The position numbers and the translations under genes were made by a program. A model generated the notes under the pieces. The model saw nothing but the letters and a program-made list of their open reading frames with translations. It was not told the origin of the DNA and did no database searches. Positions 1-64,000 of a stretch of 64,000 nucleotides of DNA are shown here, piece after piece. The stretch is taken from contig JAPPAK010000005.1 of the NCBI GenBank assembly GCA_026705605.1, positions 13,868-77,867 on the forward strand. Reading direction: 5' to 3'. Position 1 is the first letter of the stretch. Every line of letters starts with the position of its first letter. This DNA is from Chloroflexota bacterium. GTDB taxonomy: Bacteria > Chloroflexota > Dehalococcoidia > Tepidiformales > Tepidiformaceae.

Positions 1-2080
1 GGGTGCCTTCCTGAAGGGACTCCGCGGCTGCCTCGATCGTGATGGTGGGTAGTGGCGCGCCCCCAAAGACATTGTCGGAGAGCTCGTCGCCGATGGTTGT
101 GTTGCGGCGGATGATGTCGGCCAGTCGCGTATTCCGTATCTCGGTGAGGAGGCCAGGGTTGGCAAGGAAGAAGGGGTCGTTCTCGAACCAGTAGCGGTCC
201 CCGTCGCGCAGGCGCCGGAACTGGTCTACGAGGATGGCGTGGAAGGTCTCGCCAAGCATGGCCCCGGGCAACGGGTCTTCGGCAAGGCCTCCTGCCCAGA
301 GATCGATGTGGTGAAGGTCGCCGTAGGCAAGTTCGAGCGTCTCTTGCAGCCGCGGGTCCGAGGAGATGTCGGCGAAGGTGGTGGCGGGCGACAACCCATA
401 GGCGGCTCGAACGGTGTTGTAGTCCGGAATGCCGTGGTCGCGACCCCGCTGGATGTTCAGTGCGGCGAGATCACGTCCGGGACCACCGGGTTCTCCAAAC
501 AGCAGGTTGCGGACGTCGTCGACGAGGCGGACATCGATCGCCTGGGCCTGCTGGCGAGCAAGGCCGCGCAGCACACCGGAGATGCCCAGGTCGGGGACCA
601 GTGAAGGGTCGAAGAAGGCCGACCGCAAGGGAAGGCCTTCGTACTGCCCAGCGTCGTCGATGAGGAGGAGAGTTGGGGAGAGCATCGTGTGCCCGAAGCG
701 GTAGGCCGCCGTCGAGAACTCGTTGGCGATGGTGGGATCAACATCGGGGTCGTAGCCCTCGTAGCGGCCGATGGCGCCCGGTCCCAACAGCACGGGCAGG
801 AACTCGTAGTAGGTGATGACTTGCATCTGTGCGCCCACGAGTTTCCTGGCCAGTTCGAAGATCTCGTGGCCGTGCAGGTCTGGATTCTCGGCGGCGATCA
901 CCTCAGCCAGGCGGTTGTGCTCTCGCACGAAGAGGGTGTGCAGCGCAGTCAGGCCCAACTGCTCGTTGGCCCGGATGTCACCCGCCAGGAACAGCACCTG
1001 CCGGGAGTTGCCCCGGTCGTTCTCGAGGTTGTCCTCGTTGTAGGGAAGGAACTGCCCACCGTCTGAGGTCTTGAGCCTGCCCGTTCCGTCGTTCATACGG
1101 AGGGCCCGGACGCGCCGCTCATCGGACCCATAGACGTTCGAAGCGTCGATGAACGCGGTAATCGTGTTGACCTGCTCTCTTGGGTTGTCGGCGCCCATGC
1201 CCGTGGCCGGGTCGAAGGCGGAGCGCTCGAAGGTCATGGTGCGCAGGCCGCTGTTGAAAGGATCGAAGACGGGATCGCCGCGCGGGATGGCGAGGCGCAT
1301 GGTCTCCACCGGGCTGGCTGCGGGGGTGAGACTGATGTCGTGGTCGAGGAACTGCCCCCACTGCCACACCATGTCGGTCGCCCCGGTCGCGTTGGGCATC
1401 GGGCCAGACTGGACGGAGACCATGTTGCTGATCATTCGTGGGGCCGGCAGGTCCGGCGCCGGCTCCCCGGTCATGCCGTACGCGAACGAGACACCGGCCT
1501 TTCGCAGGAGCTCGCGATTGGCCATGCCCAGTTCTTGCTCATCGCGGTTGTTGCCCCAACCGTCCATGGAGCGGGGTTCGAAGGGCGGCGTGAACTCCCA
1601 CAGTCCGACGCGAACCTCGTCGCGGAAGCGCCAGTCCAGCTCGAGGCCGTACCAGAAGAACTGGCGGCCGTCGCCCAGACCATCGGCAAGATTGAGCCAG
1701 TAGTCGCCTAGCCGCAGGGTCAGGCACCCGACGTCCTCGAGGAGAGGCGGCGAGACATCGAGGAGAACGTCCCAGCGGTTTCCGCTCCCGCGCGTCTGGT
1801 TGGAGATGAGGTTGGTGATCGTGTAGAAGCGGCCCCGCCATGAGAAGGTCGTGGAACTGATGGCGCCGACGGTACGTTCAGAGAAGGTGGTGTAGCCCAC
1901 AAGCCCCCGGTTGTTGCCGACGGTAAGGTCGGCGGACCAGACCTCGCCCCCGCCCGGGAGGATGAACGCAATGGGCTCATCCTGCGCGTAACCGACTCCG
2001 GGAGCCAGCAGAAACGCCGCGAAGAAGGCGGCGCAGGGGAGGAGGAAGGAGGGGCCTAAGGGGCGGAGTGATGGAGTCAA
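1..2080 (-). CDS. Secreted haem peroxidase (animal / peroxidase-cyclooxygenase superfamily); 3' end runs off the window
   Basis: Absent from the ORF track because the window edge cuts it. My hand translation of the minus strand is open from nt 2080 to nt 1. The only in-frame start after the upstream TGA (~2136) is TTG at 2080. It gives a signal-peptide-like N-terminus (TPSLRPLGPSFLLPCAAFFAAFLLAPGVGYA|QDEP). The body carries haem-peroxidase hallmarks: MVWQWGQFLDHDI (distal His), AAYRFGHTML (proximal His), LNIQRGRDHGIPDYN and HIDLWAGGLAEDP. Confidence 0.85.
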   Translation of the reverse strand, partial: MTPSLRPLGPSFLLPCAAFFAAFLLAPGVGYAQDEPIAFILPGGGEVWSADLTVGNNRGLVGYTTFSERTVGAISSTTFSWRGRFYTITNLISNQTRGSGNRWDVLLDVSPPLLEDVGCLTLRLGDYWLNLADGLGDGRQFFWYGLELDWRFRDEVRVGLWEFTPPFEPRSMDGWGNNRDEQELGMANRELLRKAGVSFAYGMTGEPAPDLPAPRMISNMVSVQSGPMPNATGATDMVWQWGQFLDHDISLTPAASPVETMRLAIPRGDPVFDPFNSGLRTMTFERSAFDPATGMGADNPREQVNTITAFIDASNVYGSDERRVRALRMNDGTGRLKTSDGGQFLPYNEDNLENDRGNSRQVLFLAGDIRANEQLGLTALHTLFVREHNRLAEVIAAENPDLHGHEIFELARKLVGAQMQVITYYEFLPVLLGPGAIGRYEGYDPDVDPTIANEFSTAAYRFGHTMLSPTLLLIDDAGQYEGLPLRSAFFDPSLVPDLGISGVLRGLARQQAQAIDVRLVDDVRNLLFGEPGGPGRDLAALNIQRGRDHGIPDYNTVRAAYGLSPATTFADISSDPRLQETLELAYGDLHHIDLWAGGLAEDPLPGAMLGETFHAILVDQFRRLRDGDRYWFENDPFFLANPGLLTEIRNTRLADIIRRNTTIGDELSDNVFGGAPLPTITIEAAAESLQEGT

Positions 2081-2539
2081 GCACCTCGCTCCTGGGACCC
2101 GCTGGTCCGAGCGAAATGCACACCGCCGAGGACATCATGAGACATTCGGGTTCGTGGACAGTTCATCTAACGCAGTACCTCTTGTGCTCCGCTCCCGCAG
2201 GAGGAGCATCAGGAGCAGGGATCCGCCAAGAGTGGGAGCCCTTTGGAAGGCCGGCTCTCAGGAGACGCTTGGGCGGGATTGGCTTCCGCCCGCAGGGTTC
2301 GTTTCGCCGCCGTCGGCGAGCAGGGCCCAGGCGTGCTGTCCATCGAGGAATATCAACATGGAAAAAAATCATAGCCAGACTGAACCCAACGAGATGTGAG
2401 GGGCCATGAGATTGAACCGCCAGTGCATCAATTTTCTGTTAGTTTTCGGCTACCGCATGGCGAGACCCGGGCCTCCGGATGGAGGCGAGGACGGCGCGCG
2501 CTCGCCGTCGTAGCTCGGCCGCACTCTCTCTTCAGGCAC

Positions 2540-5500
2540 CTACTCCTCGACCGCTGTGGTCCACCCCAGCGTCCAGATGACCGGGTCCGCAGCCGCGATC
2601 CAGTACGTCGTGCCGGAGGAGAAGGCGGTCAGGGTGTTGAGGCTGGGCACGTCTTGCAGCCCCGGGAAGTACCCGAGCCACCGGCGCCTAGTCTCGTCCC
2701 AGGTGTAGACGGCGACCACTTCATCCGGAAGGCCGGCCTCGTTGACTGCCATGCCGTCGGCACCCGACCACTCGAACGAGGTCCAGGTGGGGCCCAGATT
2801 GAGCTCCGCAAACTCAGCCTCGAAGGCCACGGTGTAGACCTTCGTGCGGCTGCCATCCACTGACGTGACCTTGATGGTGATCTCGGCAAGGCCTTCCAGG
2901 GCGACCTGGTGGCCGTTGGCCCCGTCGCCATCGGCATCGTCGGGCTTGACCCCGACGGCCGTGCGGCGCTGCACCGCACCCGCCTCGACCGTCGTCTCCG
3001 TCACGCCCTCGGCGATGGCGCCCTCGTAGTCGGTCCGCTCCGGTTCGAACTCCCCGATGTCGATGCCGCTGAGCGTGAGCGAGGCGAGCCGCGCGTCGAT
3101 GGCGTCGGGCATGTTGTAGGTGTAGACCTTGCCGTCGCTCTCGTCGGCGACGTACATGAAGTCGCCGTCGGCCCAGATGCCGCGCGGGCTGTTGTTGCTC
3201 GCGTTGCTCAGCTCCGCGAACTCCTCGTCCCTTACCCGTTCGAGGTTGGCCCCTTCGCCTGACGTTTCCACCTCCCCGCGCGTGGGCAGGCGGTAGGCGA
3301 AAAGGCGGCGGGGGCTTGAGCCGGGGTCGGAGACCCAGAGCGTGACGCCATCGGACCAGATGCCCGTCGGGGAGCCGTTGGCGGGGTCGAGGGCGTACTC
3401 GGCGAGGAGCGCGCTGCTCTCGAGGTCGTAGGCGAAGAGGGCATTGCGGCGTTCGTCGAGGACCCACATGGTCACGCCGTCGGACCAGATGCCGCGCGCG
3501 TCGGCGTTGCCCTCGGCAAGGTCAATGTCACGGTCTTCGCGGCGCTCCCCGGTGGCGAGGTCGTAGGCGAAGAGCAGGTCGCGGCCGCTGTCAGAGACCC
3601 ACATCACCCCCTCGTTATCCGACCACACCCCGCGAGGCGCGCGGTTGCGCTCATCGAGCGCGAACTCGCGCTCCTCGATGCGTTCGCCAGTCCCAAGGTC
3701 GTAGGCGTAGACGGCGTCGTCGGCGCCGTCGCCGTTTTCGAGCAGCCAGAGGGTGGCGCCGTCGGACCAGGAACCGGTGGGGCGGTCGTGATCGCTGTCG
3801 AGCGCCTCGATGTCGTGCTTCACGGTCCACTCGAAGTCCACCTGGCTCGGGGTCGGGCCGTCCGAGCCGCCGCCCCCACCACCGCCACCCCCGCCCCCGC
3901 CGCCGGTGGGGATGGGGGTCGCGACCGTCACCGGGCCCTCGGTGACGGTGATCGTGATGTCGATGGCGGCGGAGGCGCCGTCCGGGTCTCGGACGGTCAC
4001 GGTGAGCATGTACTCGGCCTGCACATCCACGTCGAGGATGGCGTCGGTCGCCACCTGGACCTGGCCGGTGTGCTCCTCGATCTCGAAGGCGTCGGCGCCG
4101 GCGCCGCTGAGCGAGTAGGAGAGGGTCAGCGGCTCATGATCTACATCCGTGGCCGTGAAGGGCGCGCCGACGAGGTCTCCTTCCCGAGCGGTCTCGCCGA
4201 TCTCACGCTCGATCGGCTGTTCCTCGAACCGCGGCGGGTCGTTCACGGACTGCACGGTGACGTACACGGTCGCGCTGACGGGGGCGTTCACCCCGTCGGA
4301 GGCCGTGTAGGTGAAGCTGTGCACGCCGTGCTCGTTGGGATTAGGCGTGTACGTGAAGGTGTTGTCGGCCTGCAGGGTCGGGGTGCCCTGCGCGGGGTTG
4401 GCCCGCCCCAGCGCGACCGTCAGGGATACGCCTTCAGGGTCGCTGTCGTTGCGCAGCACGTCGATGGTGACGGGGGTGTCCTCGGGCGTGGTGGGACGGT
4501 CGTCGCTCGCCACGGGGGGCTCGTCGATGTCGTTGACCGTGATGGTGACGGTTGTGCTGTCGCTCTCGTCCGAGGGGTCGGTGGCCGTGACGACTACCGT
4601 GTACGTGTCCTCCGTCTCCCGGTCGAGGACGGTTCCCGGGCCGACGCGGATCTGGCCGCTCGACCCGTCGATGGTGAACTCGGCGGCGTCAGGCCCGGAA
4701 AGGGTGTACGTCAGCACATCGTTGTCGGCGTCGGTGGCCCGGACCCGCGCTCCGACCAGCGTCCGCTCGGCCGTGTTCTCGTCGACGGAGCGGTCCATCG
4801 AGGGGCTGTCGAACTCCGGGGCGTTGTTGACGGGGGGCGGGGCCTGTACGGAGCGGGGGGAGACCTTCAGCACGCGCTTACCCGAGTCGTGCCCATCGGT
4901 GTAGTCGACGGTCACGCGCAAGGAACTGCCGATGTCATCGTCGACCGGCGTGTAGAAGCGGCTGTTCGCGCCGCTGATCAGCGTCCACGTCGCCCCGGCC
5001 CCGCGCTCCCACGTCCACGACTCCCCGCTGATGCTGCCGTCGGCGTCGGCCAGGGTCGCCTCGAGCCGCGTGCCGACCTGGGGCTGCCCCGAGGAGAGTT
5101 CGAGCGTGCCGGCCTCGTCGACGTTCCGGACGTTCACCGTCACGACGTGACGCGCAGTATGAGCCGCGTCGGCGGCCTCGATCGTCAGGGAGTACGAAGC
5201 GCGGTCCTCGAAGTCGGGCGGCGCTGCGAAGGCGAGCGCGCCGCTGCTGAACGTGAACTCGGTGGCGTCGGTGCCGGCGAGCGTGATGATGACCGTGCCG
5301 CCCTCCGGGTCGGTGGCGCTGTACGTGCCGAGCGTTCGGGTAGCGTTCTCGTCGATCTCGACGCTGCCGGGTCCGGTGATGACCGGCGGTTCGTCCACGT
5401 TCGTCACGGTGACGATGACGTCGAAGCCGCCGTCATGAGTCCCATCGGTCGCGTTCAGGGTGACGTTGTAGACGCTATCCCTGTTGGAATCGGCAGGGTC

Positions 5501-8500
5501 GTCATGATCCGGCACGTCGACGAAGGTCAGTTCGCCCGTGGTCTCGTCGAATGCGAAGTCGAGGGCGTCGGGCCCGGAGAGCGGCTTCCAGCTCGAGGGC
5601 TGCCCTTCCGGGTCGGCCCTGGTGTATGTGCCGACAAAGTCCGTCGCGTTCTCCTCGATCGTGACGTGGGCCGGGCCACTGATCTCGGGCGCCTCATCGA
5701 CATCCGTCGGCCGGACGAGCACATCGAGTTTCCCAACAAGGAAGGAGTCGCTGGCGAGGATCTCGACCTCGTAGACGTCGTCGTCGTTTGCGTCACCGCT
5801 GTCCTCGTAGTTGGGTCGCTGCTTGAAGCGGAGTTCGCCCGAGTTCGCGTCGATCGTGAACAACCCGCCATCGTCCCCGCCGACGTCGAAGGTGATCGCC
5901 CGGGTCGGCTCCTCCGGGTCGCTGGCCTGGTAAGTGGCAACGGCGCCCAGGCCGTCCTCGGGGAAGTCGACGTCGGTGGGGCCCGAGACGAGGGGCGGTT
6001 CGTCTACGTCCTGGACGGTGATGCGTACAGCATGCTCAGTGTGGCGGGCAGCGTCGGCGACGCGGATGGTCACGTTGTATTCGTTGTCCTCGCCCACGTC
6101 CCCCGGCTCGTCGTAGTCCGGTGGGATCTTGAACTCGAGGACACCGTCCGCGACCTCAACGCCCTGCCCGTCGTCCATCATCTCGTCTTCGGGGCCCCCA
6201 AGGGTGAAGGCGTCCTTGTCGGGCCCCAGCAGCGTGTACGTGAGAGGGTCGTCCTCGATGTCCATACCCACATACTCCGCCACCATCCCTTCGAAGTTCT
6301 CGAGGACGCTGACCTCGCGCGGCCCGCTGATGGTCGGGGCGTCGTTCTCGTTCAGGACGTTGACGGTCACGGTGATGCGGTCGTCAATCTCGTCGTTGCT
6401 ACCGCCTTCCGCGTTCTTCCGGTCGGTGACGCTCACCTGGACCGTGTATGTGTCCTGTGTTTCGTAATCGAGGTCGAGGGAGGCGCGCACGCGCAGTTGC
6501 CCGGTCAGTTCGTCGATCACGAACGGGGCGATGGGGGGCACGCTGTAGTAGAGCTGGTCGCCATCGGGGTCAATCGCGAGCACGGGTGCTCCGACCGCCG
6601 CGGGACTCACTGCGTGCTCGCCGATCTCGCGCACGCCGGTCTCGCTGGCAGGGAACGCGGGCCCGAGGTTCGCAGGCTCCGGTTCGTCCGTGATGGTCGC
6701 TGCATCGCCGGCGCCCGCCCTGTTGACCGCTCGCACCTGGACGTCGTAGCGAGTGTGGTTGGCGAGGCCGGTGACGGAAGCGCGCAGGTCGCCGTCGCCG
6801 CTGCTCCACGCGGTCTGCCACCCGGTCCAGCTGTCCGCGTCGGCGACGCTGCTCCGGATGTCGTAACGCACGATGTCCGCGCCGCCGTCGGAGGCCGGCG
6901 GACTCCAGGTGATGGCAAGTCCGCTGGTGAAGGCCGTGGCGGCCATGTTGGTGGGCGCGCCCGGCGCCACCGCCACGCTGCCGACGTAGGTTTGCGACCA
7001 CGGGCCGGCGCCGGCGTCGTTGTTGGCCCGGACCTGGATGTCGTAGCGGACGCCGCTGGTCAGGCCCGTGAGATCGTGGGAGAGGGCGCCCGAGGTCTGG
7101 GCGTCCGTGACCTCCGTCCAGTGCTCGGCGGCCTTGTCCGCGGCGTTGCTGCGGATATAGCGCAGGTCGTAGGAGGTAATCGCGGAAGCGCCGGTTTCGC
7201 TCGGGGCACTCCACGTGAGCAGCAGCGAGTCGGCGTCGGACGTCCCGGAGGGGGTCGCAGGCGCGCCGGGCCTCAGGCTGAGGCCATAGAACTTGATGCG
7301 GAACTCCCTGAACGTCCCTCCGTTGCCGGCAAATTCATCGGTGATGTGCAGCTTCCAGGCGCCAACCGGGCTTTCGCCCAGGTGCTTCGCCGAGCCGAAG
7401 CGGATCGCCCCGTCAAAGGCGTAGGGGCGGTCCAGGTAGTCTCGCACTTCGCCGGAGTGCGTCAGCAGGGACGTGGCGCCCGTGGGGGACTCGAGCTCGA
7501 TTTTCAGGTCACGGAAGCTGTCGTGGTCGATCTCGGCGGTGATCTCCACGAACTCGATAAAGTCGATGCTGCTCTGAGAGATTGTGACGGTGCGCGTGTA
7601 GGGCGTGTTGATGACGGTGGAGAACCGTGTCGGGCCCGTCCAGCGCACCTCGTGCGTGCGCTGATCCTGCACGTTGGTCCAGTCCTCGGCGAGGTCGACC
7701 GCCGCGCCGGCGTCGACCACGCCGAAGCCGTACTTGTGGTTGAACGAGTAGACCTCCGTGTCGGAGCCATACTGCAGCGCGCCATCCTCCCAACCGCCGT
7801 CGGACGCATCGTTCTTGCGCGCGGACGCGGCCAGGATCAGCTTCACGTCGCGCCAGGTGAGCGAGGAGTTGGCGGACTTGATCAGCGCCACGACGCCGGA
7901 CACGATCGGGGCAGCCGCGGAGGTGCCACCGAAGTCGCCCCAGTACAGACCGGGCGTGAAGTCCGAGCCGTCGCCAAAGGGGTAAAGCAGCGCGGCGGAC
8001 TTCGTGGTCGTGATGAACGCACCATCCCCGTGGGACGGGGCGCAGACCCAGAGGTTGGCGCCAGGCTCGGAGTAGCGGCTCTTCTTGCCGCTATGGTCGA
8101 CCGCGCAGACGGCCGTGACGCCGTAGAAGTTTGCGTACCCGTCCAGGTTGGCGTTGTCCAGGGCGTAGTCGTCCGGATCTCCGCCGTTGCCGGCGGCCCA
8201 GACGTAGGAGATGCCCCGGCCGCCGTCCCCTTCTCTCAGCCCTGTTTCGATCGCCGCGATCCAGGTAGCTTCGGCGGGGTGGGGCGCGCCATCATCCGAG
8301 AATCCCCAGCTGTTGGACGACACCTGCGTGCCCCGCCTGTGGCGGGTCATCGCATCCACCAGGTCGCGGGTCTCCGCCTCGCCTGCGTCCAGCCAGTCGA
8401 CGAAGTTATAGCTGTAGATCGTCGCTCCGGGCGCCACGCCCCGGACACCGAGCTTGTTGTGCTCGGCGGCGATCAGCCCTGCAACGGACGTTCCATGATT

Positions 8501-10279
8501 CACCCAGAAGAGATTTGAGACGCCCCCCGGCACTCCGGTCCAGTAGTCGTAGTTGCGGCTGGTGTTCACGTTGTCCTTCAGGTCTTCGTGGTCGAGGTAC
8601 AGGCCATCGTCCACGATCGCAATGTTCACGCCCGCTCCGGTGTTCCCGCTCTCCCACACCTCCACGACGTTGATGTCCTCGCCGACTCCGCCGCCGAACT
8701 GGCCTGTGTTGTCGAGGTGCCACTGGCAGCCGTAGAACGCGTCGACGGTGTCGTCCGCTGTCAGGTCCATGCACTCCTGCGTGAACGCGGTGTAGCCCTC
8801 CTCGCGCAGAGCGAACAGGAAGTAGGCTCCAATCTCGCGCCCGTCCGCCTGCACACGGATGCCGTACGTTTTCCCCGCCTCTGCGGGTACGAGCGCGTAG
8901 TCCGCTAGGTGGGCCCGCCCGAAGTCGTCCCACTCGCTGTGTGGGATCCTGAGCGCGTCGAGGGTGGAACCCCCCTCGTCGTACACCGTGATCCGCGCCG
9001 CCATCGGGTCGTCGATGAGCGTCGCGGCCGCGAGCGAGAGGTAGCCGTCCTCATCGGCCGTGACGCTGAAATAGTCGGCGTCCGACAAGGAGGTGATGCG
9101 CCCGGCCGCGCCCCCGCCGAGTCGGACCGGTGTGGCGGTGCTGAGGGATGTCCCGGGGTTGGGCGCCTCGGCGACCATCATCCAGTACGGCCCCGTGAAG
9201 AACGACCGATTGCCTGCGACCTTGATGTAGTACGTGCCGGCGGCGACCGTGCGCCGCAACATGAAGCCCAGGGCATTGTCGAAACTGCCGAACGGGTAGT
9301 GCTGGAACAGCTCACCAGCAAGGAAGAACCTGTAGCTTGTCTGAAGGTCGTTGCCGCTGCTGTCGAGGAGCTGGCCGGTGACGACCGTGTCGCTGAAGGC
9401 CACGACGTAGAAGTCGGTCGCCGTGTCGAAGTCGAGCTTGTAGTAGTCCGCATCGTGGCTGCTGGTATCCCCGGGCCGCCCGATCCTTCCTGCTGTCACC
9501 ATGCCGAGGTGCGCGGGGGCGGCCGAGGGGAGGCTGTTCCCCACGTCGTCGGGCACGAGCATCCCGTGGAGTTCGTACGCGCCCGTGGCGCCGCCGTTGC
9601 CCGTGACCTCGATGTAGTAGGTTCCGGGGTCCAGGCGGGCGCGGACCAGGAAGTTCCACGGACTCTCCGGGAACTTGCCGTCGTTGTTCGACACCACGGA
9701 CGTCCCGTCGCTCTCCTGCAGCTCGCCACGCGTATCGAGGAGCCCGCTGGTGTAGAGCACCAGCTCCCTCGTCTCGGTCACCACGAAGCTGAAGAAGTCC
9801 GCATCGGTATCCGAGTCGATTCGTCCCGCCACGCTGGCAGTCGAGTCGCTGAGCGCGAAGCTGGCGGCGGACGAGCGGGTGCTGCCGAAGTCGTCCGTGG
9901 ACTGGGTGGTCGAGGCCGACCAGGCGCCGTCACCCTCGCTGTTGACCGCGCGCAGTTGCACGTCGTAACTCGTGCTGTCTCGCAGGCCCGCGATGGAGTA
10001 GGAGAGCGCGCCGCTGGTCCAGGCGTCCTCGACGAGGGTCCAGTTGGCGTCGGCCGTTTCGTCGTCGTCGGTCTCGATGTAGCGGAGATCGTATGCGGTG
10101 ACGGCGGCGCCGCCGTCGTCGTCGGGGGCGGCCCAGGAGACGGTGAGGGAGTCCGCTGCCGAGGTGACCGCGATGCTGGTGGGGACGCCCGGGACGGTCA
10201 CGGTCTGCGCCAGGGCTCGGCCCCCCGGGAGCAGGAGGCCGAGCGCGGCGCAGACCGCGATCAGGGCGCCGCATCTCAT
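2540..10279 (-). CDS. Giant secreted multidomain protein: FN3, PPC-like modules, kexin/subtilisin S8 peptidase with P-domain, cadherin-like repeats, poly-Gly linker, propeller-like WSDG repeats, cadherin-like beta-sandwich
   Basis: 2,579-aa ATG ORF with signal peptide MRCGALIAVCAALGLLLPGGRALA|Q. FN3 signatures are present (SLTVSWAAPDDDGGAAVTAYDLRY...YDVQLRAVNSEGDGAWS, plus two more). There are PPC-like modules (DADFFSF...GTYYIEVTG). S8 triad contexts are AIVDDGL, NHGTSVAGLIAA and GGTSAAAPIVSGVVALI, followed by a P-domain-like RDLKIELESPTGATSLL. Repeated cadherin-type boundaries occur (VNVLNENDAP, VQDVDEPP, VTNVDEPP, VNDIDEPP). A 13-Gly run is followed by repeated P.GIWSDG..WV.D....LFAY units and LASLTLSGIDIGEFEPERTDY. 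Confidence 0.9.
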   Translation of the reverse strand: MRCGALIAVCAALGLLLPGGRALAQTVTVPGVPTSIAVTSAADSLTVSWAAPDDDGGAAVTAYDLRYIETDDDETADANWTLVEDAWTSGALSYSIAGLRDSTSYDVQLRAVNSEGDGAWSASTTQSTDDFGSTRSSAASFALSDSTASVAGRIDSDTDADFFSFVVTETRELVLYTSGLLDTRGELQESDGTSVVSNNDGKFPESPWNFLVRARLDPGTYYIEVTGNGGATGAYELHGMLVPDDVGNSLPSAAPAHLGMVTAGRIGRPGDTSSHDADYYKLDFDTATDFYVVAFSDTVVTGQLLDSSGNDLQTSYRFFLAGELFQHYPFGSFDNALGFMLRRTVAAGTYYIKVAGNRSFFTGPYWMMVAEAPNPGTSLSTATPVRLGGGAAGRITSLSDADYFSVTADEDGYLSLAAATLIDDPMAARITVYDEGGSTLDALRIPHSEWDDFGRAHLADYALVPAEAGKTYGIRVQADGREIGAYFLFALREEGYTAFTQECMDLTADDTVDAFYGCQWHLDNTGQFGGGVGEDINVVEVWESGNTGAGVNIAIVDDGLYLDHEDLKDNVNTSRNYDYWTGVPGGVSNLFWVNHGTSVAGLIAAEHNKLGVRGVAPGATIYSYNFVDWLDAGEAETRDLVDAMTRHRRGTQVSSNSWGFSDDGAPHPAEATWIAAIETGLREGDGGRGISYVWAAGNGGDPDDYALDNANLDGYANFYGVTAVCAVDHSGKKSRYSEPGANLWVCAPSHGDGAFITTTKSAALLYPFGDGSDFTPGLYWGDFGGTSAAAPIVSGVVALIKSANSSLTWRDVKLILAASARKNDASDGGWEDGALQYGSDTEVYSFNHKYGFGVVDAGAAVDLAEDWTNVQDQRTHEVRWTGPTRFSTVINTPYTRTVTISQSSIDFIEFVEITAEIDHDSFRDLKIELESPTGATSLLTHSGEVRDYLDRPYAFDGAIRFGSAKHLGESPVGAWKLHITDEFAGNGGTFREFRIKFYGLSLRPGAPATPSGTSDADSLLLTWSAPSETGASAITSYDLRYIRSNAADKAAEHWTEVTDAQTSGALSHDLTGLTSGVRYDIQVRANNDAGAGPWSQTYVGSVAVAPGAPTNMAATAFTSGLAITWSPPASDGGADIVRYDIRSSVADADSWTGWQTAWSSGDGDLRASVTGLANHTRYDVQVRAVNRAGAGDAATITDEPEPANLGPAFPASETGVREIGEHAVSPAAVGAPVLAIDPDGDQLYYSVPPIAPFVIDELTGQLRVRASLDLDYETQDTYTVQVSVTDRKNAEGGSNDEIDDRITVTVNVLNENDAPTISGPREVSVLENFEGMVAEYVGMDIEDDPLTYTLLGPDKDAFTLGGPEDEMMDDGQGVEVADGVLEFKIPPDYDEPGDVGEDNEYNVTIRVADAARHTEHAVRITVQDVDEPPLVSGPTDVDFPEDGLGAVATYQASDPEEPTRAITFDVGGDDGGLFTIDANSGELRFKQRPNYEDSGDANDDDVYEVEILASDSFLVGKLDVLVRPTDVDEAPEISGPAHVTIEENATDFVGTYTRADPEGQPSSWKPLSGPDALDFAFDETTGELTFVDVPDHDDPADSNRDSVYNVTLNATDGTHDGGFDVIVTVTNVDEPPVITGPGSVEIDENATRTLGTYSATDPEGGTVIITLAGTDATEFTFSSGALAFAAPPDFEDRASYSLTIEAADAAHTARHVVTVNVRNVDEAGTLELSSGQPQVGTRLEATLADADGSISGESWTWERGAGATWTLISGANSRFYTPVDDDIGSSLRVTVDYTDGHDSGKRVLKVSPRSVQAPPPVNNAPEFDSPSMDRSVDENTAERTLVGARVRATDADNDVLTYTLSGPDAAEFTIDGSSGQIRVGPGTVLDRETEDTYTVVVTATDPSDESDSTTVTITVNDIDEPPVASDDRPTTPEDTPVTIDVLRNDSDPEGVSLTVALGRANPAQGTPTLQADNTFTYTPNPNEHGVHSFTYTASDGVNAPVSATVYVTVQSVNDPPRFEEQPIEREIGETAREGDLVGAPFTATDVDHEPLTLSYSLSGAGADAFEIEEHTGQVQVATDAILDVDVQAEYMLTVTVRDPDGASAAIDITITVTEGPVTVATPIPTGGGGGGGGGGGGGSDGPTPSQVDFEWTVKHDIEALDSDHDRPTGSWSDGATLWLLENGDGADDAVYAYDLGTGERIEEREFALDERNRAPRGVWSDNEGVMWVSDSGRDLLFAYDLATGERREDRDIDLAEGNADARGIWSDGVTMWVLDERRNALFAYDLESSALLAEYALDPANGSPTGIWSDGVTLWVSDPGSSPRRLFAYRLPTRGEVETSGEGANLERVRDEEFAELSNASNNSPRGIWADGDFMYVADESDGKVYTYNMPDAIDARLASLTLSGIDIGEFEPERTDYEGAIAEGVTETTVEAGAVQRRTAVGVKPDDADGDGANGHQVALEGLAEITIKVTSVDGSRTKVYTVAFEAEFAELNLGPTWTSFEWSGADGMAVNEAGLPDEVVAVYTWDETRRRWLGYFPGLQDVPSLNTLTAFSSGTTYWIAAADPVIWTLGWTTAVEE

Positions 10280-11238
10280 CTCAGGACGACTTGGGAGCGC
10301 CAGTTGGGGCTGGAGATCAGCACCCCCTCCTCGTCGGCCAGCTCGTTCGCGAGCAAGAGCGAGGGCAGGCCGGGATCGGTCGAGATGAAGTAAGCGTTGG
10401 TGGCGAAGTCCTCCTCCTCGACACGGCTGAGCGCGATGCTGTTGGCGGCGAAGAAGCCCTTGACCCGGCTCTCATCCCACTCCGGATCGAGCACCAGCAG
10501 CACCCCGCCGGGCAGCGTCATGCGCCGCCCGGAGTCGTCGTAAAAGACGGGGGAGCCGTCGGAGTCCGCTCGCGAGTCGGAACGCCCGGAGGCGTCCTCT
10601 TCGCCCGACGCACCCGCCTCCTCCGGGGGGGCCAGCCACACACGCCTCGTGTGTTCGCCGTCCTGCCAGGTGTATTCGGTGGCCCCTTCGGGAGGTGCCT
10701 GTCGCGTGTCTCTGCCCCCCACCGAGCCGGGACCGCGTGTGCCGGCTGGCGGCCTCCCGGCCGGCTGGGCGCCGCTCCCCCCAGTCGGCGTCGGAGCCGC
10801 CCTGTCGGGCGTTGCGCTCGCTGTCGGAGTGCCGGCCGGCGCGGTCCCCTCACTGTTTCGAACCGCAAGGGAAGGCGTAGCCCTCGTGGCCGGAGCGGTC
10901 GGTGTGGCAGTCGCGGCGTCACCCTGACCATCCGGTCTCGGCATGTCCGGGGCCGGTGTTGCCGTCGTCGCCGTCGTCTCTGCCGGCGTAGCGTTACTCG
11001 GGCTATCCGGTACTGGGGTGGTCGGCGCTGGTGTTGCTGTCGCCGCCGGCGTCGTCTCTGTCGGCGCGGTTGTCGCCGGTTCGCTCGGTGTGGATTGACA
11101 GGCGACCAGCAACATCGCGGCGCCGAGCCACGGAGCGACCATCGCGGGGGCAGTGGAGAAGGGAACGGACGGTCTCACCGCACGCACTTCTTGGGCCACC
11201 TGAGCGGCAGTACGCCGACACGTCGAGGCTAGTGTCAT
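10276..11238 (-). CDS. Pro/Thr/Ala-rich putative lipoprotein, translationally coupled to the giant S8 protein
   Basis: 320-aa ORF whose stop overlaps the start of the giant gene by 4 nt (ATGA at 10276-10279). A possible lipobox LLVAC follows MVAPWLGAAM (alternative start 11142). About 150 aa of P/T/A-rich linker precede a ~110-aa globular C-terminal domain (VFYDDSGRRMTLPGGVLLVLDPEW...). No family recognised. Confidence 0.55.
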   Translation of the reverse strand: MTLASTCRRTAAQVAQEVRAVRPSVPFSTAPAMVAPWLGAAMLLVACQSTPSEPATTAPTETTPAATATPAPTTPVPDSPSNATPAETTATTATPAPDMPRPDGQGDAATATPTAPATRATPSLAVRNSEGTAPAGTPTASATPDRAAPTPTGGSGAQPAGRPPAGTRGPGSVGGRDTRQAPPEGATEYTWQDGEHTRRVWLAPPEEAGASGEEDASGRSDSRADSDGSPVFYDDSGRRMTLPGGVLLVLDPEWDESRVKGFFAANSIALSRVEEEDFATNAYFISTDPGLPSLLLANELADEEGVLISSPNWRSQVVLR

Positions 11239-11552
11239 GAGACCGTTGCTCGCCCGCGCCGTTGCTGTCCGCCCCAGCCGGGCGCTTGGCTGAAGTTGCT
11301 GACCAGTTCACGCACTTTCACGGCCGGTGTCGCAACACGGTCCGTAGACGATAGTCGACCGAGCCCCCAAAGATATGAGGGAGCTATAAGGCCATAGTCC
11401 TAGCGCATGATGTTTTTGTTAATCGGTGCTCTTTGGCGCAATGCGTGCCGGGTGGGATGGCCGGATCGTCCCACCTCATCTCAGTGCACACGCGTCCCCG
11501 AAGAAGCCTGGCGCGCCGGGACCGTGTATGCTTTTTCCGGGAGATTACTGAC

Positions 11553-12122
11553 ATGCCATCCAGCGGTCTGGTGCTTGAGCCTGGCCATGTCTACCGCACA
11601 CGCGACCTCTCGCAGTGGACCTCGAACCCCGCGCGGTTGGCCCGCCGGCTCGTGGAGAGAGGGCAATTCAAACCGCTCGCGCAGGGGCTGTTCGTTCACC
11701 CCAGGAAGAGCCGTTTTGGCGCCGTGCCGCCGGCTGATGAAGAAGTCATGCGCGCCTTCCTTGATGGCCCATTCGTTCTGACGGGACCGGAGCGATGGAA
11801 TGCGCTCGGTCTTGGCACCTCGGCGGCGTTTGCCGCTCAATTGGTCTACAACACCAAGCGTTCCGGGGAGTTCACCTTCGGGGGCCGTCGCTTCCTGCTC
11901 CGGAGGGTGGCGTTCCCGGAACACCCGTCGCCGGAGTGGTTCGTCGTCGACCTGTTCCAACACGCGGAGCAGGCAGCGGCCGATCGCGATGACCTCACGA
12001 CAGCCCTCGACAGTGCGGTGAGGAGTCGCCGGTTCGACCCTGAGCTGCTGCGCTCCATGGCGAGGGAATACGGATCCCTCGACACGCAGGCGCGCGTGGC
12101 GTCGGCGCTCGGTGCGGCTTAG
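11553..12122 (+). CDS. AbiEi/DUF6088-like antitoxin-type protein, apparently orphaned (its downstream toxin is truncated)
   Basis: ORF 11433..12122; I prefer the ATG at 11553 (MPSSGLVLEPGHVYRTRDL...). The pattern ...ARRLVERGQFKPLAQGLFVHP... then VLTGPERWNALGLGTS...VYNTKRSGEFTFGGRRFLLRR resembles antitoxins found upstream of AbiEii-family toxins. Recognised from memory, not searched. Confidence 0.5.
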   Translation: MPSSGLVLEPGHVYRTRDLSQWTSNPARLARRLVERGQFKPLAQGLFVHPRKSRFGAVPPADEEVMRAFLDGPFVLTGPERWNALGLGTSAAFAAQLVYNTKRSGEFTFGGRRFLLRRVAFPEHPSPEWFVVDLFQHAEQAAADRDDLTTALDSAVRSRRFDPELLRSMAREYGSLDTQARVASALGAA

Positions 12123-12128
12123 CGGTCA

Positions 12129-12240
12129 ATGCCTTTTGTCCACGAAGATCGCGACTTCAACGACCTGCTCAACATCGTCGCCGAACGGCAGGGTCTCGCC
12201 ATCGCCGCCGTCGAGAAGGACTGCTGGGTCACGCTGTGGC
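12129..12240 (+). pseudogene. N-terminal remnant of an AbiEii/AbiGii (DUF1814) nucleotidyltransferase toxin
   Basis: The peptide MPFVHEDRDFNDLLNIVAERQGLAIAAVEKDCWVTLW matches the characteristic N-terminus of this toxin family (..VEKDYWVT..). Similarity ends after ~37 aa and the frame decays into R-rich sequence. Confidence 0.45.
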
Positions 12241-12258
12241 GAAGCGAAGACCGTCCCC

Positions 12259-12378
12259 GACTGCTTCAAGCTCAGGAACGAAATCGGCGTCGACGTCGCG
12301 GTCGAGGCCCTACGTGACTGTCTCGAACAGCGCCGCTGCACCACCGACGAACTTGCCGAGTGCGCTCTTGAGGCCGCG
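12259..12378 (+). pseudogene. Possible C-terminal remnant of a second AbiEi-type antitoxin
   Basis: In the frame of ORF 12112..13344, residues ~50-89 read DCFKLRNEIGVDVAVEALRDCLEQRRCTTDELAECALEAA. This looks like the C-terminal segment of AbiEi-type antitoxins (compare the intact copy, TLLDGLSMPRHCGGFAEVLHAF). No matching N-terminal part lies upstream. Confidence 0.3.
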
Positions 12379-12513
12379 TCGCGGCACCTCCCGGTGTGGT
12401 CGAGAGAGGAGTGTGAGAAAAAATCTGGCTTTAGGATGCGAGAGCCATACTTTTACGATAAGATTGCTAAAGCCCTAAGTGAGGTTGCTCCCACGAGGGC
12501 AGCTGGAACGCCC

Positions 12514-13344
12514 ATGACTGCGGATATCAAGCCCAAGCGCTCCCCTGTCGGAATCGAGCTGGTGCGGCGACTCTCCTATGAGGGCGACCGCATCTTCACG
12601 ACGGACCGTGCCCGGGAGCTGGCCCCGCTCGTGGGCCTGAAGGACTCCTACGTCCGCGAGGCGCTGCAACGACTCGGGCGCGATGGCTGGATCGTCCCGC
12701 TGCGGCGGGGACTGTACGCAATGTCCTCCGTGGTGCCAGGCAGCACCTTCGTCCACGAGTTCGAGGTCGCGATGGCCCTTGTCCACCCTGCCGCCATCTC
12801 TCACTGGTCGGCGCTGCACTTCCATGGCCTGACCGAGCAGGCGCCACGGGCCGTCTTCGTCCTCACGACAACAGAGTCCTCCGTACCGCGCATACGCGGG
12901 CAGGGAGCTGACCAGGGCAGCGGCTGGCCCGTAGTCGGGGACACCGCCTACCGGTTCATCCAGGTACAACCGGAGCGCTTCTTCGGCGTGGAGCGCGTCT
13001 GGGTCGGCGATGCCCGTGTAACCGTCACCGACCGCGAGCGCACGCTGCTGGACGGACTCTCGATGCCCCGACACTGCGGAGGCTTCGCCGAGGTGCTTCA
13101 TGCGTTCGACACCGCTTTGCCCGACCTCGACATCGACCGCATCACCGGTTACGCCCTGCAGCTCGACGCGGCGACCGCCAAGCGTCTCGGTTGGGTGCTG
13201 GAGCGGCTCGGGGTTGAGTCGCCGCCGCTGGAGGAGTTGCCCATCAAGGGCTACCGCAAGCTCGATCCCTCGGGGCCGGACAGTGGACCCCACAACGGCC
13301 GCTGGATGGTTCGCGAGAACCTGCCCGGCCTGGTCGACGCGTGA
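12514..13344 (+). CDS. abiEi: Type IV toxin-antitoxin system AbiEi-family antitoxin
   Basis: ORF 12112..13344; the functional start is probably ATG 12514 (MTADIKPKRS...) or 12436. It has a wHTH N-terminus (ELVRRLSYEGDRIFTTDRARELAPLVG..YVREALQRLGRDGWIVPLRRGLY) and an AbiEi C-terminal domain (VTDRERTLLDGL). It overlaps the downstream toxin by 4 nt (GTGA). Confidence 0.8.
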   Translation: MTADIKPKRSPVGIELVRRLSYEGDRIFTTDRARELAPLVGLKDSYVREALQRLGRDGWIVPLRRGLYAMSSVVPGSTFVHEFEVAMALVHPAAISHWSALHFHGLTEQAPRAVFVLTTTESSVPRIRGQGADQGSGWPVVGDTAYRFIQVQPERFFGVERVWVGDARVTVTDRERTLLDGLSMPRHCGGFAEVLHAFDTALPDLDIDRITGYALQLDAATAKRLGWVLERLGVESPPLEELPIKGYRKLDPSGPDSGPHNGRWMVRENLPGLVDA

Positions 13345-14222
13345 GGCCGCTCCGGACGCGTCTTGAGGAAGCACGCCGGCAAGGCGGCGTGCAGTGGGAC
13401 GTGCTTGAGCGGGACTACTTGCTGTCCTGGATCCTCGCCGGCGTGGGCCAGGTCCCGGTACTCCGCGACACCCTGGTCTTCAAGGGCGGCACGGCGCTCA
13501 AGAAGTGCTACTTCGGCGATTACCGCTTCTCCGAGGACCTGGACTTCTCAGGGCTGAACGGTCTTCCAGCGGGCGACTCGCTGGAGGCTGCGGTGAGGGA
13601 GGCTGGCGAGGCCGCCGTCCGCCTGCTCGACGAGTACGCGCCGGTGGAGCTCGCCTGCGAGCGCTACGTGGAACGAGAGCCACATCCGCGGGAGCAGGAG
13701 GCCTTCACCCTGAGGGCTCGCCTGCCGTGGCAGAGCCGTCCGCAGATACGCGTGATGATCGAGATCACCGTGGATGAACCGGTCCTCTGGCCCGTGCAGA
13801 CGAGGCGGGTGATGCACGACTACGAGGAGCCGCTCGAGGCGGCCCTGCAGGTCTACTCGTTGGAGGAGGCCGTCGCGGAGAAGCTGCGGGCGATCCTCCA
13901 GCAGGCGGAGATGCTTGCGAGGCGCGGCTGGAGCCGCTCGCGGGCGCGCGATTACTACGACCTGTGGCGGGTGCTGAGCACCTACCGGGACAGGATGGAC
14001 TTCACCGGCTTCGTCCCTCTGTTGCGCGAGAAATGCGCCGTCCGCGGTGTCGGGTTTGAAGGTCCAGGCGACTTCTTCCGGAGCCCCATGCTCGCCGAGG
14101 TCGAACGGACCTGGGACCAGTCGCTCGGTCTGCTCGTTCCCAGGCTCCCGGCCTTCGAGACCGTGATCGAAGGGCTCCGACCAGCGGTCGCCACAATCCT
14201 CGCGCCGGCCGAGACGGGATGA
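13341..14222 (+). CDS. abiEii: AbiEii/AbiGii-family nucleotidyltransferase toxin (DUF1814)
   Basis: 293-aa ORF with a GTG start. Family motifs are VLERDYLLSWIL, LVFKGGTALKKCYFGDYRFSEDLDF (NTase G[GS]/DxD region) and the C-terminal RARDYYDLWRVL. Confidence 0.85.
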   Translation: MRPLRTRLEEARRQGGVQWDVLERDYLLSWILAGVGQVPVLRDTLVFKGGTALKKCYFGDYRFSEDLDFSGLNGLPAGDSLEAAVREAGEAAVRLLDEYAPVELACERYVEREPHPREQEAFTLRARLPWQSRPQIRVMIEITVDEPVLWPVQTRRVMHDYEEPLEAALQVYSLEEAVAEKLRAILQQAEMLARRGWSRSRARDYYDLWRVLSTYRDRMDFTGFVPLLREKCAVRGVGFEGPGDFFRSPMLAEVERTWDQSLGLLVPRLPAFETVIEGLRPAVATILAPAETG

Positions 14223-14236
14223 CGTCGCTGTCCGCT

Positions 14237-14497
14237 TCAGGCCACTCGGCGCAGGAGCTTGCGGTTGAGGTCCTCGGTCGACTCCAACGACGAAACCAGA
14301 TCTCCCGCCACGTCAGAGAGCCTCGCAAGGTCGACCCTCGGAATCTCTGTCTGGTCGTCGAACACGATGACCGACTCGAACTCCAACTGGTGGCGGTGGA
14401 AGTGGCCGAGCAGGATGGTCGTCAGCTGTGCCCTGTCCCGGTTGGGCACGCCATAGACGAACAGGGGGGACGCCGTCCTTGCCCTCCATCCGGACAC
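14237..14497 (-). pseudogene. Probable C-terminal gene remnant, N-terminus replaced by repeat copy A
   Basis: 86-aa ORF. The part PLFVYGVPNRDRAQLTTILLGHFHRHQLEFESVIVFDDQTEIPRVDLARL looks protein-like, but the ORF begins inside the 62-bp repeat at 14492-14553. Family not recognised. Confidence 0.25.
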
Positions 14498-14553
14498 CCC
14501 GACGGGACTGTACTACGAACTTTCGAGCTGACGGTGGCGCTGTAGACAGCACC
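14492..14553. repeat. 62-bp direct repeat, copy A
   Basis: ggacaccccgacgggactgtactacgaactttcgagctgacggtggcgctgtagacagcacc is repeated with a few mismatches and indels at 14852-14913. The same peptide strings appear twice in the shadow ORFs (SATVSSKVRSTVPSG / SATASSRVRSTVPSG). Confidence 0.8.
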
Positions 14554-14851
14554 TAGTTCGGAGTCTCCGGCCGCTCCGTCTGGCCCCTGGTGGGTCACCC
14601 CCACTCGCCACTGCAAAGAGAGCGGGATGGACGTTCAGCAATCACAAACCTGAGCAGGATGCTGTGCGTTTCAGGAGGACACTCACCCTCGCCAGCGAAC
14701 CTCACAGGCGGGGCAAGTGAGGGCCGAAGCACAGGCTTCGACGTGACGGTCGTGCCATAGCGATGCGCAGGCGTCGCGCAATCGTCCCAAATCACGAGGC
14801 CCCTCGGTGACCCCCTGTGGCTACGGAGGCACCGAGTGCGAGTCCTGTCGG

Positions 14852-14913
14852 GGACACCCGACGGGACTGTACTACGAACTCTCGAGCTGGCCGTGGCGCT
14901 GTAGCCACGCACC
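14852..14913. repeat. 62-bp direct repeat, copy B
   Basis: ggacacccgacgggactgtactacgaactctcgagctggccgtggcgctgtagccacgcacc, in the same orientation as copy A, about 360 bp away. Confidence 0.8.
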
Positions 14914-15684
14914 GGGTCGCTGGTTACGGGCGGCCCGCCCATACCTGGTGAGTTGCCATCGCAGAGACGTCCGCATGACAGTGCGCTCGTGCGAAAGGGA
15001 TGCGCCCAGTCCTTGTGGCGCTGGCCTTCTAGGGGTGAGTGTCCTCGTCGTTGAGAGCATCGACACCGAGTTTGGCCTTCTCGGGGAATGGCGGTTGTCT
15101 CCGCCCCCTTCCGTCTCACGACGGCCGGCCATTAGGGGCGACGCGCACGAACCGTGCCGGCAGTAGGCACGGTTTCGGGCCTAGAGCGGAGGGTTTAAGG
15201 AGACGGGGTCCGCCTGGGGATCGCAATGGCCCTCTATCTCGGCGTTCGCACCGCCCTTGCAGAGTTCCTCGAGCACGCGCTGCTCGGCGGGGGTGATGAC
15301 GCGGGAGTAGCGAAACCTGCCTCCGCGGTCGCGCTCCTGAGCCAATGCTGCCACACGGATCGGGGAGGTTTCCTCCCCCGGCGGGGGAGCTCATTCAGCT
15401 TGACTTGACTCCAGTGGCGAAATTCTATGATGCCCTCAGTCCGCTGGCGTTCGCGATCTGCGTCGTCGAGTGGGCGTCCGCCGCGGCGGCCATCAGCATG
15501 GCCGGACCCCGGCCGACGCTTCATCGAGGACACTCATGGACACTTTCCGTCGCATGAATCGCCTGAGCAAGTCCCGCTTACGATGGCCACCGTCAAAGCC
15601 AATTCACTCGATGCCTAGCACGGATGTACTCACGTATACTGCAGGCTACTACAGCCAGTTCCCCACGGAGCCACCGCCACAGCG

Positions 15685-16688
15685 ATGCCGCTTCGCCTCG
15701 TCCCTTGGTCCCCCGAGTACGGCAGCGGCATTGAGGCCGATATCGACGCTGCCGCTGCCGACGGCGCGTCTTTGGTCGATGCCACCGTGGAGGCTTCTTG
15801 GCGAGCGGTTCGCCCCGACTCCACCCCTCCGCCTCCCGTGCAGATTGTCGATGGCGTCCGCCGCGTCGAGGCCCATGCCATCGACGACAGAGGAGGCGCA
15901 ACGCTCGCGTTCGGCCTGTTCGGCTCGTATGCCGTCGGCGCTGTGCGTTGTGAGGGGTCGACCGCCCGCATCCTCGACGCGGATCGGGTACTGCGCATCC
16001 GACGGCGTTACCTGCAAGCAGGCGGCGAAGGAGCCGACAACCGCATCCTCTCCGTTGGTGGGGCGACCTTGCACTTCCGTGCCGAGTTGCCGCCGGGCGC
16101 GCAGGCGCCGGCCGACCTCGTCGCCGCGCTCAACCGGCTTATGCTGGACGAAGAGGCCCGCCTCGCCGAAGAACTGTCCGGGGACGCATCGGTGCTCACG
16201 ATCGTCGATGGGCCACTGCGTCTGCGCGCGCCAGGCCCCCGCGTGGTGGGTTACGTGAAGCGCACTCATCGCTGGTACCTCGGAGCCGACCGCCTCACAC
16301 TGCTCGGGGACCTCGGGGTCGGCGAACGTACCCCGCTCTTTCGTATCGCCGAGGAGGACGGGCGCAACGACCGGCTGGCGTGGTACCTGCGGCTCGCTGA
16401 CTTAGGCACGCAGTACCACCATCTCAGCGGGGTCGTCCGGCTAGAGACCCCGGGCGCGCTGTCGACGGATGAGGCAGCCGCCCTCGCCGACCAGACGGCG
16501 CTGGTGCTGCCACGGCTCGCGTCGTCGCCCATTCGCGACCCTCGGGCACCGCAGAACCTCACTCCCGTAGGCGCGCTTGAGCAACTGCTCACGAGACGGC
16601 TGGGCGACCGGCTTTGGATTCGCCGACGTATCGCGGCCGCGCTCGAACCCGCAACAACCACGCTCGCGTCAGACACGGAGGTTCCACC

Positions 16689-16692
<4 letters not shown>
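15685..16692 (+). CDS. nurA: NurA-like nuclease
   Basis: 335-aa ORF whose stop overlaps the herA start (ATGA 16689-16692). Motifs are compatible with the NurA fold: VQIVDGVRRVE, LTIVDGPLRL, VGYVKRTH. The call rests on these motifs plus the coupled HerA partner. Confidence 0.6.
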
Positions 16693-18449
<1,757 letters not shown>

Positions 18450-18461
18450 GGGGAGGCCGCG

Positions 18462-19649
18462 TTGAGACTGTTGCACACCGCCGACTGGCATGTCGGGCGA
18501 ACCATCCGCGGCCGCAGCCGCGCCGACGAGTTCAGGGACGTTCTGGACGAAGTGATCGGTATTGCGCACGACGAAGGTGTGGAGGCGATGCTGCTATGTG
18601 GCGACGTCTGGGACCACCACGCACCTTCCCCACAGTCAGACCGCCTAGTCTTCGAGGCACTACGGAAGTGTCGTGAGCAGGGCATCCAGGTGGCGCTGAT
18701 CGGAGGGAATCACGACAACCCGCGTCGGCTTCGGGCGCTCGGGCTGCTTGCCGAGTTCATCGGCGTACAGGTGCAGTACCAAGTGCAACCTCGCGATGCT
18801 GGCGGCGTCCTCACGATCGAGGGTCGTGATCACGTAGCGCGTATCGCTGCCGTGCCATTCATCACGGAGGGCCGCGAAGTCGATGCAGCGCGGATCATGG
18901 GCCTGTCGGAGGAGTGGTTCGGCGTCTATGCCGACAGCGTGGCCGCAACTCTTCGCGAGATGTGTGATGGGTTCGGCCCCGACACCGTCAACATCCTCGC
19001 CACCCACATATTCGTCGATAACGCGCGAGTCGCCGCTGTCGACGGCTCGGAGCGCAGGCTGCACATCAATCAGACATACGGCGTGACTGCCGGCAGCCTG
19101 CCCACGACGCCACAGTACATCGCTCTCGGCCATGTCCACGAGCCACAGGAGATCCGCGATGCGCCCGTGCCGACCGCGTACAGCGGCTCGTTGCTGCAAC
19201 TCGACTTCGGCGAGAGGGGCCAGCAGAAGGTCGTGCGCATCATCGATGCCGAGCCGGGCAAGCCGGTGACGCAGACGCCCGTCCGGCTCACATCGGGCCG
19301 CCCCCTCGCCGAGCTGCACGGCACGCTCGATGAGGTCCTCGCGCGAGCCGCCTCCACGGGCGACGCGTACCTGCGCGTTCGCCTCGACGTGGAGCGCCCT
19401 GAACCGGGCGTCGCTGAGCGCGTTCGCGAGGCACTCCCGAACGCCGTGGATGTGCAGCTTGAGTACGAGACGCCGGAGGATGACGAGAGCGTCGAGACCA
19501 TCGCGAACCTCAGCGCCGCCGACCTGTTCACACGCTACTACCAGGCTCAGCACGGCGCGGATCCTGAACCCGCCCTCATCGGACTGTTCGAGGAGCTGCT
19601 GGCTGAGGGCGACGCAGCTCGGATGGCCGAGGTAGCAGCGCCGTCGTGA
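18462..19649 (+). CDS. sbcD: SbcD/Mre11-family nuclease
   Basis: TTG start preceded by GGGGAGG. Phosphoesterase motifs are LLHTADWHVG, LLCGDVWD, GGNHD, ATHIF and ALGHVH. Confidence 0.9.
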   Translation: MRLLHTADWHVGRTIRGRSRADEFRDVLDEVIGIAHDEGVEAMLLCGDVWDHHAPSPQSDRLVFEALRKCREQGIQVALIGGNHDNPRRLRALGLLAEFIGVQVQYQVQPRDAGGVLTIEGRDHVARIAAVPFITEGREVDAARIMGLSEEWFGVYADSVAATLREMCDGFGPDTVNILATHIFVDNARVAAVDGSERRLHINQTYGVTAGSLPTTPQYIALGHVHEPQEIRDAPVPTAYSGSLLQLDFGERGQQKVVRIIDAEPGKPVTQTPVRLTSGRPLAELHGTLDEVLARAASTGDAYLRVRLDVERPEPGVAERVREALPNAVDVQLEYETPEDDESVETIANLSAADLFTRYYQAQHGADPEPALIGLFEELLAEGDAARMAEVAAPS

Positions 19650-22600
19650 GGCCGCTACGCCTTGAGCTGCGCGGCTTTACGTCCTTCAAGGACGCGACTG
19701 TCCTGGACTTCGAGGGCCGACACCTCTTCGCCATTACCGGTCCGACGGGCGCCGGAAAGTCCTCGCTGCTCGACGCCATGACATGGGCGCTCTACGGCCA
19801 GGTTCCGCGCGTGGGCCGCGAGACGCGACAGCTCATCACACACGGAACAAGCGCCATGGCCGTCCAGCTGGACTTCAGCCTGCGGGGCGACCACTACCGC
19901 GTCAGCCGCCACGCTCCGGGCAACCTTGGCTCCCGGCTAGAGCGACAGCGCGTGGACGGCAGTTGGGAGCCACTTGAGGACCGCGCGCGCGGCGTGACCC
20001 AGCGCATTGAGGACTTGCTGGGACTGGACTTCGCGACCTTCACAAAGACCGTGCTGCTACCGCAGGGTGCCTTCGACACTTTCCTGCGCGGCGATGAACG
20101 GCAGCGCCGAGACATACTCACGGGCCTGCTCGGCCTCGAACACTACGAAGAGGCTGGCCGAGCTGCTCGCAGTCGCTCAACGGGAGCACGTAGCGCCGCT
20201 AAGGCGCAGCGAGAGCAGATCGAGCGCCTCAACCTTGCCACCCCGGAGGCGATCACGGCCCTGCATGATGAGCTTGCGACATTGGCTACCCGGCTCGAAG
20301 CGCTCGACACGCGCACAGAACTGCTCATTGCCCTCTCCGACGACGCCCGCGCGAGCACGGAAGCGGAGTCCAATGCGGCTCGCGCCGCAGCCGACAGCGC
20401 CGAGGCAACGCGTGCCGCGGAGAGGACACGTAACGCGCTAGCCGATGTCGAGGAGGCTCGTGAGCACGCCCGGTCGGAGCATGGCCGCCTCGAAGCTGAG
20501 CGAGCCGCCCTCGGTTACGACGAAACAGAGCACCGCCGTCTTGACCGTGAGGTCCAGATGCTTGACCAGCGCGAGGCCGCCCGCTCCGCCTTCGACGCGG
20601 CCGAGGCGGAGCAGCGCGAGGCCATCGAGGCTGCCGCACGGGCAACCGAGGAGGCCGGGCACCGAGCCGGCGAGGCCGACAGCGCGGACGCCGCGAACGA
20701 GCAGGCTGTGGCTGTGCAGCGCGCTGCCCTCGATGACCTCATAACAGCCGCCGCCGTGTCGCTCGCTACCGAGCGGGCGCTGGGCGAGGCGGCGAACGCA
20801 GCCGACGACGAGCTCGTGGTCGCCGAGCGTGCTGCCAGCGAACGAGACGAGGAGGCGCGCCGCCTCGCGGCCTTTGATGAGCGCCTGCGCCTACAGCAGA
20901 AGGTGCTTGCCACAGCGGAGCAAGAACACGCTGCCGCGGGCGTTGAGTATGAGGCTGCCGCACACGCCTCGGAAGCCGCGGGCGAGGGCCTGGGAGCCGC
21001 CGAGGCAGAACGTGATGTTCAGGCAGCCGCGCTTGAAGCTGCGAAGCGGCAGCACACTGCGATCGCGCTACAACGCGAACTCAGGCCTGGCGACCCGTGC
21101 CCAGTCTGTGGCGAGCCCGTCGGTCACATCGAGCCGCACGCTGCACCCGAGCTCGACGCTGCACACGAGGCCCTTGACGCCGCCGATGTGGCGCTGCGCA
21201 ATGCGCGTGAGGCGCAGGGTGCCGCAGCCGCGAAGCTCGCGGCTGCGGCAGCGCAGGCCAAGCAGGCGTCGACGGCCCTCGAACGCGCCAAAACCAACCT
21301 CGACACTCTCTTCGCCGAGTCCTCGCAGGTCGGCGTGGATGCCGGCGCGCTCGCCGAGGCGATCGAACGTGCGGAAGCCACAGCCGCCGTGGAGCGCGCT
21401 CGAGCGGAGACCGCCGAGACCGCGCGGGACCGCGCCAACGAGTCGGCTGCGGAACTGGGCCTGTTGCGAGCCACCATCGGCTCCGCCTTCGACGGCGTCG
21501 AAGTGGACCCGGGTGAGCCGGACGAGCCCGATACTGTTCGCGAGGAACTCAGCGCCGCGACGGAGGCCCACCGGGCCGCTGCCGAGGAAGCAGCGGGCGC
21601 GCAGGAGGAATCTCGTGTTGCGCGGGAGCGCTCGCGGGAAGCCGCATCAACTGTCAAGCGCGCCGCCGATCGCCGCATGCGTGCGGATGGCGAGTTAGAA
21701 CGGGCGCGTGAGCGGCTGGCGTCGCTTGGGACGGAGGACGTCGATGCCGACGCGTTGCGGGCAGCACTCCTCGTCGTGCAGCAGCAGGCTGCCCGCCAAA
21801 ACGAGATCGAGGCCGCGCTCGCCAAGGCGGCACAGGAACTGGCGGGCGCCAACGCGCGCGTCGACGCAGCGCGCGAAGCGCTTACGGGCGCCAATGCGAC
21901 CTCGACGCGCCGTGCAGACGAGGCGCAGGCTGCGCACCGCGCCGCGGAGGACGCTCGCCAGAGGCTCGCTAGCGCGTGGACCGCCGCCGCCGTCGAGGGA
22001 GACCCCGATGCCTCCCGAGCGCTGCAACTCCTCGACCGCCACCGCTCCGCGTTTGCCGACTGCAAACGCGAACGGGACCTTGCCGCGCAGCGCGTTGAGA
22101 CGGCGCGAACCGACGCAGCGCGAGCTGAGCAGATGCGCGCCGATGCCAAGGGCTACGACACCAAGGCCCAGATTGCCGACGACCTCGCCCGCGAACTCCA
22201 GAGCAACCACTTCATCGCCTACGTCCAACGCGAGGCGATGCACCTCCTCGCAGCCGATGCCGGGGAGCGGCTACTCGCGCTGTCGAGCGGGCGTTATCGC
22301 CTTGTCGTCCGGGCGGGGGCGTTCTCGGTCGTCGACCGCTTCAACGGCGACGAGGAACGGTCCGTGAAGACGTTGTCGGGCGGCGAGACCTTCCTCGCAA
22401 GCCTCGCGCTTGCCCTCGCACTGTCCGAACGACTGCCAGAGATCGCCGGACGTGGCGGGGCGATGTCGCTCGAGGCGCTGTTCCTCGACGAGGGCTTCGG
22501 AGCGCTCGATCAAGACTCACTCGACACGGCGATCGGCGGCCTTGAGACGCTCGCCGGCGGCCACCGGCTAGTGGGCGTGATATCGCACATCTCCGAGGTC

Positions 22601-22714
22601 GCCGAGCGGCTCCCCGACCGGGTCGAGGTGATCAAGAACGGCGCCACCAGCCGTCTGGTCACGCGGGGCACGGCTCTAGTGGAGAACGAGCCCCCGCTCG
22701 CGGCATCCCAATAG
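19646..22714 (+). CDS. sbcC: SbcC/Rad50-family SMC-like ATPase
   Basis: The GTG start overlaps the sbcD stop (GTGA). Walker A is [23 protein letters not shown] long A/E/R-rich coiled coil carries a zinc hook (PCPVCGEPV). The C-terminus has [28 protein letters not shown] and VISHI. Confidence 0.9.
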
Positions 22715-23158
22715 GATTGACTGAGTCATGGGCACAGCCGTCAACTGCGTCGCGAGGGGGTGGCGGTGAGGCTAGCATCGGAGAACCCGACTCCCCTCGC
22801 TCGGTCACGGCTGGTAATCCACGGCGATGGCGATGCCGGCGACTATCTCGTCGACGAGCTCTGCGTCAACCTCGCCCACGCGTTCGACGAGTCGCTCCAG
22901 GGCCACGCTCCGAACCTGGAGGAAGTCGGCTGCAGAACCTCTGTCACAGGCTAGGACGCGGAAACCGGAGCTCAGGGCCTACGGGGAGCACCGTCAATGT
23001 CCGTTAGCCATTGCATCCTAGACGTGCGGCACCTGAGTTAGAGGCGACTTCTCACACCACCGGGCGCCAGTCGTCTCCTCAGCGATCATCGTGAGCGGCG
23101 AAACCTGTCTCTCGCGGCAGACCACGAAGTGTCGTGTGCGTTCGTCGGCTGTCTTGAT

Positions 23159-23527
23159 TCAACGGGCCTCGATGACCACGCGTCCGCCGTTCTCCACTTC
23201 CACGTGAAGGTCGTGGCCGGCGAGCAGCCGCATACCGACGAGGGGCGTGGTCTCGGCGGCGTCCGCTTCGATGTGCCTAGCCCGACCATCCCAGTCAACA
23301 GTGACCATGTGGATGTCGAAGCTGACTGCGGTGCCATCTGCCAGGGTCGCCTCACCGCTGGTGACGAAAGGGAGGTCGAGTTCGCCTACAAGTACGGGTG
23401 GCAGCGTGAGGAACCCGTTGTACCCCGTGTCCACCACAGCTTCGACTTCGCGTGCGCGACCTTCAGGGCCCTTCACGGTGAGAGTCAGCGCTGCCTCGTA
23501 GGCAGCATTCACCGCACCCTCGATCAC
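23159..23527 (-). CDS. Retropepsin-like (clan AA) aspartic protease
   Basis: 122-aa ORF with a GTG start that overlaps the upstream stop (GTGA). The active-site context AVVDTGYNGFLTLP is typical of prokaryotic clan AA proteases. Confidence 0.75.
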   Translation of the reverse strand: MIEGAVNAAYEAALTLTVKGPEGRAREVEAVVDTGYNGFLTLPPVLVGELDLPFVTSGEATLADGTAVSFDIHMVTVDWDGRARHIEADAAETTPLVGMRLLAGHDLHVEVENGGRVVIEAR

Positions 23528-23793
23528 TCAGCTCTCCGCAGGGGCCGACCCCCAAAATGGCGCAATGCCCGGTGACCGACCCGGACGCTCCACACGTCGA
23601 CAACATCGGGGTACCGGGACCGGAGATCGCTGGCAGCCGCAAGTAAGTCCTCTGCGACGGCCCAGCAGCCGCTGTTGACGTCGATAGCGACATACTCGCC
23701 GTTGTGGTCGACCTCGACCTCAGCGCGAATGTCGCGCTCGTAGATCGCCTCACCCAAGCGGGCTGTCTCCTCAATGGGTCGACGTACGGCCAT
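23524..23793 (-). CDS. Small partner protein of the aspartic protease
   Basis: ORF 23524..23820; the likely start is ATG 23793 (MAVRRPIEETARLGEAIYERDIRAEVEVDHNGEYVAIDVNSG...). It is translationally coupled to the protease. Family not recognised. Confidence 0.5.
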   Translation of the reverse strand: MAVRRPIEETARLGEAIYERDIRAEVEVDHNGEYVAIDVNSGCWAVAEDLLAAASDLRSRYPDVVDVWSVRVGHRALRHFGGRPLRRAE

Positions 23794-24427
23794 GGCGCCC
23801 TCCCGGAAGCCTCGTCCCAATCAGGATACCGCCCCAGGCAGTGCCTTCCAACGCCGGTGTGAGGCGCCGCTCGGCGCACTCGCTATCTAAGGTCGAGCGG
23901 CTTGGTGTGATGGAGATTCGCTGCCCTGATCTGCGAGCCAATACTGCCTCCCCGTATTCCGAGGTGCTCTGGAGCCACTCATCAAAGCCGGGGTCGTGCG
24001 TCTCCCGCAGAGCCCGCTTCCCCGACCAACGGCCTAGACCTTGCTGTCGCTGCTGCCTCCGCCGAGGGGAACTCGCCGTGACCACACCGAAGGTCGAGAG
24101 CGGTCGCCGACCGGCCCACACGGACAGCCTCACATAGTCCCCGGAAGCCCCGCCGCGCATTCCTCGGAGGAACGTGCGATTGGCTGCCAGGCTGACGGAA
24201 GCTGGAGAGTAATCTGTGTCCGGGTGATGACCTGCGGGGAGGCCTTGGTTGTGTTTCTCGAGATAGGGGAGGGAGAACCCTCGCGTGAGCCGCTTGGCGA
24301 CTGCCCCGGTGGGCATCAGGAGGCCGCTCTCGCCTTCCTGTTGGAGGGTGTGGAACCTACTGAACCATGCCCCGAGTGTGGAGAGATACCTCGGTTCGAG
24401 GGCGCGGCGATGAGCTTGAATTTCCAA
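23771..24427 (-). CDS. Hypothetical protein (weak call)
   Basis: 218-aa ORF whose codon third positions are mostly G/C in the stretch I checked (FHTLQQEGESGLLMPTGA: 15/18). It ends 23 nt inside the next same-strand gene. No motif recognised; it could be a decayed gene. Confidence 0.3.
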   Translation of the reverse strand: MEIQAHRRALEPRYLSTLGAWFSRFHTLQQEGESGLLMPTGAVAKRLTRGFSLPYLEKHNQGLPAGHHPDTDYSPASVSLAANRTFLRGMRGGASGDYVRLSVWAGRRPLSTFGVVTASSPRRRQQRQQGLGRWSGKRALRETHDPGFDEWLQSTSEYGEAVLARRSGQRISITPSRSTLDSECAERRLTPALEGTAWGGILIGTRLPGGRHGRTSTH

Positions 24428-25330
24428 ACCGACGAGCCCATCAAGGGAGTGGACGGCCGCGAATACACGACCTGCCCTCAGTGCGGGGAGGACGCACTGG
24501 AGCTTCAGGGCAAGAACATCGTCGAATGGGGGTGGAAGATCGTCTGCCCAGAGTGCGGCTGGGAGAAGAAGCAGGCCGAGGGCCTTGACATCGCTCAGTA
24601 CTGCGACTTGATGGAAGAGGCCAAGGCGAGACTTGAGTCGATGAGTCAGCTGCTGCGTACGCCGGGGATCACCGATAGAACCCGTGTGGAGTCAATCGGC
24701 CTCCAGCTCCGGATGCTGCTCGAACTCATCGTGTTCAGCTCCCTGGTGTCCAACAAGGACGTATGGCAGAGGTCAAGAAAGGAGCTGCAAAGCTCTCAGG
24801 ACATGAGCAAGAAGCTCAAGGAGTTGAAACGCCTCCATCCCCACTTCTACCCAACACCAGTGGACCTGGAAGGAGATTCCCCGGGAGAGGAACCGGCGGA
24901 TCGCACCAGTGGGTTCATGGACGAGGCCAGGCTGATGGAGGTCTTCGGGAGGTTGGGCAACATCCTTCATGCCGAGAACCCCATGGGACGGGAGACTGAC
25001 TACGGATCCTTCATCGGTGCAGTCCCAGACTGGGTCGCCGAGGTGGTAAACCTGTTGGAGTGCCACAAGGTGCATCTCTACCACCGCCCAGACGAGTTCT
25101 ATCTGATCAAGCTGTTTGGGGACGTGGACGGCGACCTGCTGTGCATCCGGTTCAAAGTCACGGCGGAAGGGGAGACCAATTGCGCATGGCCTGACTGCGT
25201 GTCTTCAAGTATGCGGCTGCACTGCGAATACCTCGGGCGCCCTTGGGCAGAGTGTTGGCTTCCGGAGATTGAGCCAGCTCAGACGCAGGCCAAGGGGATA
25301 GCCAGCCAAGTCGATGACCTCCCGGACTAG
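24410..25330 (+). CDS. Zinc-ribbon protein of unknown function
   Basis: ORF 24041..25330. The first ~120 aa are R/G/P-rich junk, so the start is set at ATG 24410 (MSLNFQTDEPIKGVDGREY...). Two CxxC pairs (CPQCGED...CPECGWE) form a zinc ribbon. The remaining ~250 aa has no recognised family. The region is visibly less GC-rich than its flanks. Confidence 0.55.
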   Translation: MSLNFQTDEPIKGVDGREYTTCPQCGEDALELQGKNIVEWGWKIVCPECGWEKKQAEGLDIAQYCDLMEEAKARLESMSQLLRTPGITDRTRVESIGLQLRMLLELIVFSSLVSNKDVWQRSRKELQSSQDMSKKLKELKRLHPHFYPTPVDLEGDSPGEEPADRTSGFMDEARLMEVFGRLGNILHAENPMGRETDYGSFIGAVPDWVAEVVNLLECHKVHLYHRPDEFYLIKLFGDVDGDLLCIRFKVTAEGETNCAWPDCVSSSMRLHCEYLGRPWAECWLPEIEPAQTQAKGIASQVDDLPD

Positions 25331-25468
25331 CGTCGAGCGTTGGGGGTCTGTGGGTGGTCCCGCGCCACGCAAGGAGCACGACCCACAGCGCAACGGAAGC
25401 CACGCTGAAGCGACCGGCCCAACGGAAACCTGCGCATCTTGAACCCGGAGTCCTGAGTCAGCCGGGCC

Positions 25469-27319
25469 TCAGTCGGGTGCTTCCAGGATCCCGCTGACGA
25501 TCGCGTGAAGTTCTCTGAAGTTCACAAAGTACCGATGTGTCCCCTCTCTCAGGACGTGGTTGGCAAACTCGGTCTTACGATCGTTTGGGACCTCACGGCG
25601 TACTACATTTCCCTCGGGATCCATCACCGTGTTGGAAAACGGCTTCAGGATTTCTTCATCGTAGTTATTCTCTATTCCGTGGTCAGGGATCCCGCGCTCC
25701 TCCCGCTTCGGGAACGAGAACGGCGTAACCTTAGCGCCACGAGGGAGCTGGCCTCGAAGTTCCTTCTCCTTACTAGCTGCGTCACAATCCCACACTACGA
25801 CGAAATGTGTGTTGAGCTTCATCCTTCCAAGTAGCCGACCATATGTAAGCAGCATCCTGTCATTCGTGTGCGGCTCAAGTCCTTCGAAGACGTTGACGCC
25901 CTTCGGGAAGTACAGATCTACCCACCGCCTCAGATGCTTGGTGTTGTTCCCTTCCGTCAGGATCGTGACCCTGGCCCCGTCGTAGGCCGCGATTCGCAGG
26001 CCCGCGTCGACCGTGGCGATCCCGTCGGACAGCTCGCCGATGGCTTCCGACCTGGTGGTGCGTGCGACCTCGACGTGGCCGCCGCTCCTGGAGATGCGGA
26101 AGATGGCGTCTTCCTCCACGGCCGCCACCGTCATGGGCGAGTGGGAGGTCATCAGGACCTTCGTGCCCTTCGACACGAACAGCTCCCGCACGATCCCGAC
26201 CAGCGCCCTGACCATGGACGGGTGGAGCACGGTGTCGAGCTCGTCGAGAAGGAGCAGGCGCGGGCGGCGCCGTCCCATGTACTGGTTGAACGACACCAGG
26301 CAGAGCGCCATGAGCACCCGTTCTCCGGACGACAGCGCATTGAGCTCGTAGCGGGCGCCGGTGGTGCGGTTCTCCATCTCGGAGACGAACTCGAAGCCGA
26401 ACCGCCGGTAGGTCTCCATGTTGAGCGCGGCGTCTCCGGGGTCGGAGAACGCGAAGTCGAAGAGGCCGTCCTCCCCGGAGGCTTCCTTCATCGCCGCTAG
26501 GATGTCCCGCAGCGCTTCCCACGGTGGGCGGTGCTCCCTCGTATAGGCATCGATGAGATCCTGGTAGGGGATCTGCTTCGTCTCGACGGTTTCGTGCGCC
26601 CACGTGTACCGGTCGAGGACGTACTCGGCGAATATCGTGTTGAGCGGGTTGGTGATGAGGTCTCCCTCCAGGTGACCGGCGGAGAGGATGTCCTCGCGGG
26701 TCAACTCGTGGGGGAGCTTCCCCGCCAGCCTCATGGCCATGCTGAGGAGGGCCGCGCGGTTGCCGTCGTAGCCCGGCGCCGTTCCGCCTTGCCGGTCACT
26801 GCGCGTGGAGTTCAGGGGCTGCAGAACGGCGTCATGGAGTTCACGCAGGTACTCGCTGGTGAGGTCGGGTGCCCCGGAGGTGCTCGCTGACGGGAGCACC
26901 TCGAAGTCCGGGATGCGCCCGACCTCGTCCCTCAGCGCACGCACGAAGGCTTCGCGCGCGCCGGCTCCCGAGGCGTCCTCGATGGCGCCGGCGGCCCCGT
27001 CGAAGACCGCCTCCGCGGCCTCAACCGGACTGCGGTCGCGAGACCCGGCCAGCAGGTAATCGTCGGCGGTCGTCCTGGCGAAGTAGTTGCCTTGGCGGTC
27101 CGCCCGGTCCGTGTTGGGCGGGCGGAAGGTGAGCATGTCGAACAGCTCGACTTCCTCCACGGCGATGCCGGAAACCGCCGCGTGGCCTTGGCGAATGGCC
27201 TGCAGGAGCTGGGTCTTGCCCGTGCCGTTGCGGCCGATGAGGACGGCGAAGTCCGGCAGCTCCACGTCGGATTCGAGGCTCTCGATGGCGTTGTACGGCT
27301 CCCGCAGTTCGATCTTCAT
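25469..27319 (-). CDS. ABC/OLD-like ATPase with C-terminal Toprim/DUF4435-like domain
   Basis: 616-aa ORF. Motifs are Walker A LIGRNGTGKTQLLQAI, signature-like LSSGERVLMALCL, Walker B RLLLLDELDTVLHP and H-loop LMTSHSP. The C-terminal ~170 aa has Toprim-like acidic motifs (VTILTEGNNTKHL ... FVVVWDCDAAS). Confidence 0.8.
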   Translation of the reverse strand: MKIELREPYNAIESLESDVELPDFAVLIGRNGTGKTQLLQAIRQGHAAVSGIAVEEVELFDMLTFRPPNTDRADRQGNYFARTTADDYLLAGSRDRSPVEAAEAVFDGAAGAIEDASGAGAREAFVRALRDEVGRIPDFEVLPSASTSGAPDLTSEYLRELHDAVLQPLNSTRSDRQGGTAPGYDGNRAALLSMAMRLAGKLPHELTREDILSAGHLEGDLITNPLNTIFAEYVLDRYTWAHETVETKQIPYQDLIDAYTREHRPPWEALRDILAAMKEASGEDGLFDFAFSDPGDAALNMETYRRFGFEFVSEMENRTTGARYELNALSSGERVLMALCLVSFNQYMGRRRPRLLLLDELDTVLHPSMVRALVGIVRELFVSKGTKVLMTSHSPMTVAAVEEDAIFRISRSGGHVEVARTTRSEAIGELSDGIATVDAGLRIAAYDGARVTILTEGNNTKHLRRWVDLYFPKGVNVFEGLEPHTNDRMLLTYGRLLGRMKLNTHFVVVWDCDAASKEKELRGQLPRGAKVTPFSFPKREERGIPDHGIENNYDEEILKPFSNTVMDPEGNVVRREVPNDRKTEFANHVLREGTHRYFVNFRELHAIVSGILEAPD

Positions 27320-27446
27320 GCGGTTGCTCCTCCGGGCCGGCGCCTGCGCGTCGCGCCGGACGCCCGGGGCGGCCGCCGGGGGCGGCGGGACCGCACCCCG
27401 CCGGCGCCGACCTTATGGGGTGTCGATGACCGTGCACCCTCCACGG

Positions 27447-30170
27447 CTACCGATCCCACTTGAGGTCCTCTATTTCTTCTTCCAGCCAACTGAAAGCGAG
27501 GGTTGTTGCAGGCCGTGGTTGAAACAGCAGGTGAGAGGCGCTGGTAGACATGGAGAATAACTTTGCTTCCTGTCCAGGTTTTCCGCGCAGGGCAGTATAT
27601 TTTTCACTCTCTTCCAGGAAGTAATCTTCGCCAGCCCACCCTTCCTCTACGGTTTCGCCCATCTCGATCTCTGCTGAAGAATCTGCTCTTTCAGGCAGAA
27701 TTCTCGGTTGCCACATGACTGCGGGGTGGACGTGGGGCTCATCGCGATCCTCGGGGAACACCAGGACCCCGGTTATCTTGACGGGAAGCAGCGAGTACAG
27801 CCCGAAGTGATGCGCCATGGGTTCGAACCACTCTTCAACGACTTCCCTGTAGATTCGGAGCGCGGCGCTAAGGATCGCGTTGGTCCGCGAGAGCAGTTGC
27901 CCGTCGCTGTACGTCTTCCAGATCGGTCCTGATCTGAACTGGCCATCCCGTTCGGGCCACGGCGGCGGGACCACCTCCCGGCCCTGCTGCAGGTGCGCGG
28001 TCCAGTGGTCTCTGACGGCGGTGAGCTCTGCCCTGGAATACGACACGCCGCCAAGGCCCAGCATCTCGACTCCTTCATAGGCCTCGAGTCCTTCGATGAC
28101 GTCCCTGCTGGAAAGCTCCTGTGTGGCGACGGTTCGGCTTCCCAGGACCGTTGCCCCCAGTTCCCAGCTGAGCTCCCGGACTGCATCAGCCGAGTGAAGA
28201 CGGAGTTCGTACCCCTCCAATGCCCTGGCAAGCTCACGCCCCAGGTCTTCCTTGGTCAGGAGCCAGCTCCAGAGATCCGTGTTCGGGACGCTGCGGCCGC
28301 TGAAGGTCCAATCGCGAAGAGGCTGACTGTCAGCCGTTGCCGGGCTCACCAGTTCGGAGGGCTCCCTCTCGGCCGGCCCACGGTACCAGTGGGTCGTGAC
28401 CCAGTGACCGTTCACCCCGACCCGTAGGGGGCGCCGGGTTCCCCCGAGGGTGACAGGACCCACCAGGCGGAACAGGCCCCCCAGGCCCTTCTCCCAGGCA
28501 TCCAGGGCCGTACCGATCGCCCGCCCGGCAGCCATGGGGCTCCGCAGCGAAGGGACCGTCTCCTCATCTTCGTGGTCGTCCAGATACCACCGATCGCCAA
28601 CCGCCTCCTGGATAAGCATGCTGGTGAATCCGGGATCGGCCGCCGCGAGATGCTGCAGGAGGTCGCTGACGAATGTCCCGCTGCCGGCGTGCAGGGCGAT
28701 CGCGAGGGGAACGAGCCAGCGGTCGACCGGCCGGTTGAAGGAACCGATGGGGACCGTGCCTTCGACGACGGCCCTGGAGGCGTACCAGTCACGAAAGACC
28801 GGGAGCGCGAAGTCAACGGTGCCGCCCGTCTCAACGACGATCCTGGATCGCAGCAACAGGTTGTGCTGGGACAGTCGACTGTCGAGTTCCACGAGCGGCA
28901 CGCTGGCCCCTCGTTCGACGGCGAGGGCGGCGAGGGTGTGGAGGAGGCGGTCGAGGTCGCCGCTGGGGTCGGGCAACTCCCTGCGGGCGTCGGCGATCAC
29001 CTCCTCGATAAGCCGCCGCCTCGACGAGAACAGCAGATCGGGCTGTGTTCGGAGCCTGACCCCGAAAATGACGGCGCACAGGGGGTTGCGAGCCGCCTCC
29101 CGCATCGAAGTTGACCACTGGTAGGTGTGGCGGGGTTCCAGGTCCAGGCCGGAAAGGCGACACAGCAGCGAAAGCAGCTCCTCGTCGCTGAGTTCGGGCA
29201 TCGACCGGGGGCTGGCGGTGGAGGACAGTCCCGCAAGGGATCGGGACGTGAAGAGGATGGTGGCCTTCGGGTTGGCGTCGACGTACGCCAGTGCCTCCTG
29301 CACCAGGCCATTGGCTTCCCTGGTGCCTCGTTCGTCGAGCCCGTCAACGATGAGCAGCACGCCCTGGACGTAGGGGTCGGCATACCCCTGGCAGGCCTGC
29401 GCAATGTAGTTCGAAAGGGAGGTGGTCACCTCCCTGGCGCTGGCGAAGAGGGGGAAGGGGTGGGAAGGGTCCTCGAGCGCCTGGAGGATCGCAGTCTGAT
29501 AGAGCCTCTCGGCTGCCAGCGTCTTTCCCGCGCCAAGTTCTCCCGTGACCGTGTGGACGCCGGGCGGGGGATACGCCAGCACATTGCCGACAGCCGCATC
29601 GGCAGCGAGGGCGCTCGCGACGTCCTCGGGCACACCCAGCGAGCGCCACGCCGCGCTGCAGCTGGAGAGCGACAGGGCGTGACGTTCCCGCAGCGTCTTC
29701 CCACGAGACACGTACCCGGGACGGCGTACGGAACGGACGAGTTCGTCGGACAGTGCAGCGCGTATCGCCTCGCGCAGGTGGGAGACATCGTCCACGTCCT
29801 GCCACTTGGCAACCCCGCTGACGGTGTCCAGAAGACGGAGCGTCTCTTCCGTTCGTTCCTCACTGGGCAACCTGAACACCAGCAACCGCCCCTGGGAAGC
29901 AATGCACTGGGTCACTTCGTTGGCGACGGGCTGGGTCGTCTCCCGGCCGACAAGCCAGATGACGAAGTCCGCTTCGGCAACCTTGCGAAGGTAGCCGTCC
30001 TCGGCCGTCTCGGAGCTCGCGGGGGTGTATTCGAACGCCCAGGGATGCCCGAAGTCGAGGGACTGAATTGCCAGGGTGGTCGTCTCCCGAGCAGGATCAA
30101 AGGCGGGCGCCATCACACTGCTGACGAATACCAGGAGGTCGGACTCGCTGCGGTGGAGAGGTCGTGGCAC
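27447..30170 (-). CDS. STAND NTPase: DUF4062/TIR-like N-terminal domain + NACHT module + long uncharacterised C-terminal region
   Basis: 907-aa ORF. The N-terminus reads LLVFVSSVMAP...ADFVIWLVGRETT...GRLLVFRL. The P-loop is TGELGAGKTLAAERLYQ and Walker B is GVLLIVDGLDERG. About 500 aa of the C-terminus has no recognisable repeats. Confidence 0.8.
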   Translation of the reverse strand: MPRPLHRSESDLLVFVSSVMAPAFDPARETTTLAIQSLDFGHPWAFEYTPASSETAEDGYLRKVAEADFVIWLVGRETTQPVANEVTQCIASQGRLLVFRLPSEERTEETLRLLDTVSGVAKWQDVDDVSHLREAIRAALSDELVRSVRRPGYVSRGKTLRERHALSLSSCSAAWRSLGVPEDVASALAADAAVGNVLAYPPPGVHTVTGELGAGKTLAAERLYQTAILQALEDPSHPFPLFASAREVTTSLSNYIAQACQGYADPYVQGVLLIVDGLDERGTREANGLVQEALAYVDANPKATILFTSRSLAGLSSTASPRSMPELSDEELLSLLCRLSGLDLEPRHTYQWSTSMREAARNPLCAVIFGVRLRTQPDLLFSSRRRLIEEVIADARRELPDPSGDLDRLLHTLAALAVERGASVPLVELDSRLSQHNLLLRSRIVVETGGTVDFALPVFRDWYASRAVVEGTVPIGSFNRPVDRWLVPLAIALHAGSGTFVSDLLQHLAAADPGFTSMLIQEAVGDRWYLDDHEDEETVPSLRSPMAAGRAIGTALDAWEKGLGGLFRLVGPVTLGGTRRPLRVGVNGHWVTTHWYRGPAEREPSELVSPATADSQPLRDWTFSGRSVPNTDLWSWLLTKEDLGRELARALEGYELRLHSADAVRELSWELGATVLGSRTVATQELSSRDVIEGLEAYEGVEMLGLGGVSYSRAELTAVRDHWTAHLQQGREVVPPPWPERDGQFRSGPIWKTYSDGQLLSRTNAILSAALRIYREVVEEWFEPMAHHFGLYSLLPVKITGVLVFPEDRDEPHVHPAVMWQPRILPERADSSAEIEMGETVEEGWAGEDYFLEESEKYTALRGKPGQEAKLFSMSTSASHLLFQPRPATTLAFSWLEEEIEDLKWDR

Positions 30171-30519
30171 GCTACGCGGCTCCGATGCGATCGTAGGGAG
30201 ATCGGTGTCCGCGGTGACCGATCAAGGGTTCCTCTCCCTCCGAACCAGGGGATGAGGACTTCCCTCACAGCCTTCGCCCGACCCGGTGTGTGCTCGTCCG
30301 CCCTGGCTTTGAGCGTGCGCGGGCTATTGGTCGGAGCGGGACACGCCTTCAGCATACCCGGCTGGAAGGCCACAGGAGATCTGTCGACGCTTTCTGTCGC
30401 CCTTCACGGGCCCGCGCGGGCGGCACCTCCCGCCGCGCCGCCGGCCAGGCACCGTTCCGGCTCGTCCGTGCAGGGTTCAGACCCTCTTGCGACACTGCGC
30501 CCTGGCGAGCGAACAGGCC

Positions 30520-31485
30520 CTAGTTCCCTAGTCCCGGAACCGCGTAACTTAGGTCTTCAGCGATTCGTTCGAGTTCATCCACGTCGAATGCCCCTGACCA
30601 GAGGGGCAGGAGAACGCTAGACTTGGATGACAACAGGTGGCCTACGAGCAATATCTCGGGCTGGTTCAGGAAGACGCTGCCTACTCGGTTGTCACGGCGT
30701 TGGCGCAAGCGCTCAGGCAGCCAAGATCGGCTCGATTCAGCCCACTCGACTGCCTTGCCGCTGATGGCGTCTGCATCGAGCCCTGGGAAGGCTGGGAAGA
30801 GCGTCTCAATGACTTCTTGACTGAGGACGCGATCGTAGGAACCCCCTCCGAGACTCAGGAACGTGCCCTCGACCTCCGAGAGTACTCGAAGCGGCTCATA
30901 GTTAGGGTCCTTGATGATCTCCTGGAATATCTCCTCATACCTCATATCGGCGAGTTCCAATACCGCGGCAAGGGCTGCCAAAGATCGTCCGTGTAGGTAC
31001 GGGGTTTCTCTCACTCCTTTGTAGGAAAGGAAGTGGGACATATTCGCCCAAGCATCTTCAGTTACAGTGCGAACTTGCAGTTCGCACTCCAGATCGGAAA
31101 ATTCAGGACTTCCTCCCCGACCAGTGAGTTGGATATGAACAGACCTGTATGAAAATGTATCAACGTCAAGTGCTTTCCTCTTGTCGTCTACTACACCGCC
31201 AAAATTTTCATGCAGCGCACGCACGGCCCGATCTACATCTGAGGGAACACGTACAACAACACGAACACCAACCTTGTCCGTGACCTGCGAGTACGCGCCG
31301 TACCCCTTGCGGAGCACCTTCTTGGCAATGCTGTCTGGATCTTTGATGCGGAGTGAAACCCTCTCAGCTGCGATTCGCTCAGTTTGAAGAACCGTGTTGA
31401 CGTCAGCTTCGATGGCCTGACCGTACTCTCGATGCCGCGGTTCTTCCACTTCCCACTTGGCTAAAGCTTCGCTCGCAACGGACAT
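30520..31485 (-). CDS. RelA/SpoT-domain nucleotide pyrophosphokinase (small alarmone synthetase / toxSAS-like) with private C-terminal extension
   Basis: ORF 30520..31545. The start is set at ATG 31485, 1 nt after the upstream stop. Synthetase motifs are RIKDPDSIAKK, DKVGVRVVV, YRSVHIQL and ELQVRTVTEDAWANMSH. There are no HD, TGS or ACT regions. Confidence 0.85.
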   Translation of the reverse strand: MSVASEALAKWEVEEPRHREYGQAIEADVNTVLQTERIAAERVSLRIKDPDSIAKKVLRKGYGAYSQVTDKVGVRVVVRVPSDVDRAVRALHENFGGVVDDKRKALDVDTFSYRSVHIQLTGRGGSPEFSDLECELQVRTVTEDAWANMSHFLSYKGVRETPYLHGRSLAALAAVLELADMRYEEIFQEIIKDPNYEPLRVLSEVEGTFLSLGGGSYDRVLSQEVIETLFPAFPGLDADAISGKAVEWAESSRSWLPERLRQRRDNRVGSVFLNQPEILLVGHLLSSKSSVLLPLWSGAFDVDELERIAEDLSYAVPGLGN

Positions 31486-31486
31486 A

Positions 31487-32518
31487 CTAGCCGACTCTAA
31501 ATTCGTCGCGCACGGTGACATTAACTTCTGAGCTAGATGCGTCAAGGTCCCCGACTGTTACCCGATTAACCCATTCGGATGGTGGTCCTGCAATCATCAT
31601 CCCATTGGCTCCTATCATTCTGAGCCTTGAGACGGTGGGTCCAACTAGGGCGTTGTCCTTCTCAAACTGCGGTGGAGCGCCTTTCTCGTCTAGTGCCGCA
31701 TCGAGCAATGGAATCTCTTCTGTCTCCAGATAAGCCTGAGCGAACTGAGAAGGCGTGATTGTAGCTTTGCGCGAGTTTAGCTCACTGGCAAGATCCAAGC
31801 GAAGCTCGGTCTGGCGCTTCGGATCAGAAATCTCGCTGATGACACTCTCCACTGCTTCGACAAATCGCTTGGTGGCTTCTCTGGAATCTATGGCAGGTTC
31901 TGCCCCGAGGAACGCGTGGATGAAGAAGCGAGCAGCAGCCCTCCTTGCATTGAAGCCTCTCTGACGATCAGCGACCTCCAGGACATAGCCGTCAGCGCTA
32001 CGCAGCACGAAAGCTTGTTTGTGCAGTCTGGTTCGTGTGGAGAGGATGAGATCCCGCACGTGTTCGAGCTCGACTATGCGGGTGCCATCGGGAAGCTCCT
32101 TCCGGTCGATCCTCACGCCCTGTTCGTGCTCGAGCTTCAGGAAGATGAGGGCTGGGATGCGGCTATGCTGACCAAGAGCTACTGCCAGCAGCCCTCCTGA
32201 GCTAGAGCCAGGCTGGACGCTGGCGAGATGGAGAGCCGCTTCCCGAGACGCAGTCAAGAGACTGTCCGGATCGGTTTCCAGAACATCGACGCAGAGCTGG
32301 GGTACTGGCGACTCGCTGCCACTGGAGAATTGAGCCCGGAAGGACTCCTCCGATGCGGCCACGCTGATGATTCGCTGCTCGAAGAACTCTGCGAGATCGG
32401 GCGTGAGTTCGCTCAGTTGGTCCGTGAGAATCACAGACGCCCCGGCACCAGGAACTCCTTTACGGATCTCGTGGACCACCATCTGATGTACGGCCAAGCC
32501 ATGAAGGTCAAGGGGCAT
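31487..32518 (-). CDS. NdpA/YejK-like nucleoid-associated protein family (NA37) member
   Basis: 343-aa ATG ORF. The N-terminus LHGLAVHQMVVHEIRK, central GGLLAVALG...ALIFLKLEHE and FFIHAFLGAEPAIDSREATKRF resemble E. coli YejK blocks (INQIALHQLIKRD.., ..FFMDFLGASEG..). Recognised by eye, not by search. Confidence 0.65.
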   Translation of the reverse strand: MPLDLHGLAVHQMVVHEIRKGVPGAGASVILTDQLSELTPDLAEFFEQRIISVAASEESFRAQFSSGSESPVPQLCVDVLETDPDSLLTASREAALHLASVQPGSSSGGLLAVALGQHSRIPALIFLKLEHEQGVRIDRKELPDGTRIVELEHVRDLILSTRTRLHKQAFVLRSADGYVLEVADRQRGFNARRAAARFFIHAFLGAEPAIDSREATKRFVEAVESVISEISDPKRQTELRLDLASELNSRKATITPSQFAQAYLETEEIPLLDAALDEKGAPPQFEKDNALVGPTVSRLRMIGANGMMIAGPPSEWVNRVTVGDLDASSSEVNVTVRDEFRVG

Positions 32519-32751
32519 AAGCGATCGTGCAGGAATGTGATGTCACCCTATCACAGGCGCACTCTTCCAGCAGGAAGGGCAGGAGGCGGTGATGGTGCTC
32601 GAGGTGGCAGCCGGGCTTGCGTAGGGATGTCCTCCCGGAGGAAGGTCAGCACCGCGGTAGGGCTGCTGCTCACTCTCCGATCGGGGTCGCAGTATTCCTA
32701 CGATCACCTTCAAGTGCTGGCACACAAGAACGCTCGACATATAGGTAGCCG

Positions 32752-32786
32752 GGGAGGCCATCGCCACGCGACTGCGATGGCCTCCC
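32752..32786 (-). terminator. Perfect 13-bp-stem hairpin just downstream of the SNF2 gene stop
   Basis: gggaggccatcgc-cacgcgact-gcgatggcctccc. It lies 15 nt after the stop codon at 32801-32803 on the minus strand. There is no clear U-tract, so it may be an I-shaped terminator or a stability element. Confidence 0.5.
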
Positions 32787-32800
32787 TTCTGCCCGCCAGC

Positions 32801-35056
32801 CTAGCCCCCTGCCCCAGTCAGCTCGGCCTCCCGCTCCCGCTCGAGCGCCCACTCGAACAGCGAGAGCGTTGGGGCTTCGTGCCGACGCTGGCCCTTCGGC
32901 TCGCCCGACTCCCCGGCCATAAACTCCGCCCACGAGAACAGCAACCGCTGCGGCTCCGAGTGCACGGCGTCCGTGACACTCTCGCTAGGCACTGCGGCTG
33001 CGGCCGCAACCAGATCTGGCTGGGGCCCGCGCCACTCCTCGTCGACCAGCAGCGCCTCGGCTTCCGCCGCGACCTGCTGGGCCTGGGCGAAGACCGACTC
33101 GACCGAGCCTGTGTCCTCCTCGCCCGCGACGATCTTGCGCGCCAGGGTGAGCATCAGGTCGTCACCCTCGTCCCCGTGGGCGGCGAGGCCGTCCTCCGGT
33201 AGCTCACCCTCCACAGCCAGCGACGACTGGAGCTTCTGCGCCACCAGCTTGAGGGCGTCGGCCTGCAGGGTGTTCCGGTAGGCCATGAAGACGACCTGGA
33301 CGGGCTCGGTCTGGCCGATGCGCCAGGAGCGCCGTGACGCCTGCCGCATGGTGTAGACGGAGTAGTCCGTCTCGTACCAGCAGATCGTCGGGAACTCCAC
33401 GAGGTCCAGCCCCGTCTGCACGAGCCGCGGGTGGCAGACGAGCACGTCGACGCCCTCCTCGACGCGCTTCGCCACCCATGCCTCGCGGCGCTCGGGCGGG
33501 ACCGCGTCGGCCTTCATGACCGCGACCTTGAAACCGTGGCGGGAAAGGAACTCCTCCATGCGCCCGGTGATGTCGCGCGTGCCCGTGTGGGTCGCGTAGA
33601 CCAGCACCCGGCGCCCCGCCAGCCGCTCGGCGGCGACGAGGTCGACGAGCGCCCGCTCCTTCGGGTAGAGCCGCTCCTCGGAGAGGGGCGGCACCTGCAC
33701 GAGCACGTCCTCCGTTTCCGGGTCGAAGACCGTCTCGCCGCGCGTGCAGCCGTCAGGGTAGGCCAGCAGCGTCTGCAGGTACGTGGCGAGGAGACGCTTC
33801 GAACCCTTCGCGAGGAGCTCCGTCAGCGCCTTCCGCAGCGTCCCGAAGAGCTCGTCGTAGGCGCTCCGCTGGGAGAGCCCGGTGCCGTCCTCCTCGGTCT
33901 CCATGTCCGAGAGGAGCACCCGCTCCTCGTAGGGCGGCAGCCCGGCGGCGACGTCGGAGAGCCTGAGAAAGACGGAGTTGCCGATGAGGTGGAAGAGCGC
34001 CGCGGGGGCGAGCCCCGGGCGCTCCCGGATGACCTTGCGGTACTTCCGCCGGCGGCTCGTGCGGCCGTCCTCGAGGGACTCGCCGTCGTCACGCCCGATC
34101 GTGTGCTCGACGAAGCCGTAGCGCTCGATCCAGCGGCTTTCCTCCCCCCGCCCGAACTCCCCCCGGATCTCCGGCGAGAACCGGTAGAGCAGGTGGAAGA
34201 GCGTGGAGGAATACCCTCCCATCAAGGTGCCGCTCAGGGAGAGCGACTTGCCGCAGGCGTCGGCGAGGATGCCGGCGGCGATGCCCTGGGCAGAGCCTCT
34301 TCCCTTGTACTCGTGGACCTCGTCACTCACCAGCAGGTCGAAGAAGCCCCGCAGGTGGTGCTTCACGTAGTCGGCGAGGGGGTAGCGCTTCGGACCAGAC
34401 TTGTCCGCCTTCCACAGTGCGGAGCCGCACTCGTCGCAGGCGCGCTTCCTGCGGGCGAGGTCCTTCTGCGTGAGGGGCAGCCCGTCCTTGTCCACGATCG
34501 GCTCGAAGCAGTCCGGGCAGCACGGTACCCGGAACGGCTCCAGCGTCTCCTCATGGCGGACGAGCCTGCCGTCCGCCGTAGCCCAGCGCTCGACGACGGC
34601 CGGCAGCCAGCGGTAGGAGAGCTTCGCGCGCTCACGCGACATGACCGCGAAGAGCGGTCCCGTCCCGTGGGACAGGCGCAGCTTCTCGAGGTCGGTCATG
34701 GAGGCGACGACGGCGGCGCGGGCGTCGGGCACCGTCTCCTCGACCTCGCGCTTCCACTTGCGGGTGAGGTGTGGCGGGCAGAGGACGAGGATGCGGCGGA
34801 AGCCGGCCAGGTGGGCGGCGGAGGCTGCGATGAAGGTTTTCCCCGTCCCCATCTCCCCAACGACGGTGGTGCCGCGGTGTTCCTCGAGGGAGAGGGCGGC
34901 GCCGCGGATGGCGTCCGCCTGCGCCCCCAGCGGCATCCGCAAGAGTTGCGGAAGGGGCCGTCGATTCTCGGAGGGCCGGTAGCGGGGCGGGTAGGACTCC
35001 ACCACCCGCTGGGCGATGGCGTCGCGGTAGGTGTCGATGAACTCTGCGAGGTCCAT
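32801..35056 (-). CDS. SNF2-family helicase with inserted zinc ribbon
   Basis: ORF 32801..35650, but the first ~198 aa are R/P/G-rich. The start is set at ATG 35056, preceded by AAAGGAA. Motifs are VGEMGTGKTFIA, LVSDEVHEYKG (DExH), RRVLVYATHTGTRD and ASRRSWRIGQTEPVQVVFM. The zinc ribbon is CCPDCFEP...CDECGSALW. Confidence 0.85.
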   Translation of the reverse strand: MDLAEFIDTYRDAIAQRVVESYPPRYRPSENRRPLPQLLRMPLGAQADAIRGAALSLEEHRGTTVVGEMGTGKTFIAASAAHLAGFRRILVLCPPHLTRKWKREVEETVPDARAAVVASMTDLEKLRLSHGTGPLFAVMSRERAKLSYRWLPAVVERWATADGRLVRHEETLEPFRVPCCPDCFEPIVDKDGLPLTQKDLARRKRACDECGSALWKADKSGPKRYPLADYVKHHLRGFFDLLVSDEVHEYKGRGSAQGIAAGILADACGKSLSLSGTLMGGYSSTLFHLLYRFSPEIRGEFGRGEESRWIERYGFVEHTIGRDDGESLEDGRTSRRRKYRKVIRERPGLAPAALFHLIGNSVFLRLSDVAAGLPPYEERVLLSDMETEEDGTGLSQRSAYDELFGTLRKALTELLAKGSKRLLATYLQTLLAYPDGCTRGETVFDPETEDVLVQVPPLSEERLYPKERALVDLVAAERLAGRRVLVYATHTGTRDITGRMEEFLSRHGFKVAVMKADAVPPERREAWVAKRVEEGVDVLVCHPRLVQTGLDLVEFPTICWYETDYSVYTMRQASRRSWRIGQTEPVQVVFMAYRNTLQADALKLVAQKLQSSLAVEGELPEDGLAAHGDEGDDLMLTLARKIVAGEEDTGSVESVFAQAQQVAAEAEALLVDEEWRGPQPDLVAAAAAVPSESVTDAVHSEPQRLLFSWAEFMAGESGEPKGQRRHEAPTLSLFEWALEREREAELTGAGG

Positions 35057-35217
35057 GGTTCCGTTCCTTTCGTGTTGCTGTAGGGTTCGCGGGCGGCCAC
35101 CCGTGCGGCCGTCCATGTGAAGCGAGGCCCCGCCTACCGATGGGTGGCAGGCGGGGCCTCGTGCTTGCGGATCGGCGTCGACCCGTCGAGCCGCCAGATG
35201 GAGGCGGCTGGAAGAAA

Positions 35218-36255
35218 TCAGGCGGCGATGTCGGTGACCTGTCCGGTGTCCAGGTCGAGGGCGACGACGGTGGTGACGAGACGCTCGCGGAAGGTCTCCT
35301 TCGTGGGCGTGCTTTCGACGAGGTGCATCTCTTTCGAGGTGCGGCCCTTGACGAGGATGCGGCTGCCTTCGGATTCGAGTTGGAGGTTGTCGAGGAAGCC
35401 CGCCGCCACGAGCATGGCTAGGTGGCCGCGCCGGAGCGGCATGAGCGGTCGCGTGCGCTGGTCCTGGGCGGGCCAGAGCAGGTCGGTGACGGCGGTGCTG
35501 GCCCAGAGCCCCGAGCGCCGCGCCTCGTCCGCCGCCGCCACCGGGTCGACGGTGCGGGTGGCGAAGAGGACGTCCCCCGCGGGCGTGGCCGAGGCCAGGT
35601 AGAGGGGGTAGCGCCGGGGAGCCAGCTCGGGAGCCTCTCCCGCGGCCCACCCGTGGATGCGCTCCTCGGCATAGGCGTCGAGGAAGACCTCCGCCTTGCG
35701 GTAGCCCATGAGGACGACCTGGTCGTAGGCCTCGCGCTCCGGCTCGGGGAAGGCCCAGCAGTCGAGGCGAGAGAAGTGGGAGGCGAGGTACCTTGCCGAC
35801 ACCGCCAGCCGCTGCCGGGGCACGACGAGGACGAGCAGGCCGTCCTCCGCCAGGTAACGGGTGCAGTGGGTGAGGAAGGCGTGCTCAACGCGCTTCTCCT
35901 CCCCCGAGTCCCAGTCGTAGGGTGGATTGAGGTACAACAGCCCGAAGGCGCCGTTGGCGATCGAGGTGGCGAAGAGGTCGGTCCCGAGCACGTGGTCGAG
36001 GCGGGACTTCGCCATCTCCGCGCGCTCGGCGTGGAGTTCCACCCCGTACGTCTCCACGTCGGCGGCGTGCGGCTTGCGGAGGGCGTTCGCCAGCCGCACG
36101 AGGGCATCGCCCTCGCCGCAGCAGGGGTCGAGAACGCGGAGCGTCTCGTCCTTGCGGGCGTAGCCCGCGGGCGGCTGGATCAGCTCCGCGATCAGGTCGG
36201 TCACTCTCTGCGGCGTCGGGTAGAAGCCTCCCTTCGCCTGGGCTGTCAGTCTCAT
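35218..36255 (-). CDS. SAM-dependent DNA amino-methyltransferase (NPPY type)
   Basis: ORF 35218..36642; start set at ATG 36255 (GGAAGGAGA upstream). Motif I is VLDPCCGEGDAL and motif IV is LNPPYD. ATGA overlap with the upstream gene. Confidence 0.8.
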   Translation of the reverse strand: MRLTAQAKGGFYPTPQRVTDLIAELIQPPAGYARKDETLRVLDPCCGEGDALVRLANALRKPHAADVETYGVELHAERAEMAKSRLDHVLGTDLFATSIANGAFGLLYLNPPYDWDSGEEKRVEHAFLTHCTRYLAEDGLLVLVVPRQRLAVSARYLASHFSRLDCWAFPEPEREAYDQVVLMGYRKAEVFLDAYAEERIHGWAAGEAPELAPRRYPLYLASATPAGDVLFATRTVDPVAAADEARRSGLWASTAVTDLLWPAQDQRTRPLMPLRRGHLAMLVAAGFLDNLQLESEGSRILVKGRTSKEMHLVESTPTKETFRERLVTTVVALDLDTGQVTDIAA

Positions 36256-36893
36256 CGGATGTCTCCTTCCTGGTCGGTGGCCGGTGTGGATGCGTCCCCG
36301 TCGCGCGGCAGCGTCAGGAGTCCCGACGCGACCGCCACGGAGAGGTCGTCCCGGAGCGCCTCGGCGTCCGGGTCGCAGCGGTAGGCGACGACGCCCTCCG
36401 ACTGCAGGGGGACGGCCTCCTCCCGCGCCAGCGCCCGCCGCCAGAGCCAGTCCGCCCAGGAGCGGTGCAACGGCAGGGGGCTGCGGCGGTCGAGGAAGCG
36501 ATGGTGGAGCGAGGGCGCCTCCTCCTCGTTCTTCGCCAGGAGGAGGAAGGCGTCCCGCTCGAAGGCGTACTCGGCGAGCCTCGTATGGACGAGGGCGTGC
36601 CAGCCGCCCGAGACGGGCAGGCGGGTGATCTTCGTGGTCCACGTCCCGACCGTCTCGCGGGGGACGTGGCAGCGCTGGTAGCCAGCCGAGAGGGCCATGC
36701 CGTCCGCCCCACGGATGAGGTGAGCGGGGTCGGGCGGCTGCTTCAGGAGCGAGCCCCAGATGGCCTTGAGGGCGGTCTGGGAGCCCACCATGGAGAGGAA
36801 CCAGAGGCCGCCGTCATCGGCGTCCCTGGCGAAGGCGTCGGCCGTGGCGGAGAAGCCGCCGGCGGTAACGGTGTGGAGGTCGTCGGGCGTCAC
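36252..36893 (-). CDS. Hypothetical protein
   Basis: ORF 36252..37043; the likely start is GTG 36893 (GGAGG upstream, GTGA overlap with the preceding gene). No family recognised. Confidence 0.45.
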   Translation of the reverse strand: MTPDDLHTVTAGGFSATADAFARDADDGGLWFLSMVGSQTALKAIWGSLLKQPPDPAHLIRGADGMALSAGYQRCHVPRETVGTWTTKITRLPVSGGWHALVHTRLAEYAFERDAFLLLAKNEEEAPSLHHRFLDRRSPLPLHRSWADWLWRRALAREEAVPLQSEGVVAYRCDPDAEALRDDLSVAVASGLLTLPRDGDASTPATDQEGDIR

Positions 36894-37246
36894 GACGCGG
36901 CCTCCAGGTAGTGGGCTCCGAAGGCGGCGCCCAGGTCGCACCAGTCGTCGGACCGCAGGGACCACTCGCCGCAGGCGCAGCGCCCGTCGTAGTAGAGCGG
37001 CGCTGCGTCGAGCCTCACGATCAGGTCGTGCGGGAGCGTCCACGAGGGCAGCTTCTCGAACGACGCCATCTCCGTGGCCAGGTGGCGGTCGCAGTAGTGA
37101 CCCCAGGTGTCGTCACCGGGGTCGTCGAGGATCTCGGTGGTCGCGGGATGCGGCTGCGGACAGTCGTCGCAGAGCATCCCCTCGACCGCGGGCTGGGTGG
37201 TGAAGGTGTGCCGCCGGTCCTCGAGGACGGCACGGATCGTGGTCAT
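36890..37246 (-). CDS. Small Cys-motif protein, paralogue 1 (GRCACGEWSLRSDDWCDLG)
   Basis: ORF 36890..37306; start set at ATG 37246 (MTTIRAVLE, AAGGAG upstream). It shares the G[HR]C.C..WS.R..[DE]W..LG...[AW]H motif with the genes at 37847 and 38476. Confidence 0.5.
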   Translation of the reverse strand: MTTIRAVLEDRRHTFTTQPAVEGMLCDDCPQPHPATTEILDDPGDDTWGHYCDRHLATEMASFEKLPSWTLPHDLIVRLDAAPLYYDGRCACGEWSLRSDDWCDLGAAFGAHYLEAAS

Positions 37247-37352
37247 GATTCCTGCTCCTTCGTGTGGGTGGGCGGAAACGACGGCGGGGCCGGTCCCGGC
37301 AGGCATGGCCCCGTGGGGCGACGCCCGTTGGCGGCGCTCCGTGTGCGAGCGG

Positions 37353-37850
37353 TCAGTCGAAGAGCTGCCGGTCCTTCAGGCTGACGGCTTCCTCGCTGCC
37401 GATGACGACGTGGTCGAGGAGCTTCAGGCCGAGCAGGTTCGCCGCCTCTGCCAGCTCCCTCGTGACCTTCACGTCCTGGTAGCTGGGGGTGGGGTCACCG
37501 CTCGGGTGGTTGTGGGCGACGATGAGGTTGGGGATGCCCTCGACGACCGCCGGGCGCAGCACCTCGGCCGGCCTGACGACGCTGGAGAAGACGTTCCCCT
37601 GGTAGATGACGCGCTGCCCGACCACGCAGTTGCGGCGATCGAGCAGGAGGATGCGCACCTGCTCCTGGCAGAGGGCGCCCATCTCCTCCCCGAGGAGCTT
37701 CCGGACGTCCTCGGGGCCGGTGATGGAGGGCCCGCCGTCCGCGCGACCGGGGTCGGTCTCGACCTCGTAGCGCACGGCCAGCTCGTTGAGGACATGCAGG
37801 TTGCGGCGCAGCGCCTCCAGCAGGGCCTCGGTGTGGGCCTCAGCCGTCAC
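37353..37850 (-). CDS. radC: RadC-like JAB/MPN domain protein
   Basis: ORF 37353..38516, but only the C-terminal 165 aa look real. The GTG start at 37850 overlaps the upstream stop (GTGA). The JAMM motif is LIVAHNHPSGDPTPS. Confidence 0.85.
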   Translation of the reverse strand: MTAEAHTEALLEALRRNLHVLNELAVRYEVETDPGRADGGPSITGPEDVRKLLGEEMGALCQEQVRILLLDRRNCVVGQRVIYQGNVFSSVVRPAEVLRPAVVEGIPNLIVAHNHPSGDPTPSYQDVKVTRELAEAANLLGLKLLDHVVIGSEEAVSLKDRQLFD

Positions 37851-38347
37851 GATCCCGTCTCCTCGCAGATGCAGTCCTCGTGGTCGGGGGAGTCGGGCTC
37901 CTCGCAGGTGCGGCAGTTGCCGCAGTCGGGGCAGGTGTCGGTCTGGTGGGCGGCATCGCGCGCGTGGCGCCGGGCGACGGTGTCCTCCCAGCAGCAGTTG
38001 CGCTCGCAGTTGTCGCCGCACTCCTCGTTCGCGGCTTCCTCGCAGGCGCGGCAGTGGGTCCGCCCCTTGACGATGGGCGTGCCGCAGCCGCGGCAGTCGC
38101 TGCCATAGTTGTCGATGGCTTCCAGCTCGGCCCGCACCGTCTTGCGGACGAGGTCGTCGTCCGTGGGCCGCTCGGTCGCCGCGATGTAGTGCCATGCCCA
38201 CTTCGTGCCGAGGTCGCTCCAGTCGTCGGTCCGGTAGGACCAGCGGTCGCAGGTGCAGTGGCCGCTGTAGTGGTCGGGCCCCTCGAGCAGGGTCATCACG
38301 AGGGTGTGCCTGCTCACGCAGGGCAGTTCTTCGCGCGTGGTCGTCAT
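37847..38347 (-). CDS. Cys-rich protein, paralogue 2 (GHCTCDRWSYRTDDWSDLG) with Cys-rich tail
   Basis: 166-aa ATG ORF with AAGGAGA upstream. It has the shared motif plus a CRGCGTPIVKGRTHCRACEE zinc-ribbon-like segment and the tail CGDNCERNCCWED...CPDCGNCRTCEE...CICEE. Confidence 0.6.
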   Translation of the reverse strand: MTTTREELPCVSRHTLVMTLLEGPDHYSGHCTCDRWSYRTDDWSDLGTKWAWHYIAATERPTDDDLVRKTVRAELEAIDNYGSDCRGCGTPIVKGRTHCRACEEAANEECGDNCERNCCWEDTVARRHARDAAHQTDTCPDCGNCRTCEEPDSPDHEDCICEETGS

Positions 38348-38383
38348 TGGAGTTTCTCCTTCTGGTGCTGGTTAGTCGGACAC

Positions 38384-38440
38384 GAAGCGGGGCCGCCCCC
38401 GGAAGGACGGCCCCGTGTGCGCTCCCGGTCGGGGAGCGTC
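38384..38440 (-). repeat. Intergenic GC-rich double-hairpin element, copy 1
   Basis: gaagcggggccgcccccggaaggacggccccgtgtgcgctcccggtcggggagcgtc. The stems are GGGGCCG../..CGGCCCC and GCGCTCC../..GGAGCG. It lies between the stop at 38476 and the start at 38347. Confidence 0.65.
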
Positions 38441-38475
38441 TTGCTGGTTGGCTGGTGAGCACCCTGGTCGAGCGC

Positions 38476-38835
38476 TCATGCCCCTTTCGCCGTCTCGGCG
38501 GCGTTGGGCTCCGCACCCGCCGGCTCCTCGCAGGAGTTGCAGCGGCTCCGTCCCTTGACGAGGGGGAAGCCGCAGCCTTCGCAGCCGCCGCCGTAGTCGT
38601 CGAAGGCCTGCAGTTCGGCCTTCACGGCCTGCCGAATGAGCGGGTGGTCGTCGGGCCGCTCGGACTCGGCGACGACGTGCCAGGCCCAGCGGGCGCCGAG
38701 CTCGGCCCACTCGCCCGTCCGCCAGGACCAGCGGTCGCAGGCGCAGTGGCCGTCAAAGCAGTCAGGGCTGAGTCGCTCCGCGCCGTCCAGCGGGGTCACG
38801 ATCAGCCTGTGCGTTCCGTCGTCCGGGTAGTACAC
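38476..38835 (-). CDS. Cys-motif protein, paralogue 3 (GHCACDRWSWRTGEWAELG)
   Basis: 119-aa ORF with a GTG start and GGAGGGA upstream. It shares both the N-terminal motif and the AELQAFDDYGGGCEGCGFPLVKGRSRCNSCEE segment with paralogue 2. Confidence 0.6.
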   Translation of the reverse strand: MYYPDDGTHRLIVTPLDGAERLSPDCFDGHCACDRWSWRTGEWAELGARWAWHVVAESERPDDHPLIRQAVKAELQAFDDYGGGCEGCGFPLVKGRSRCNSCEEPAGAEPNAAETAKGA

Positions 38836-38892
38836 GTCGGGGTTCTCCCTCCGGCTTGCTGGGGCGCGGCACAGGCCGCGCCGGGTCGAGAA

Positions 38893-38950
38893 CGAAAGCG
38901 GGGCCGCCCCCGGAGGGACGGCCCCGTATCGGCGCTCCGGCAGGAGCGTC
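38893..38950 (-). repeat. Intergenic GC-rich double-hairpin element, copy 2
   Basis: cgaaagcggggccgcccccggagggacggccccgtatcggcgctccggcaggagcgtc. Its first hairpin is near-identical to those of copies 1 and 3. Confidence 0.65.
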
Positions 38951-38955
38951 CGGGC

Positions 38956-39999
38956 TCAGCTGACGCGGACCGACTCGGTGGTCTGCTCCGTGACGATCTC
39001 CCTGCGCGTCTCCGCGTCGAGGAGGGCGTTCAGCTTCTTGTGGTTGACCGCGTAGCGCGTGCTGCGCACGAGGCTGACGGTGTGGTCGGCGAGCTCCGCC
39101 TTCGCGGAGCCCCGCTGGCGCATCCACGCCTTGAGGGTGTCGAGGGCCTGACGCTTCGCCCCCTCGGGCTCGCGCAGGGCCTCCCTGGCGACAACGTACG
39201 AGGACACCGCCGCGCGGGCCTCCTCGTCGGTCACCTCGGGCTCTCCGGTCTGCGGCGTTGCCGTGCTCTCCGCCGCGTCACCTGGCAGGCAGGTGGCGAG
39301 GAAGGGACAGGAGTTGCAGCGCCAGCTGCCCGCCTCGAAGTCGCGCTCGGGCAGGGCAGCGGGGTTGGCCCCGTGGGTGGCGTGGTGGGCGCCCAGCGGC
39401 GTGAGCCACTCGCGCGTCCGCTCAAGGGCACGCTCGACCCGCTCAGCCGGGATCACCTCGTGGTCCCAGGCGCGGTCGCCCGTGTCCATCACGGCGATGA
39501 CGGCGTCGCGCGCCTCCCCGAAGAGCCCGTAGGTGTAGAGCGCGGCCTGGGCGACGGAATCGGGGTGGCTGCGCTCGGCTCCGAGGGTCTGCCAGCGCTT
39601 GAACGCCGAGGGCCCGCGGGTCTTCACCTCAATGACGCCGCCCTCCCCGAAGAGGGGCGGCGTACCGGTGGCGTCGGGGTGGCCCGTCACCTTCACCATC
39701 GGGGTGAGCTGCAGGACGACGCCCGTGGGCCTCGTGGCGTCCGCGGGAGTGACCTCCCAGCCCGCCCGCTGCATGGCGTGGAGCACCACCGGCTCCAGGG
39801 CGCGGCCCGTCTCCAGGACGGTCAGGGCCGCGTCGTCCGGCGGCGCGGGCTCGTGGCCCGTGGCTGCGTACCAGAGGGCGCGCCGGCAGCTCATTGCCGC
39901 CGAGGCCCGCACCTCCAGGTGCCCCTCACAGTCGAAGCTGGCACTGGGGCGGTCGTAGGCGCCCGCGTGGGAGGCGGGACCGTTGACGGTTTCCTTCAT
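38956..39999 (-). CDS. Cas4/RecB-family PD-(D/E)XK exonuclease with Fe-S-type cysteines
   Basis: 347-aa ATG ORF. The nuclease core is GHPDATG...GVIEVKTRG. The cysteine pattern is one N-terminal Cys plus CNSCPFLATC (CX2CX5C). A ~100-aa C-terminal extension follows. Confidence 0.7.
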   Translation of the reverse strand: MKETVNGPASHAGAYDRPSASFDCEGHLEVRASAAMSCRRALWYAATGHEPAPPDDAALTVLETGRALEPVVLHAMQRAGWEVTPADATRPTGVVLQLTPMVKVTGHPDATGTPPLFGEGGVIEVKTRGPSAFKRWQTLGAERSHPDSVAQAALYTYGLFGEARDAVIAVMDTGDRAWDHEVIPAERVERALERTREWLTPLGAHHATHGANPAALPERDFEAGSWRCNSCPFLATCLPGDAAESTATPQTGEPEVTDEEARAAVSSYVVAREALREPEGAKRQALDTLKAWMRQRGSAKAELADHTVSLVRSTRYAVNHKKLNALLDAETRREIVTEQTTESVRVS

Positions 40000-40015
40000 G
40001 GGTTCCTCCTCTCAA

Positions 40016-40057
40016 ACGAGAGCGGGGCCGCCCCCGGAGGGACGGCCCCGTGCTCAG
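40016..40057 (-). repeat. Intergenic GC-rich hairpin element, copy 3
   Basis: acgagagcggggccgcccccggagggacggccccgtgctcag, lying between the ssb stop and the exonuclease start. Confidence 0.65.
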
Positions 40058-40075
40058 TTCGCCTGTGGCGTCTGC

Positions 40076-40477
40076 CTAGAAGGGCGTGGGTCCCGCCGCT
40101 TCGGCGACGGGCTCCGCGTCCCCTTCCTGCTCCCCGGAGCGGCCGTTGCCGTTCCCGTTGGAGTCGAGGAAGACGATCTCCTGGGCGTGGATCTCGGTGC
40201 GGTGGATGCGCTGCCCTTCATCCGTCTCGAAGGTGTTCTGGGCGAGCGAGCCCGCCACGTAGACGCGGTTGCCCTTCCGCACGTACTCGGCGACGGCCTC
40301 GGCCTGCTTGCCCCAGCAGACGACGGAGTGCCAGTCGGCCTCCGTCTCGCCGTTCTGGCGGCGGCGGTCGGTGGCCACCCGCAGCTGGCAGATGGCGGTT
40401 CCGCTCTGGCTGTACTTCAGGTCGGGGTCGGCCCCGACGCGGCCCAGCAGCTCGACTCGGTTGATCGTCCGTGACAT
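40076..40477 (-). CDS. ssb: Single-stranded DNA-binding protein
   Basis: 133 aa. The OB-fold N-terminus is MSRTINRVELLGRVGADPDLKYSQSGTAICQLRVAT...WHSVVCWGKQAE. It has a Gly/Asn-rich tail and an acidic C-terminal tip ending in PF. Confidence 0.9.
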   Translation of the reverse strand: MSRTINRVELLGRVGADPDLKYSQSGTAICQLRVATDRRRQNGETEADWHSVVCWGKQAEAVAEYVRKGNRVYVAGSLAQNTFETDEGQRIHRTEIHAQEIVFLDSNGNGNGRSGEQEGDAEPVAEAAGPTPF

Positions 40478-40556
40478 TTCAAACTCTCCTGTTTGTGTTG
40501 GTGGTTGGCGTCATTGGTTGGGGTAGCGGGGAGACCACTACCGGGCGGATGGACGG

Positions 40557-40609
40557 CGGGGCTTGCCGAAGGGCAGACCCCGTGGTGGGCGCTCCCGCGA
40601 GGGAGCGTC
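40557..40609 (-). repeat. Intergenic double-hairpin element, diverged copy 4
   Basis: cggggcttgccgaagggcagaccccgtggtgggcgctcccgcgagggagcgtc has the same two-hairpin architecture and shares the ..CCCCGTG..GGCGCTCCCG..GGGAGCGTC backbone. Confidence 0.55.
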
Positions 40610-40621
40610 GGGGCGTGACGG

Positions 40622-41341
40622 TCAGGCGGCCTTCGGCTCTTCCTCCGCGTCGGAGGACTGGAGCTTGCGGGCCATCGCCTCAAGGAGGTTCGTGAGCTCG
40701 GAGACGGGGACCTCGTCAAGGTCCTGGCCGGTGCGGGTGCGCACGGCGTCCCGCACCTTGCCCTCGTCGAAGCCCTGCTTGCGCCCCAGTTCGACGATCG
40801 TGCGGCGCAGCGCGGGGGCCACGTCGCCGGGGGCACCGTCGCCGTAGAGCCCGTTTCCGAACTGCTCGCCGTACCCCCGCAGGGCGCGCTTGAGCGCGTC
40901 TGTCACCGCCCCCTTGAAGGCGGTCTCGTGGCCCTCGACCGTCTCCTCGGCGACGGCCTGGAAGCCGGTGTCGGTGCGCGACGGTGACCCGGGGACGGTG
41001 ACGCGAACGGTGGCGGCGTAGGCCCGCCAGGGCTTCGCCTCGCCCGTCTTCTGGTCGACGCTCTCGCCCTCACGGATGGTCACGTCGCCAAGCAGCTCCC
41101 AGCCCCAGCCGCCGAACCCGAAGATGCGGTTGGCCTGGTCGATGGCGGCTCGGCCCTCCAGGTAGGCAAAGGTCCGGCCCTTGCGGCCCTTGCGGTAGGA
41201 GACCAGCTCCTCGTCGAGGGGCTCGCCCAGCTTCTGCGTGACGGCGGGCGGAAGCCCGTCCCAGAGCAGGTCGATCTCGCCGGCGGCGGGCTCGGGATGG
41301 GAGCCGTTGCGGCTGACGAGGGCGGTGGTTCCGTTGTTCAT
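40622..41341 (-). CDS. Rad52/Rad22-family single-strand annealing protein
   Basis: ORF 40622..41518; start set at ATG 41341 (AAGGAGAA upstream). The motif block is FAYLEGRAAIDQANRIFGFGGWGWEL...TDTGF...AFKGAVTDALKRALRGYG. Confidence 0.75.
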   Translation of the reverse strand: MNNGTTALVSRNGSHPEPAAGEIDLLWDGLPPAVTQKLGEPLDEELVSYRKGRKGRTFAYLEGRAAIDQANRIFGFGGWGWELLGDVTIREGESVDQKTGEAKPWRAYAATVRVTVPGSPSRTDTGFQAVAEETVEGHETAFKGAVTDALKRALRGYGEQFGNGLYGDGAPGDVAPALRRTIVELGRKQGFDEGKVRDAVRTRTGQDLDEVPVSELTNLLEAMARKLQSSDAEEEPKAA

Positions 41342-41581
41342 CGTGTTCTCCTTCGTGGTGTGTTTCGGTTCGTGCGGGCCTCCCCGGAGGGAGACCCGTG
41401 GGCGGGGCGAGCCCCGGCGGGTAGCGGTCATGGGACCTCCTTCGGTCGGGTTGCGTAACGGCCTGGGCGGGGGTTCACGGGTGAACCCCCTGGGTCGATG
41501 TGGATGGACGGCAGGCACGCGAAGCCGGCCGGCCCCGCAAGGGGCCGGCTAGTCCGCAAGCCGGGGGCTGTGGGGGTGGGG

Positions 41582-42625
41582 CTAGGCGGCGTCCCGGGCA
41601 GCCTGCGTGAGCAGGTGCCTGAAGACGGCCCGTCCGTTGGCCGAGCACGCAAGTTCGGCCACGTCGGTGATGCCGGCGGGCAGGCTCAGGGGGGCGGCGC
41701 GGTGGCCAAGCAAGCCCGTGAGCCGCTCCGTGGCCTCACGCCCCGCCTCGTCGTTGTCGAAGGCGATGAAGACCCTGGGGCAGCCCCGGAGCGCATTGGC
41801 CACGCGCTCAAGGCCCTGTGTTCCGAGGGCGGCGCAGGCGGGCAGTCCCCATTGCGCCAGCATGAGCCAGTCAAAGAGGCCCTCCGTCACGACGGCCCAG
41901 GGTGGGGCGGGGCCAAGACGCCCCAGCCCGAGGACGGGCTTCGGGCCCGGCAGTGACTGGAACCGTGGCGACGCCGCCCGGTCGATGGCGCGCCCGGCAA
42001 GCCAGCGCACGCGCCCGCCCGCGATCTCGGGGACGACCACCATGCCGGCGAAGCGTTCACCGGCCCCGGTGAAGAGCCCCGAGCTAGCCAGCCGCTCGCG
42101 GCCGAAGCCGCTGGCTTCAAGGAAGCGGCGCAGCCCCTGCCCGGATGCGTACCCGAGGCCGAGCCGCACGGCCGCCTCGAAGCCGATGCCGCGCGAGGCG
42201 AGGTAGGCCTTCGCCTCGCGGCTGCGCCGCATCTCACCGCCGTACTGGCGCGCCGCCGCCGTCAGCAGCGCCGGGTCCCGCGGGGGAACCACCGGCGGAG
42301 CTGCCTGGCGGGAGCGGGCGGGGCGACTGGGTGAGGTCGGGGAGCCATCGAGCCGCCGGATCGCCTCCGGCAGGCTCAGGCCTTCGAGGCGCTGGAGGAA
42401 GTCGAGGACGTCGCCGCCCTCGCCGCAGCCGAAGCAGTACCAACGCTCCGTGTCGCCGTACACCGTGAAGCTGCCCTCGCGCTCTTCGTGGAAGGGGCAG
42501 ACCGCCTGGCGGACGCGACCCCTGCCCCGCAGGGGCACGCCCGCCGCCTCCACGACGTCACCGAGCGAGTGGCGTTGCTTGAGGGCCGCGAGGTCCACGG
42601 AAGCAGTAGCGGCCGCGGCGCTCAC
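41582..42625 (-). CDS. DNA primase (CHC2 zinc finger + Toprim)
   Basis: ORF 41582..42829. The GTG start at 42625 has GGAGG upstream and a GTGA overlap. The zinc finger is CPFHEEREGSFTVYGDTERWYCFGCGEGGD. Toprim motifs are VVTEGLFDWL and IAFDNDEAGREA. Confidence 0.8.
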   Translation of the reverse strand: MSAAAATASVDLAALKQRHSLGDVVEAAGVPLRGRGRVRQAVCPFHEEREGSFTVYGDTERWYCFGCGEGGDVLDFLQRLEGLSLPEAIRRLDGSPTSPSRPARSRQAAPPVVPPRDPALLTAAARQYGGEMRRSREAKAYLASRGIGFEAAVRLGLGYASGQGLRRFLEASGFGRERLASSGLFTGAGERFAGMVVVPEIAGGRVRWLAGRAIDRAASPRFQSLPGPKPVLGLGRLGPAPPWAVVTEGLFDWLMLAQWGLPACAALGTQGLERVANALRGCPRVFIAFDNDEAGREATERLTGLLGHRAAPLSLPAGITDVAELACSANGRAVFRHLLTQAARDAA

Positions 42626-43077
42626 GATGCGCCTCCGTCGAGGGCCTGGAGCCCTCGCAGGCTTCGCCGCGAGACGGTCTTGCCGGGACGCCAGAGCATC
42701 CCCAGGACCGCCACCACTTCCAGTGTCGAGCTGTCCCCGCGTGGTGCGAGGATGGCCGCGCGGCCCGTGCCTGGGCTGTAGACGAGCGGTCCGCTGCCGC
42801 CGAAGTGGCGGCGGGCGAGGTCGAGCCACTCGGCGTACACCCAGCGCGCCTGTTGCGGTTCGGCGGTCGCTGTGTCAACGCCAGCGAGCAGTGCGAGGGC
42901 CCCGTTGAGATCGCCCGCCTGCCGCAGCCGGCGGGCGTCGTGGACGGTCCGCGCGAGGCTTTGCTCGGGAGCGTCCGGGCCGCCGCCGAAGATACTGTCG
43001 ATGAGACGGTCCACCAAGGCCTCGAGGGTGGGCCCCGTTGCCGTCGTGAAGGGGATGCTGCTAGTCGCCGTGGTCAT
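42622..43077 (-). CDS. Hypothetical protein
   Basis: ORF 42622..43623; only the last 151 aa look plausible. Start at ATG 43077 (GGAGGAG upstream; ATGA overlap with the upstream small gene). Confidence 0.45.
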   Translation of the reverse strand: MTTATSSIPFTTATGPTLEALVDRLIDSIFGGGPDAPEQSLARTVHDARRLRQAGDLNGALALLAGVDTATAEPQQARWVYAEWLDLARRHFGGSGPLVYSPGTGRAAILAPRGDSSTLEVVAVLGMLWRPGKTVSRRSLRGLQALDGGAS

Positions 43078-43301
43078 CTGGTACTCCTCCGTGTGCTGTT
43101 GGCGTTCCTCTCGGTCGGGCGGATGAGCTGTCGGAGCACGAGTGCTCCCAGGGCGAGGCCCGCCGCGTTCAGCGCGAAGAGCTCCAGGCCGCCGGTCAGG
43201 GGCAGCGGTCCGATGAGCAGGACCGCGAGCACCAGCCGGGTGCGCCACCCCAGGCGGGCGACGAGCGTGATGGCGTCGGTGACGAGTTCCGTGATGCGCA
43301 T
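43074..43301 (-). CDS. Small predicted membrane protein
   Basis: Start set at ATG 43301 (AAGGAGAAG upstream). It has two hydrophobic segments (LVLAVLLIGPLPLTGG, LFALNAAGLALGALVL). It is the first gene of the long minus-strand operon. Confidence 0.4.
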   Translation of the reverse strand: MRITELVTDAITLVARLGWRTRLVLAVLLIGPLPLTGGLELFALNAAGLALGALVLRQLIRPTERNANSTRRSTR

Positions 43302-43508
43302 GCGCTTCTCCTTGCGTGCATGTGGCTGGTCCGTGCCGGCATCCCCGGCGCGGAGGTCGTCGGTCGCTGGACACATTCCGCCCACGGTCGGATGCGAACC
43401 GGGGAACGGGGGAGCGTGGCTTGGCCCCGGAGCCGCTCGCGGATCGAACGCAGGGGGCCGGGTAGGGGAGACGTGGCGAGGGCTCGCCCGCGCGTCTCAG
43501 AAGAGTCC

Positions 43509-43700
43509 ATGCGGGTGGCGAAGCCGGAGCCGGGCGACCCGGCCATCGCGGCCCGCATCCGCGCTGCCTCGTCCGCGTACACGACCTCCGCCACGGAGAT
43601 CGCGGGAAGGGACGCGCAGGCACAGGAGCGGATCAAGGCCTACCGGGAAGGGCTGGAAGCGCTGGCCGAGGCTGCGAAGGCCGGGGAGGACTCCCCGTGA
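43509..43700 (+). CDS. Small hypothetical protein
   Basis: 63-aa candidate (MRVAKPEPGD...). Its stop overlaps the GTG start of the next gene (GTGA). Weak call. Confidence 0.3.
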   Translation: MRVAKPEPGDPAIAARIRAASSAYTTSATEIAGRDAQAQERIKAYREGLEALAEAAKAGEDSP

Positions 43701-45364
43701 ACCCTCTCACCTGCGAACGGGCGCTCCTGCGCCAGCTGGCGGAAACGCCCTTCGCCGACCGGCCCGAGCTCGCCGCCTTCTCGGGGTGGTCGCCGGCCAC
43801 CGTCTACGACGCCGTCGGTCGCCTCGAGGACTCGGGTCTGGTCGAAGGGCTCCCCCACGCCACGGAACTGATCCCCCCGACGCGGCGGTTCTGCCTCACC
43901 GCCGAGGGCGTGCTGCAACTGGCGCGGGAGGAAGGGGTCGCGACCGAGCGCATGCTCCGCAACCGTCCCCTCTCCGCCCACTGGCGGCGCCTGCTCCTCG
44001 GGCGGCTGGACGGCGTTGCCTCCATCTACCGCATGGCCGGCGCCGTCGTGGACCTGGACGGGCCCGTCGGCCTGCGCTGGTACCGGGCCTCGCCGCTGGA
44101 TGTGGCCCTTCTTCCTTCCGGGGGCCGCATCCTCGGCGTGGTCCGGCAGGGGCCTGTCGCCGGGCGCACCGCCTTCTCGAAGCGCTTGCGCCGGCTGTTC
44201 GAGCGGCCGCTGCCCGCTGCGCTGCTCCTGCTCATCCCGGACGAGGTGCGGCTCCGGCACGCGCGCCGGCTGCTGCGGGGCGCTCCCCTGCCGACCTTCC
44301 TCGCCCAGGAGCGCCGAGCCGTCAAGGCCGGCCCCGGCGAGCGCATCTGGCGGCTCCCTTCCCTCTCCGGCGTGCTCACCCTTGAGGAGGCGCTCTCGGT
44401 CGTGCGGCGGAGCGGCCTCGCCCCGTCCGAACCCCTGCCCCGTCGCGTCCTCCTGCCCCTCCGCTTCCGGCCCGGCGACCCGCGTCTGGCGCCGTCCTCG
44501 CTGGGGCGCTCGGAGAAGCGAACGCTCGACGCCCTCTACGACTGGCCCTGGATCACCGTCGAGGCCCTGGCAGGGTTGCTCGGGGTCTCCCCGGCCCATG
44601 CATCGCGGCTGGCCCTGGGGCTCGAAAGGCACGGGCTCGCCCTCCGCATCACGCTAGCCCGACGGCACCGGCTGGTCCTGAGCGACCGCGGACTCTCGCT
44701 CCTGGCGCGCCGCGACCGCTCCTCCGTAGGGAAGGCGTTGAAGCGCTGGAGTGCGGCTCCCGTAGAACCGGACCCCTTCGAGTGGCGCAACGTCTCCGGC
44801 TCGCGCAGCCGCCAGCTCCTCCGCAATCTCGAGCACACCGAGGCCGTGCACGGCTTCATGGCCGCGCTCGCGGTGCAGGCGCGCGGGCTGGGTTGGGAGG
44901 TGATCCAGCTCGACCCGCCCCACCGCGCCTCGCGCTACTTCCGCTACCGGGAGCGGCTCCACTCGGTCCGGCCCGATGGCTTCGGGCTCCTGCGCCGGGA
45001 GGGGCGCACCTGGCCCTTCTTCCTGGAGTGGGAGCGCCGGGCGGTGCGGCCCGCGACCATGCGCCGCCGCCTCGCGCCCTACCTTCTCTACCACGCCACG
45101 GAGCGCCCCCTTGAGGACCACGGCGCGCGCCCCGCCGTCCTCATCGTCTTCGACGGGGAGATTCCCCAGGCGCACTTCCTGCGGGTCGCCAGCGAGGCGA
45201 TGGAGCGCGCGGGGATCGAGGTGCCGCTGTGGGTGTCCCACCGCGATGCCGTCGCCGAGCTGGGACCGCTGGACCCCGCCGCCTGGAGACGGCCCGGCGA
45301 CAGCCCCGGCCGTCCACCGGTCGCGAGAGGAGGCGAACGCCATGCGGCTCTACTACGTGGATGA
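43697..45364 (+). CDS. Replication-relaxation family protein (two wHTH-like halves)
   Basis: 555-aa ORF. The C-terminal half (LRNLEHTEAVHGFMAALA...RPDGFGLLRREGRTWPFFLEWERRAVRP) resembles the plasmid replication-relaxation family. The N-terminal half repeats the wHTH theme (LLRQLAETPFADRPELAAFSGWSPATVYDAVGRLEDSGLV). Confidence 0.65.
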   Translation: MNPLTCERALLRQLAETPFADRPELAAFSGWSPATVYDAVGRLEDSGLVEGLPHATELIPPTRRFCLTAEGVLQLAREEGVATERMLRNRPLSAHWRRLLLGRLDGVASIYRMAGAVVDLDGPVGLRWYRASPLDVALLPSGGRILGVVRQGPVAGRTAFSKRLRRLFERPLPAALLLLIPDEVRLRHARRLLRGAPLPTFLAQERRAVKAGPGERIWRLPSLSGVLTLEEALSVVRRSGLAPSEPLPRRVLLPLRFRPGDPRLAPSSLGRSEKRTLDALYDWPWITVEALAGLLGVSPAHASRLALGLERHGLALRITLARRHRLVLSDRGLSLLARRDRSSVGKALKRWSAAPVEPDPFEWRNVSGSRSRQLLRNLEHTEAVHGFMAALAVQARGLGWEVIQLDPPHRASRYFRYRERLHSVRPDGFGLLRREGRTWPFFLEWERRAVRPATMRRRLAPYLLYHATERPLEDHGARPAVLIVFDGEIPQAHFLRVASEAMERAGIEVPLWVSHRDAVAELGPLDPAAWRRPGDSPGRPPVARGGERHAALLRG

Positions 45365-46079
45365 GCGCGAGGGCGAGAGCTGCTTCATCCGCTCCGCCCT
45401 CGGCGTCGACGCCGACGCCTGGAACGGCTTCTTCCAGCGGGTTCGAGGCTGGCGCGCGGAGCTGCGGGAGCGCTTCGGGGTCACGCCCTCGATGGAGCTC
45501 CAGCCGCTTGGCCTGCTTGGACCAGGCCCGGACGGAGGCTGCGGGCCGCTCTCCCCGGAGCAGGGCGCCGCGGTGTTCGAGAGCGGCCTCCGCCTCATCG
45601 AGGACGCCGCGCGCTTCGGCGGCGGCGTCGAGGTCATCAACGTCTGCCTGCTCCGGCACGAGAGCGGACGCCACCAAGAGGTCAGCCTCGGCCGGCTCCT
45701 GACCCGCATCGACACCTCAGCCAGGAGCGCCGCCGGCCACGCCTTCCTCATCTTCGACGAGGTGCGCGAGGAACCCATCACGCGCCTCTACCGCCGCCTC
45801 CGCGTCCACAACCCCATTCCCAGCCGCTACGAGGCGTGGCAGGACGGCTCCCCCACCCGCAACATCCCCCTCGACCGCATCATCGGCGGCCCCGCCTTCC
45901 GCAGCGCCGGCGACGATCACGTGCTCCAGATGGCAGGCTTCGTCGCCCACGCCCTCCTGCTCCAGGAGGAGCCTGCGGATGCATTGGAAGCCGGTCTCGA
46001 CTGTCCCTTCTCCACCCTCAGCCGTGCGCTGAACCGCGAGGCCTCTCAGCGAGATCCTCAGGGCGTCGTCAGAAGGTAG
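45342..46079 (+). CDS. DUF3800-like protein
   Basis: ORF 44976..46079; start set at ATG 45342 (MRLYYVDEREGESCF...). The C-terminal ...DDHVLQMAGFVAHAL is reminiscent of DUF3800 (YxDESG ... lQxAD). Confidence 0.6.
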   Translation: MRLYYVDEREGESCFIRSALGVDADAWNGFFQRVRGWRAELRERFGVTPSMELQPLGLLGPGPDGGCGPLSPEQGAAVFESGLRLIEDAARFGGGVEVINVCLLRHESGRHQEVSLGRLLTRIDTSARSAAGHAFLIFDEVREEPITRLYRRLRVHNPIPSRYEAWQDGSPTRNIPLDRIIGGPAFRSAGDDHVLQMAGFVAHALLLQEEPADALEAGLDCPFSTLSRALNREASQRDPQGVVRR

Positions 46080-46169
46080 CTGGTGAAGGGTGTCCCCGGG
46101 GAAGGGGGTGCCAGCGCCGACGGTTAGGATGGGTGTGGGTGCTGCCCCGCAAGGCTCCAGGAGGACACG

Positions 46170-46403
46170 ATGGCATGTCGAGTTGGAATGACCACGGACC
46201 CGGGGGAGAGAAAGGCGTACTGGGAAGCAAGGCACCCCACCCTTCGCAACTGGCGGATAGTCAAGTCCCGACTCACCTACGACGAAGCGCTGGAGCTTGA
46301 GAAGACCACCGCCGAACGAGGCGGATGCGAGTACAGCCCTGGCGGCCAAAGGAAGCGCGGCAGAGTTTGGTCCGTTTACCGCTTCACCTACGGAAGGCGC
46401 TAG
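46170..46403 (+). CDS. Small conserved hypothetical protein
   Basis: 77 aa: MACRVGMTTDPGERKAYWEARHPTLRNWRIV...WSVYRFTY. I have seen similar small proteins, but no function is known to me. Confidence 0.45.
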   Translation: MACRVGMTTDPGERKAYWEARHPTLRNWRIVKSRLTYDEALELEKTTAERGGCEYSPGGQRKRGRVWSVYRFTYGRR

Positions 46404-46417
46404 CTCGCAGGGCAGCC

Positions 46418-47590
46418 TCAGAGGGTACCTGCCGCAGCGCCTCCCTGCAGGGTGAAGGGCCGTTCTAGGACGTCAAGGATGGCCTCCGCGCAGTAGACGC
46501 GGTTGCGACGGCCTTCCCCGACCCGTGTGACGATGCCGGATGTCTCCAATCGGTCGATGCTCCTCTGGGCGGTGGTGAAGGCCACCCGCAGCCGGTCGGC
46601 CACGCCCCCCACCGTCCAGAAGGGATTCTCGACGAGCAGGTCGAGCGTCCGCTCCGGCAGTCGTGAGCGGCTGCCGACGAGGTCGTGTCTCCAGCCGGCG
46701 AGCAACTCGTCGATCTGCTCGATCCGGCCCACTGCGTCCTCCGACTGGAGCGCCACGCCCCGCAGGAAATAGGTCAGCCACTCCTCCCACTCCCCCCGCT
46801 CGGTCAGAGCGAGCAGGTGGGCGTAGTAGGCCTCCCGGGTCGCCTCGAAATAGGCGCTCAGGTAGAGCAGCGGTGAGGGGAGGACATCCCGCGCCACCAG
46901 CAGCAGCGTGACGAGCAGGCGCCCGACGCGACCGTTGCCGTCGAGGAAGGGGTGGATGGCCTCGAAGTGGGCGTGGGCGATGGCCGCGTGCACCAGGGGC
47001 GGCAGCGAGTCGTCGTGAAGGAACCGCTCCCAGGCGTCCAGGCACAGCATCAGCTCGGAAGGCGGGGGCGGGACGTAGGTGGCCTCGTTCAAGGTGCACC
47101 CAGGCGGCCCGATCCAGTTCTGGCTGCGCCGGAACTCGCCGGGCGTCGCCATGTCCCCGCGCACCCCCCGCATCAGGTGCTCGTGAAGCTCACGGACGAG
47201 ACGCAGCGAGACGGGCAGCGTCGCCAGCCGCTCCAGGCCGTTCTCGAGGGCGACGACGTAGTTTCCTACCTCGCGCAGGTCGTCCGGGCTGCGGTCGACG
47301 GCGGCGCCGGCCTCGGCGGCGAGCAGCTCTCCCAGCGTCGCCTGCGTGCCCTCGATGCGGCTGGAGAGGACGGCCTCCTTGCGGACGAAGGGTCGGATGA
47401 GGACGTGCGGGTTGGGGAGCCGCCGCCCCTCACCCGCGAGCCGGCCGATGGCGCGGTCGGCCGCGGACAGGCTGAGGGTGAGGCCCTCGTCCCAGGACAG
47501 GGGCGGCGGAGGTGGATCCGGCACGAAGGCGCGGTAGTCCCCCGGGCAGTCCACCAGGCGTCCGTGGGGCTGTCGCTGTCGGTCGGCCAA
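46418..47590 (-). CDS. Fic-family protein (AMPylase-type) with C-terminal wHTH
   Basis: The Fic motif is HPFLDGNGRVGRLL. An N-terminal inhibitory-helix-like motif SSRIEGT ([ST]xxxE[GN]) is present. The C-terminus is DNA-binding-like (FTTAQRSIDRLETSGIV). Confidence 0.9.
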   Translation of the reverse strand: MADRQRQPHGRLVDCPGDYRAFVPDPPPPPLSWDEGLTLSLSAADRAIGRLAGEGRRLPNPHVLIRPFVRKEAVLSSRIEGTQATLGELLAAEAGAAVDRSPDDLREVGNYVVALENGLERLATLPVSLRLVRELHEHLMRGVRGDMATPGEFRRSQNWIGPPGCTLNEATYVPPPPSELMLCLDAWERFLHDDSLPPLVHAAIAHAHFEAIHPFLDGNGRVGRLLVTLLLVARDVLPSPLLYLSAYFEATREAYYAHLLALTERGEWEEWLTYFLRGVALQSEDAVGRIEQIDELLAGWRHDLVGSRSRLPERTLDLLVENPFWTVGGVADRLRVAFTTAQRSIDRLETSGIVTRVGEGRRNRVYCAEAILDVLERPFTLQGGAAAGTL

Positions 47591-47721
47591 CGTGCGGCTC
47601 CTTGTTAGCGGCGGTGAGAACAGCCGCGTCCGTTATTATCGACGAGTGGAGTCTACGAAAACAACGGTGTCTCTTGTTTTCGCTTCGGTCACCGCCACCT
47701 CGGCAGTTCTTGGGGCGCAGC

Positions 47722-48114
47722 TCATCCCTTGCGGCGTCGCTGCTCGCGCACGAAGTCGATGAAGTTCTTGATTTCCTCGATGTCCTCCCGGGGAAGGTTG
47801 GCCACCGCGTTCCGGAAGGACACTTCCGCCTCCTCGAGCACCTCCTCCTCCACGCTCTCCCGACCCAGGAGCCAGTCGGTGCTCACCTCGCACCGCGAGG
47901 CCAGTTCCACGAGGTGCTCGTTGCTGGGCTTCGTCTTGCCGGCTTCCCAGCACCAGACCGTGTGTGCGCTGACGCCTAGGAACTCGCTCACCTCTCGCTG
48001 CGTGAGGCCCACTCTCGCTCTCGCCTCGCGGATGCGGGCGGCCCCCTCCTTCCACTTGTAGCCCCGGTCGTCGGGCATCCCGATCGGTGTGCTCCTGCCT
48101 CTTGCGACGGCCAA
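47722..48114 (-). CDS. XRE-family HTH regulator (repressor-like)
   Basis: The HTH is GLTQREVSEFLGVSAHTVWCWEAGKTKPS. An alternative start lies at 48078. It is divergent from the XRE gene at 48192. Confidence 0.8.
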   Translation of the reverse strand: MAVARGRSTPIGMPDDRGYKWKEGAARIREARARVGLTQREVSEFLGVSAHTVWCWEAGKTKPSNEHLVELASRCEVSTDWLLGRESVEEEVLEEAEVSFRNAVANLPREDIEEIKNFIDFVREQRRRKG

Positions 48115-48120
48115 GAATAC

Positions 48121-48132
48121 GAACGTACGTTC
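48121..48132. promoter_or_regulatory. Perfect 12-bp palindrome GAACGTACGTTC abutting a -35 box (candidate operator)
   Basis: Read directly from the sequence. It sits immediately upstream of TTGACT at 48133 in the divergent XRE/XRE intergenic region. Confidence 0.5.
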
Positions 48133-48161
48133 TTGACTGCCACCGGTGCGTTAACTACAAT
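48133..48161 (+). promoter_or_regulatory. Near-consensus sigma70-type promoter TTGACT-N17-TACAAT
   Basis: TTGACT (48133-48138), a 17-nt spacer, then TACAAT (48156-48161), about 30 nt upstream of ATG 48192. It is followed by the inverted repeat CCCTATTC-cac-GAATAGGG (48166-48184). Confidence 0.6.
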
Positions 48162-48191
48162 CCTACCCTATTCCACGAATAGGGTGCTCTC

Positions 48192-48440
48192 ATGGCACAG
48201 CGGCGACGGTTGAGGGTTCGGCTCAAGCGCCACGCCCTCTGGAAGCAGCTTGAGGTGCGTGGTCGCTCGCAGGCGTGGCTGGCCCGCGAGGCCGGCATCA
48301 ATCCTGGCTATCTCTCGACCCTGATCACCGAGGGACGCGCGCCCTCCGGCCGCTTCCGGCGGCGGCTGCAGGCGGTCCTTGGCATCACCGACTTCGACGA
48401 GCTCTTCGCACTGGAGGACAGGGATGAGGACCAGCAGTAG
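48192..48440 (+). CDS. XRE-family HTH protein (Cro-like position)
   Basis: 82 aa with the HTH RSQAWLAREAGINPGYLSTLITEGRAP. Confidence 0.7.
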   Translation: MAQRRRLRVRLKRHALWKQLEVRGRSQAWLAREAGINPGYLSTLITEGRAPSGRFRRRLQAVLGITDFDELFALEDRDEDQQ

Positions 48441-48750
48441 CCCCGTCTACCCACGTTCGCGGGAAGCGGCCGGCCTGACCGTCGAGGGCCGCCCCATTCC
48501 CTATGGGAGTGGCGTGCTCCCGGAAGACTTCGCCCGGCGCCTCACCCGCCTCAAGGAAGCTAGCGGCCTCAGCTGGAACGGCTTCGCCGAAGCGCTCGGC
48601 GTCGACCCGAAGCAGTTGCTCCGCTGGCGTCACGGCGCCGAGCCCTGCGGTGGGGCGATGCTCTCCCTGATCGCTCTGGCGGCACGCATTCCCGGCGGTC
48701 TCGAAGTCGCCCTGGGCGAGGAAGTCCAGTCGCTACGGAAGGCAGGCTGA
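48424..48750 (+). CDS. HTH-like small protein, paralogue A
   Basis: ORF 48379..48750; start set at ATG 48424. The segment PEDFARRLTRLKEASGLSWNGFAEALGVDPKQLLRWRHGAEP parallels the next gene. Confidence 0.5.
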   Translation: MRTSSSPVYPRSREAAGLTVEGRPIPYGSGVLPEDFARRLTRLKEASGLSWNGFAEALGVDPKQLLRWRHGAEPCGGAMLSLIALAARIPGGLEVALGEEVQSLRKAG

Positions 48751-48754
48751 ACCG

Positions 48755-49021
48755 ATGCCCCGCCAGCGCAGGCGGTACAGCCGCGACGTCCACGTCTTCC
48801 CCGAGGACTTCCCGCAGCGGCTGGAGCGACTGAAGGAAGAGTCCGGTCTCACCTGGAGCGAGCTTGCTGCGCGCCTCGGCACCAACCCGCTCACCGTCAG
48901 GCGCTGGCGGCAGGGCATCCGTCCCAACGCACTGCACCTCTTCGCCCTCCTCGATGTCGCCGCCTCGCTGGGCCTCGCCCACCTACTTCCAGCCGCTGGC
49001 GCGCGCGCGCGTGCCGATTGA
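48755..49021 (+). CDS. HTH-like small protein, paralogue B
   Basis: The segment PEDFPQRLERLKEESGLTWSELAARLGTNPLTVRRWRQGIRP is clearly paralogous to the gene at 48424. Confidence 0.55.
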   Translation: MPRQRRRYSRDVHVFPEDFPQRLERLKEESGLTWSELAARLGTNPLTVRRWRQGIRPNALHLFALLDVAASLGLAHLLPAAGARARAD

Positions 49022-49163
49022 GGTTTGAGCACCGACGGCACAGCGACCTCGCTGGGACCCTGGGCGCCAACCGCATCCTCTACCGACAGCAAGCGGCCAT
49101 CCGAGCCGCAGGCGCCGGGGGTAGCCACGACAGCCGGCGGGATGAAGTCGACTGGCCAGCGTG

Positions 49164-49592
49164 TCACGGGGTGTCCCTCAGCTCCCGCTGGCGAAGCACC
49201 TCGAGGGGCACGCCGAAGTGCTTCGCCACCTCCCACGAGTTGCTCAGCCCTTCCTCGGCTTCCTCCGCGGGGTCCACGAGGAGGCCGTAGGCGAAGTCCT
49301 CCGCTTCCCGTTCGAAGGCACGTGCGAGGTCGGTGTGCCGTCGCATCCAGAAGTGATTGCCCGGGTGCAGGATGCAATGTCCGATGGCGTGGGCCACTAC
49401 CCATCGCTGCCACCAGGGCTCAAGCCGATCGGCCACCATGATGTAGTCCCCAACCCGCATCTCCTCGAGAACGAGGAGTGGCCGGCGCTCGATGGAGAGT
49501 CCCAGGGCCCGAGCTACCGCTTCCGCGTCAACCTGACCGCGCAACCCCAGTTCGCGCCTCATCGTCGCGCCTCGCTGCTCCGCCCTGTTCAC
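49164..49592 (-). CDS. ImmA/IrrE-family metallopeptidase-like protein with HAxxH instead of HExxH
   Basis: 142 aa. The family-typical region VVAHAIGHCILHPGNHF is present. The codons at 49377-49391 read CAC GCC ATC GGA CAT, which is H-A-I-G-H. Confidence 0.65.
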   Translation of the reverse strand: MNRAEQRGATMRRELGLRGQVDAEAVARALGLSIERRPLLVLEEMRVGDYIMVADRLEPWWQRWVVAHAIGHCILHPGNHFWMRRHTDLARAFEREAEDFAYGLLVDPAEEAEEGLSNSWEVAKHFGVPLEVLRQRELRDTP

Positions 49593-49665
49593 CTGTAGCT
49601 CATACCTGTGACTTCTCGCTCTCTTCCTTGGAAGGGACGTTTCGTCCTGGTCCTCGACGCTGCGA

Positions 49666-49896
49666 TCACTGGAGGAACCGCAGCTCGGGTAGGCAGGTTC
49701 CGCAGCCCTTCACATCCCTCTTCCCGGTGCTCAGCGCCTTGTCGATCGCTTCCTGTCTGGTCGGGAAGGGCCCGTGCCACCGATTGTCGGGGCGTCGCGT
49801 CCCGTACCGGCCCCGGCCGTCGTTGCAGTGTGAGCAGATCGCCCTGTGGACCCGTACCCAGCTGGTGGCATCGTCCTCGTAGACCCACCAGTTCAT
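49666..49896 (-). CDS. Small Cys/His-containing hypothetical protein
   Basis: 76 aa: MNWWVYEDDATSWVRVHRAICSHCNDGRG...GCGTCLPE. No family recognised. Confidence 0.4.
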   Translation of the reverse strand: MNWWVYEDDATSWVRVHRAICSHCNDGRGRYGTRRPDNRWHGPFPTRQEAIDKALSTGKRDVKGCGTCLPELRFLQ

Positions 49897-49946
49897 CGAT
49901 CCCTCTCCATCGCAGTCTTCACCCCTTCGACGCGCGCGGCCCTTGC

Positions 49947-50354
49947 CTAGATCGGCAGGTTCACGGACACAGGCTCGACGCGCGGATCGGGCTGGCCCTC
50001 ACAGGGTCGGTAGGCGGCGGCCAGGAACCTGACCACGCCCTCCCGCGTATCCGCCGGACAGGCAGCCCAGGTCACCAGCAGGGAGCCTTTGCCGTGGTAG
50101 GAGATGCGCTCGTCGCCGGTGTGGTGGGCGAGGCGGTCGCGGATGGCGCCCTGGCCCACGCACACGGCCCGCCGCCCCCTGACGAACATGAGGGGCTCCC
50201 AGATGACGTAGACGCCGGCGGCGTTCGGCGGCGGGTCGCAAGTTGCGAGCAGACTCCACTCCCCCTCGCAGCGTTCCCAGGTGAGTTTCAGATCCGGCAC
50301 TTCGTTGCTCACCTCCAACCCCTCGTGTTGAACCGTGGGGACCGCCTGCTTCAA
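49947..50354 (-). CDS. Hypothetical protein (GIY-YIG-like N-terminal pattern), coupled to the giant gene stop
   Basis: 135 aa. The TTG start overlaps the stop of the 50351.. gene (TTGA). The pattern GVYVIWEP...AVCVGQGAIRDRLAHH is vaguely GIY-YIG-like. Confidence 0.4.
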   Translation of the reverse strand: MKQAVPTVQHEGLEVSNEVPDLKLTWERCEGEWSLLATCDPPPNAAGVYVIWEPLMFVRGRRAVCVGQGAIRDRLAHHTGDERISYHGKGSLLVTWAACPADTREGVVRFLAAAYRPCEGQPDPRVEPVSVNLPI

Positions 50355-53300
50355 TTGCCGTCGCCGCCCGCTGCGACGAGGGGCGTCCCGGGCGGGAGGC
50401 CGTGCGGGAAGAGCTCGCGGAAGGGCTCGTTGAAGAAGTCCGGCGCCCCGGGCAGGTAGGCGACATACCCACCGTCCGCGAGCGCGTACAGGGCAACGAT
50501 GCCGCGGCTGCGCGCGCAGGCCGCGATCTGCGCGACGCTTCCGCCCTCGTGGACGACGAGGCTGAAGCCGGGGCCGCTATCCCCGCGCAGGCACTCCGGC
50601 GCGGGCTCGGCGTCATCCGCCCCGGCCCCGGCGATCCACACGCGGTAGACCGCCGTCCGCGCTCCGTCCTCCGACGTGACGGTCACGGTCACCGGCGCGC
50701 CCGCCCGGACCGCGACCTGGTGGCCGTTAGCGGGGTCGCCGTCGGCATCGGCGGGCGCGATCACGACGGTGGCGCTGGCCTGCGCGGGCACGGCCTCGAC
50801 CGTCGCCTGTGTCAGGCTCTCGTCCGCCACGCCCGCGTACTCGCTCCGGCCGGGCGAGAAGGCCCCGAAGGAGACGCCGTCCAGTGTGAGCGAGGTGAGG
50901 CCCTCGGCGACGGCCTCCGGCTCGCCGCCTCGCACCACGACCGGCGTGCCCGCGGGAAGGCCCTCCGGGAAGAGCTCGTGGAAGGGGCCGTTTACGACAT
51001 CCGGTGCGCCGAGGATGTAGGACACCCACTCCCCGCCGGCGAGGACGTAGAGCGCAGCCACGCCGCGTTCCCCGGCGCAGGCGGCGAGCTCGTCGAAGCC
51101 GCCCCCGCCCGCGAGCACGAGGCTGAAGCCTCCGGCCACGACGGGGCCGCGCAGGCACTCCGCCTCATCGAGTCGTGCGTGGGGTGTGGGCTCCTCCGGG
51201 CCGGCGAGCGCCACGCGGTAGACGCGCGTGCGGCTGCTGTCGGGCGAGGTCACGGTGACCGTGATCTCCCTGGTCCCGGCGAGCGTGACCTGGTAGCCCT
51301 CGCTGCTGTCGCCGTCGGCGTCGGGGGGCGCGATGACGACGGTGGCCCTGGCCTGCGCGGGCACGGCCTCGACCGTGGTCTCCTCGACGCCCGTCTCTGC
51401 GCCGCCCTCGTACTCCGTGCGCAGGGGCGAGAACTCGCCGAACCTGACGCCTGCCAGCACGAGCGAGGCCAGCCGCGCATCGATGGCGTCGGGCATGTTG
51501 TAGGTGTAGACGCGGCCGTCGTTGGCGTCGGCGACGTACATGACCGCGCCGTCGGACCAGATACCGCGCGGGCTGTTGTTACTCGCCTTCGAGAGCTCCG
51601 TGAACTCCTCGTCGCGCACGCGCTGCAGCTGCTCGACCTCCGCGGCGGGGCCATTCGCGTCCGGCGCGGGCAGGCGGTAGGCGAAGAGCTGCTTGGCGCC
51701 GTGGTCCGAGACCCAGACCGTGACGCCGTCCGACCAGAGCCCGCGCGGGTCGCCGTTGGCGGGGTCGAGGCCGAAGACGTCGAGCAGGTCGCCGCTCACC
51801 GGATCGTAGGCGTAGAGAGAAGGATTGCGGTTGAGCACGAAGATCGTCTTGCCGTCGGTCCAGACGCCGCGCGGGTCTCGGTTGCCTGGAGCGAGCACGA
51901 TGTCGCGTTCGGGCAGGCGCTCGCCGGTGGCTGCGTCGTAGGCGAAAAGCCGGTCGCGCCCGCTGTCGGCGACCCAGAGCACGTTTCCAGCGCTGGCCAC
52001 GCCGCGGGGCGCGCGGTTGCGCTCGTCGAGCTCGAACTCGCGGCTCTCGACCCGCGCGCCGGTCGCGATGTCGTAGGCGTAGACGGCGTCGTCGGCGCCC
52101 GAGCCGTTCTCGAGCAGCAGGACGGCGTCGCCGTCGCCCCAGAGGCCGGTGGGGTTGTCGTGGCCGGACGCGAGTTGCTCGATGTCGTCCTTCACCGTCC
52201 ACTCAAAGTCGGCTTTGCTCGGCGTAGGACCGGAGGATCCGCCGCCGCCGCCACCGCCGCCGGGGCTTCCGCCGCCAACCGGCCCGACGGCGACCGGTGG
52301 GGGGGTGTCGCTATTGACGAGATTGACGGACACGGAACCGATCCAGCTGTCGTCGAGGTAGGCGTCGATCGCGATGCTCTCGTCGTCCTCGTCAAAGGCG
52401 TCGTAGAGCGTGCGGAAGGTCGTCCGCACTTCCCGCGCGCCGCGGCGCAGGGTGAGGAAACAGGATGAACCGGTGCATCCGCCGGGCAGCAGATAGTCTT
52501 GCCCGGCCGCTGCGGAGCCGCCGAGCGTCAACTCGATGGTCTGGTCGTCGGGGAACGTCACGCCGCCGGTGTTCACCGTCAGCGTGAGCGGCCGCCCCTC
52601 GATCAGCTCCTCGGCGGATGGGGTAACGGTCCAGCTGCGCGTGTCGTTCTCGTCGACGGCGACGGTCGCCTGGTTCGTCGGGGTGGTCAGGTAGGCGGGG
52701 GGATTCGACGAGCTGCCCCGCAGGTACGCCGTCACCTGCCCGCCCTCGGCCCTCACCACCGTGTCGTCGCGTGTTGGGACGCTCAGGCTCGCGGTGGCGC
52801 TGCCCGCGGCGAACGTGACGCTGGAAGGCGCGGAGGCGAGGCTCGCGCCGGTGGCGACCGCCCGGACGGAGACCGTGAGCGTGGAGGTGGTCGAGCCGGT
52901 GCGCTCCAGGGTAAAGGTCGCGGCTTCCCCCTCGCTGACGCTGCTGCCGGCCGTGATGGTAACCTCGGGCACGTTCGCGACGTCGCTCGGCGGGATCGTG
53001 ACCGTGCGGCTGCCGAGGGACGCGTTCGTGAGGACCACCGTGGCGCGAATGGTGACGCTCTCCTTGACGGGCTCGGCAGTGCTGTCGTCCGTCGCCCGGA
53101 TCGTGAAGCTCGTCGAGGATTGCCCGGCGGGGAAGGTCACGGAGTAGGGCGCGGAAATCGCCGAGCCGCTCGCATCCTCCAGGGTGAAGTCGGTCCCGGC
53201 GGTCGCGCTGCCGCCGACCGTGAGGTCGATCGCCGCATCTGCGGCGAAGGTGACGTCATTGGTGATCTTGAACGTGAAGCTGGCGCTTCCTCCTTCGGCC

Positions 53301-56300
53301 ACCTCGCCATCGACCCGGCTGAAGGTGATGGTGGGGTTGGTGGCGTTGGTGAGCGCGACCGTCGTCGAGGAGGTCGATCCGGCGTCGATGGCGCCGGGCA
53401 GCGTCCCGAAGCCGAGCACGATGGTCTCGGCTGCTTCGACCAGCTTGTCCGTCGCGGCCTGGATGCGGAACGTCTTGCTGGTCTCGCCGCGCCAGAACGT
53501 CACGCCCTGCACGGTCGTGAAGTCCGGCGAGAAGTCGGCCTGCGAGGCGCTGGACGCGGTCGCGTCGAGCACGATGGGGATGGTCACGCCGGCGGCGGAC
53601 TGATGCGCCCCAGTCAGCCGCACCACCACGGCCACCGAGCTGCCCTCCCTGACGCTATACGCGGCCCGCTCGAAGGAAACCAGCGGCGCCGGACTGACTA
53701 CGACCCTGAGGGTCTGCTTCAGGGTCGTGCCGTCCGCGGCGCAGATGCCGCCATCGGCGCAGGCCTTGTTGGCGAGCAGGTTGAGCGTGACCGCGCCCTT
53801 GCCAGCGGGGTCGAGCGTGAACAGGTAGGCGTTGGCGGGCTCGCCGTTCGCGACCAGGGCGCTGACGGCGGTGACCGTGCCGCCCGAAACGCTGAGCGAA
53901 GGCGACGTGGTTGCGAAATCGGCGACTGGGCGGTTGAAGGTCACCACTACCTGGGGCGTGTCGTCGTCGCCCCGGTGGAAGATGGAGGTCCGATCGTTGA
54001 CAGGCGCGGCGGCGCTGAGCGCGACCGGCTGGGGGGCGAGGGCGTAGGCGGGCATGGGCGTGGCGCGGATGTTGGCCTGCACCGACGTGTCGGCCGGATT
54101 GGGAATGTCGAAAGCCAGCTTGCGCGTCCCGGTCTTCGGGTCTACCTGCGTGATCGCCTTCTCGACATTGCCGTAACCCGCCCTTTCCTCCGCCCGCTCG
54201 CGCGCCCAGCTGATGAGCCAGTCGCCGTTGTCTAGCACGACCAGGTGTCCACCGCGAGTCCCCTGCAGCGTCTTCGAGTCGTTCTGATCCTTCGCCCAGA
54301 GGAACACCGCCTCGCCGTTCGCGAGGTCGAGCGCGTACTCCACGGCACGCGCATACACGCCCGACTCGCGCGTGCTCTCCCTGGTCACGGGATCGACCAC
54401 GCAGTGTTCGCCGTTGTCGAAGAGCGTGAGCCGGTTGCCGGGATGCAGTTCCGCGCCGTGTTGACCGCAGAATTCTCCTTCCGGGTCGCCGATGATCGTG
54501 AGCGGCTCCGGCCCGAGCCGGCGGCTTTCCCACTGTCCCGGCTCGAGGTTGGTGCGGCCCAGATGCCACTGGGTATTGCCGTTGCGGGCGTTGATGCCCA
54601 GCACCTTCGAGCAGCCGCGGAACGAGGCGGTGATCGTGCCCTCGAAGTAGTGAACCATGTTGACGTGGGCGTAGCGGTCGGCCCAGTGCTGGGTGCAGTC
54701 CTCGTAGGGCAGCTTGCCCCACGACTTCCAGGAGAAGACGGAGCTGCGCGAGGGGCTGACGATCTGGATGCCCGAGTCCTGGTGCCAGCCAAGCGTTCCC
54801 GACAGCCAGTCGTGCAGGTGCGGGAAGTTGCTCAGGTCATACCCATAGGCGGACAGGTCGCGCCGGACCCGATCCTCATACGACATGAGCAGGTAATTCC
54901 CGTTGGGCAGCACGCGGAAGTCATGGACGCCGGTGTTCGTCAGCGGCGAGACATGCGACACGGTTGCGATCCGCTGGAAGTCCTCGTCCAGGACGAAGTG
55001 AGTGGCGTCGATGGCGTTGGGTAATCGGCCTGCTTCTCGGTTCCCGTAGCTGTAGCGATAATCGCCGTTCGCCCCGACGCGAGCGAAGCGGAACCAGAAT
55101 CGCGGGTCGCCGGCGAATACGCCCACGGCCCGCCGGAAGCGGGGCACGCCGTGATGATCGACGATCACCACGTAGTCCCGCATCCCCCACGAGATCAGCT
55201 CTTCCATCGCTCCGCCGCTCACCTCCTCGGCCACGCTCATGTTGGCGAGGAAGTCGTGCACGCAGTGCACGACGTAGTCCGTAAATCCGCCGTCGGCGCC
55301 GCTCGCCCGCACGACGACGTCGCTGTCCTGCGTCACGGCGACGTCGACGGCGGTGCCGCTGGTGGTCTGGACGCCGTCCACCGCGAGGCGGACGCCGGTC
55401 GCCGCCGTGGGCGTGACGGTCATGGTGTCCGTGTCTCCGCAGCTGACCTTGTAGTGCAGCACGTCCGCCTCGAAGCCCGGCGTCAGGGAGAGCGTGGAGT
55501 CCGTGGTCGTCGCCGACAGGCCGGTGAGGGCGCTCGCGACCACGACGTGGTGCGCCGTCGCCTCGGCGCTCTTGTTCGCGCCATGTCCGTCGGTGTACGT
55601 CGCCGTGACGCGCAGGTACTGGCCTGAGTCACCTGCGACCGGCGTGTAGCTGGCGCTCGTCGCCCCCGATATGGTCGACCAGCTGTTGCGTCCGTTGGAG
55701 CGCTGCCAGGCCCAGGTGGTCGTGCCGCTGACGGTGTCGGGGTCGCTCAGTGTGGCGGTGAGCGCCGTGCCGACCTTCGGCCGCACGGGGGCGAGGCTGA
55801 TCGCGCCCGGCTCGTCGACATCGGTGAGGGCCACGGTCACGGCCAGCGTGGCGTCCACCCCGCCGACCGCCGCCGTCAGGGTGATCGAGTAAGACCCGTC
55901 CGCCCCGCTGTCGTCGGGCGACTCGTAGTCGGGCTGCTTGGGTCGGGGCGGGGTGTTCGTCGTGTCCGAGGTGTCGATCAGCCGCAGCGCCCCCTTCGGC
56001 GTGGAGATGTCGAAGTGGCTCGCGTCCGTGCCCGAGATCGCCCACGTGACCTCGTCCACCTCCTCGTCCGCCCCCGTCACGGTGAACGTCCCCACGCGCG
56101 TGGCGGAGTTCTCGGCGTACGAGAGCGGGGCCGTCCCCGAGATCACCGGGGTGCCTGTCGTCGCCGCCCGCGTCGCCGACCAGGCGCCGTCGCCGCTCGC
56201 GTTCACGGCGCGCACCTGGAAGTCGTAGCCGGTCGACGGCGTCAACCCGGTCTGCCGGTAGGACAGCGCGCCCCCGCCCGTGACCCAGATGTCGTCGACC

Positions 56301-56980
56301 GGCGTCCACGAGTTGGAGCTGCTCTCCTTGTACTGCAAGTCGTAGGCGGTGATGGCCTCGCCGCCCGTGCTCGAGGGCGCGGTCCACACGACCGTCACCG
56401 AGGTCAACGTCGGCGTCCCCGAGGCGATAGCGGGGGCGCCCGCCACCGCGTCCGCGCCGACATCCGATCGCGCGCGGATCGGCGCCGCCCGCTGCCAGTC
56501 CACGCGGTGGTTCGGGTTGTGGTCCAGCCCCGCGTGGGCCAGCGCCGCGCCCGCCTGTGACGAGCCCGAGGTGATCGTGCCGCCATTGAGCTCCAGGCTG
56601 TCCGCGAGCACGGCGATGCCGCGGCTGGAGTAGTTCGGCTCGATCACCGTGTGGATGAACGTGAGGCTGACCGTGCCGGAGCCGTCCTCGTAGGCGGCCC
56701 ACTTCTTGCCCCAGTCCGCGGGGTCCATGTCGATCGCCAGGCGCGGCTCGCCGGTCACGTCCACGGCCTCGCTGAACGTCAGCGTCACGCGGATGGTCTC
56801 GCCGGGTCCGTAGGTGTGCTCGCGCTGGGGCGCCGAGGTCACTGCTACGCCGGTCACCGAGGGCCCGTCCTGGCTCGCCGCCGTCCCGTGCCCGAGCACG
56901 AGGGCGAGCAGGACGGCGAGCAGCGCCCCGGCGAGGAGTCTCGCCGGCCACCAGGGGAGGAGGTCACTCCCGGCCCACAT
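50351..56980 (-). CDS. Giant secreted protein: shared N-terminal module, FN3, cadherin-like repeat, arylsulfotransferase (ASST)-like propeller, Calx-beta repeats, poly-Gly linker, WSDG propeller-like repeats, 2x cadherin-like beta-sandwich + C-terminal domain
   Basis: ORF 50351..57106. The start is set at ATG 56980, which gives the signal peptide MWAGSDLLPWWPARLLAGALLAVLLALVLGHGTAAS. ASST-like blocks are HDFRVLPNGNYLL, HVNMVHYFEGTITASFRGCSKVLGINARNGNTQWHLG and CGQHGAELHPGNRLTLFDNG. A Calx-beta-like block is VSFERAAYSVREGSSVAVVVRLTG. The C-terminal third is paralogous to the gene at 2540..10279. Confidence 0.85.
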   Translation of the reverse strand: MWAGSDLLPWWPARLLAGALLAVLLALVLGHGTAASQDGPSVTGVAVTSAPQREHTYGPGETIRVTLTFSEAVDVTGEPRLAIDMDPADWGKKWAAYEDGSGTVSLTFIHTVIEPNYSSRGIAVLADSLELNGGTITSGSSQAGAALAHAGLDHNPNHRVDWQRAAPIRARSDVGADAVAGAPAIASGTPTLTSVTVVWTAPSSTGGEAITAYDLQYKESSSNSWTPVDDIWVTGGGALSYRQTGLTPSTGYDFQVRAVNASGDGAWSATRAATTGTPVISGTAPLSYAENSATRVGTFTVTGADEEVDEVTWAISGTDASHFDISTPKGALRLIDTSDTTNTPPRPKQPDYESPDDSGADGSYSITLTAAVGGVDATLAVTVALTDVDEPGAISLAPVRPKVGTALTATLSDPDTVSGTTTWAWQRSNGRNSWSTISGATSASYTPVAGDSGQYLRVTATYTDGHGANKSAEATAHHVVVASALTGLSATTTDSTLSLTPGFEADVLHYKVSCGDTDTMTVTPTAATGVRLAVDGVQTTSGTAVDVAVTQDSDVVVRASGADGGFTDYVVHCVHDFLANMSVAEEVSGGAMEELISWGMRDYVVIVDHHGVPRFRRAVGVFAGDPRFWFRFARVGANGDYRYSYGNREAGRLPNAIDATHFVLDEDFQRIATVSHVSPLTNTGVHDFRVLPNGNYLLMSYEDRVRRDLSAYGYDLSNFPHLHDWLSGTLGWHQDSGIQIVSPSRSSVFSWKSWGKLPYEDCTQHWADRYAHVNMVHYFEGTITASFRGCSKVLGINARNGNTQWHLGRTNLEPGQWESRRLGPEPLTIIGDPEGEFCGQHGAELHPGNRLTLFDNGEHCVVDPVTRESTRESGVYARAVEYALDLANGEAVFLWAKDQNDSKTLQGTRGGHLVVLDNGDWLISWARERAEERAGYGNVEKAITQVDPKTGTRKLAFDIPNPADTSVQANIRATPMPAYALAPQPVALSAAAPVNDRTSIFHRGDDDTPQVVVTFNRPVADFATTSPSLSVSGGTVTAVSALVANGEPANAYLFTLDPAGKGAVTLNLLANKACADGGICAADGTTLKQTLRVVVSPAPLVSFERAAYSVREGSSVAVVVRLTGAHQSAAGVTIPIVLDATASSASQADFSPDFTTVQGVTFWRGETSKTFRIQAATDKLVEAAETIVLGFGTLPGAIDAGSTSSTTVALTNATNPTITFSRVDGEVAEGGSASFTFKITNDVTFAADAAIDLTVGGSATAGTDFTLEDASGSAISAPYSVTFPAGQSSTSFTIRATDDSTAEPVKESVTIRATVVLTNASLGSRTVTIPPSDVANVPEVTITAGSSVSEGEAATFTLERTGSTTSTLTVSVRAVATGASLASAPSSVTFAAGSATASLSVPTRDDTVVRAEGGQVTAYLRGSSSNPPAYLTTPTNQATVAVDENDTRSWTVTPSAEELIEGRPLTLTVNTGGVTFPDDQTIELTLGGSAAAGQDYLLPGGCTGSSCFLTLRRGAREVRTTFRTLYDAFDEDDESIAIDAYLDDSWIGSVSVNLVNSDTPPPVAVGPVGGGSPGGGGGGGGSSGPTPSKADFEWTVKDDIEQLASGHDNPTGLWGDGDAVLLLENGSGADDAVYAYDIATGARVESREFELDERNRAPRGVASAGNVLWVADSGRDRLFAYDAATGERLPERDIVLAPGNRDPRGVWTDGKTIFVLNRNPSLYAYDPVSGDLLDVFGLDPANGDPRGLWSDGVTVWVSDHGAKQLFAYRLPAPDANGPAAEVEQLQRVRDEEFTELSKASNNSPRGIWSDGAVMYVADANDGRVYTYNMPDAIDARLASLVLAGVRFGEFSPLRTEYEGGAETGVEETTVEAVPAQARATVVIAPPDADGDSSEGYQVTLAGTREITVTVTSPDSSRTRVYRVALAGPEEPTPHARLDEAECLRGPVVAGGFSLVLAGGGGFDELAACAGERGVAALYVLAGGEWVSYILGAPDVVNGPFHELFPEGLPAGTPVVVRGGEPEAVAEGLTSLTLDGVSFGAFSPGRSEYAGVADESLTQATVEAVPAQASATVVIAPADADGDPANGHQVAVRAGAPVTVTVTSEDGARTAVYRVWIAGAGADDAEPAPECLRGDSGPGFSLVVHEGGSVAQIAACARSRGIVALYALADGGYVAYLPGAPDFFNEPFRELFPHGLPPGTPLVAAGGDGN

Positions 56981-57011
56981 GCTCAAAGTGGAACGACCAG
57001 AACAAATATTC

Positions 57012-57027
57012 GGGGGGGGGGGGGGGG
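57012..57027. repeat. 16-nt G homopolymer (poly-C on the coding strand) upstream of the giant gene start
   Basis: Counted directly: c + 9 g (57012-57020) then 7 g (57021-57027). It lies 32-47 nt upstream of ATG 56980, or inside the ORF if the upstream start at 57106 were used (where it encodes TPPPPP). Confidence 0.95.
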
Positions 57028-57195
57028 TAAGCGGGCCGTTCGCCGGGGACGGCGGACGCGGCCACGCGCACGGCGGCGCTGGCGAGCGGCCGTGCTTGTG
57101 CTGCATCCACGGCGATGTCCGGCGGGACGTCCTGCGGAAGCGCCGCTAGCTGCAGGACGACCGACGCGGCCCGATCACGCATGGCTCGCTCACGG

Positions 57196-57792
57196 CTACT
57201 CCGGCCAACCGGGTGGGTACGGTCCGATCGGGACGATCAGCCGCTGACCCCGTGACCGGTGGTACGCGTTCCAGCTCGCCTGGCGGCAGGCGTCCGCATA
57301 GGTGCCGTAGGAGGCCGAGCGGCGCCACTGACCGTTGATGCGCTGCTCCCGGTAGCAGTGGCCGTCGGCGGCGCGCACCGCGCGGTTGTCATCGTCGGCG
57401 TAGTACGCGGCCTCCTCACCCTCCGCGAGCGGCTGACGCAGCGATATGCGCAGGGCGCTCCAACCCTCGATTGATCGGGTGATGCCCTGCTCCTGGACCT
57501 CGCGGACAACCGTGGCAACCTCCTTCGTAGCGCTCACGACGGGTGTGACCACGCGATCACCGTCGTAGACGAACTGGATGCGGCCGGGGTTGTTCCAATC
57601 GAACACCCAGCCGGGCTTCGGCTCCTCGCACGGGATGTCGGACACCGAGCCGGGGCGGCCCCCCGGGAGGGACCAGGTCCCGCTCCCCGGGTCGCATTGC
57701 ACTCCCGAGGCTCCGGCGCGGTCCCCCGATGCGAACGCGAACGTGGCCAGCACGGTGCCCGCCACCAGCAGCCCAGTGAACGTTCCACGCAT
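57196..57792 (-). CDS. Secreted hypothetical protein
   Basis: 198 aa with signal peptide MRGTFTGLLVAGTVLATFAFASG. No family recognised. Confidence 0.55.
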   Translation of the reverse strand: MRGTFTGLLVAGTVLATFAFASGDRAGASGVQCDPGSGTWSLPGGRPGSVSDIPCEEPKPGWVFDWNNPGRIQFVYDGDRVVTPVVSATKEVATVVREVQEQGITRSIEGWSALRISLRQPLAEGEEAAYYADDDNRAVRAADGHCYREQRINGQWRRSASYGTYADACRQASWNAYHRSRGQRLIVPIGPYPPGWPE

Positions 57793-57823
57793 GAGAAGCC
57801 TCCCTCGTTCGTTCCCGCTCGTG

Positions 57824-60800
57824 CTAGTTCCTGGTGAGACTCACCGTGAAGCTGTCGGACTGGTTGCCGAGGAGGTCCTGAAGCGTGCCCACGTTCGTGA
57901 ATAGGTAGTTCAGGTGAGTCGCGTTGGACGGGATCTCGGAGAACGTCAGCGTGAGTTCCGATCCGCTGATCGAGACAGCGGTCGCCGTCTCCAGCAGCCA
58001 GAACACCACCCCGACTTGCCGTCCAAGCGTGAACCTTGAAGGGCCCGGCACGAAATCTGGGTTGAGCGGCTCATCGAAGGTGACGACCACGGTGGTCTGA
58101 CCGCTGGTGTTGACGGCGCTGACGGCGACCGGAGCGGTCGTGTCGGGCGGGCCGGGACGCACGACCGATGCGTACCACGGACTCCAGCCGTTGGCGTTGC
58201 GGGCACGGAGCTCCACCTCGTAGGGCAGGTCCGCAGTCAGACCGGTGATCTCGTGCCGCCTGGGGTTGAAACAGCCAAACCGATCGCTGCTGCACATGAG
58301 GGTCGTGGGACGCGGAACGAGCGTGCCGCTCTGGGTCCAGGCCGATGTTCCCTGCGCCCGGTGGCGCACCTCGTACGCGATCGGGATCGAGCCCCGGTCA
58401 AGCAGCGCCCATTCGACGGTCAGCGTGCGGTTGCCGGGAGTCACCGTGATCGGCGCGGGCAGGGCCGTCTGCGTGTTGGATGCGGCAACCGTGACGGTCA
58501 CGACTTCGGAGGTGAAGCTGTGGCGGGAGACCACCTGATTTGGGGTCACCGGGTTGTTGTCGTGGTCCTCGCTGTTGTCGATACGAGAGCGGACGCGTAC
58601 CTGGTACGTTCCGTCCTGCAGACCGGTGATGGTGCGGAAGCGCTCGGTCGGCTTCGAATCGTCGGTCCAGGTGGTCGACCAGGCGGGCCAGCTGCCATCC
58701 GTGTTCTGCTTGCGCTGTTGGATCTGGTAGCCGGCGATCGCTCCGGGAGCGTTAGGTGAGGGACCGACACTCGAATAGATGACGATCCTGCCCTCGTGGG
58801 TCGCAGCGTTGTTATCGGATGCGGCCGCGCCGCCGGACGCGCGGACGACCTGGGGCGGGGGCCCGCCGACCTCAGGGCCTTCGATCGGAGTTGTGCTCAC
58901 GGACTCGCCGCCGGGGATGGTGGCGGTGGCCTGGACTCCAAAGATGTTGCCGGACGCGGCCAGGCTGACGAGGGTCCGTGGCGGGCAGTTGATTGAATGC
59001 GCACCACTACCGCTGCTATTCAGACGACATACAGCGCTCGTGCGATTCTTGTTGCTCTCAGTTCTCATGAAGGTGCGATCGAGATCGGCATTGCTCTTCG
59101 GGGTATCCATGTCGAACCAGATCTGGAGCGGCTCGGAGAACACCCTGACGGCCGGCGCCCAGACCGTCCAGGCGTTGGTCGCGGTTGAAGCATCCTGGCT
59201 GCTCACGTGGGTGCGGGCGGCGACGCGCGCGGTGTAGTAGGCGCCGTTGGTCAACCCCGTGGTGACGTCGTGGCGGGTGTCGCTCGCGCCCCTGGTCGCG
59301 CTCTGCTTATCGCTAGTGCAGCCAGTCGGGACATTGGGAAGCGGGCAACGCCTCCACTGCACCCGGAAGCCGGACAGCGTCCTTCCGGCCGGCGCGGTAA
59401 AGGCGTCCCAGCGGATGCTCATTTCGCCATCGTTGTTGACGACGATGTGCAGCCCCGTCGGGCTGTTCGCGTCCGCGGTCTCCGAGGGATCCTGGGCGGT
59501 GATGGTGACGCGCTGGGCGGCGGTTTCGTACCTGTTGTCGGACGCGTCGTAGGCGGAGATGCGGAACTCGTGGGGGACGTTGGGATCGATGCCGTAGAAG
59601 ATGAACTGCGGCAGGCTGGGATCGCTTGGGCTGCCGATCAGCGACCAAGACAACGAGCGGTACCGCAGCCAGTCCTCGTGACCGGCGCGCCTGAGTTCGA
59701 GGTCGAACGTCTCACGGGCTGCGCAGCCGGTGCCGTTGATGCTGGTGATTCGGCCGCCGACGCCGTTGCGGGCGTAGGGCTTGACGGCGAGCGTGATGCA
59801 GGCATCCGGCACGTGAGTCGAGTAAGCCGTCACCAGATCGTCCGAGGTTGCATCATCGTCTGAGGACTCATCGGCGTACGTGATGCGGACAGAGAAGAGG
59901 TGGTCTCCTGGTTCGAGTCCGCGGATCGTGTGGGCGCGCGCCTCCGGGTCGCCGACGAGGGCTTCGAGGCTGTTGCCGTGCGTGTCGAAGGCGGACACGA
60001 CGAAGCCGGTGACCTCGCAGTCATCCGCCAGATCGTCGGGCACGGACCAGGCAACGACGGCGCCGCGCCCGATGGTGAGCGCCGTGACCGACGACGGCGC
60101 ATCCAGCGGGCAACCCGAGTCCGGCTCCCAGTCGATAAGAAAGTCGCCCTGGACCGAGGCTGAGAGACCGTCGGGGTCGGTGGCGGTCAGGGTGACGGTG
60201 ATCAGCGGCCGTTCCGGCAGCGCGGGCACGATGGCGTCCCAATCGTCGTCGGCGTCGGCCTCGAAGAAGACGCGCATGGTGGCTTCGCGCGGACGGGGGC
60301 TCTTCGCGGCCAGTTCGTCGCTCCGGCCGTGCGCCCCGATCACGAGTTGTTCCACCAGTTGGCCGCGGCCCGCGGAAATGGCAACGGTATAGCTGAGGTT
60401 GTCGCCGTCCGGGTCGGAGAAGAGGCCGGCGAAGGACTTGCTGACCAGAACGCCCCGCGGGGCGTTGTTGCGGCCCACGAAGGAGTCGTAGTTCCGGGTC
60501 CCGCTGTTGAGCACGGGGGCGCGGTTCGGTTCGCCCGGGCTGAGGCGCCAGTTGACCTTGTGATTGGCGTCGTGATCGAGTCCCGGATGAGCGCGCGCGG
60601 CGTCGGTCTGCGAGTGGGCCGACTGAATCGAACCGCCGCCGAGGTCCAGGGTATTGGCGAGCACGGCGATGCCTCGGCTGGAGTAGTTCGGCTCGACCAC
60701 GGTGTGGGTGAAGGTCAGGCTGGTCGTGCCGCTACCACTGTCGTAGCCGGCCAGTTTGCGGCCCCACTCGGCGGGATCCATGTCGATGGCCAGTTGCGGC

Positions 60801-61474
60801 GTGCCCGTCACCGCGACCGCTTCGCTGAACGTCACGGTGATCTGGATCGTCTCGCCCAGGGCGTACGTGTGATCGTCGCCGGCGTTGGAGGTGATGGCCA
60901 GGTCGGTGATGGTCGGCGCGCTCCGCGAGAGCCGCCAGTTGACCTTGTGGGCGGCGTCGTGGTCGAGTCCGGCGTGGCCGAGCGCGGCGTCGGTCTGGGA
61001 GGATGCTGACTTGATCGCGCCGCCATTGAGTTTCAGCGTGTTGGCGAGTACGGCGATGCCTCGGCTGGAGTAGTTGGGTTCGATGACGGTGTGCGCGAAG
61101 ACGAGGCTGGTCGTGCCGCTGCCGCGTTCGTACCCGGCCCATTTCGTGCCCCAGTCGGCGGGGTCCATGTCGATCGCCAGTTGCGGGGCGCCGGTCACGT
61201 CGACGGCTTCACTGAAGGTGAGGGTGACGCGGATGGTCTCGCCGAAGGCGTAGGTCTGGTCGTTGCCGGCGTTGGAGGTGACGGCGACAGCGGTCACCGT
61301 CGGCGCGCCCGTCTGCGCGTGCGCGAGGCCGGCACCCGGGACTAGCAAGGCTGCGGCGATCAGCGCAGCCAGTAGCCCGATCCGCCAAGCGCGCACTAGC
61401 AAAGCGGATCGAACTGGCGCGGATCGACTGGCGTTACTGATTCCGGGAACATGCCGACGCGTCATCGAGGCCAT
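57824..61474 (-). CDS. Large secreted protein: two copies of the shared ~120-aa N-terminal module, cadherin-like and several FN3 domains
   Basis: ORF 57824..61534. The start is probably ATG 61474 or 61465 (MTRRHVPG...), with signal peptide IGLLAALIAAALLVPGAGLAHA|Q. The duplicated module is VTAVAVTSNAGNDQTYAFGETIRVTLTFSEAVDVTG...SSRGIAVLANTLKLNGG...HKVNWR. FN3-like blocks include YQVRVRSRI and YEVELRARNANGWSPW. Confidence 0.8.
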   Translation of the reverse strand: MASMTRRHVPGISNASRSAPVRSALLVRAWRIGLLAALIAAALLVPGAGLAHAQTGAPTVTAVAVTSNAGNDQTYAFGETIRVTLTFSEAVDVTGAPQLAIDMDPADWGTKWAGYERGSGTTSLVFAHTVIEPNYSSRGIAVLANTLKLNGGAIKSASSQTDAALGHAGLDHDAAHKVNWRLSRSAPTITDLAITSNAGDDHTYALGETIQITVTFSEAVAVTGTPQLAIDMDPAEWGRKLAGYDSGSGTTSLTFTHTVVEPNYSSRGIAVLANTLDLGGGSIQSAHSQTDAARAHPGLDHDANHKVNWRLSPGEPNRAPVLNSGTRNYDSFVGRNNAPRGVLVSKSFAGLFSDPDGDNLSYTVAISAGRGQLVEQLVIGAHGRSDELAAKSPRPREATMRVFFEADADDDWDAIVPALPERPLITVTLTATDPDGLSASVQGDFLIDWEPDSGCPLDAPSSVTALTIGRGAVVAWSVPDDLADDCEVTGFVVSAFDTHGNSLEALVGDPEARAHTIRGLEPGDHLFSVRITYADESSDDDATSDDLVTAYSTHVPDACITLAVKPYARNGVGGRITSINGTGCAARETFDLELRRAGHEDWLRYRSLSWSLIGSPSDPSLPQFIFYGIDPNVPHEFRISAYDASDNRYETAAQRVTITAQDPSETADANSPTGLHIVVNNDGEMSIRWDAFTAPAGRTLSGFRVQWRRCPLPNVPTGCTSDKQSATRGASDTRHDVTTGLTNGAYYTARVAARTHVSSQDASTATNAWTVWAPAVRVFSEPLQIWFDMDTPKSNADLDRTFMRTESNKNRTSAVCRLNSSGSGAHSINCPPRTLVSLAASGNIFGVQATATIPGGESVSTTPIEGPEVGGPPPQVVRASGGAAASDNNAATHEGRIVIYSSVGPSPNAPGAIAGYQIQQRKQNTDGSWPAWSTTWTDDSKPTERFRTITGLQDGTYQVRVRSRIDNSEDHDNNPVTPNQVVSRHSFTSEVVTVTVAASNTQTALPAPITVTPGNRTLTVEWALLDRGSIPIAYEVRHRAQGTSAWTQSGTLVPRPTTLMCSSDRFGCFNPRRHEITGLTADLPYEVELRARNANGWSPWYASVVRPGPPDTTAPVAVSAVNTSGQTTVVVTFDEPLNPDFVPGPSRFTLGRQVGVVFWLLETATAVSISGSELTLTFSEIPSNATHLNYLFTNVGTLQDLLGNQSDSFTVSLTRN

Positions 61475-61864
61475 CGCAATTTTTCGAGGGTCAACCCAAG
61501 CCTTGGCCGATCCCCTCTTCCCGCAGCCCGCCACCGTTGTTCAGCCAACTCGGCAAGCCTTGCACATGGCCTATGCAAACGGCATTCGGTGTACGCTCGA
61601 TTAGTATGTGAACCCCATGTGTTTCGAGAGACTTACGAAGAGTCGAGAGCCGAGAGCGCTTCAGATCGAGTGCGATCATCATCTATCGTGGTCACGAGTC
61701 ACACAGGAAGTGTGCGGTCGCCATGCCGTTGTCGTACTCGGGCCGCGATTCGCGGGGTTGTGAATCGAAGCCGGCTGGCCACGCCGGGAGGTAGCGGGGA
61801 ACGATTGGCGACGTCGGCCGAGAATCTGGAGAGCCGCGGCCGGGCAAGACAGAAGGAGGGACGT

Positions 61865-64000
61865 GTGGACGGTCAGGACGAAAGAAAGCAACGGATCGCT
61901 GAACTGGAGGCGCGGCTCTCGCGGTTGGGCGAGGCCAGCTTGCGGATCTCGGAGAGCCTGGATGTCGACACGGTGTTGCAAGAGGTGGTCGACAGCGCGC
62001 GGGCGCTGACGGGCTCCCGCTACGGTGCGATTACGGTGCGACGCGAGGCCGGACCTGTGTCGGACCTGATCGTGTCCGGCGTGTCCGGCGAAGAACGTCG
62101 GGCGCTCTTGCAGATGACCGAGGCCCCCGCATTCTTTGAGTATCTCAGCGGGCTGACGGAGCCGCTACGGATAGCCGACATCGACGGTCACATGAGCGCA
62201 GCGGGAATGCCCAGCTTCCGGCCTCCGCTGCCGGCGACCTCTCTGCTGGTGGCGCCGATCCGCCACCAGGGCGTCGGAGTCGGGACCGTCTACTTGGCCC
62301 ATGACCAGGAAGGCAGGGGATTTACCCGGGAGGACGAGGAGACACTGGTCATGTTCGCCTCCCAGGCAGCGTCGGCGATCACCAACGCCCGACGCTATCG
62401 GGCGGAGCAGCAGGCCCGCGCCGATCTTGAGACGCTGATGTATACCTCGCCGGTCGGGGTCATCCTGTTCGACGCGCAAAGCGGTACTCCGATCTCGTTC
62501 AACCGTGAAGCCCGTCGCATCGTTGATCGCTTGCGCGAGCCGGATCAGACGCCCGAGGAGCTGTTGCAGCTGATCTCCTATCGCCGCGGTGACGGGCACC
62601 AGTTGAGCGTGGCCGAGTTCCCATTGACACGTTCCCTAGCCACCGGCGAGACGGTCCGGGGGGAAGAGATCGTGTTGCAGGCGCCGGACGGGCGTCAGGT
62701 CAGCACGATCATCAACGCCACGCCGATCCACGCTGACGACGGTGCTGTGCAGTCGGTCGTCGTGACCATGCAGGACCTTGCCTCGCTTAAGCAGTTCGAA
62801 CAGATGAGGGCGGACTTCCTGGCCATGGTCAGCCACGAGCTCCGCGCGCCGCTCAGCTCGATTAAGGGCTCCGCGGCCACACTGGTCCAGTCGGGCACGG
62901 CTTTGGACCCCGCCGCCACCACCCAGTTCCACCGGATCATCGAGCAGCAAGCCGACTACATGCAGGATCTGATCACCGATCTGCTCGACGTAGCCCGGAT
63001 CGAGGCTGGCACGCTGGCCATTTCGCCGCAGCCCGTCAGCGTCGAGGAACTGGTTGAGGACGCCCGCAGCACCTTTCTCACAGCGCACGCGGGCAGCGAC
63101 ATTCGAGTCGAGTTGCCGTCTGATCTGCAGTCGGTGATGGCCGACCGGCGCCGCATTGTCCAGGTCCTGCTCAACCTCCTGTCGAATGCCGTCCGCCACT
63201 CGCCCGACGATTCGGCCGTCCGGGTGTCCGCCTCGCCCTCCGGTGTCGAGGTCGAGATCCGAGTGACGGACAAGGGTGAGGGAATGACCGCGGAACAGCT
63301 GCCTAGGCTGTTCAACAAGTTCTCGCGTTCGCCTGGCCAAGCCGGCCGTGAAACGGCCGAGTCGGGCCTCGGGTTGGCCATCTGCAAGGGCATCGTCGAG
63401 GCACACGGGGGACGCATCCGGGCGGAGAGCGACGGTCCGGGACAGGGCGCGCAGTTCAGCTTTACCCTGCCCGCGACCGAGACGCCAGGCGCGGCGGAAT
63501 CGAGCGTTTCGCCGGAGGCCGGGGCCGCCGCGGAACGACGTCCTAGCAGGCGCACGAGAATCCTGGCGGTGGATGACGATCCGCAGACCCTGCTGCACGT
63601 CCGCGATTCGCTCACCCGGGCGGGCTACGAACCAATACTGACCGGCGACCCGGACGCCGTCGACCGCCTGATTGCCGAGCACCGTCCGCATCTCGTCTTG
63701 CTCGATCTGATGCTCCCCGAGGTCGATGGGATCGAGCTGATGGAACTCGTGCCCGGGCTACGCGAACTTCCTGTGATCTTCATCTCGGCCTACGGCGGTG
63801 ATCGCCGCGTCGCTCGCGCGTTGGAGAACGGAGCCGACGACTACATCGTCAAGCCGTTCTCGCCGACCGAGCTGGTCGCTCGGATTCAGACGGTTCTGCG
63901 TCGCTGGACCATGAGCGTGGGCGCCGAGCCCGATGGGCCCTTCGCTCTGGACCAACTCACCATCGATTACGCTAAACGCCGGGCCTCGATCGGCGGACAG
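61865..64000 (+). CDS. Fused sensor kinase-response regulator: GAF + PAS + HisKA/HATPase + REC + start of OmpR-type winged helix; runs off the window
   Basis: Not in the ORF track because it is edge-truncated. My hand translation from GTG 61865 (AAGGAGG 6 nt upstream) is open to nt 64000. Motifs are FLAMVSHELRAPLSSIKG (H-box), LLSNAVRHSP (N-box), GLGLAICKGIVEAHGGRI (G2), REC RILAVDDDPQ...VLLDLMLPEVDG...DDYIVKPFSP, then FALDQLTIDYAKRRASIGGQ (beginning of the wHTH). Confidence 0.85.
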   Translation, partial: MDGQDERKQRIAELEARLSRLGEASLRISESLDVDTVLQEVVDSARALTGSRYGAITVRREAGPVSDLIVSGVSGEERRALLQMTEAPAFFEYLSGLTEPLRIADIDGHMSAAGMPSFRPPLPATSLLVAPIRHQGVGVGTVYLAHDQEGRGFTREDEETLVMFASQAASAITNARRYRAEQQARADLETLMYTSPVGVILFDAQSGTPISFNREARRIVDRLREPDQTPEELLQLISYRRGDGHQLSVAEFPLTRSLATGETVRGEEIVLQAPDGRQVSTIINATPIHADDGAVQSVVVTMQDLASLKQFEQMRADFLAMVSHELRAPLSSIKGSAATLVQSGTALDPAATTQFHRIIEQQADYMQDLITDLLDVARIEAGTLAISPQPVSVEELVEDARSTFLTAHAGSDIRVELPSDLQSVMADRRRIVQVLLNLLSNAVRHSPDDSAVRVSASPSGVEVEIRVTDKGEGMTAEQLPRLFNKFSRSPGQAGRETAESGLGLAICKGIVEAHGGRIRAESDGPGQGAQFSFTLPATETPGAAESSVSPEAGAAAERRPSRRTRILAVDDDPQTLLHVRDSLTRAGYEPILTGDPDAVDRLIAEHRPHLVLLDLMLPEVDGIELMELVPGLRELPVIFISAYGGDRRVARALENGADDYIVKPFSPTELVARIQTVLRRWTMSVGAEPDGPFALDQLTIDYAKRRASIGGQ

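Follow-up and report, generated by a model that had tools for sequence, protein, structure and literature searches.

The window analysed here, a stretch of 64,000 nucleotides, is part of the chromosome of a Tepidiformaceae-like member of the Chloroflexota, and two consecutive genes lie on its reverse strand. The upstream gene (gene 1; 27447..30170, GTG start, stop codon included) encodes a 907-aa NLR-like protein in which an N-terminal DUF4062 (NIR) domain precedes a NACHT module and a predicted sensor region, and the downstream gene (gene 2; 25469..27319, ATG start, stop codon included) encodes a 616-aa protein composed of an OLD-like ABC ATPase and a Toprim-like domain. The GC-rich spacer between them, read directly from the sequence, comprises 127 nt (27320..27446, reverse strand) and contains a ribosome-binding site, GGAGGAG, that precedes the gene 2 ATG by about 8 nt. 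Positions, lengths, shared strand and the 127-nt gap, all taken from the ORF list and the translations, agree with those of a first-pass annotation of this DNA, and the four motifs quoted there (GELGAGKT, LLIVDGLDE, ILTEGNN and WDCD) are present in the translated proteins. Judging from the existence of homologue families of similar protein length, both ORFs are real genes and not chance ORFs. A consensus search of the spacer found no promoter-like or terminator-like site, and hairpins predicted by folding are no more stable there than in shuffled sequences (z=0.27), a result that is uninformative in a genome with 66% GC. Because both genes share a strand and are 127 nt apart with no promoter or terminator seen between them, co-transcription is possible.

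By sequence comparison gene 1 belongs to a conserved family of proteins of about 900 aa, in which DUF4062 (NIR) is followed by NACHT and by a C-terminal region without known domain. Members of the family come mostly from metagenome bins of uncultured, Chloroflexota-type bacteria; we found 162 homologues, and most of the 120 listed are approximately 870-950 aa long and show 33-66% identity. The N-terminal TIR-like domain (approximately residues 10-135; 29766..30143, reverse strand) is matched by the Pfam model DUF4062 (PF13271) with 18.5-22.9 bits (22.9 bits at residues 14-76), which is below the cut-off of 24.7. DUF4062 is matched, in addition, by all 15 N-termini of family members that were searched (best E=3.9e-9), and a precomputed match is on record for 69 of the 120 homologues listed. 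The DUF4062-like N-terminus that had been proposed for this protein therefore holds at the level of the family, the window protein itself scoring below the cut-off. DUF4062 has been described as a TIR-like NADase effector and renamed NIR; this was shown for PsAvs2, Swarozyc and Vulcan, and NIR is also present in other NLR-like proteins (bioRxiv 10.64898/2026.05.01.722283; 10.64898/2026.09.04.749371). In the light of these 2026 preprints gene 1 carries its own effector domain, a predicted NADase. The candidate for its catalytic glutamate is E85 (29916..29918, reverse strand; codon verified). In an alignment of 15 N-terminal sequences only two glutamates, E47 and E85, are invariant, and of these E85 alone remains so when all 64 family sequences are compared. 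Compared by position, its distance from the start of the domain is comparable to that of the catalytic KpSwz E97, PsAvs2 E108 and Vesta E103. A sequence profile search of the PDB retrieved no solved relative of the gene 1 NIR domain.

The NACHT-type STAND NTPase module that follows (approximately residues 200-405; 28956..29573, reverse strand) has a Pfam NACHT match at residues 207-314 and a profile match to NLRC4, and it includes the Walker A motif GELGAGKT (residues 210-217; 29520-29543, reverse strand) and the Walker B motif LLIVDGLDE (residues 272-280; 29331-29357, reverse strand). With 25.3 bits, the NACHT model (PF05729) scores just under its Pfam cut-off of 26.7 in the window protein; a precomputed match to it is found in 45 of the 120 homologues listed. 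The family profile matches residues 246-384 of NLRC4 (E=5e-4), and G213, G215, K216, D276, D279 and E280 show no variation among 64 family sequences. The invariant Walker motifs, the NLRC4 match and the Pfam matches among homologues bear out, for the family, the NACHT domain recognised earlier. The remaining part of the protein (approximately residues 406-907; 27450..28955, reverse strand) is a family-specific, tryptophan-rich region of about 500 aa, the predicted sensor, with eight invariant tryptophans from W462 to W895 in the family alignment. No Pfam model matches it, in agreement with the undefined C-terminal region of this size noted before, and conservation within the family extends along its whole length. 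None of the families in PADLOC-DB v2.0.0, Avs and bNACHT models included, matches the 907-aa protein at E<=1. A weak NPHP3_N match is also seen in this protein.

Gene 2 has a larger family, with over 450 homologues reaching E<=1e-3 and at least 457 clusters at 90% identity; its tail alone forms 305 clusters at 50% identity. With one exception the 120 homologues listed are approximately 600-690 aa long, and they are mostly 54-60% identical. Members occur in Chloroflexota, Latescibacterota, Rhodothermales, Longimicrobiales, Terriglobia, and Alpha- and Gammaproteobacteria, and this scattering across phyla at 44-60% identity suggests horizontal transfer. The ABC/SMC-type ATPase head (residues 1-435; 26015..27319, reverse strand) exceeds the Pfam cut-offs for AAA_21 (57 bits) and AAA_15 (44 bits); DUF2813, a model associated with OLD proteins, matches it only marginally. 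On the same strand it contains Walker A (GRNGTGKT, 27212-27235), the signature motif LSSGE (26321-26335), Walker B (LLLLDELD, 26234-26257) and the H-loop histidine H393 (26141-26143), and these head motifs are 97-100% conserved in 74 relatives with an identity of about 25%. Between Walker A and the signature, the AF2 model shows a helical insertion (approximately residues 75-285; 26465-27097, reverse strand), and an ABC ATPase with an inserted helical or dimerisation domain is also characteristic of class 1 OLD proteins. A Foldseek search with the model of the whole protein (pLDDT 80) retrieved SMC heads, PtuA, the retron Ec83 ATPase, TsOLD (6p74, E=3e-6) and GajA (8u7i), and hhalign aligned gene 2 to the Walker B region of P2 Old with a probability of 91%. 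Together with the Pfam matches, these results confirm the ABC/OLD-like ATPase recognised in the first-pass annotation. All PADLOC matches of gene 2 (ATPase-Toprim_I-B 70 bits, mad3 70 bits, AriA 60 bits, PtuA 51 bits, AriAB 49 bits, GajA 44 bits) are confined to the head, the mad3 match covering profile positions 17-363 of 374.

As matches to the ATPase head dominated the search with the whole model, which was blind to the tail, the C-terminal domain (residues 445-616; 25472..25987, reverse strand) was modelled separately. The AF2 model of the tail (pLDDT 90, pTM 0.87) has four strands in the order beta1-alpha-beta2-alpha-beta3-alpha-beta4, with E456 placed after beta1 and D511xD513 after beta3. 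Its best Foldseek match in the PDB is 9lm3_A, the RT-Toprim chain of retron Eco2 (E=0.011, probability 0.99, TMq 0.55; the match is known per whole chain). ILTEGNN (residues 453-459) and WDCD (residues 510-513) include the conserved E456-G457-x-N459 (E456, 25952-25954) and D511-C-D513 (25781-25789), which are followed by E550 of G548-I-E550-N551 (25670-25672) and K582 (25574-25576), all on the reverse strand. In 74 relatives with a median identity of 25%, E456, G457, D511, D513 and K582 are 100% and E550 is 99% conserved, and the tail residues listed here lie at 97-100% throughout; such invariance of acidic and lysine residues points to a catalytic role. The tail of about 170 aa sits C-terminally in full-length ATPase proteins of approximately 550-690 aa, and shorter matches look like fragments.

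Sequence profiles do not recognise this domain. Pfam reported neither Toprim nor DUF4435 on the isolated tail, on 20 family tails or on 10 distant relatives; NCBIfam gave no match for the tail; PADLOC matched the 20 family tails only with mad4, at E=0.047 and in two of them; a sequence profile search of the PDB returned a single, spurious match to a designed repeat; and hhalign against the Toprim domain of P2 Old was null (probability <=0.2%) with both narrow and wide tail alignments. Foldseek against viral predicted structures found nothing significant. We regard the tail as probably Toprim-like by its predicted fold and invariant motif set only, that is, by one Foldseek match (E=0.011) and the order of the motifs. 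The tail had been described as Toprim/DUF4435-like. The first half of this description stands by fold and motif (model confidence, Eco2 match, invariant residues) and finds no support in any sequence profile, and the second failed every profile test, since PF14491 was never reported at E<=10 (tail and 20 family tails) or at E<=0.1 (10 distant relatives). Of the domains that the earlier annotation had named for profile searches, NACHT and DUF4062 are thus found at the family level and AAA_15/AAA_21 in gene 2, and DUF4435 was not detected.

The Toprim domain of Eco2, the best structural match of the tail, has been reported to be an RNase (PMC12405507). Tentatively, gene 2 might found a previously unnamed, widespread OLD-like class with a minimal, profile-invisible Toprim domain whose fold resembles the RNase of retron Eco2 more than the OLD/GajA DNases; such a protein might act as a stand-alone ATP-gated RNase, or as another new nuclease, in partnerless abortive infection. 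Weaker still is the additional suggestion that, in this lineage alone, cross-talk might link the gene 2 protein to its NIR-NACHT neighbour. Another conceivable identity is that of a fused PARIS of the AriAB type, in which the ATPase would respond to an anti-restriction trigger of the phage by freeing or activating a Toprim part that cleaves tRNA, not DNA. Fused AriAB proteins are known (PMC10568477), the protein has the AriA match and the AriAB match (query residues 319-473) mentioned above, and both the Eco2 RNase and AriB (8ux9_A) are among the structural matches of the tail. However, the PADLOC matches are limited to the generic C-terminal portion of the ATPase and are no better than those to ATPase-Toprim_I-B, mad3 and PtuA, AriA in the PDB matches at the P-loop only (E=0.28), AriB appears at rank 45 (E=0.3, 85 aligned columns), and DUF4435 was matched neither in the window protein nor in the 20 tails and 10 distant relatives. 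We therefore consider a fused PARIS unlikely, and a PARIS Toprim module of the DUF4435 type was rejected on the absence of PF14491 and the rank of AriB.

Three further candidates were rejected for gene 2. MADS was prompted by PADLOC matches to mad2, mad3 and mad8, the first of them (56 bits) coming from a DUF6094 methyltransferase in the window. The scores are far below the equivalog cut-offs (NCBIfam MADS3 on gene 2: 40 bits vs 420), and MAD6-8, which MADS requires (bioRxiv 10.1101/2023.03.30.534895), are missing, the only such signal among the window ORFs scanned being a mad8 match of 29.6 bits on a HerA-like ORF. For Gabija, there is no adjacent UvrD/PcrA-like helicase GajB in the window and no conserved neighbour in the family. 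For a type I-B retron (class 3 OLD), no RT gene was found among the neighbours and the window ORFs scanned, and no Rfam family reached threshold in the 64,000-nt window.

The first-pass annotation had offered two readings of the gene pair, two stacked single-gene systems or an ATPase-nuclease serving as the effector of a NACHT sensor that lacks an obvious enzymatic effector domain of its own, and had asked for their co-occurrence in other genomes. When each protein was compared by tblastn with the loci of the other family, no partner gene turned up, either in the 32 ATPase loci or in the 18 NACHT loci, with flanks of up to 8-10 kb where the contig allowed, the NACHT loci being fewer and often short. 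Of the 32 loci, all with ATPase relatives, 26 contain complete or truncated members of the family itself. All-vs-all clustering of ORFs revealed no conserved neighbour for either family (26 loci for the ATPase family). The closest homologues of the two genes lie apart as well: an ATPase homologue at 78% identity adjoins a type I restriction-modification system and has no NACHT gene beside it, and a HEPN-like gene and a transposase come after a NACHT homologue at 66% identity, which has no ATPase gene beside it. Other ATPase homologues were found next to a toxin-antitoxin pair, in an island with a type I restriction-modification system and GmrSD, and among housekeeping genes. In addition, the best 120 of more than 450 ATPase homologues and the best 120 of 162 NACHT homologues have no contig size in common save that of the window's own contig (402,149 bp).

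It is thus quite probable that two separate single-gene immune modules were inserted at adjacent sites of a Chloroflexota defence island and do not form a co-operating pair, which supports the first of the two readings. The alternative, a single two-gene system in which the NACHT sensor activates the downstream ATPase-nuclease, or the reverse, could draw on the shared strand, the 127-nt gap and the lack of a recognisable terminator or promoter between the genes. The pair is also retained in two island variants of apparently the same species while a neighbouring cassette differs, but this says little because the proteins there are identical to those of the window. Against such a system stand the separate occurrence of the two families and of their closest homologues, the lack of conserved neighbours and of shared contig sizes, and the effector domain that the NACHT protein already possesses in DUF4062; we hold it to be very improbable, and the earlier proposal of an effector-less sensor finds no support in either co-occurrence or domain content.

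The surroundings of the two modules are those of an island with cassette turnover between strains. AbiE, a RelA_SpoT-like gene, a helicase and methyltransferase pair and a RadC-like gene are found nearby in the window, in which gene 2 is flanked by the NACHT gene and a convergent ORF. Gene 2 lies about 2.7 kb from SbcC, with NurA, HerA, SbcD and SbcC adjacent to each other. This location, the SMC/RecF-type fold of the head and the one homologue among housekeeping genes would suit a housekeeping ATPase for DNA repair or chromosome maintenance that is linked to the NurA/HerA/SbcCD operon and has a non-catalytic binding domain as its tail, but SbcCD and NurA are neighbours in none of the 26 other clustered loci, the scattered phylum distribution suggests horizontal transfer, the family is often found beside restriction-modification systems, toxin-antitoxin pairs and transposases, a related genome contains a truncated copy, and the invariant tail residues argue for catalysis, so that this reading has hardly any probability left. 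Scans of viral contigs gave one distant relative of the ATPase and none of the NACHT protein, and there is hence no evidence of either gene being phage-borne.

From the gene structures, domain and motif content, predicted fold, family distributions and lack of co-occurrence established directly here, we infer the biochemistry and the defence role of two independent modules as follows. In the first, the C-terminal family-specific region would bind a phage-derived ligand and thereby license NTP-dependent oligomerisation of the NACHT module, which would bring the N-terminal DUF4062/NIR domains together. These might then hydrolyse NAD+, with E85 as the candidate catalytic residue, and cause abortive infection by halting the infected cell. 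The second module would be class-1-OLD-like, with the helical insertion of the ABC head as the likely dimerisation element and the invariant E-G, DxD, E and K set as a putative metal-dependent nuclease site; the ATPase may gate this nuclease or direct it against DNA or RNA, without a partner gene.

The gene pairing itself is ordinary and, as the reading of a sensor with a separate effector is not supported, the locus shows no new wiring of immune modules. Its significance lies in the single genes. Gene 1 adds a clade from uncultured Chloroflexota, with a new predicted sensor region of about 500 aa, to the newly recognised NIR(DUF4062)-NLR proteins. Gene 2 defines a large, unnamed, cross-phylum family of class-1-OLD-like proteins, which finders will annotate only as 'AAA family ATPase' because current Pfam, PADLOC and NCBIfam models miss the Toprim-like domain. 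Work on OLD proteins has yet to settle whether stand-alone proteins of the class 1 type protect broadly against phages (PMC10568477), and the compact gene 2 family would be a tractable test case for this.

Among known systems, gene 1 resembles PsAvs2 (bioRxiv 10.64898/2026.09.04.749371) in that a NIR domain containing a conserved glutamate stands at the N-terminus, ahead of a STAND NTPase and a long C-terminal part. It shares with PsAvs2-type NIR proteins the single-gene organisation, the defence-island context and the expected logic leading from sensor to oligomerisation and NAD+ depletion. In contrast to the Avs/NLR-like NIR proteins, the NTPase of gene 1 is of the NACHT type, its C-terminal region matches no known repeat or sensor domain, and it falls outside the PADLOC models of the Avs and bNACHT catalogue. 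Other systems with DUF4062 are Swarozyc (10.64898/2026.05.01.722283) and Evangelion (10.64898/2026.06.25.731849). The order of DUF4062 and NACHT is also that of human TEP1, NWD1 and NPHP3 (the eukaryotic group being given as TEP1, NWD1/2 and NPHP3), and the NACHT Walker A and B motifs and the NLRC4-like region after Walker B are shared with bNACHT and the eukaryotic DUF4062-NACHT proteins; unlike in these, no WD40, TPR or LRR repeats were detected in gene 1, and its Pfam NACHT score remains below the cut-off.

Gene 2 has the AAA_15/AAA_21-type ABC ATPase head of PARIS, Gabija GajA, Septu/retron PtuA and MADS MAD3, but none of the partners GajB, PtuB, AriB, RT or MAD6-8 is present or conserved beside it, and the NCBIfam PtuA model scores 33 bits on it vs a cut-off of 500. 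With the RT-Toprim protein of retron Eco2 (PDB 9LM3; PMC12405507, PMC12916289) it shares Glu-Gly, DxD, Glu and Lys in the same order, the Eco2/OLD active site being composed of E374, G, D460xD462, S513/E515 and K562 (PMC12405507). However, the sequence identity between this protein and the tail is 12%, D378, the acidic residue of Eco2 at +4 after the catalytic glutamate, has no counterpart in gene 2 (N459 stands at +3), and the Toprim domain of Eco2 is joined to a reverse transcriptase under the control of msDNA, whereas that of gene 2 is joined to an ABC ATPase and no RT gene occurs as a conserved neighbour of the family or among the window ORFs scanned. From class 1 OLD proteins (P2 Old; Thermus scotoductus OLD, 6P74) gene 2 differs in a tail without profile similarity to the OLD Toprim or any Pfam Toprim model, in a more compact domain (55 residues from Glu to DxD vs 86 in Eco2), in E-G-x-N instead of the ExxxD arrangement, and in a head matched by AAA_21/AAA_15 and only marginally by DUF2813. 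It is nevertheless like them in being a single gene without a fixed partner, and in combining an N-terminal ABC ATPase that carries a helical insert with a C-terminal Toprim-type domain containing Glu and DxD.

The two adjacent minus-strand genes, which lie in a part of the window with a GC content of about 66%, were recovered as long ORFs exactly where the first-pass annotation had placed them: gene 1 at 27447..30170 (907 aa, GTG start) and gene 2 at 25469..27319 (616 aa, ATG start). Translation likewise confirmed the motifs GELGAGKT (residues 210-217) and LLIVDGLDE (272-280) in the product of gene 1, and ILTEGNN (453-459) and WDCD (510-513) in that of gene 2. More than 450 proteins are homologous to the gene 2 ATPase at E<=1e-3, and the best 120 of them are nearly all about 600-690 aa long and mostly 54-60% identical; for the NACHT protein encoded by gene 1 we found 162, and among the best 120 most are about 870-950 aa long, with 33-66% identity. 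Both ORFs are real genes. The 127-nt spacer between them carries a good ribosome-binding site; neither a promoter nor a terminator could be recognised in it, and the hairpins predicted for it are no more stable than those of shuffled sequences. Co-transcription is possible, which has no bearing on functional dependence.

Two readings of this arrangement had been proposed: two stacked single-gene systems, or a co-operating pair in which the ATPase-nuclease is the effector of a NACHT sensor lacking an effector of its own. A scan at one genome per species found ATPase relatives at 31 loci, in Chloroflexota/Dehalococcoidia, Latescibacterota, Rhodothermales, Longimicrobiales, Terriglobia, and Alpha- and Gammaproteobacteria; none contained a NACHT-protein relative in up to 10 kb of sequence on each side, and ORF clustering of these loci revealed no conserved neighbour of the ATPase family. 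Conversely, an ATPase relative was present at 0 of 18 NACHT loci collected from a metagenome scan and contig look-ups, where no neighbour recurred in more than three loci. The two genes were thus not together at any other locus sampled, which leaves the co-operating pair unsupported. The closest relatives are decisive on the question of independence: the 78%-identical ATPase homologue follows a type I R-M system and precedes a transposase, and the 66%-identical NACHT protein is flanked by transposases and a HEPN-like gene. Other ATPase homologues are found beside a HepT/MNT toxin-antitoxin pair, in a type I R-M and GmrSD island, or among housekeeping genes. With the partner absent at all these loci, the closest relatives apart and the contexts so varied, gene 1 and gene 2 are therefore mobile single-gene cassettes, and their adjacency in the window represents local stacking.

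The domain content of gene 1 also removes the premise of an effector-less sensor. In Pfam searches the NACHT match (residues 207-314) reached 25.3 bits (cut-off 26.7), and the DUF4062 match (residues 14-76) 18.5 bits with the whole protein and 22.9 bits with the N-terminus alone (cut-off 24.7). Both labels hold at the family level: precomputed matches to DUF4062 and NACHT are present in 69 and 45, respectively, of the best 120 of the 162 homologues, 15 of 15 family N-terminal domains match DUF4062 (best E=3.9e-9), and the family profile aligns with the NACHT region of NLRC4 over the stretch between Walker B and the 'PLF' motif (E=5e-4). The DUF4062 domain, a TIR-like NADase now called NIR, serves as the effector in PsAvs2, Swarozyc and Vulcan, and its catalytic glutamate is E97 in KpSwz, E108 in PsAvs2 and E103 in Vesta (bioRxiv 10.64898/2026.05.01.722283; 10.64898/2026.09.04.749371). 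E85 of gene 1 does not vary across the 64 family sequences, and the 15-sequence N-terminal alignment has only one other invariant glutamate. Because the domain is an NADase effector in known systems and E85 is invariant, gene 1 is, by analogy, probably a self-contained effector-NTPase-sensor, NLR-like module. Its C-terminal region of about 500 residues has no Pfam match and is conserved family-wide, with many invariant tryptophans; no PADLOC model matches the 907-aa protein.

For gene 2, the earlier label of an ABC/OLD-like ATPase was borne out. AAA_21 (57 bits) and AAA_15 (44 bits) pass the Pfam cut-offs, the PADLOC matches (ATPase-Toprim_I-B, mad3, AriA, PtuA, GajA) all fall within the ATPase head, and NCBIfam matches stay far under the equivalog cut-offs. 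In the AF2 model (pLDDT 80), Walker A and the signature motif of the ABC head are separated by a long helical insertion; Foldseek places the model near SMC heads, PtuA, the retron Ec83 ATPase, the Thermus scotoductus class 1 OLD protein (6p74) and GajA, and hhalign aligned the region from Walker B to the D-loop with that of P2 Old (probability 91%). The proposed Toprim-like nature of the tail (residues ~440-616) went unrecognised by every sequence profile tried, but is favoured by the predicted fold and by conserved motif residues. Modelled separately (pLDDT 90, pTM 0.87), the tail has the beta-alpha-beta-alpha-beta-alpha-beta order of the Toprim core, with E456 directly after strand 1 and D511-x-D513 directly after strand 3. 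In the PDB it is matched best by the retron Eco2 RT-Toprim chain 9lm3_A (E=0.011, probability 0.99, TMq 0.55); the other matches listed have probabilities of <=0.47. Among 74 full-length relatives (median identity to the window protein 25%), E456-G457, D511xD513 and K582 are 100% and E550 is 99% conserved. A tail profile search returned 305 clusters at 50% identity, in which full-length matches are about 550-690 aa long and end in the tail, and shorter ones look like fragments. Fold and residues together point to a Toprim-like domain. Given the predicted fold, the Eco2 chain match and the conserved residue order, gene 2 can be read as an OLD-like architecture, in which an ABC ATPase with an insertion is joined to a compact, divergent Toprim-like module. 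Membership in DUF4435/PARIS is unsupported, as the tail is unmatched by sequence profiles and AriB (8ux9_A) ranks only 45th among its structural matches.

The stretch from 11 to 38 kb around the gene pair is island-like. It begins with a type IV toxin-antitoxin/abortive-infection pair (12112-14222, +), made up of the gene for an AbiEi-like antitoxin (12112-13344) and that for an AbiEii nucleotidyltransferase toxin (13341-14222; 137 bits); pieces of this segment reappear scrambled in L024, a related Tepidiformaceae locus. An operon follows (15685-22714) that combines an archaeal-style NurA-HerA unit with Mre11/Rad50-type genes: NurA (15685-16692, +), a HerA-like ATPase with weak HerA and mad8 matches (16614-18449, +), SbcD (18462-19649, +) and SbcC (19646-22714, +). 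The ATPase gene is 2.7 kb away, and elsewhere the operon is unlinked to the ATPase family. Next come two overlapping small genes (23159-23820, -) encoding 89 and 122 aa, neither with a Pfam match, the longer product containing a retropepsin-like 'DTGYNG' motif; a copy of the pair, ~90% identical, stands in the other orientation beside the 78%-identical ATPase homologue (L033, 7060-7694). An unassigned ORF convergent with the ATPase gene (24041-25330, +; 306-359 aa according to the gene callers) has a sub-threshold zinc-ribbon as its sole domain match and no PADLOC match, and its C-terminal end is also kept beside a truncated ATPase copy in L024.

Beyond the gene pair lie a RelA_SpoT-like gene (30520-31545, -; PADLOC PDC-S33 match) and an NA37 nucleoid-associated-protein gene (31487-32518, -), which may form a candidate defence module, of the toxSAS type or another. 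Contigs with identical copies of the gene 1 and gene 2 proteins occur in two variants, with this cassette (the window and contig L053) or without it (contig L052), which shows strain-level cassette turnover beside the NACHT gene. The island continues with an SNF2-like helicase (32801-35650, -) together with a DUF6094/mad2-like N6 methyltransferase (35218-36642, -), and then a protein of 387 aa with a C-terminal RadC-like JAB domain (37353-38516, -; 117 bits); such genes often occur in defence islands and mobile elements. Helicase homologues of 72% and 66% identity are convergent with and adjoin NACHT relatives (37% identity) at two loci (L038, L034), and NIR-NACHT genes may share the helicase locus as an insertion hotspot. 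Three very long ORFs occupy the flanks of 70%+ GC (2540-10279, 50351-57106 and 57824-61534, all -; 2579, 2251 and 1236 aa). The window contains no tRNA genes and no Rfam family reaching threshold, and neither protein family is notable on viral contigs. Pieces of the window match a Tepidiformaceae genome bin at 81-91% nucleotide identity, and the bin has a truncated ATPase gene copy, which assigns the window to a Tepidiformaceae-like Chloroflexota. In this MAG (OZ220739.1) the remnant (L024, 10000-10690), the strongest pointer to the taxonomy of the window, comprises residues 460-616 only and is 90% identical to the window in amino acids and about 91% in nucleotides. An intact ATPase paralogue of 59% identity is present in the MAG as well (L001), and the coexistence of both indicates gene decay and turnover.

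In the stacked arrangement each module would act by itself. For gene 1, the sensor region would bind a phage product, the NACHT domains would oligomerise and bring the NIR domains into the assembly, and NAD+ hydrolysis would then abort the infection. Gene 1 shares with PsAvs2, Swarozyc and Vulcan the DUF4062/NIR domain, and is a new addition to the NIR-NLR kind, which was described only recently. Gene 2 represents a variant of the OLD-like kind that is new and as yet has no name. The active site of Eco2 consists of E374, an invariant Gly, D460xD462, S513/E515 and K562 (PMC12405507), and its residue order E-G / DxD / E / K is kept in the gene 2 tail; because the tail is structurally near the Eco2 RNase domain, RNA would be a real possibility as substrate. 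Gene 2 may encode an ATP-controlled, metal-dependent nuclease working alone, as do class 1 OLD and fused PARIS proteins.

Follow-up and report, generated by a model that had tools for sequence, protein, structure and literature searches.

Organization of the two-gene cassette

Analysis of the window (the whole stretch of 64,000 nucleotides) revealed a cassette of two genes on the minus strand, ORF A and ORF B, with the following features.

30171..30519, minus strand: spacer separating the cassette from the NACHT-like gene, 349 nt, 68.8% G+C
30520..31485, minus strand: pag1B-like gene (ORF B, RelA_SpoT), 321 aa
30520..30906, minus strand: acidic all-alpha C-terminal domain of B, aa 194–321 plus the stop codon, helices H194–311
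30907..31005, minus strand: long helix bridging the two domains of B, predicted H163–192 (DSSP on the AF2 model)
31006..31485, minus strand: synthetase (toxSYNTH / RelA_SpoT) domain of B, aa 1–160, with the G-loop tyrosine Y113 in YRSVH
31483..31489, minus strand: A/B junction TAG-T-ATG, 1-nt spacer, reading ...GGC TAG T ATG TCC...
31487..32518, minus strand: pag1A-like gene (ORF A, NA37), 343 aa
32519..32751, minus strand: leader from the hairpin to the NA37 start codon, 62% G+C, between the values of the cassette and its flanks
32752..32786, no strand assigned: hairpin with a 13-bp perfect stem and a 9-nt loop, arms 32752–32764 and 32774–32786, 100% complementary

The initial annotation had placed the two genes a single nucleotide apart, and both the stop codon of A (TAG, 31487–31489) and the ATG of B at 31485 could be read in the sequence; such a junction is consistent with translational coupling of A and B. 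The ATG at 31485 was favoured over a longer TTG start at 31545 based on the N-termini of homologues, the Logan gene calls at the same locus, and the NCBI record of B (MCY3646779.1, 321 aa). Protein A was identical to NCBI MCY3646780.1, a "nucleoid-associated protein" of a Chloroflexota MAG.

The perfect 13-bp stem, the leader of about 280 nt, and the downstream gap of 349 nt, all described at the outset, held on measurement, with 13 fully complementary nucleotides in the stem, 282 nt from the helicase stop to the ATG of A, and 349 nt in the gap. The hairpin starts approximately 15 nt past the stop of the upstream SNF2-like helicase ORF (ORF end 32801); it probably terminates the helicase operon and insulates the cassette, and it was missed by a simple terminator scan due to the lack of a T-tail. 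The cassette presumably carries its own promoter within the leader. A consensus scan of the leader returned no sigma-70-like site, and neither promoter nor terminator consensus scans yielded signals above chance. Neither the ORF list nor the gene calls contained a third gene in the spacer on the NACHT side.

Base composition and genomic surroundings

The G+C content of the cassette was 55.8% compared to 67.7% for the window, of which it is the G+C minimum, and only 2-kb windows overlapping the cassette fell below 60%. At third codon positions, G+C was 0.57–0.61 in the cassette genes and 0.77–0.91 in their neighbours. Two earlier hand counts were exact (30/60 at 31081–31140 and 46/60 at 36301–36360), and the suggestion drawn from them, that the cassette is a separately acquired insert, is backed by this foreign composition (G+C and GC3), which supports horizontal acquisition. 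The window contained no tRNA genes, and an integration site could therefore not be identified by that route.

The pair had also been placed in a defence and mobile-element setting, and the window indeed held an OLD/AriA/PtuA-like ATPase, a NACHT-like NTPase, and AbiE. The NACHT-like gene adjoins the cassette downstream of B, while the ATPase gene (25469–27319), which matched the PADLOC ATPase-Toprim, AriA, PtuA, and GajA models, is 3.2 kb from it. Known defence genes thus occur within 10 kb of the cassette, the distance by which a defence context was defined.

The NA37 protein

[quoted passage not shown] Of the PDB folds, only E. coli YejK (9be2) matched its AF2 model (pLDDT 91.4) significantly, with E = 4e-11 and an alignment spanning the full length. 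A and E. coli YejK/NdpA share the fold and the Pfam family at 18% identity, but YejK is a stand-alone core gene, whereas A shares its operon with an effector gene and lies on foreign DNA. As a candidate housekeeping YejK/NdpA orthologue, A was rejected with 13.3 bits against the cut-off of 341 for NCBIfam NF001557. A basic cluster (R185, R187, R192, R193, and R197) was located in and around a low-confidence segment of the model (residues 189–192). By analogy, A is predicted to be a DNA-bound sensor and activator.

Domain architecture of the synthetase

The first 160 residues of B form the catalytic domain, which matched Pfam RelA_SpoT (PF04607) at residues 46–157 (E = 5e-17). The Pfam domain search found no HD, TGS, or ACT domain in B, in agreement with the initial reading, and the synthetase motifs quoted there coincide with the family-invariant columns, namely R46, K48, S52, K56, D70, G73, R75, Y113, S115, H117, E135, Q137, R139, W146, and H151; Y113 was invariant across 127 sequences. 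The AF2 model (pLDDT 90.2, pTM 0.83) had an alpha/beta fold in the synthetase domain, followed by the long helix and a C-terminal domain made up of helices only. The catalytic domain was near-neutral (net charge −2, pI 6.2).

Foldseek comparison of B revealed the best matches to B. subtilis SAS1/SAS2 (RelQ/RelP) with TMt of about 0.8 and 20–24% identity, the pppGpp-bound structures 5ded and 6ex0 being among them. RelQ/SAS1 and RelP/SAS2 (5dec, 5ded, 6fgk, and 6ex0) match the catalytic domain of B best, and all catalytic motifs are kept in B. These (p)ppGpp-making homotetramers are housekeeping, single-domain proteins of approximately 210 aa without an NA37 partner or C-terminal domain, whereas B has 321 aa and an extra domain. 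CapRel (7ztb) and FaRel2 (8pu3) were also present among the fold matches; against the CapRel fold, the TM score of B was 0.38–0.46 with an rmsd above 10 Å. Two profile-based assignments of B were rejected, a housekeeping RelQ/YjbM orthologue (NF053588, 36.9 bits against a cut-off of 320) and the PADLOC candidate PDC-S33 (39.3 bits), the latter aligning at profile positions 44–175 of 349, the synthetase domain only.

The C-terminal portion of approximately 150 aa had been regarded as private to B, but it proved to be a conserved family domain, common to at least 357 protein clusters over its entire length and marked by the motif FLxQPE...W...ELExIA, in which Q275, P276, and W296 were invariant in the family. 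Residues 166–321 of B carry a net charge of −11 (pI 4.5), and all 15 family members that were tested had a net-negative equivalent segment (−3 to −15). The 50 PDB matches listed for B each aligned over about 245 columns at most, so that the domain has no clear structural match among them. Its net charge and helical content predict a docking (DNA-mimic-like) domain for the NA37 protein.

Conservation and distribution of the gene pair

The initial annotation had proposed a survey for conserved NA37–RelA_SpoT adjacency. Among loci with a full-length relative of the synthetase, the NA37 gene was directly upstream in 20 of the 20 examined (L001–L012, L015, L023, L024, and L090–L094; approximately 15 independent lineages), with a spacing of −4 to +34 nt in 14 relatives. 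Approximately 70 loci that matched the synthetase domain only were without NA37 within 4 kb. Pairwise identities of A and B correlated with r = 0.98 across 15 loci, and none of 2000 Mantel permutations reached this r. The adjacency is therefore conserved elsewhere, and the pair has been inherited and transferred across phyla as one unit.

The synthetase family was found mostly in Bacteroidota, Acidobacteriota, Chloroflexota, and Actinomycetota. The distribution was patchy, and the flanks were unrelated from locus to locus and often comprised mobile or defence genes, including CBASS, type I RM, RES, a conjugative element, and, once, a phage-like context. A tblastn search against plasmids returned only one further NA37–synthetase pair, on a Streptomyces plasmid, while scanning IMG/VR with the family profile and a phage collection for NA37 gave no match. 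Some relatives carried a second NA37 paralogue, absent at the locus in the window, and a Bacteroidota branch had the three-gene form NA37–synthetase–NA37. The closest homologue (L001; ERZ21829562) retained an intact synthetase with an NA37 frame broken in two places beside it. These frameshifts could be errors of a long-read metagenome assembly.

An NA37 neighbour was present in none of the four named gammaproteobacterial genomes within the best 80 of at least 576 genome-scan matches, from which true gRel is perhaps only distant kin of the B family.

Comparison with the type I PANGU system

The module had been presented as undescribed; an April 2026 preprint (bioRxiv 10.64898/2026.04.06.716658) reports its architecture, NA37 plus toxSAS, under the name type I PANGU (Pag1A/Pag1B). 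There, the phage degrades the chromosome and frees a nucleoid-bound NAP, which attaches to the acidic domain at the C-terminus of a gRel toxSAS; pppGpp is then synthesized and the infection aborts (bioRxiv 10.64898/2026.04.06.716658). The system was reported not to be a toxin-antitoxin pair; the single genes and the pair were all non-toxic, the NAP acted as an activator, and defence needed both genes. The product was pppGpp, and tRNA labelling was absent. Type I PANGU was reported from more than five phyla, Actinomycetota included, and polyphyletic origins of NAP-based systems were argued. The mechanism comes from one preprint that is not peer reviewed and from gammaproteobacterial systems in E. 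coli, with references from F. futtsuensis, P. aeruginosa, and E. coli (bioRxiv 10.64898/2026.04.06.716658). Gamma-proteobacteria are the group in which the gRel subfamily was defined (PMC3153485). DefensePredictor likewise yielded a validated defence system with a YejK domain, and its supplements place the E. coli NA37 genes on draft contigs only (PMC13092281).

The cassette was compared with these systems by their published description. The preprint searched for NAPs with NA37/IPR007358, at least 300 aa, and an HMM E-value below 1e-10; A has 343 aa and an NA37 E-value of 5.6e-17. Operons were defined there as genes on the same strand less than 40 bp apart, and A and B are 1 nt apart. For the effector, an N-terminal toxSYNTH domain with a G-loop tyrosine was used, and B has PF04607 and Y113. 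The order of synthetase domain, helical linker, and acidic C-terminal domain in B is the layout described for Pag1B. In Pag1B the acidic domain is the DMK (DNA-mimicking) domain, which binds the NAP; that of B would be a putative counterpart. Both type I PANGU and the cassette are bicistronic, with a YejK/NA37 protein of about 340–360 aa and a toxSAS of about 320–340 aa, and have the G-loop tyrosine, a defence-island or mobile context, and co-evolving partners. They differ in host, the cassette being from a Chloroflexota MAG and the tested PANGU systems gamma-proteobacterial (F. futtsuensis we take to be Ferrimonas futtsuensis), and in the second NA37 gene of some relatives, which the PANGU preprint leaves unmentioned. 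In type II PANGU and DefensePredictor DS-1 (E. coli), a YejK-domain protein is likewise essential to a validated two-gene anti-phage system, but its partner is a non-enzymatic, transmembrane or hypothetical protein, whereas that of the cassette is a RelA/SpoT synthetase. PADLOC-DB v2.0.0 (2023) contained no model covering the pair, its only match being PDC-S33 with part of the N-domain. No PANGU entry was found among the PDB sequence and fold search matches. Transfer of residues from the preprint numbering onto B by a fixed offset was meaningless.

Based on this comparison, the cassette probably belongs, as a divergent member acquired by horizontal transfer, to the NAP-sensor/toxSAS-effector class, type I PANGU. 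By analogy, the NA37 dimer would be sequestered on chromosomal DNA in the uninfected cell, with the synthetase held as an oligomer without activity. Degradation of the host chromosome by a phage would release NA37 to bind the acidic C-terminal domain, and the complex would become active, transferring pyrophosphate from ATP to GTP, GDP, or GMP. The rise in (pp)pGpp and the fall in ATP and GTP could then stop transcription and translation and abort the infection. Under such a mechanism, the NA37 protein would be sensor and activator and not an antitoxin. The initial annotation had envisaged a nucleoid-binding sensor gating a pyrophosphokinase in abortive infection, which is almost exactly the result of the preprint for the PANGU architecture.

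Alternative interpretations

The same annotation had cast NA37 as a possible antitoxin and B as a CapRel/FaRel-type enzyme. In a classical type II toxSAS toxin-antitoxin system, B would be a constitutive toxin acting by tRNA 3'-pyrophosphorylation or through (pp)pApp, and the NA37 antitoxin would be removed or degraded on infection. A small RelA/SpoT protein without a hydrolase domain, encoded beside a partner gene in mobile, defence-rich surroundings, suits such a system, toxSAS toxin-antitoxin systems are established, and CapRel and FaRel2 appear among the fold matches of B. An upstream antitoxin is also the typical gene order, yet a 343-aa YejK fold is unlike any described toxSAS antitoxin, and the pair presents no cognate antitoxin as defined for toxSAS (a small adjacent protein, SAH, or a fused C-terminal domain). 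In fold, the near-neutral catalytic domain of B lies near RelQ/RelP (TM about 0.8) and far from CapRel (about 0.4) or FaRel2. For the PANGU architecture, the preprint found no toxicity, activation by NA37, and pppGpp as the product with no labelling of tRNA (bioRxiv 10.64898/2026.04.06.716658). The apparent loss of NA37 beside an intact synthetase in the closest homologue fits an activator, as the loss of an antitoxin would not be tolerable to the cell. The antitoxin role and the CapRel/FaRel framing were consequently set aside, and a classical toxin-antitoxin system is considered quite unlikely. A CapRel-type fused system was rejected as well. CapRel(SJ46) (7ztb and 9erv), a small RelA/SpoT enzyme that acts against phages and is regulated through its C-terminal domain, shares the synthetase fold with B, but the match is weak. 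One gene encodes the whole of CapRel, in which the C-terminal domain inhibits the enzyme until phage capsid or other proteins trigger it to pyrophosphorylate tRNA, whereas a separate NA37 partner is strictly conserved in the B family.

The sensor-effector logic may instead be kept with another chemistry or trigger, that is, a non-gRel synthetase with a (pp)pApp or tRNA product, or an NA37 protein sensing phage DNA or protein. B is only a putative homologue of gRel; most members of its family are from Bacteroidota, Acidobacteriota, Chloroflexota, and Actinomycetota, whereas the definition of gRel comes from gamma-proteobacteria (PMC3153485), and both the polyphyly argued for NAP-based systems (bioRxiv 10.64898/2026.04.06.716658) and the second NA37 paralogue of some relatives would agree with such a change. 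However, the G-loop YRSxH and the pppGpp-bound best fold matches point to a guanosine-accepting SAS, and B has the same domain layout as described for Pag1B, which makes a different chemistry or trigger unlikely. We regard it as doubtful, though worth considering, that the B family (at least 357 clusters with the FLxQPE...W domain, in Chloroflexota, Actinomycetota, Acidobacteriota, and Bacteroidota) is a toxSAS lineage apart from gRel that was paired with NA37 independently or very anciently. If so, it would represent a second kind of synthetase system activated by a NAP, whose product or trigger may differ, and the two NAP paralogues of the Bacteroidota three-gene form could build a heterodimeric clamp. 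That the genes are simply an ordinary nucleoid protein beside a stringent-response SAS with no immune role is very improbable: both the NA37/YejK and SAS families have housekeeping members, but A and B score 13 and 37 bits against the 341 and 320 of the YejK equivalog and YjbM, respectively, their composition is foreign, their distribution is patchy with unrelated and often mobile or defence flanks, and the conserved C-terminal domain of B is absent from RelP/RelQ.

Significance of the locus

The preferred reading remains a type I PANGU-like cassette, and the cassette opens no new class. A reading of the sequence alone, made without tools, recovered a defence architecture only just characterised experimentally. 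The co-evolving pair is mobile across Bacteroidota, Acidobacteriota, Actinomycetota, and other phyla, occurring on conjugative elements, a Streptomyces plasmid, and once in a phage-like context. Where a gene annotated as "nucleoid-associated protein" is paired in this way with a "hypothetical protein" or "GTP pyrophosphokinase", the two merit marking as candidate PANGU-like defence genes, and the C-terminal motif conserved in the synthetase can serve as an annotation signature. The locus would extend NAP-sensor/alarmone-synthetase immunity to a Chloroflexota MAG.

Cassette layout and composition

The cassette consisted of two minus-strand ORFs separated by a TAG-T-ATG junction, and the coordinates and junction of the initial annotation were reproduced.

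30520..31485, minus strand: ORF B, RelA_SpoT synthetase, 321 aa
31487..32518, minus strand: ORF A, NA37 protein, 343 aa
32752-32786: perfect hairpin with a 13-bp stem, ~15 nt past the stop codon of the helicase gene that precedes the cassette

A TTG start giving a 341-aa form of ORF B was possible in principle, while the ATG at 31485 was favoured by the N-termini of all homologues, the same-locus Logan gene calls and the NCBI record MCY3646779.1. The previously noted hairpin was real and, given its position just past the helicase stop, is most simply the terminator of the upstream helicase operon. The G+C content of the cassette was 55.8%, compared to 67.7% in the window; the earlier hand counts (30/60 and 46/60) were exact, and the cassette stretch was the only part of the window with a 2-kb G+C content below 60%. 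GC3 was 0.57-0.61 in the cassette against 0.77-0.91 in neighbouring genes. This low GC and GC3 relative to the surroundings identifies the cassette as a recent foreign insertion.

Domain architecture of the two proteins

Protein A matched Pfam NA37 (5.6e-17), and a PDB fold search with its AlphaFold model (pLDDT 91.4) returned one significant match, E. coli YejK (9be2, E = 4e-11), aligned over the full length, which bears out the NA37 assignment. Orthology to YejK was ruled out by the NCBIfam equivalog score (13 bits, where the cut-off is 341).

Protein B matched RelA_SpoT (5e-17), and the domain search revealed no HD, TGS or ACT domain, as had been read from the sequence. Its AlphaFold model (pLDDT 90.2, pTM 0.83) was divided as follows.

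aa 1-155: alpha/beta synthetase domain
aa 163-192: long helix
aa 194-311: all-alpha C-terminal domain

The catalytic domain superposed best on SAS1/RelQ and SAS2/RelP (TMt ~0.8), which are homotetrameric and make (p)ppGpp, whereas the tRNA-modifying CapRel reached only TM 0.38-0.46 with rmsd > 10 A. The catalytic domain was near-neutral (net -2) and the C-terminal half acidic (net -11, pI 4.5); the corresponding segment was net-negative (-3 to -15) in 15/15 family members tested. A single-sequence search with protein B recovered only seven full-length relatives. A profile built from full-length relatives and applied to the candidates scored matched at least 357 clusters at E <= 1e-5. All 120 clusters among the matches listed were 316-330 aa long, the named ones being mainly from Bacteroidota. 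The family alignment was unbroken through to the C-terminus, with Q275, P276 and W296 invariant; thus, the C-terminal extension once described as private to this protein is a conserved family feature.

Conservation of the NA37-synthetase pair

Genomic context was read at 20 loci with full-length relatives (~15 independent lineages), drawn from metagenome contigs, a Streptomyces linear plasmid, a conjugative-element-like contig and GTDB genomes (Acidobacteriota, Terriglobales, Bacteroidales, Flavobacterium and others). The NA37 gene was directly upstream of the synthetase in all 20, although disrupted in the closest homologue (L001), with spacing from a 4- or 1-nt overlap up to a 34-nt gap. At ~70 genome loci matching the synthetase domain alone, no NA37 ORF was present within 4 kb, including by a broad NA37 HMM from 126 sequences. 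Pairwise identities of A and B were strongly correlated across 15 loci (r = 0.98, Mantel 0/2000), and the two genes are co-inherited. The flanks were unrelated between loci and often carried defence or mobile genes: CBASS-like SMODS with ThiF/JAB, a methylase, a RES toxin, type I RM, an AAA_15 ATPase, an IS1595 transposase, a prohead-protease context and MobC/relaxase. The constant linkage, correlated identities and unrelated flanks indicate that the pair is a self-contained mobile module.

In the closest homologue, nucleotide identity was 82% over the whole cassette, and the synthetase was 77% identical; its NA37 frame (L001:924-1960) was broken by two frameshifts and its synthetase was intact, reflecting either a decaying system or a long-read assembly error. 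The plasmid pair (Streptomyces sp. NBC_01334, linear, 561-kb, NZ_CP130719.1, 501893-504077; NA37 388 aa, RelA_SpoT 327 aa annotated as 'hypothetical protein') is an actinomycete member of the family, with IS5 copies and a gene for CDI immunity around it. Five Bacteroidota-type loci carried an NA37-synthetase-NA37 form, in which a second, more canonical NA37 paralogue (~348 aa, Pfam E 1e-31 to 1e-37) started 0-9 nt past the synthetase. The resulting operon has three genes and may encode a heterodimeric NAP clamp.

Second NA37 gene at Bacteroidota-type loci
L011: 4985-6031
L012: 4961-6010
L015: 4963-6009
L024: 4991-6040
L091: 3759-4802

Genomic island

The cassette lies in a defence context, within a ~36-kb island bracketed by two giant fn3/cadherin surface-protein genes.

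2540-10279 and 50351-57106, minus strand: giant secreted/surface proteins (2579 and 2251 aa; fn3, cadherin-like, subtilase, Calx-beta and arylsulfotransferase-like domains)
12112-14222, plus strand: AbiEi-like gene (weak Pfam match), then AbiEii nucleotidyltransferase toxin gene (Pfam 1.8e-39)
15685-22714, plus strand: consecutive genes for NurA, HerA-like ATPase, SbcD and SbcC (end-resection cluster of archaeal type)
25469-30170, minus strand: AAA_21/AAA_15 ATPase (616 aa) and weak-NACHT protein (907 aa), directly downstream of the cassette
32801-47590, upstream of the cassette: mobile-element-like block (SNF2-like helicase, DUF6094 methyltransferase, RadC-like JAB protein, Rad52/22 recombinase, DnaG-type primase, Fic)

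The AbiEi-like/AbiEii genes are a type IV TA/abortive-infection pair, and the end-resection cluster may serve either repair or defence. The ATPase and NACHT-like genes were not kept beside the cassette in relatives and are therefore separate defence candidates. PADLOC matched the SbcC-like protein to LmuB and mad3, the HerA-like protein to mad8, the methyltransferase to a mad2-like model and the OLD-like 616-aa ATPase to ATPase-Toprim, AriA, PtuA and GajA-like models. Further GC dips (55-61%) occurred at 24500-26000 and 27250-28000. The 64-kb window contained no tRNA genes.

Comparison with PANGU systems and proposed function

PANGU systems are bicistronic anti-phage operons around a YejK-like NAP (Li et al., 6 April 2026, bioRxiv 10.64898/2026.04.06.716658). 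According to this preprint, type I pairs Pag1A (the NAP) with Pag1B, a gRel toxSAS in which an N-terminal toxSYNTH is followed by an alpha-helical linker and then by a C-terminal domain that is acidic and "DNA-mimicking". Defence requires both proteins, which are non-toxic singly or combined. Pag1B by itself is an inactive tetramer, and its C-terminal domain is bound by a Pag1A dimer at nanomolar affinity; the resulting A2B complex turns ATP and GTP/GDP/GMP into AMP and (pp)pGpp and leaves tRNA unlabelled. The binding of Pag1A to long DNA is non-specific, and the protein moves off the nucleoid upon infection; DNA-binding-deficient Pag1A renders the pair toxic, and denA (EndoII) mutations are a T4 escape route. 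Type I occurs in more than five phyla (sporadically in Actinomycetota), Pag1A and Pag1B co-evolve, and NAP-based systems are argued to be polyphyletic; SLATT is the sole extra gene mentioned, with no mention of a second NA37 (Li et al.). Independent support comes from DefensePredictor (PMC13092281), in which DS-1, an E. coli two-gene system with a YejK-domain protein, was validated.

Compared by description rather than by Pag1A/Pag1B sequence, the architecture of the cassette fits type I feature by feature, its acidic C-terminal domain being a putative counterpart of the DNA-mimicking one, and the initial view of the module as undescribed was wrong. The cassette is probably a PANGU-type abortive-infection module with NA37 as nucleoid-bound sensor/activator and the synthetase as effector. 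By analogy with the preprint, NA37 would be sequestered on DNA, released by chromosome degradation and docked on the acidic domain of the synthetase, which would then make pppGpp. The same sensor-effector logic with another chemistry or trigger is unlikely. A classical toxin-antitoxin pair is similarly improbable, being opposed by the preprint data, by a catalytic domain that is near-neutral and resembles RelQ, and by the intact synthetase beside a frameshifted NA37 in the closest homologue; that decay, if real, fits an activator rather than an antitoxin. The module identity proposed initially was upheld and the proposed mechanism nearly so, NA37 being probably a sensor and not an antitoxin. 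A housekeeping role is very hard to reconcile with the composition, the patchy distribution and the equivalog scores below threshold.

The recovered family was found mainly in Bacteroidota, Acidobacteriota, Chloroflexota and Actinomycetota, whereas gRel was defined as gamma-proteobacterial (PMC3153485), and an NA37 neighbour was present in 0/4 named gammaproteobacterial genomes among the best 80 of at least 576 genome matches. On these grounds, the family could represent a sister lineage or one that was recruited independently, and the polyphyly argued for by Li et al. belongs to the same case. That the cassette belongs to a distinct NAP-activated synthetase lineage is a tentative proposal, rather doubtful at present, which, if true, would be worth separate study.
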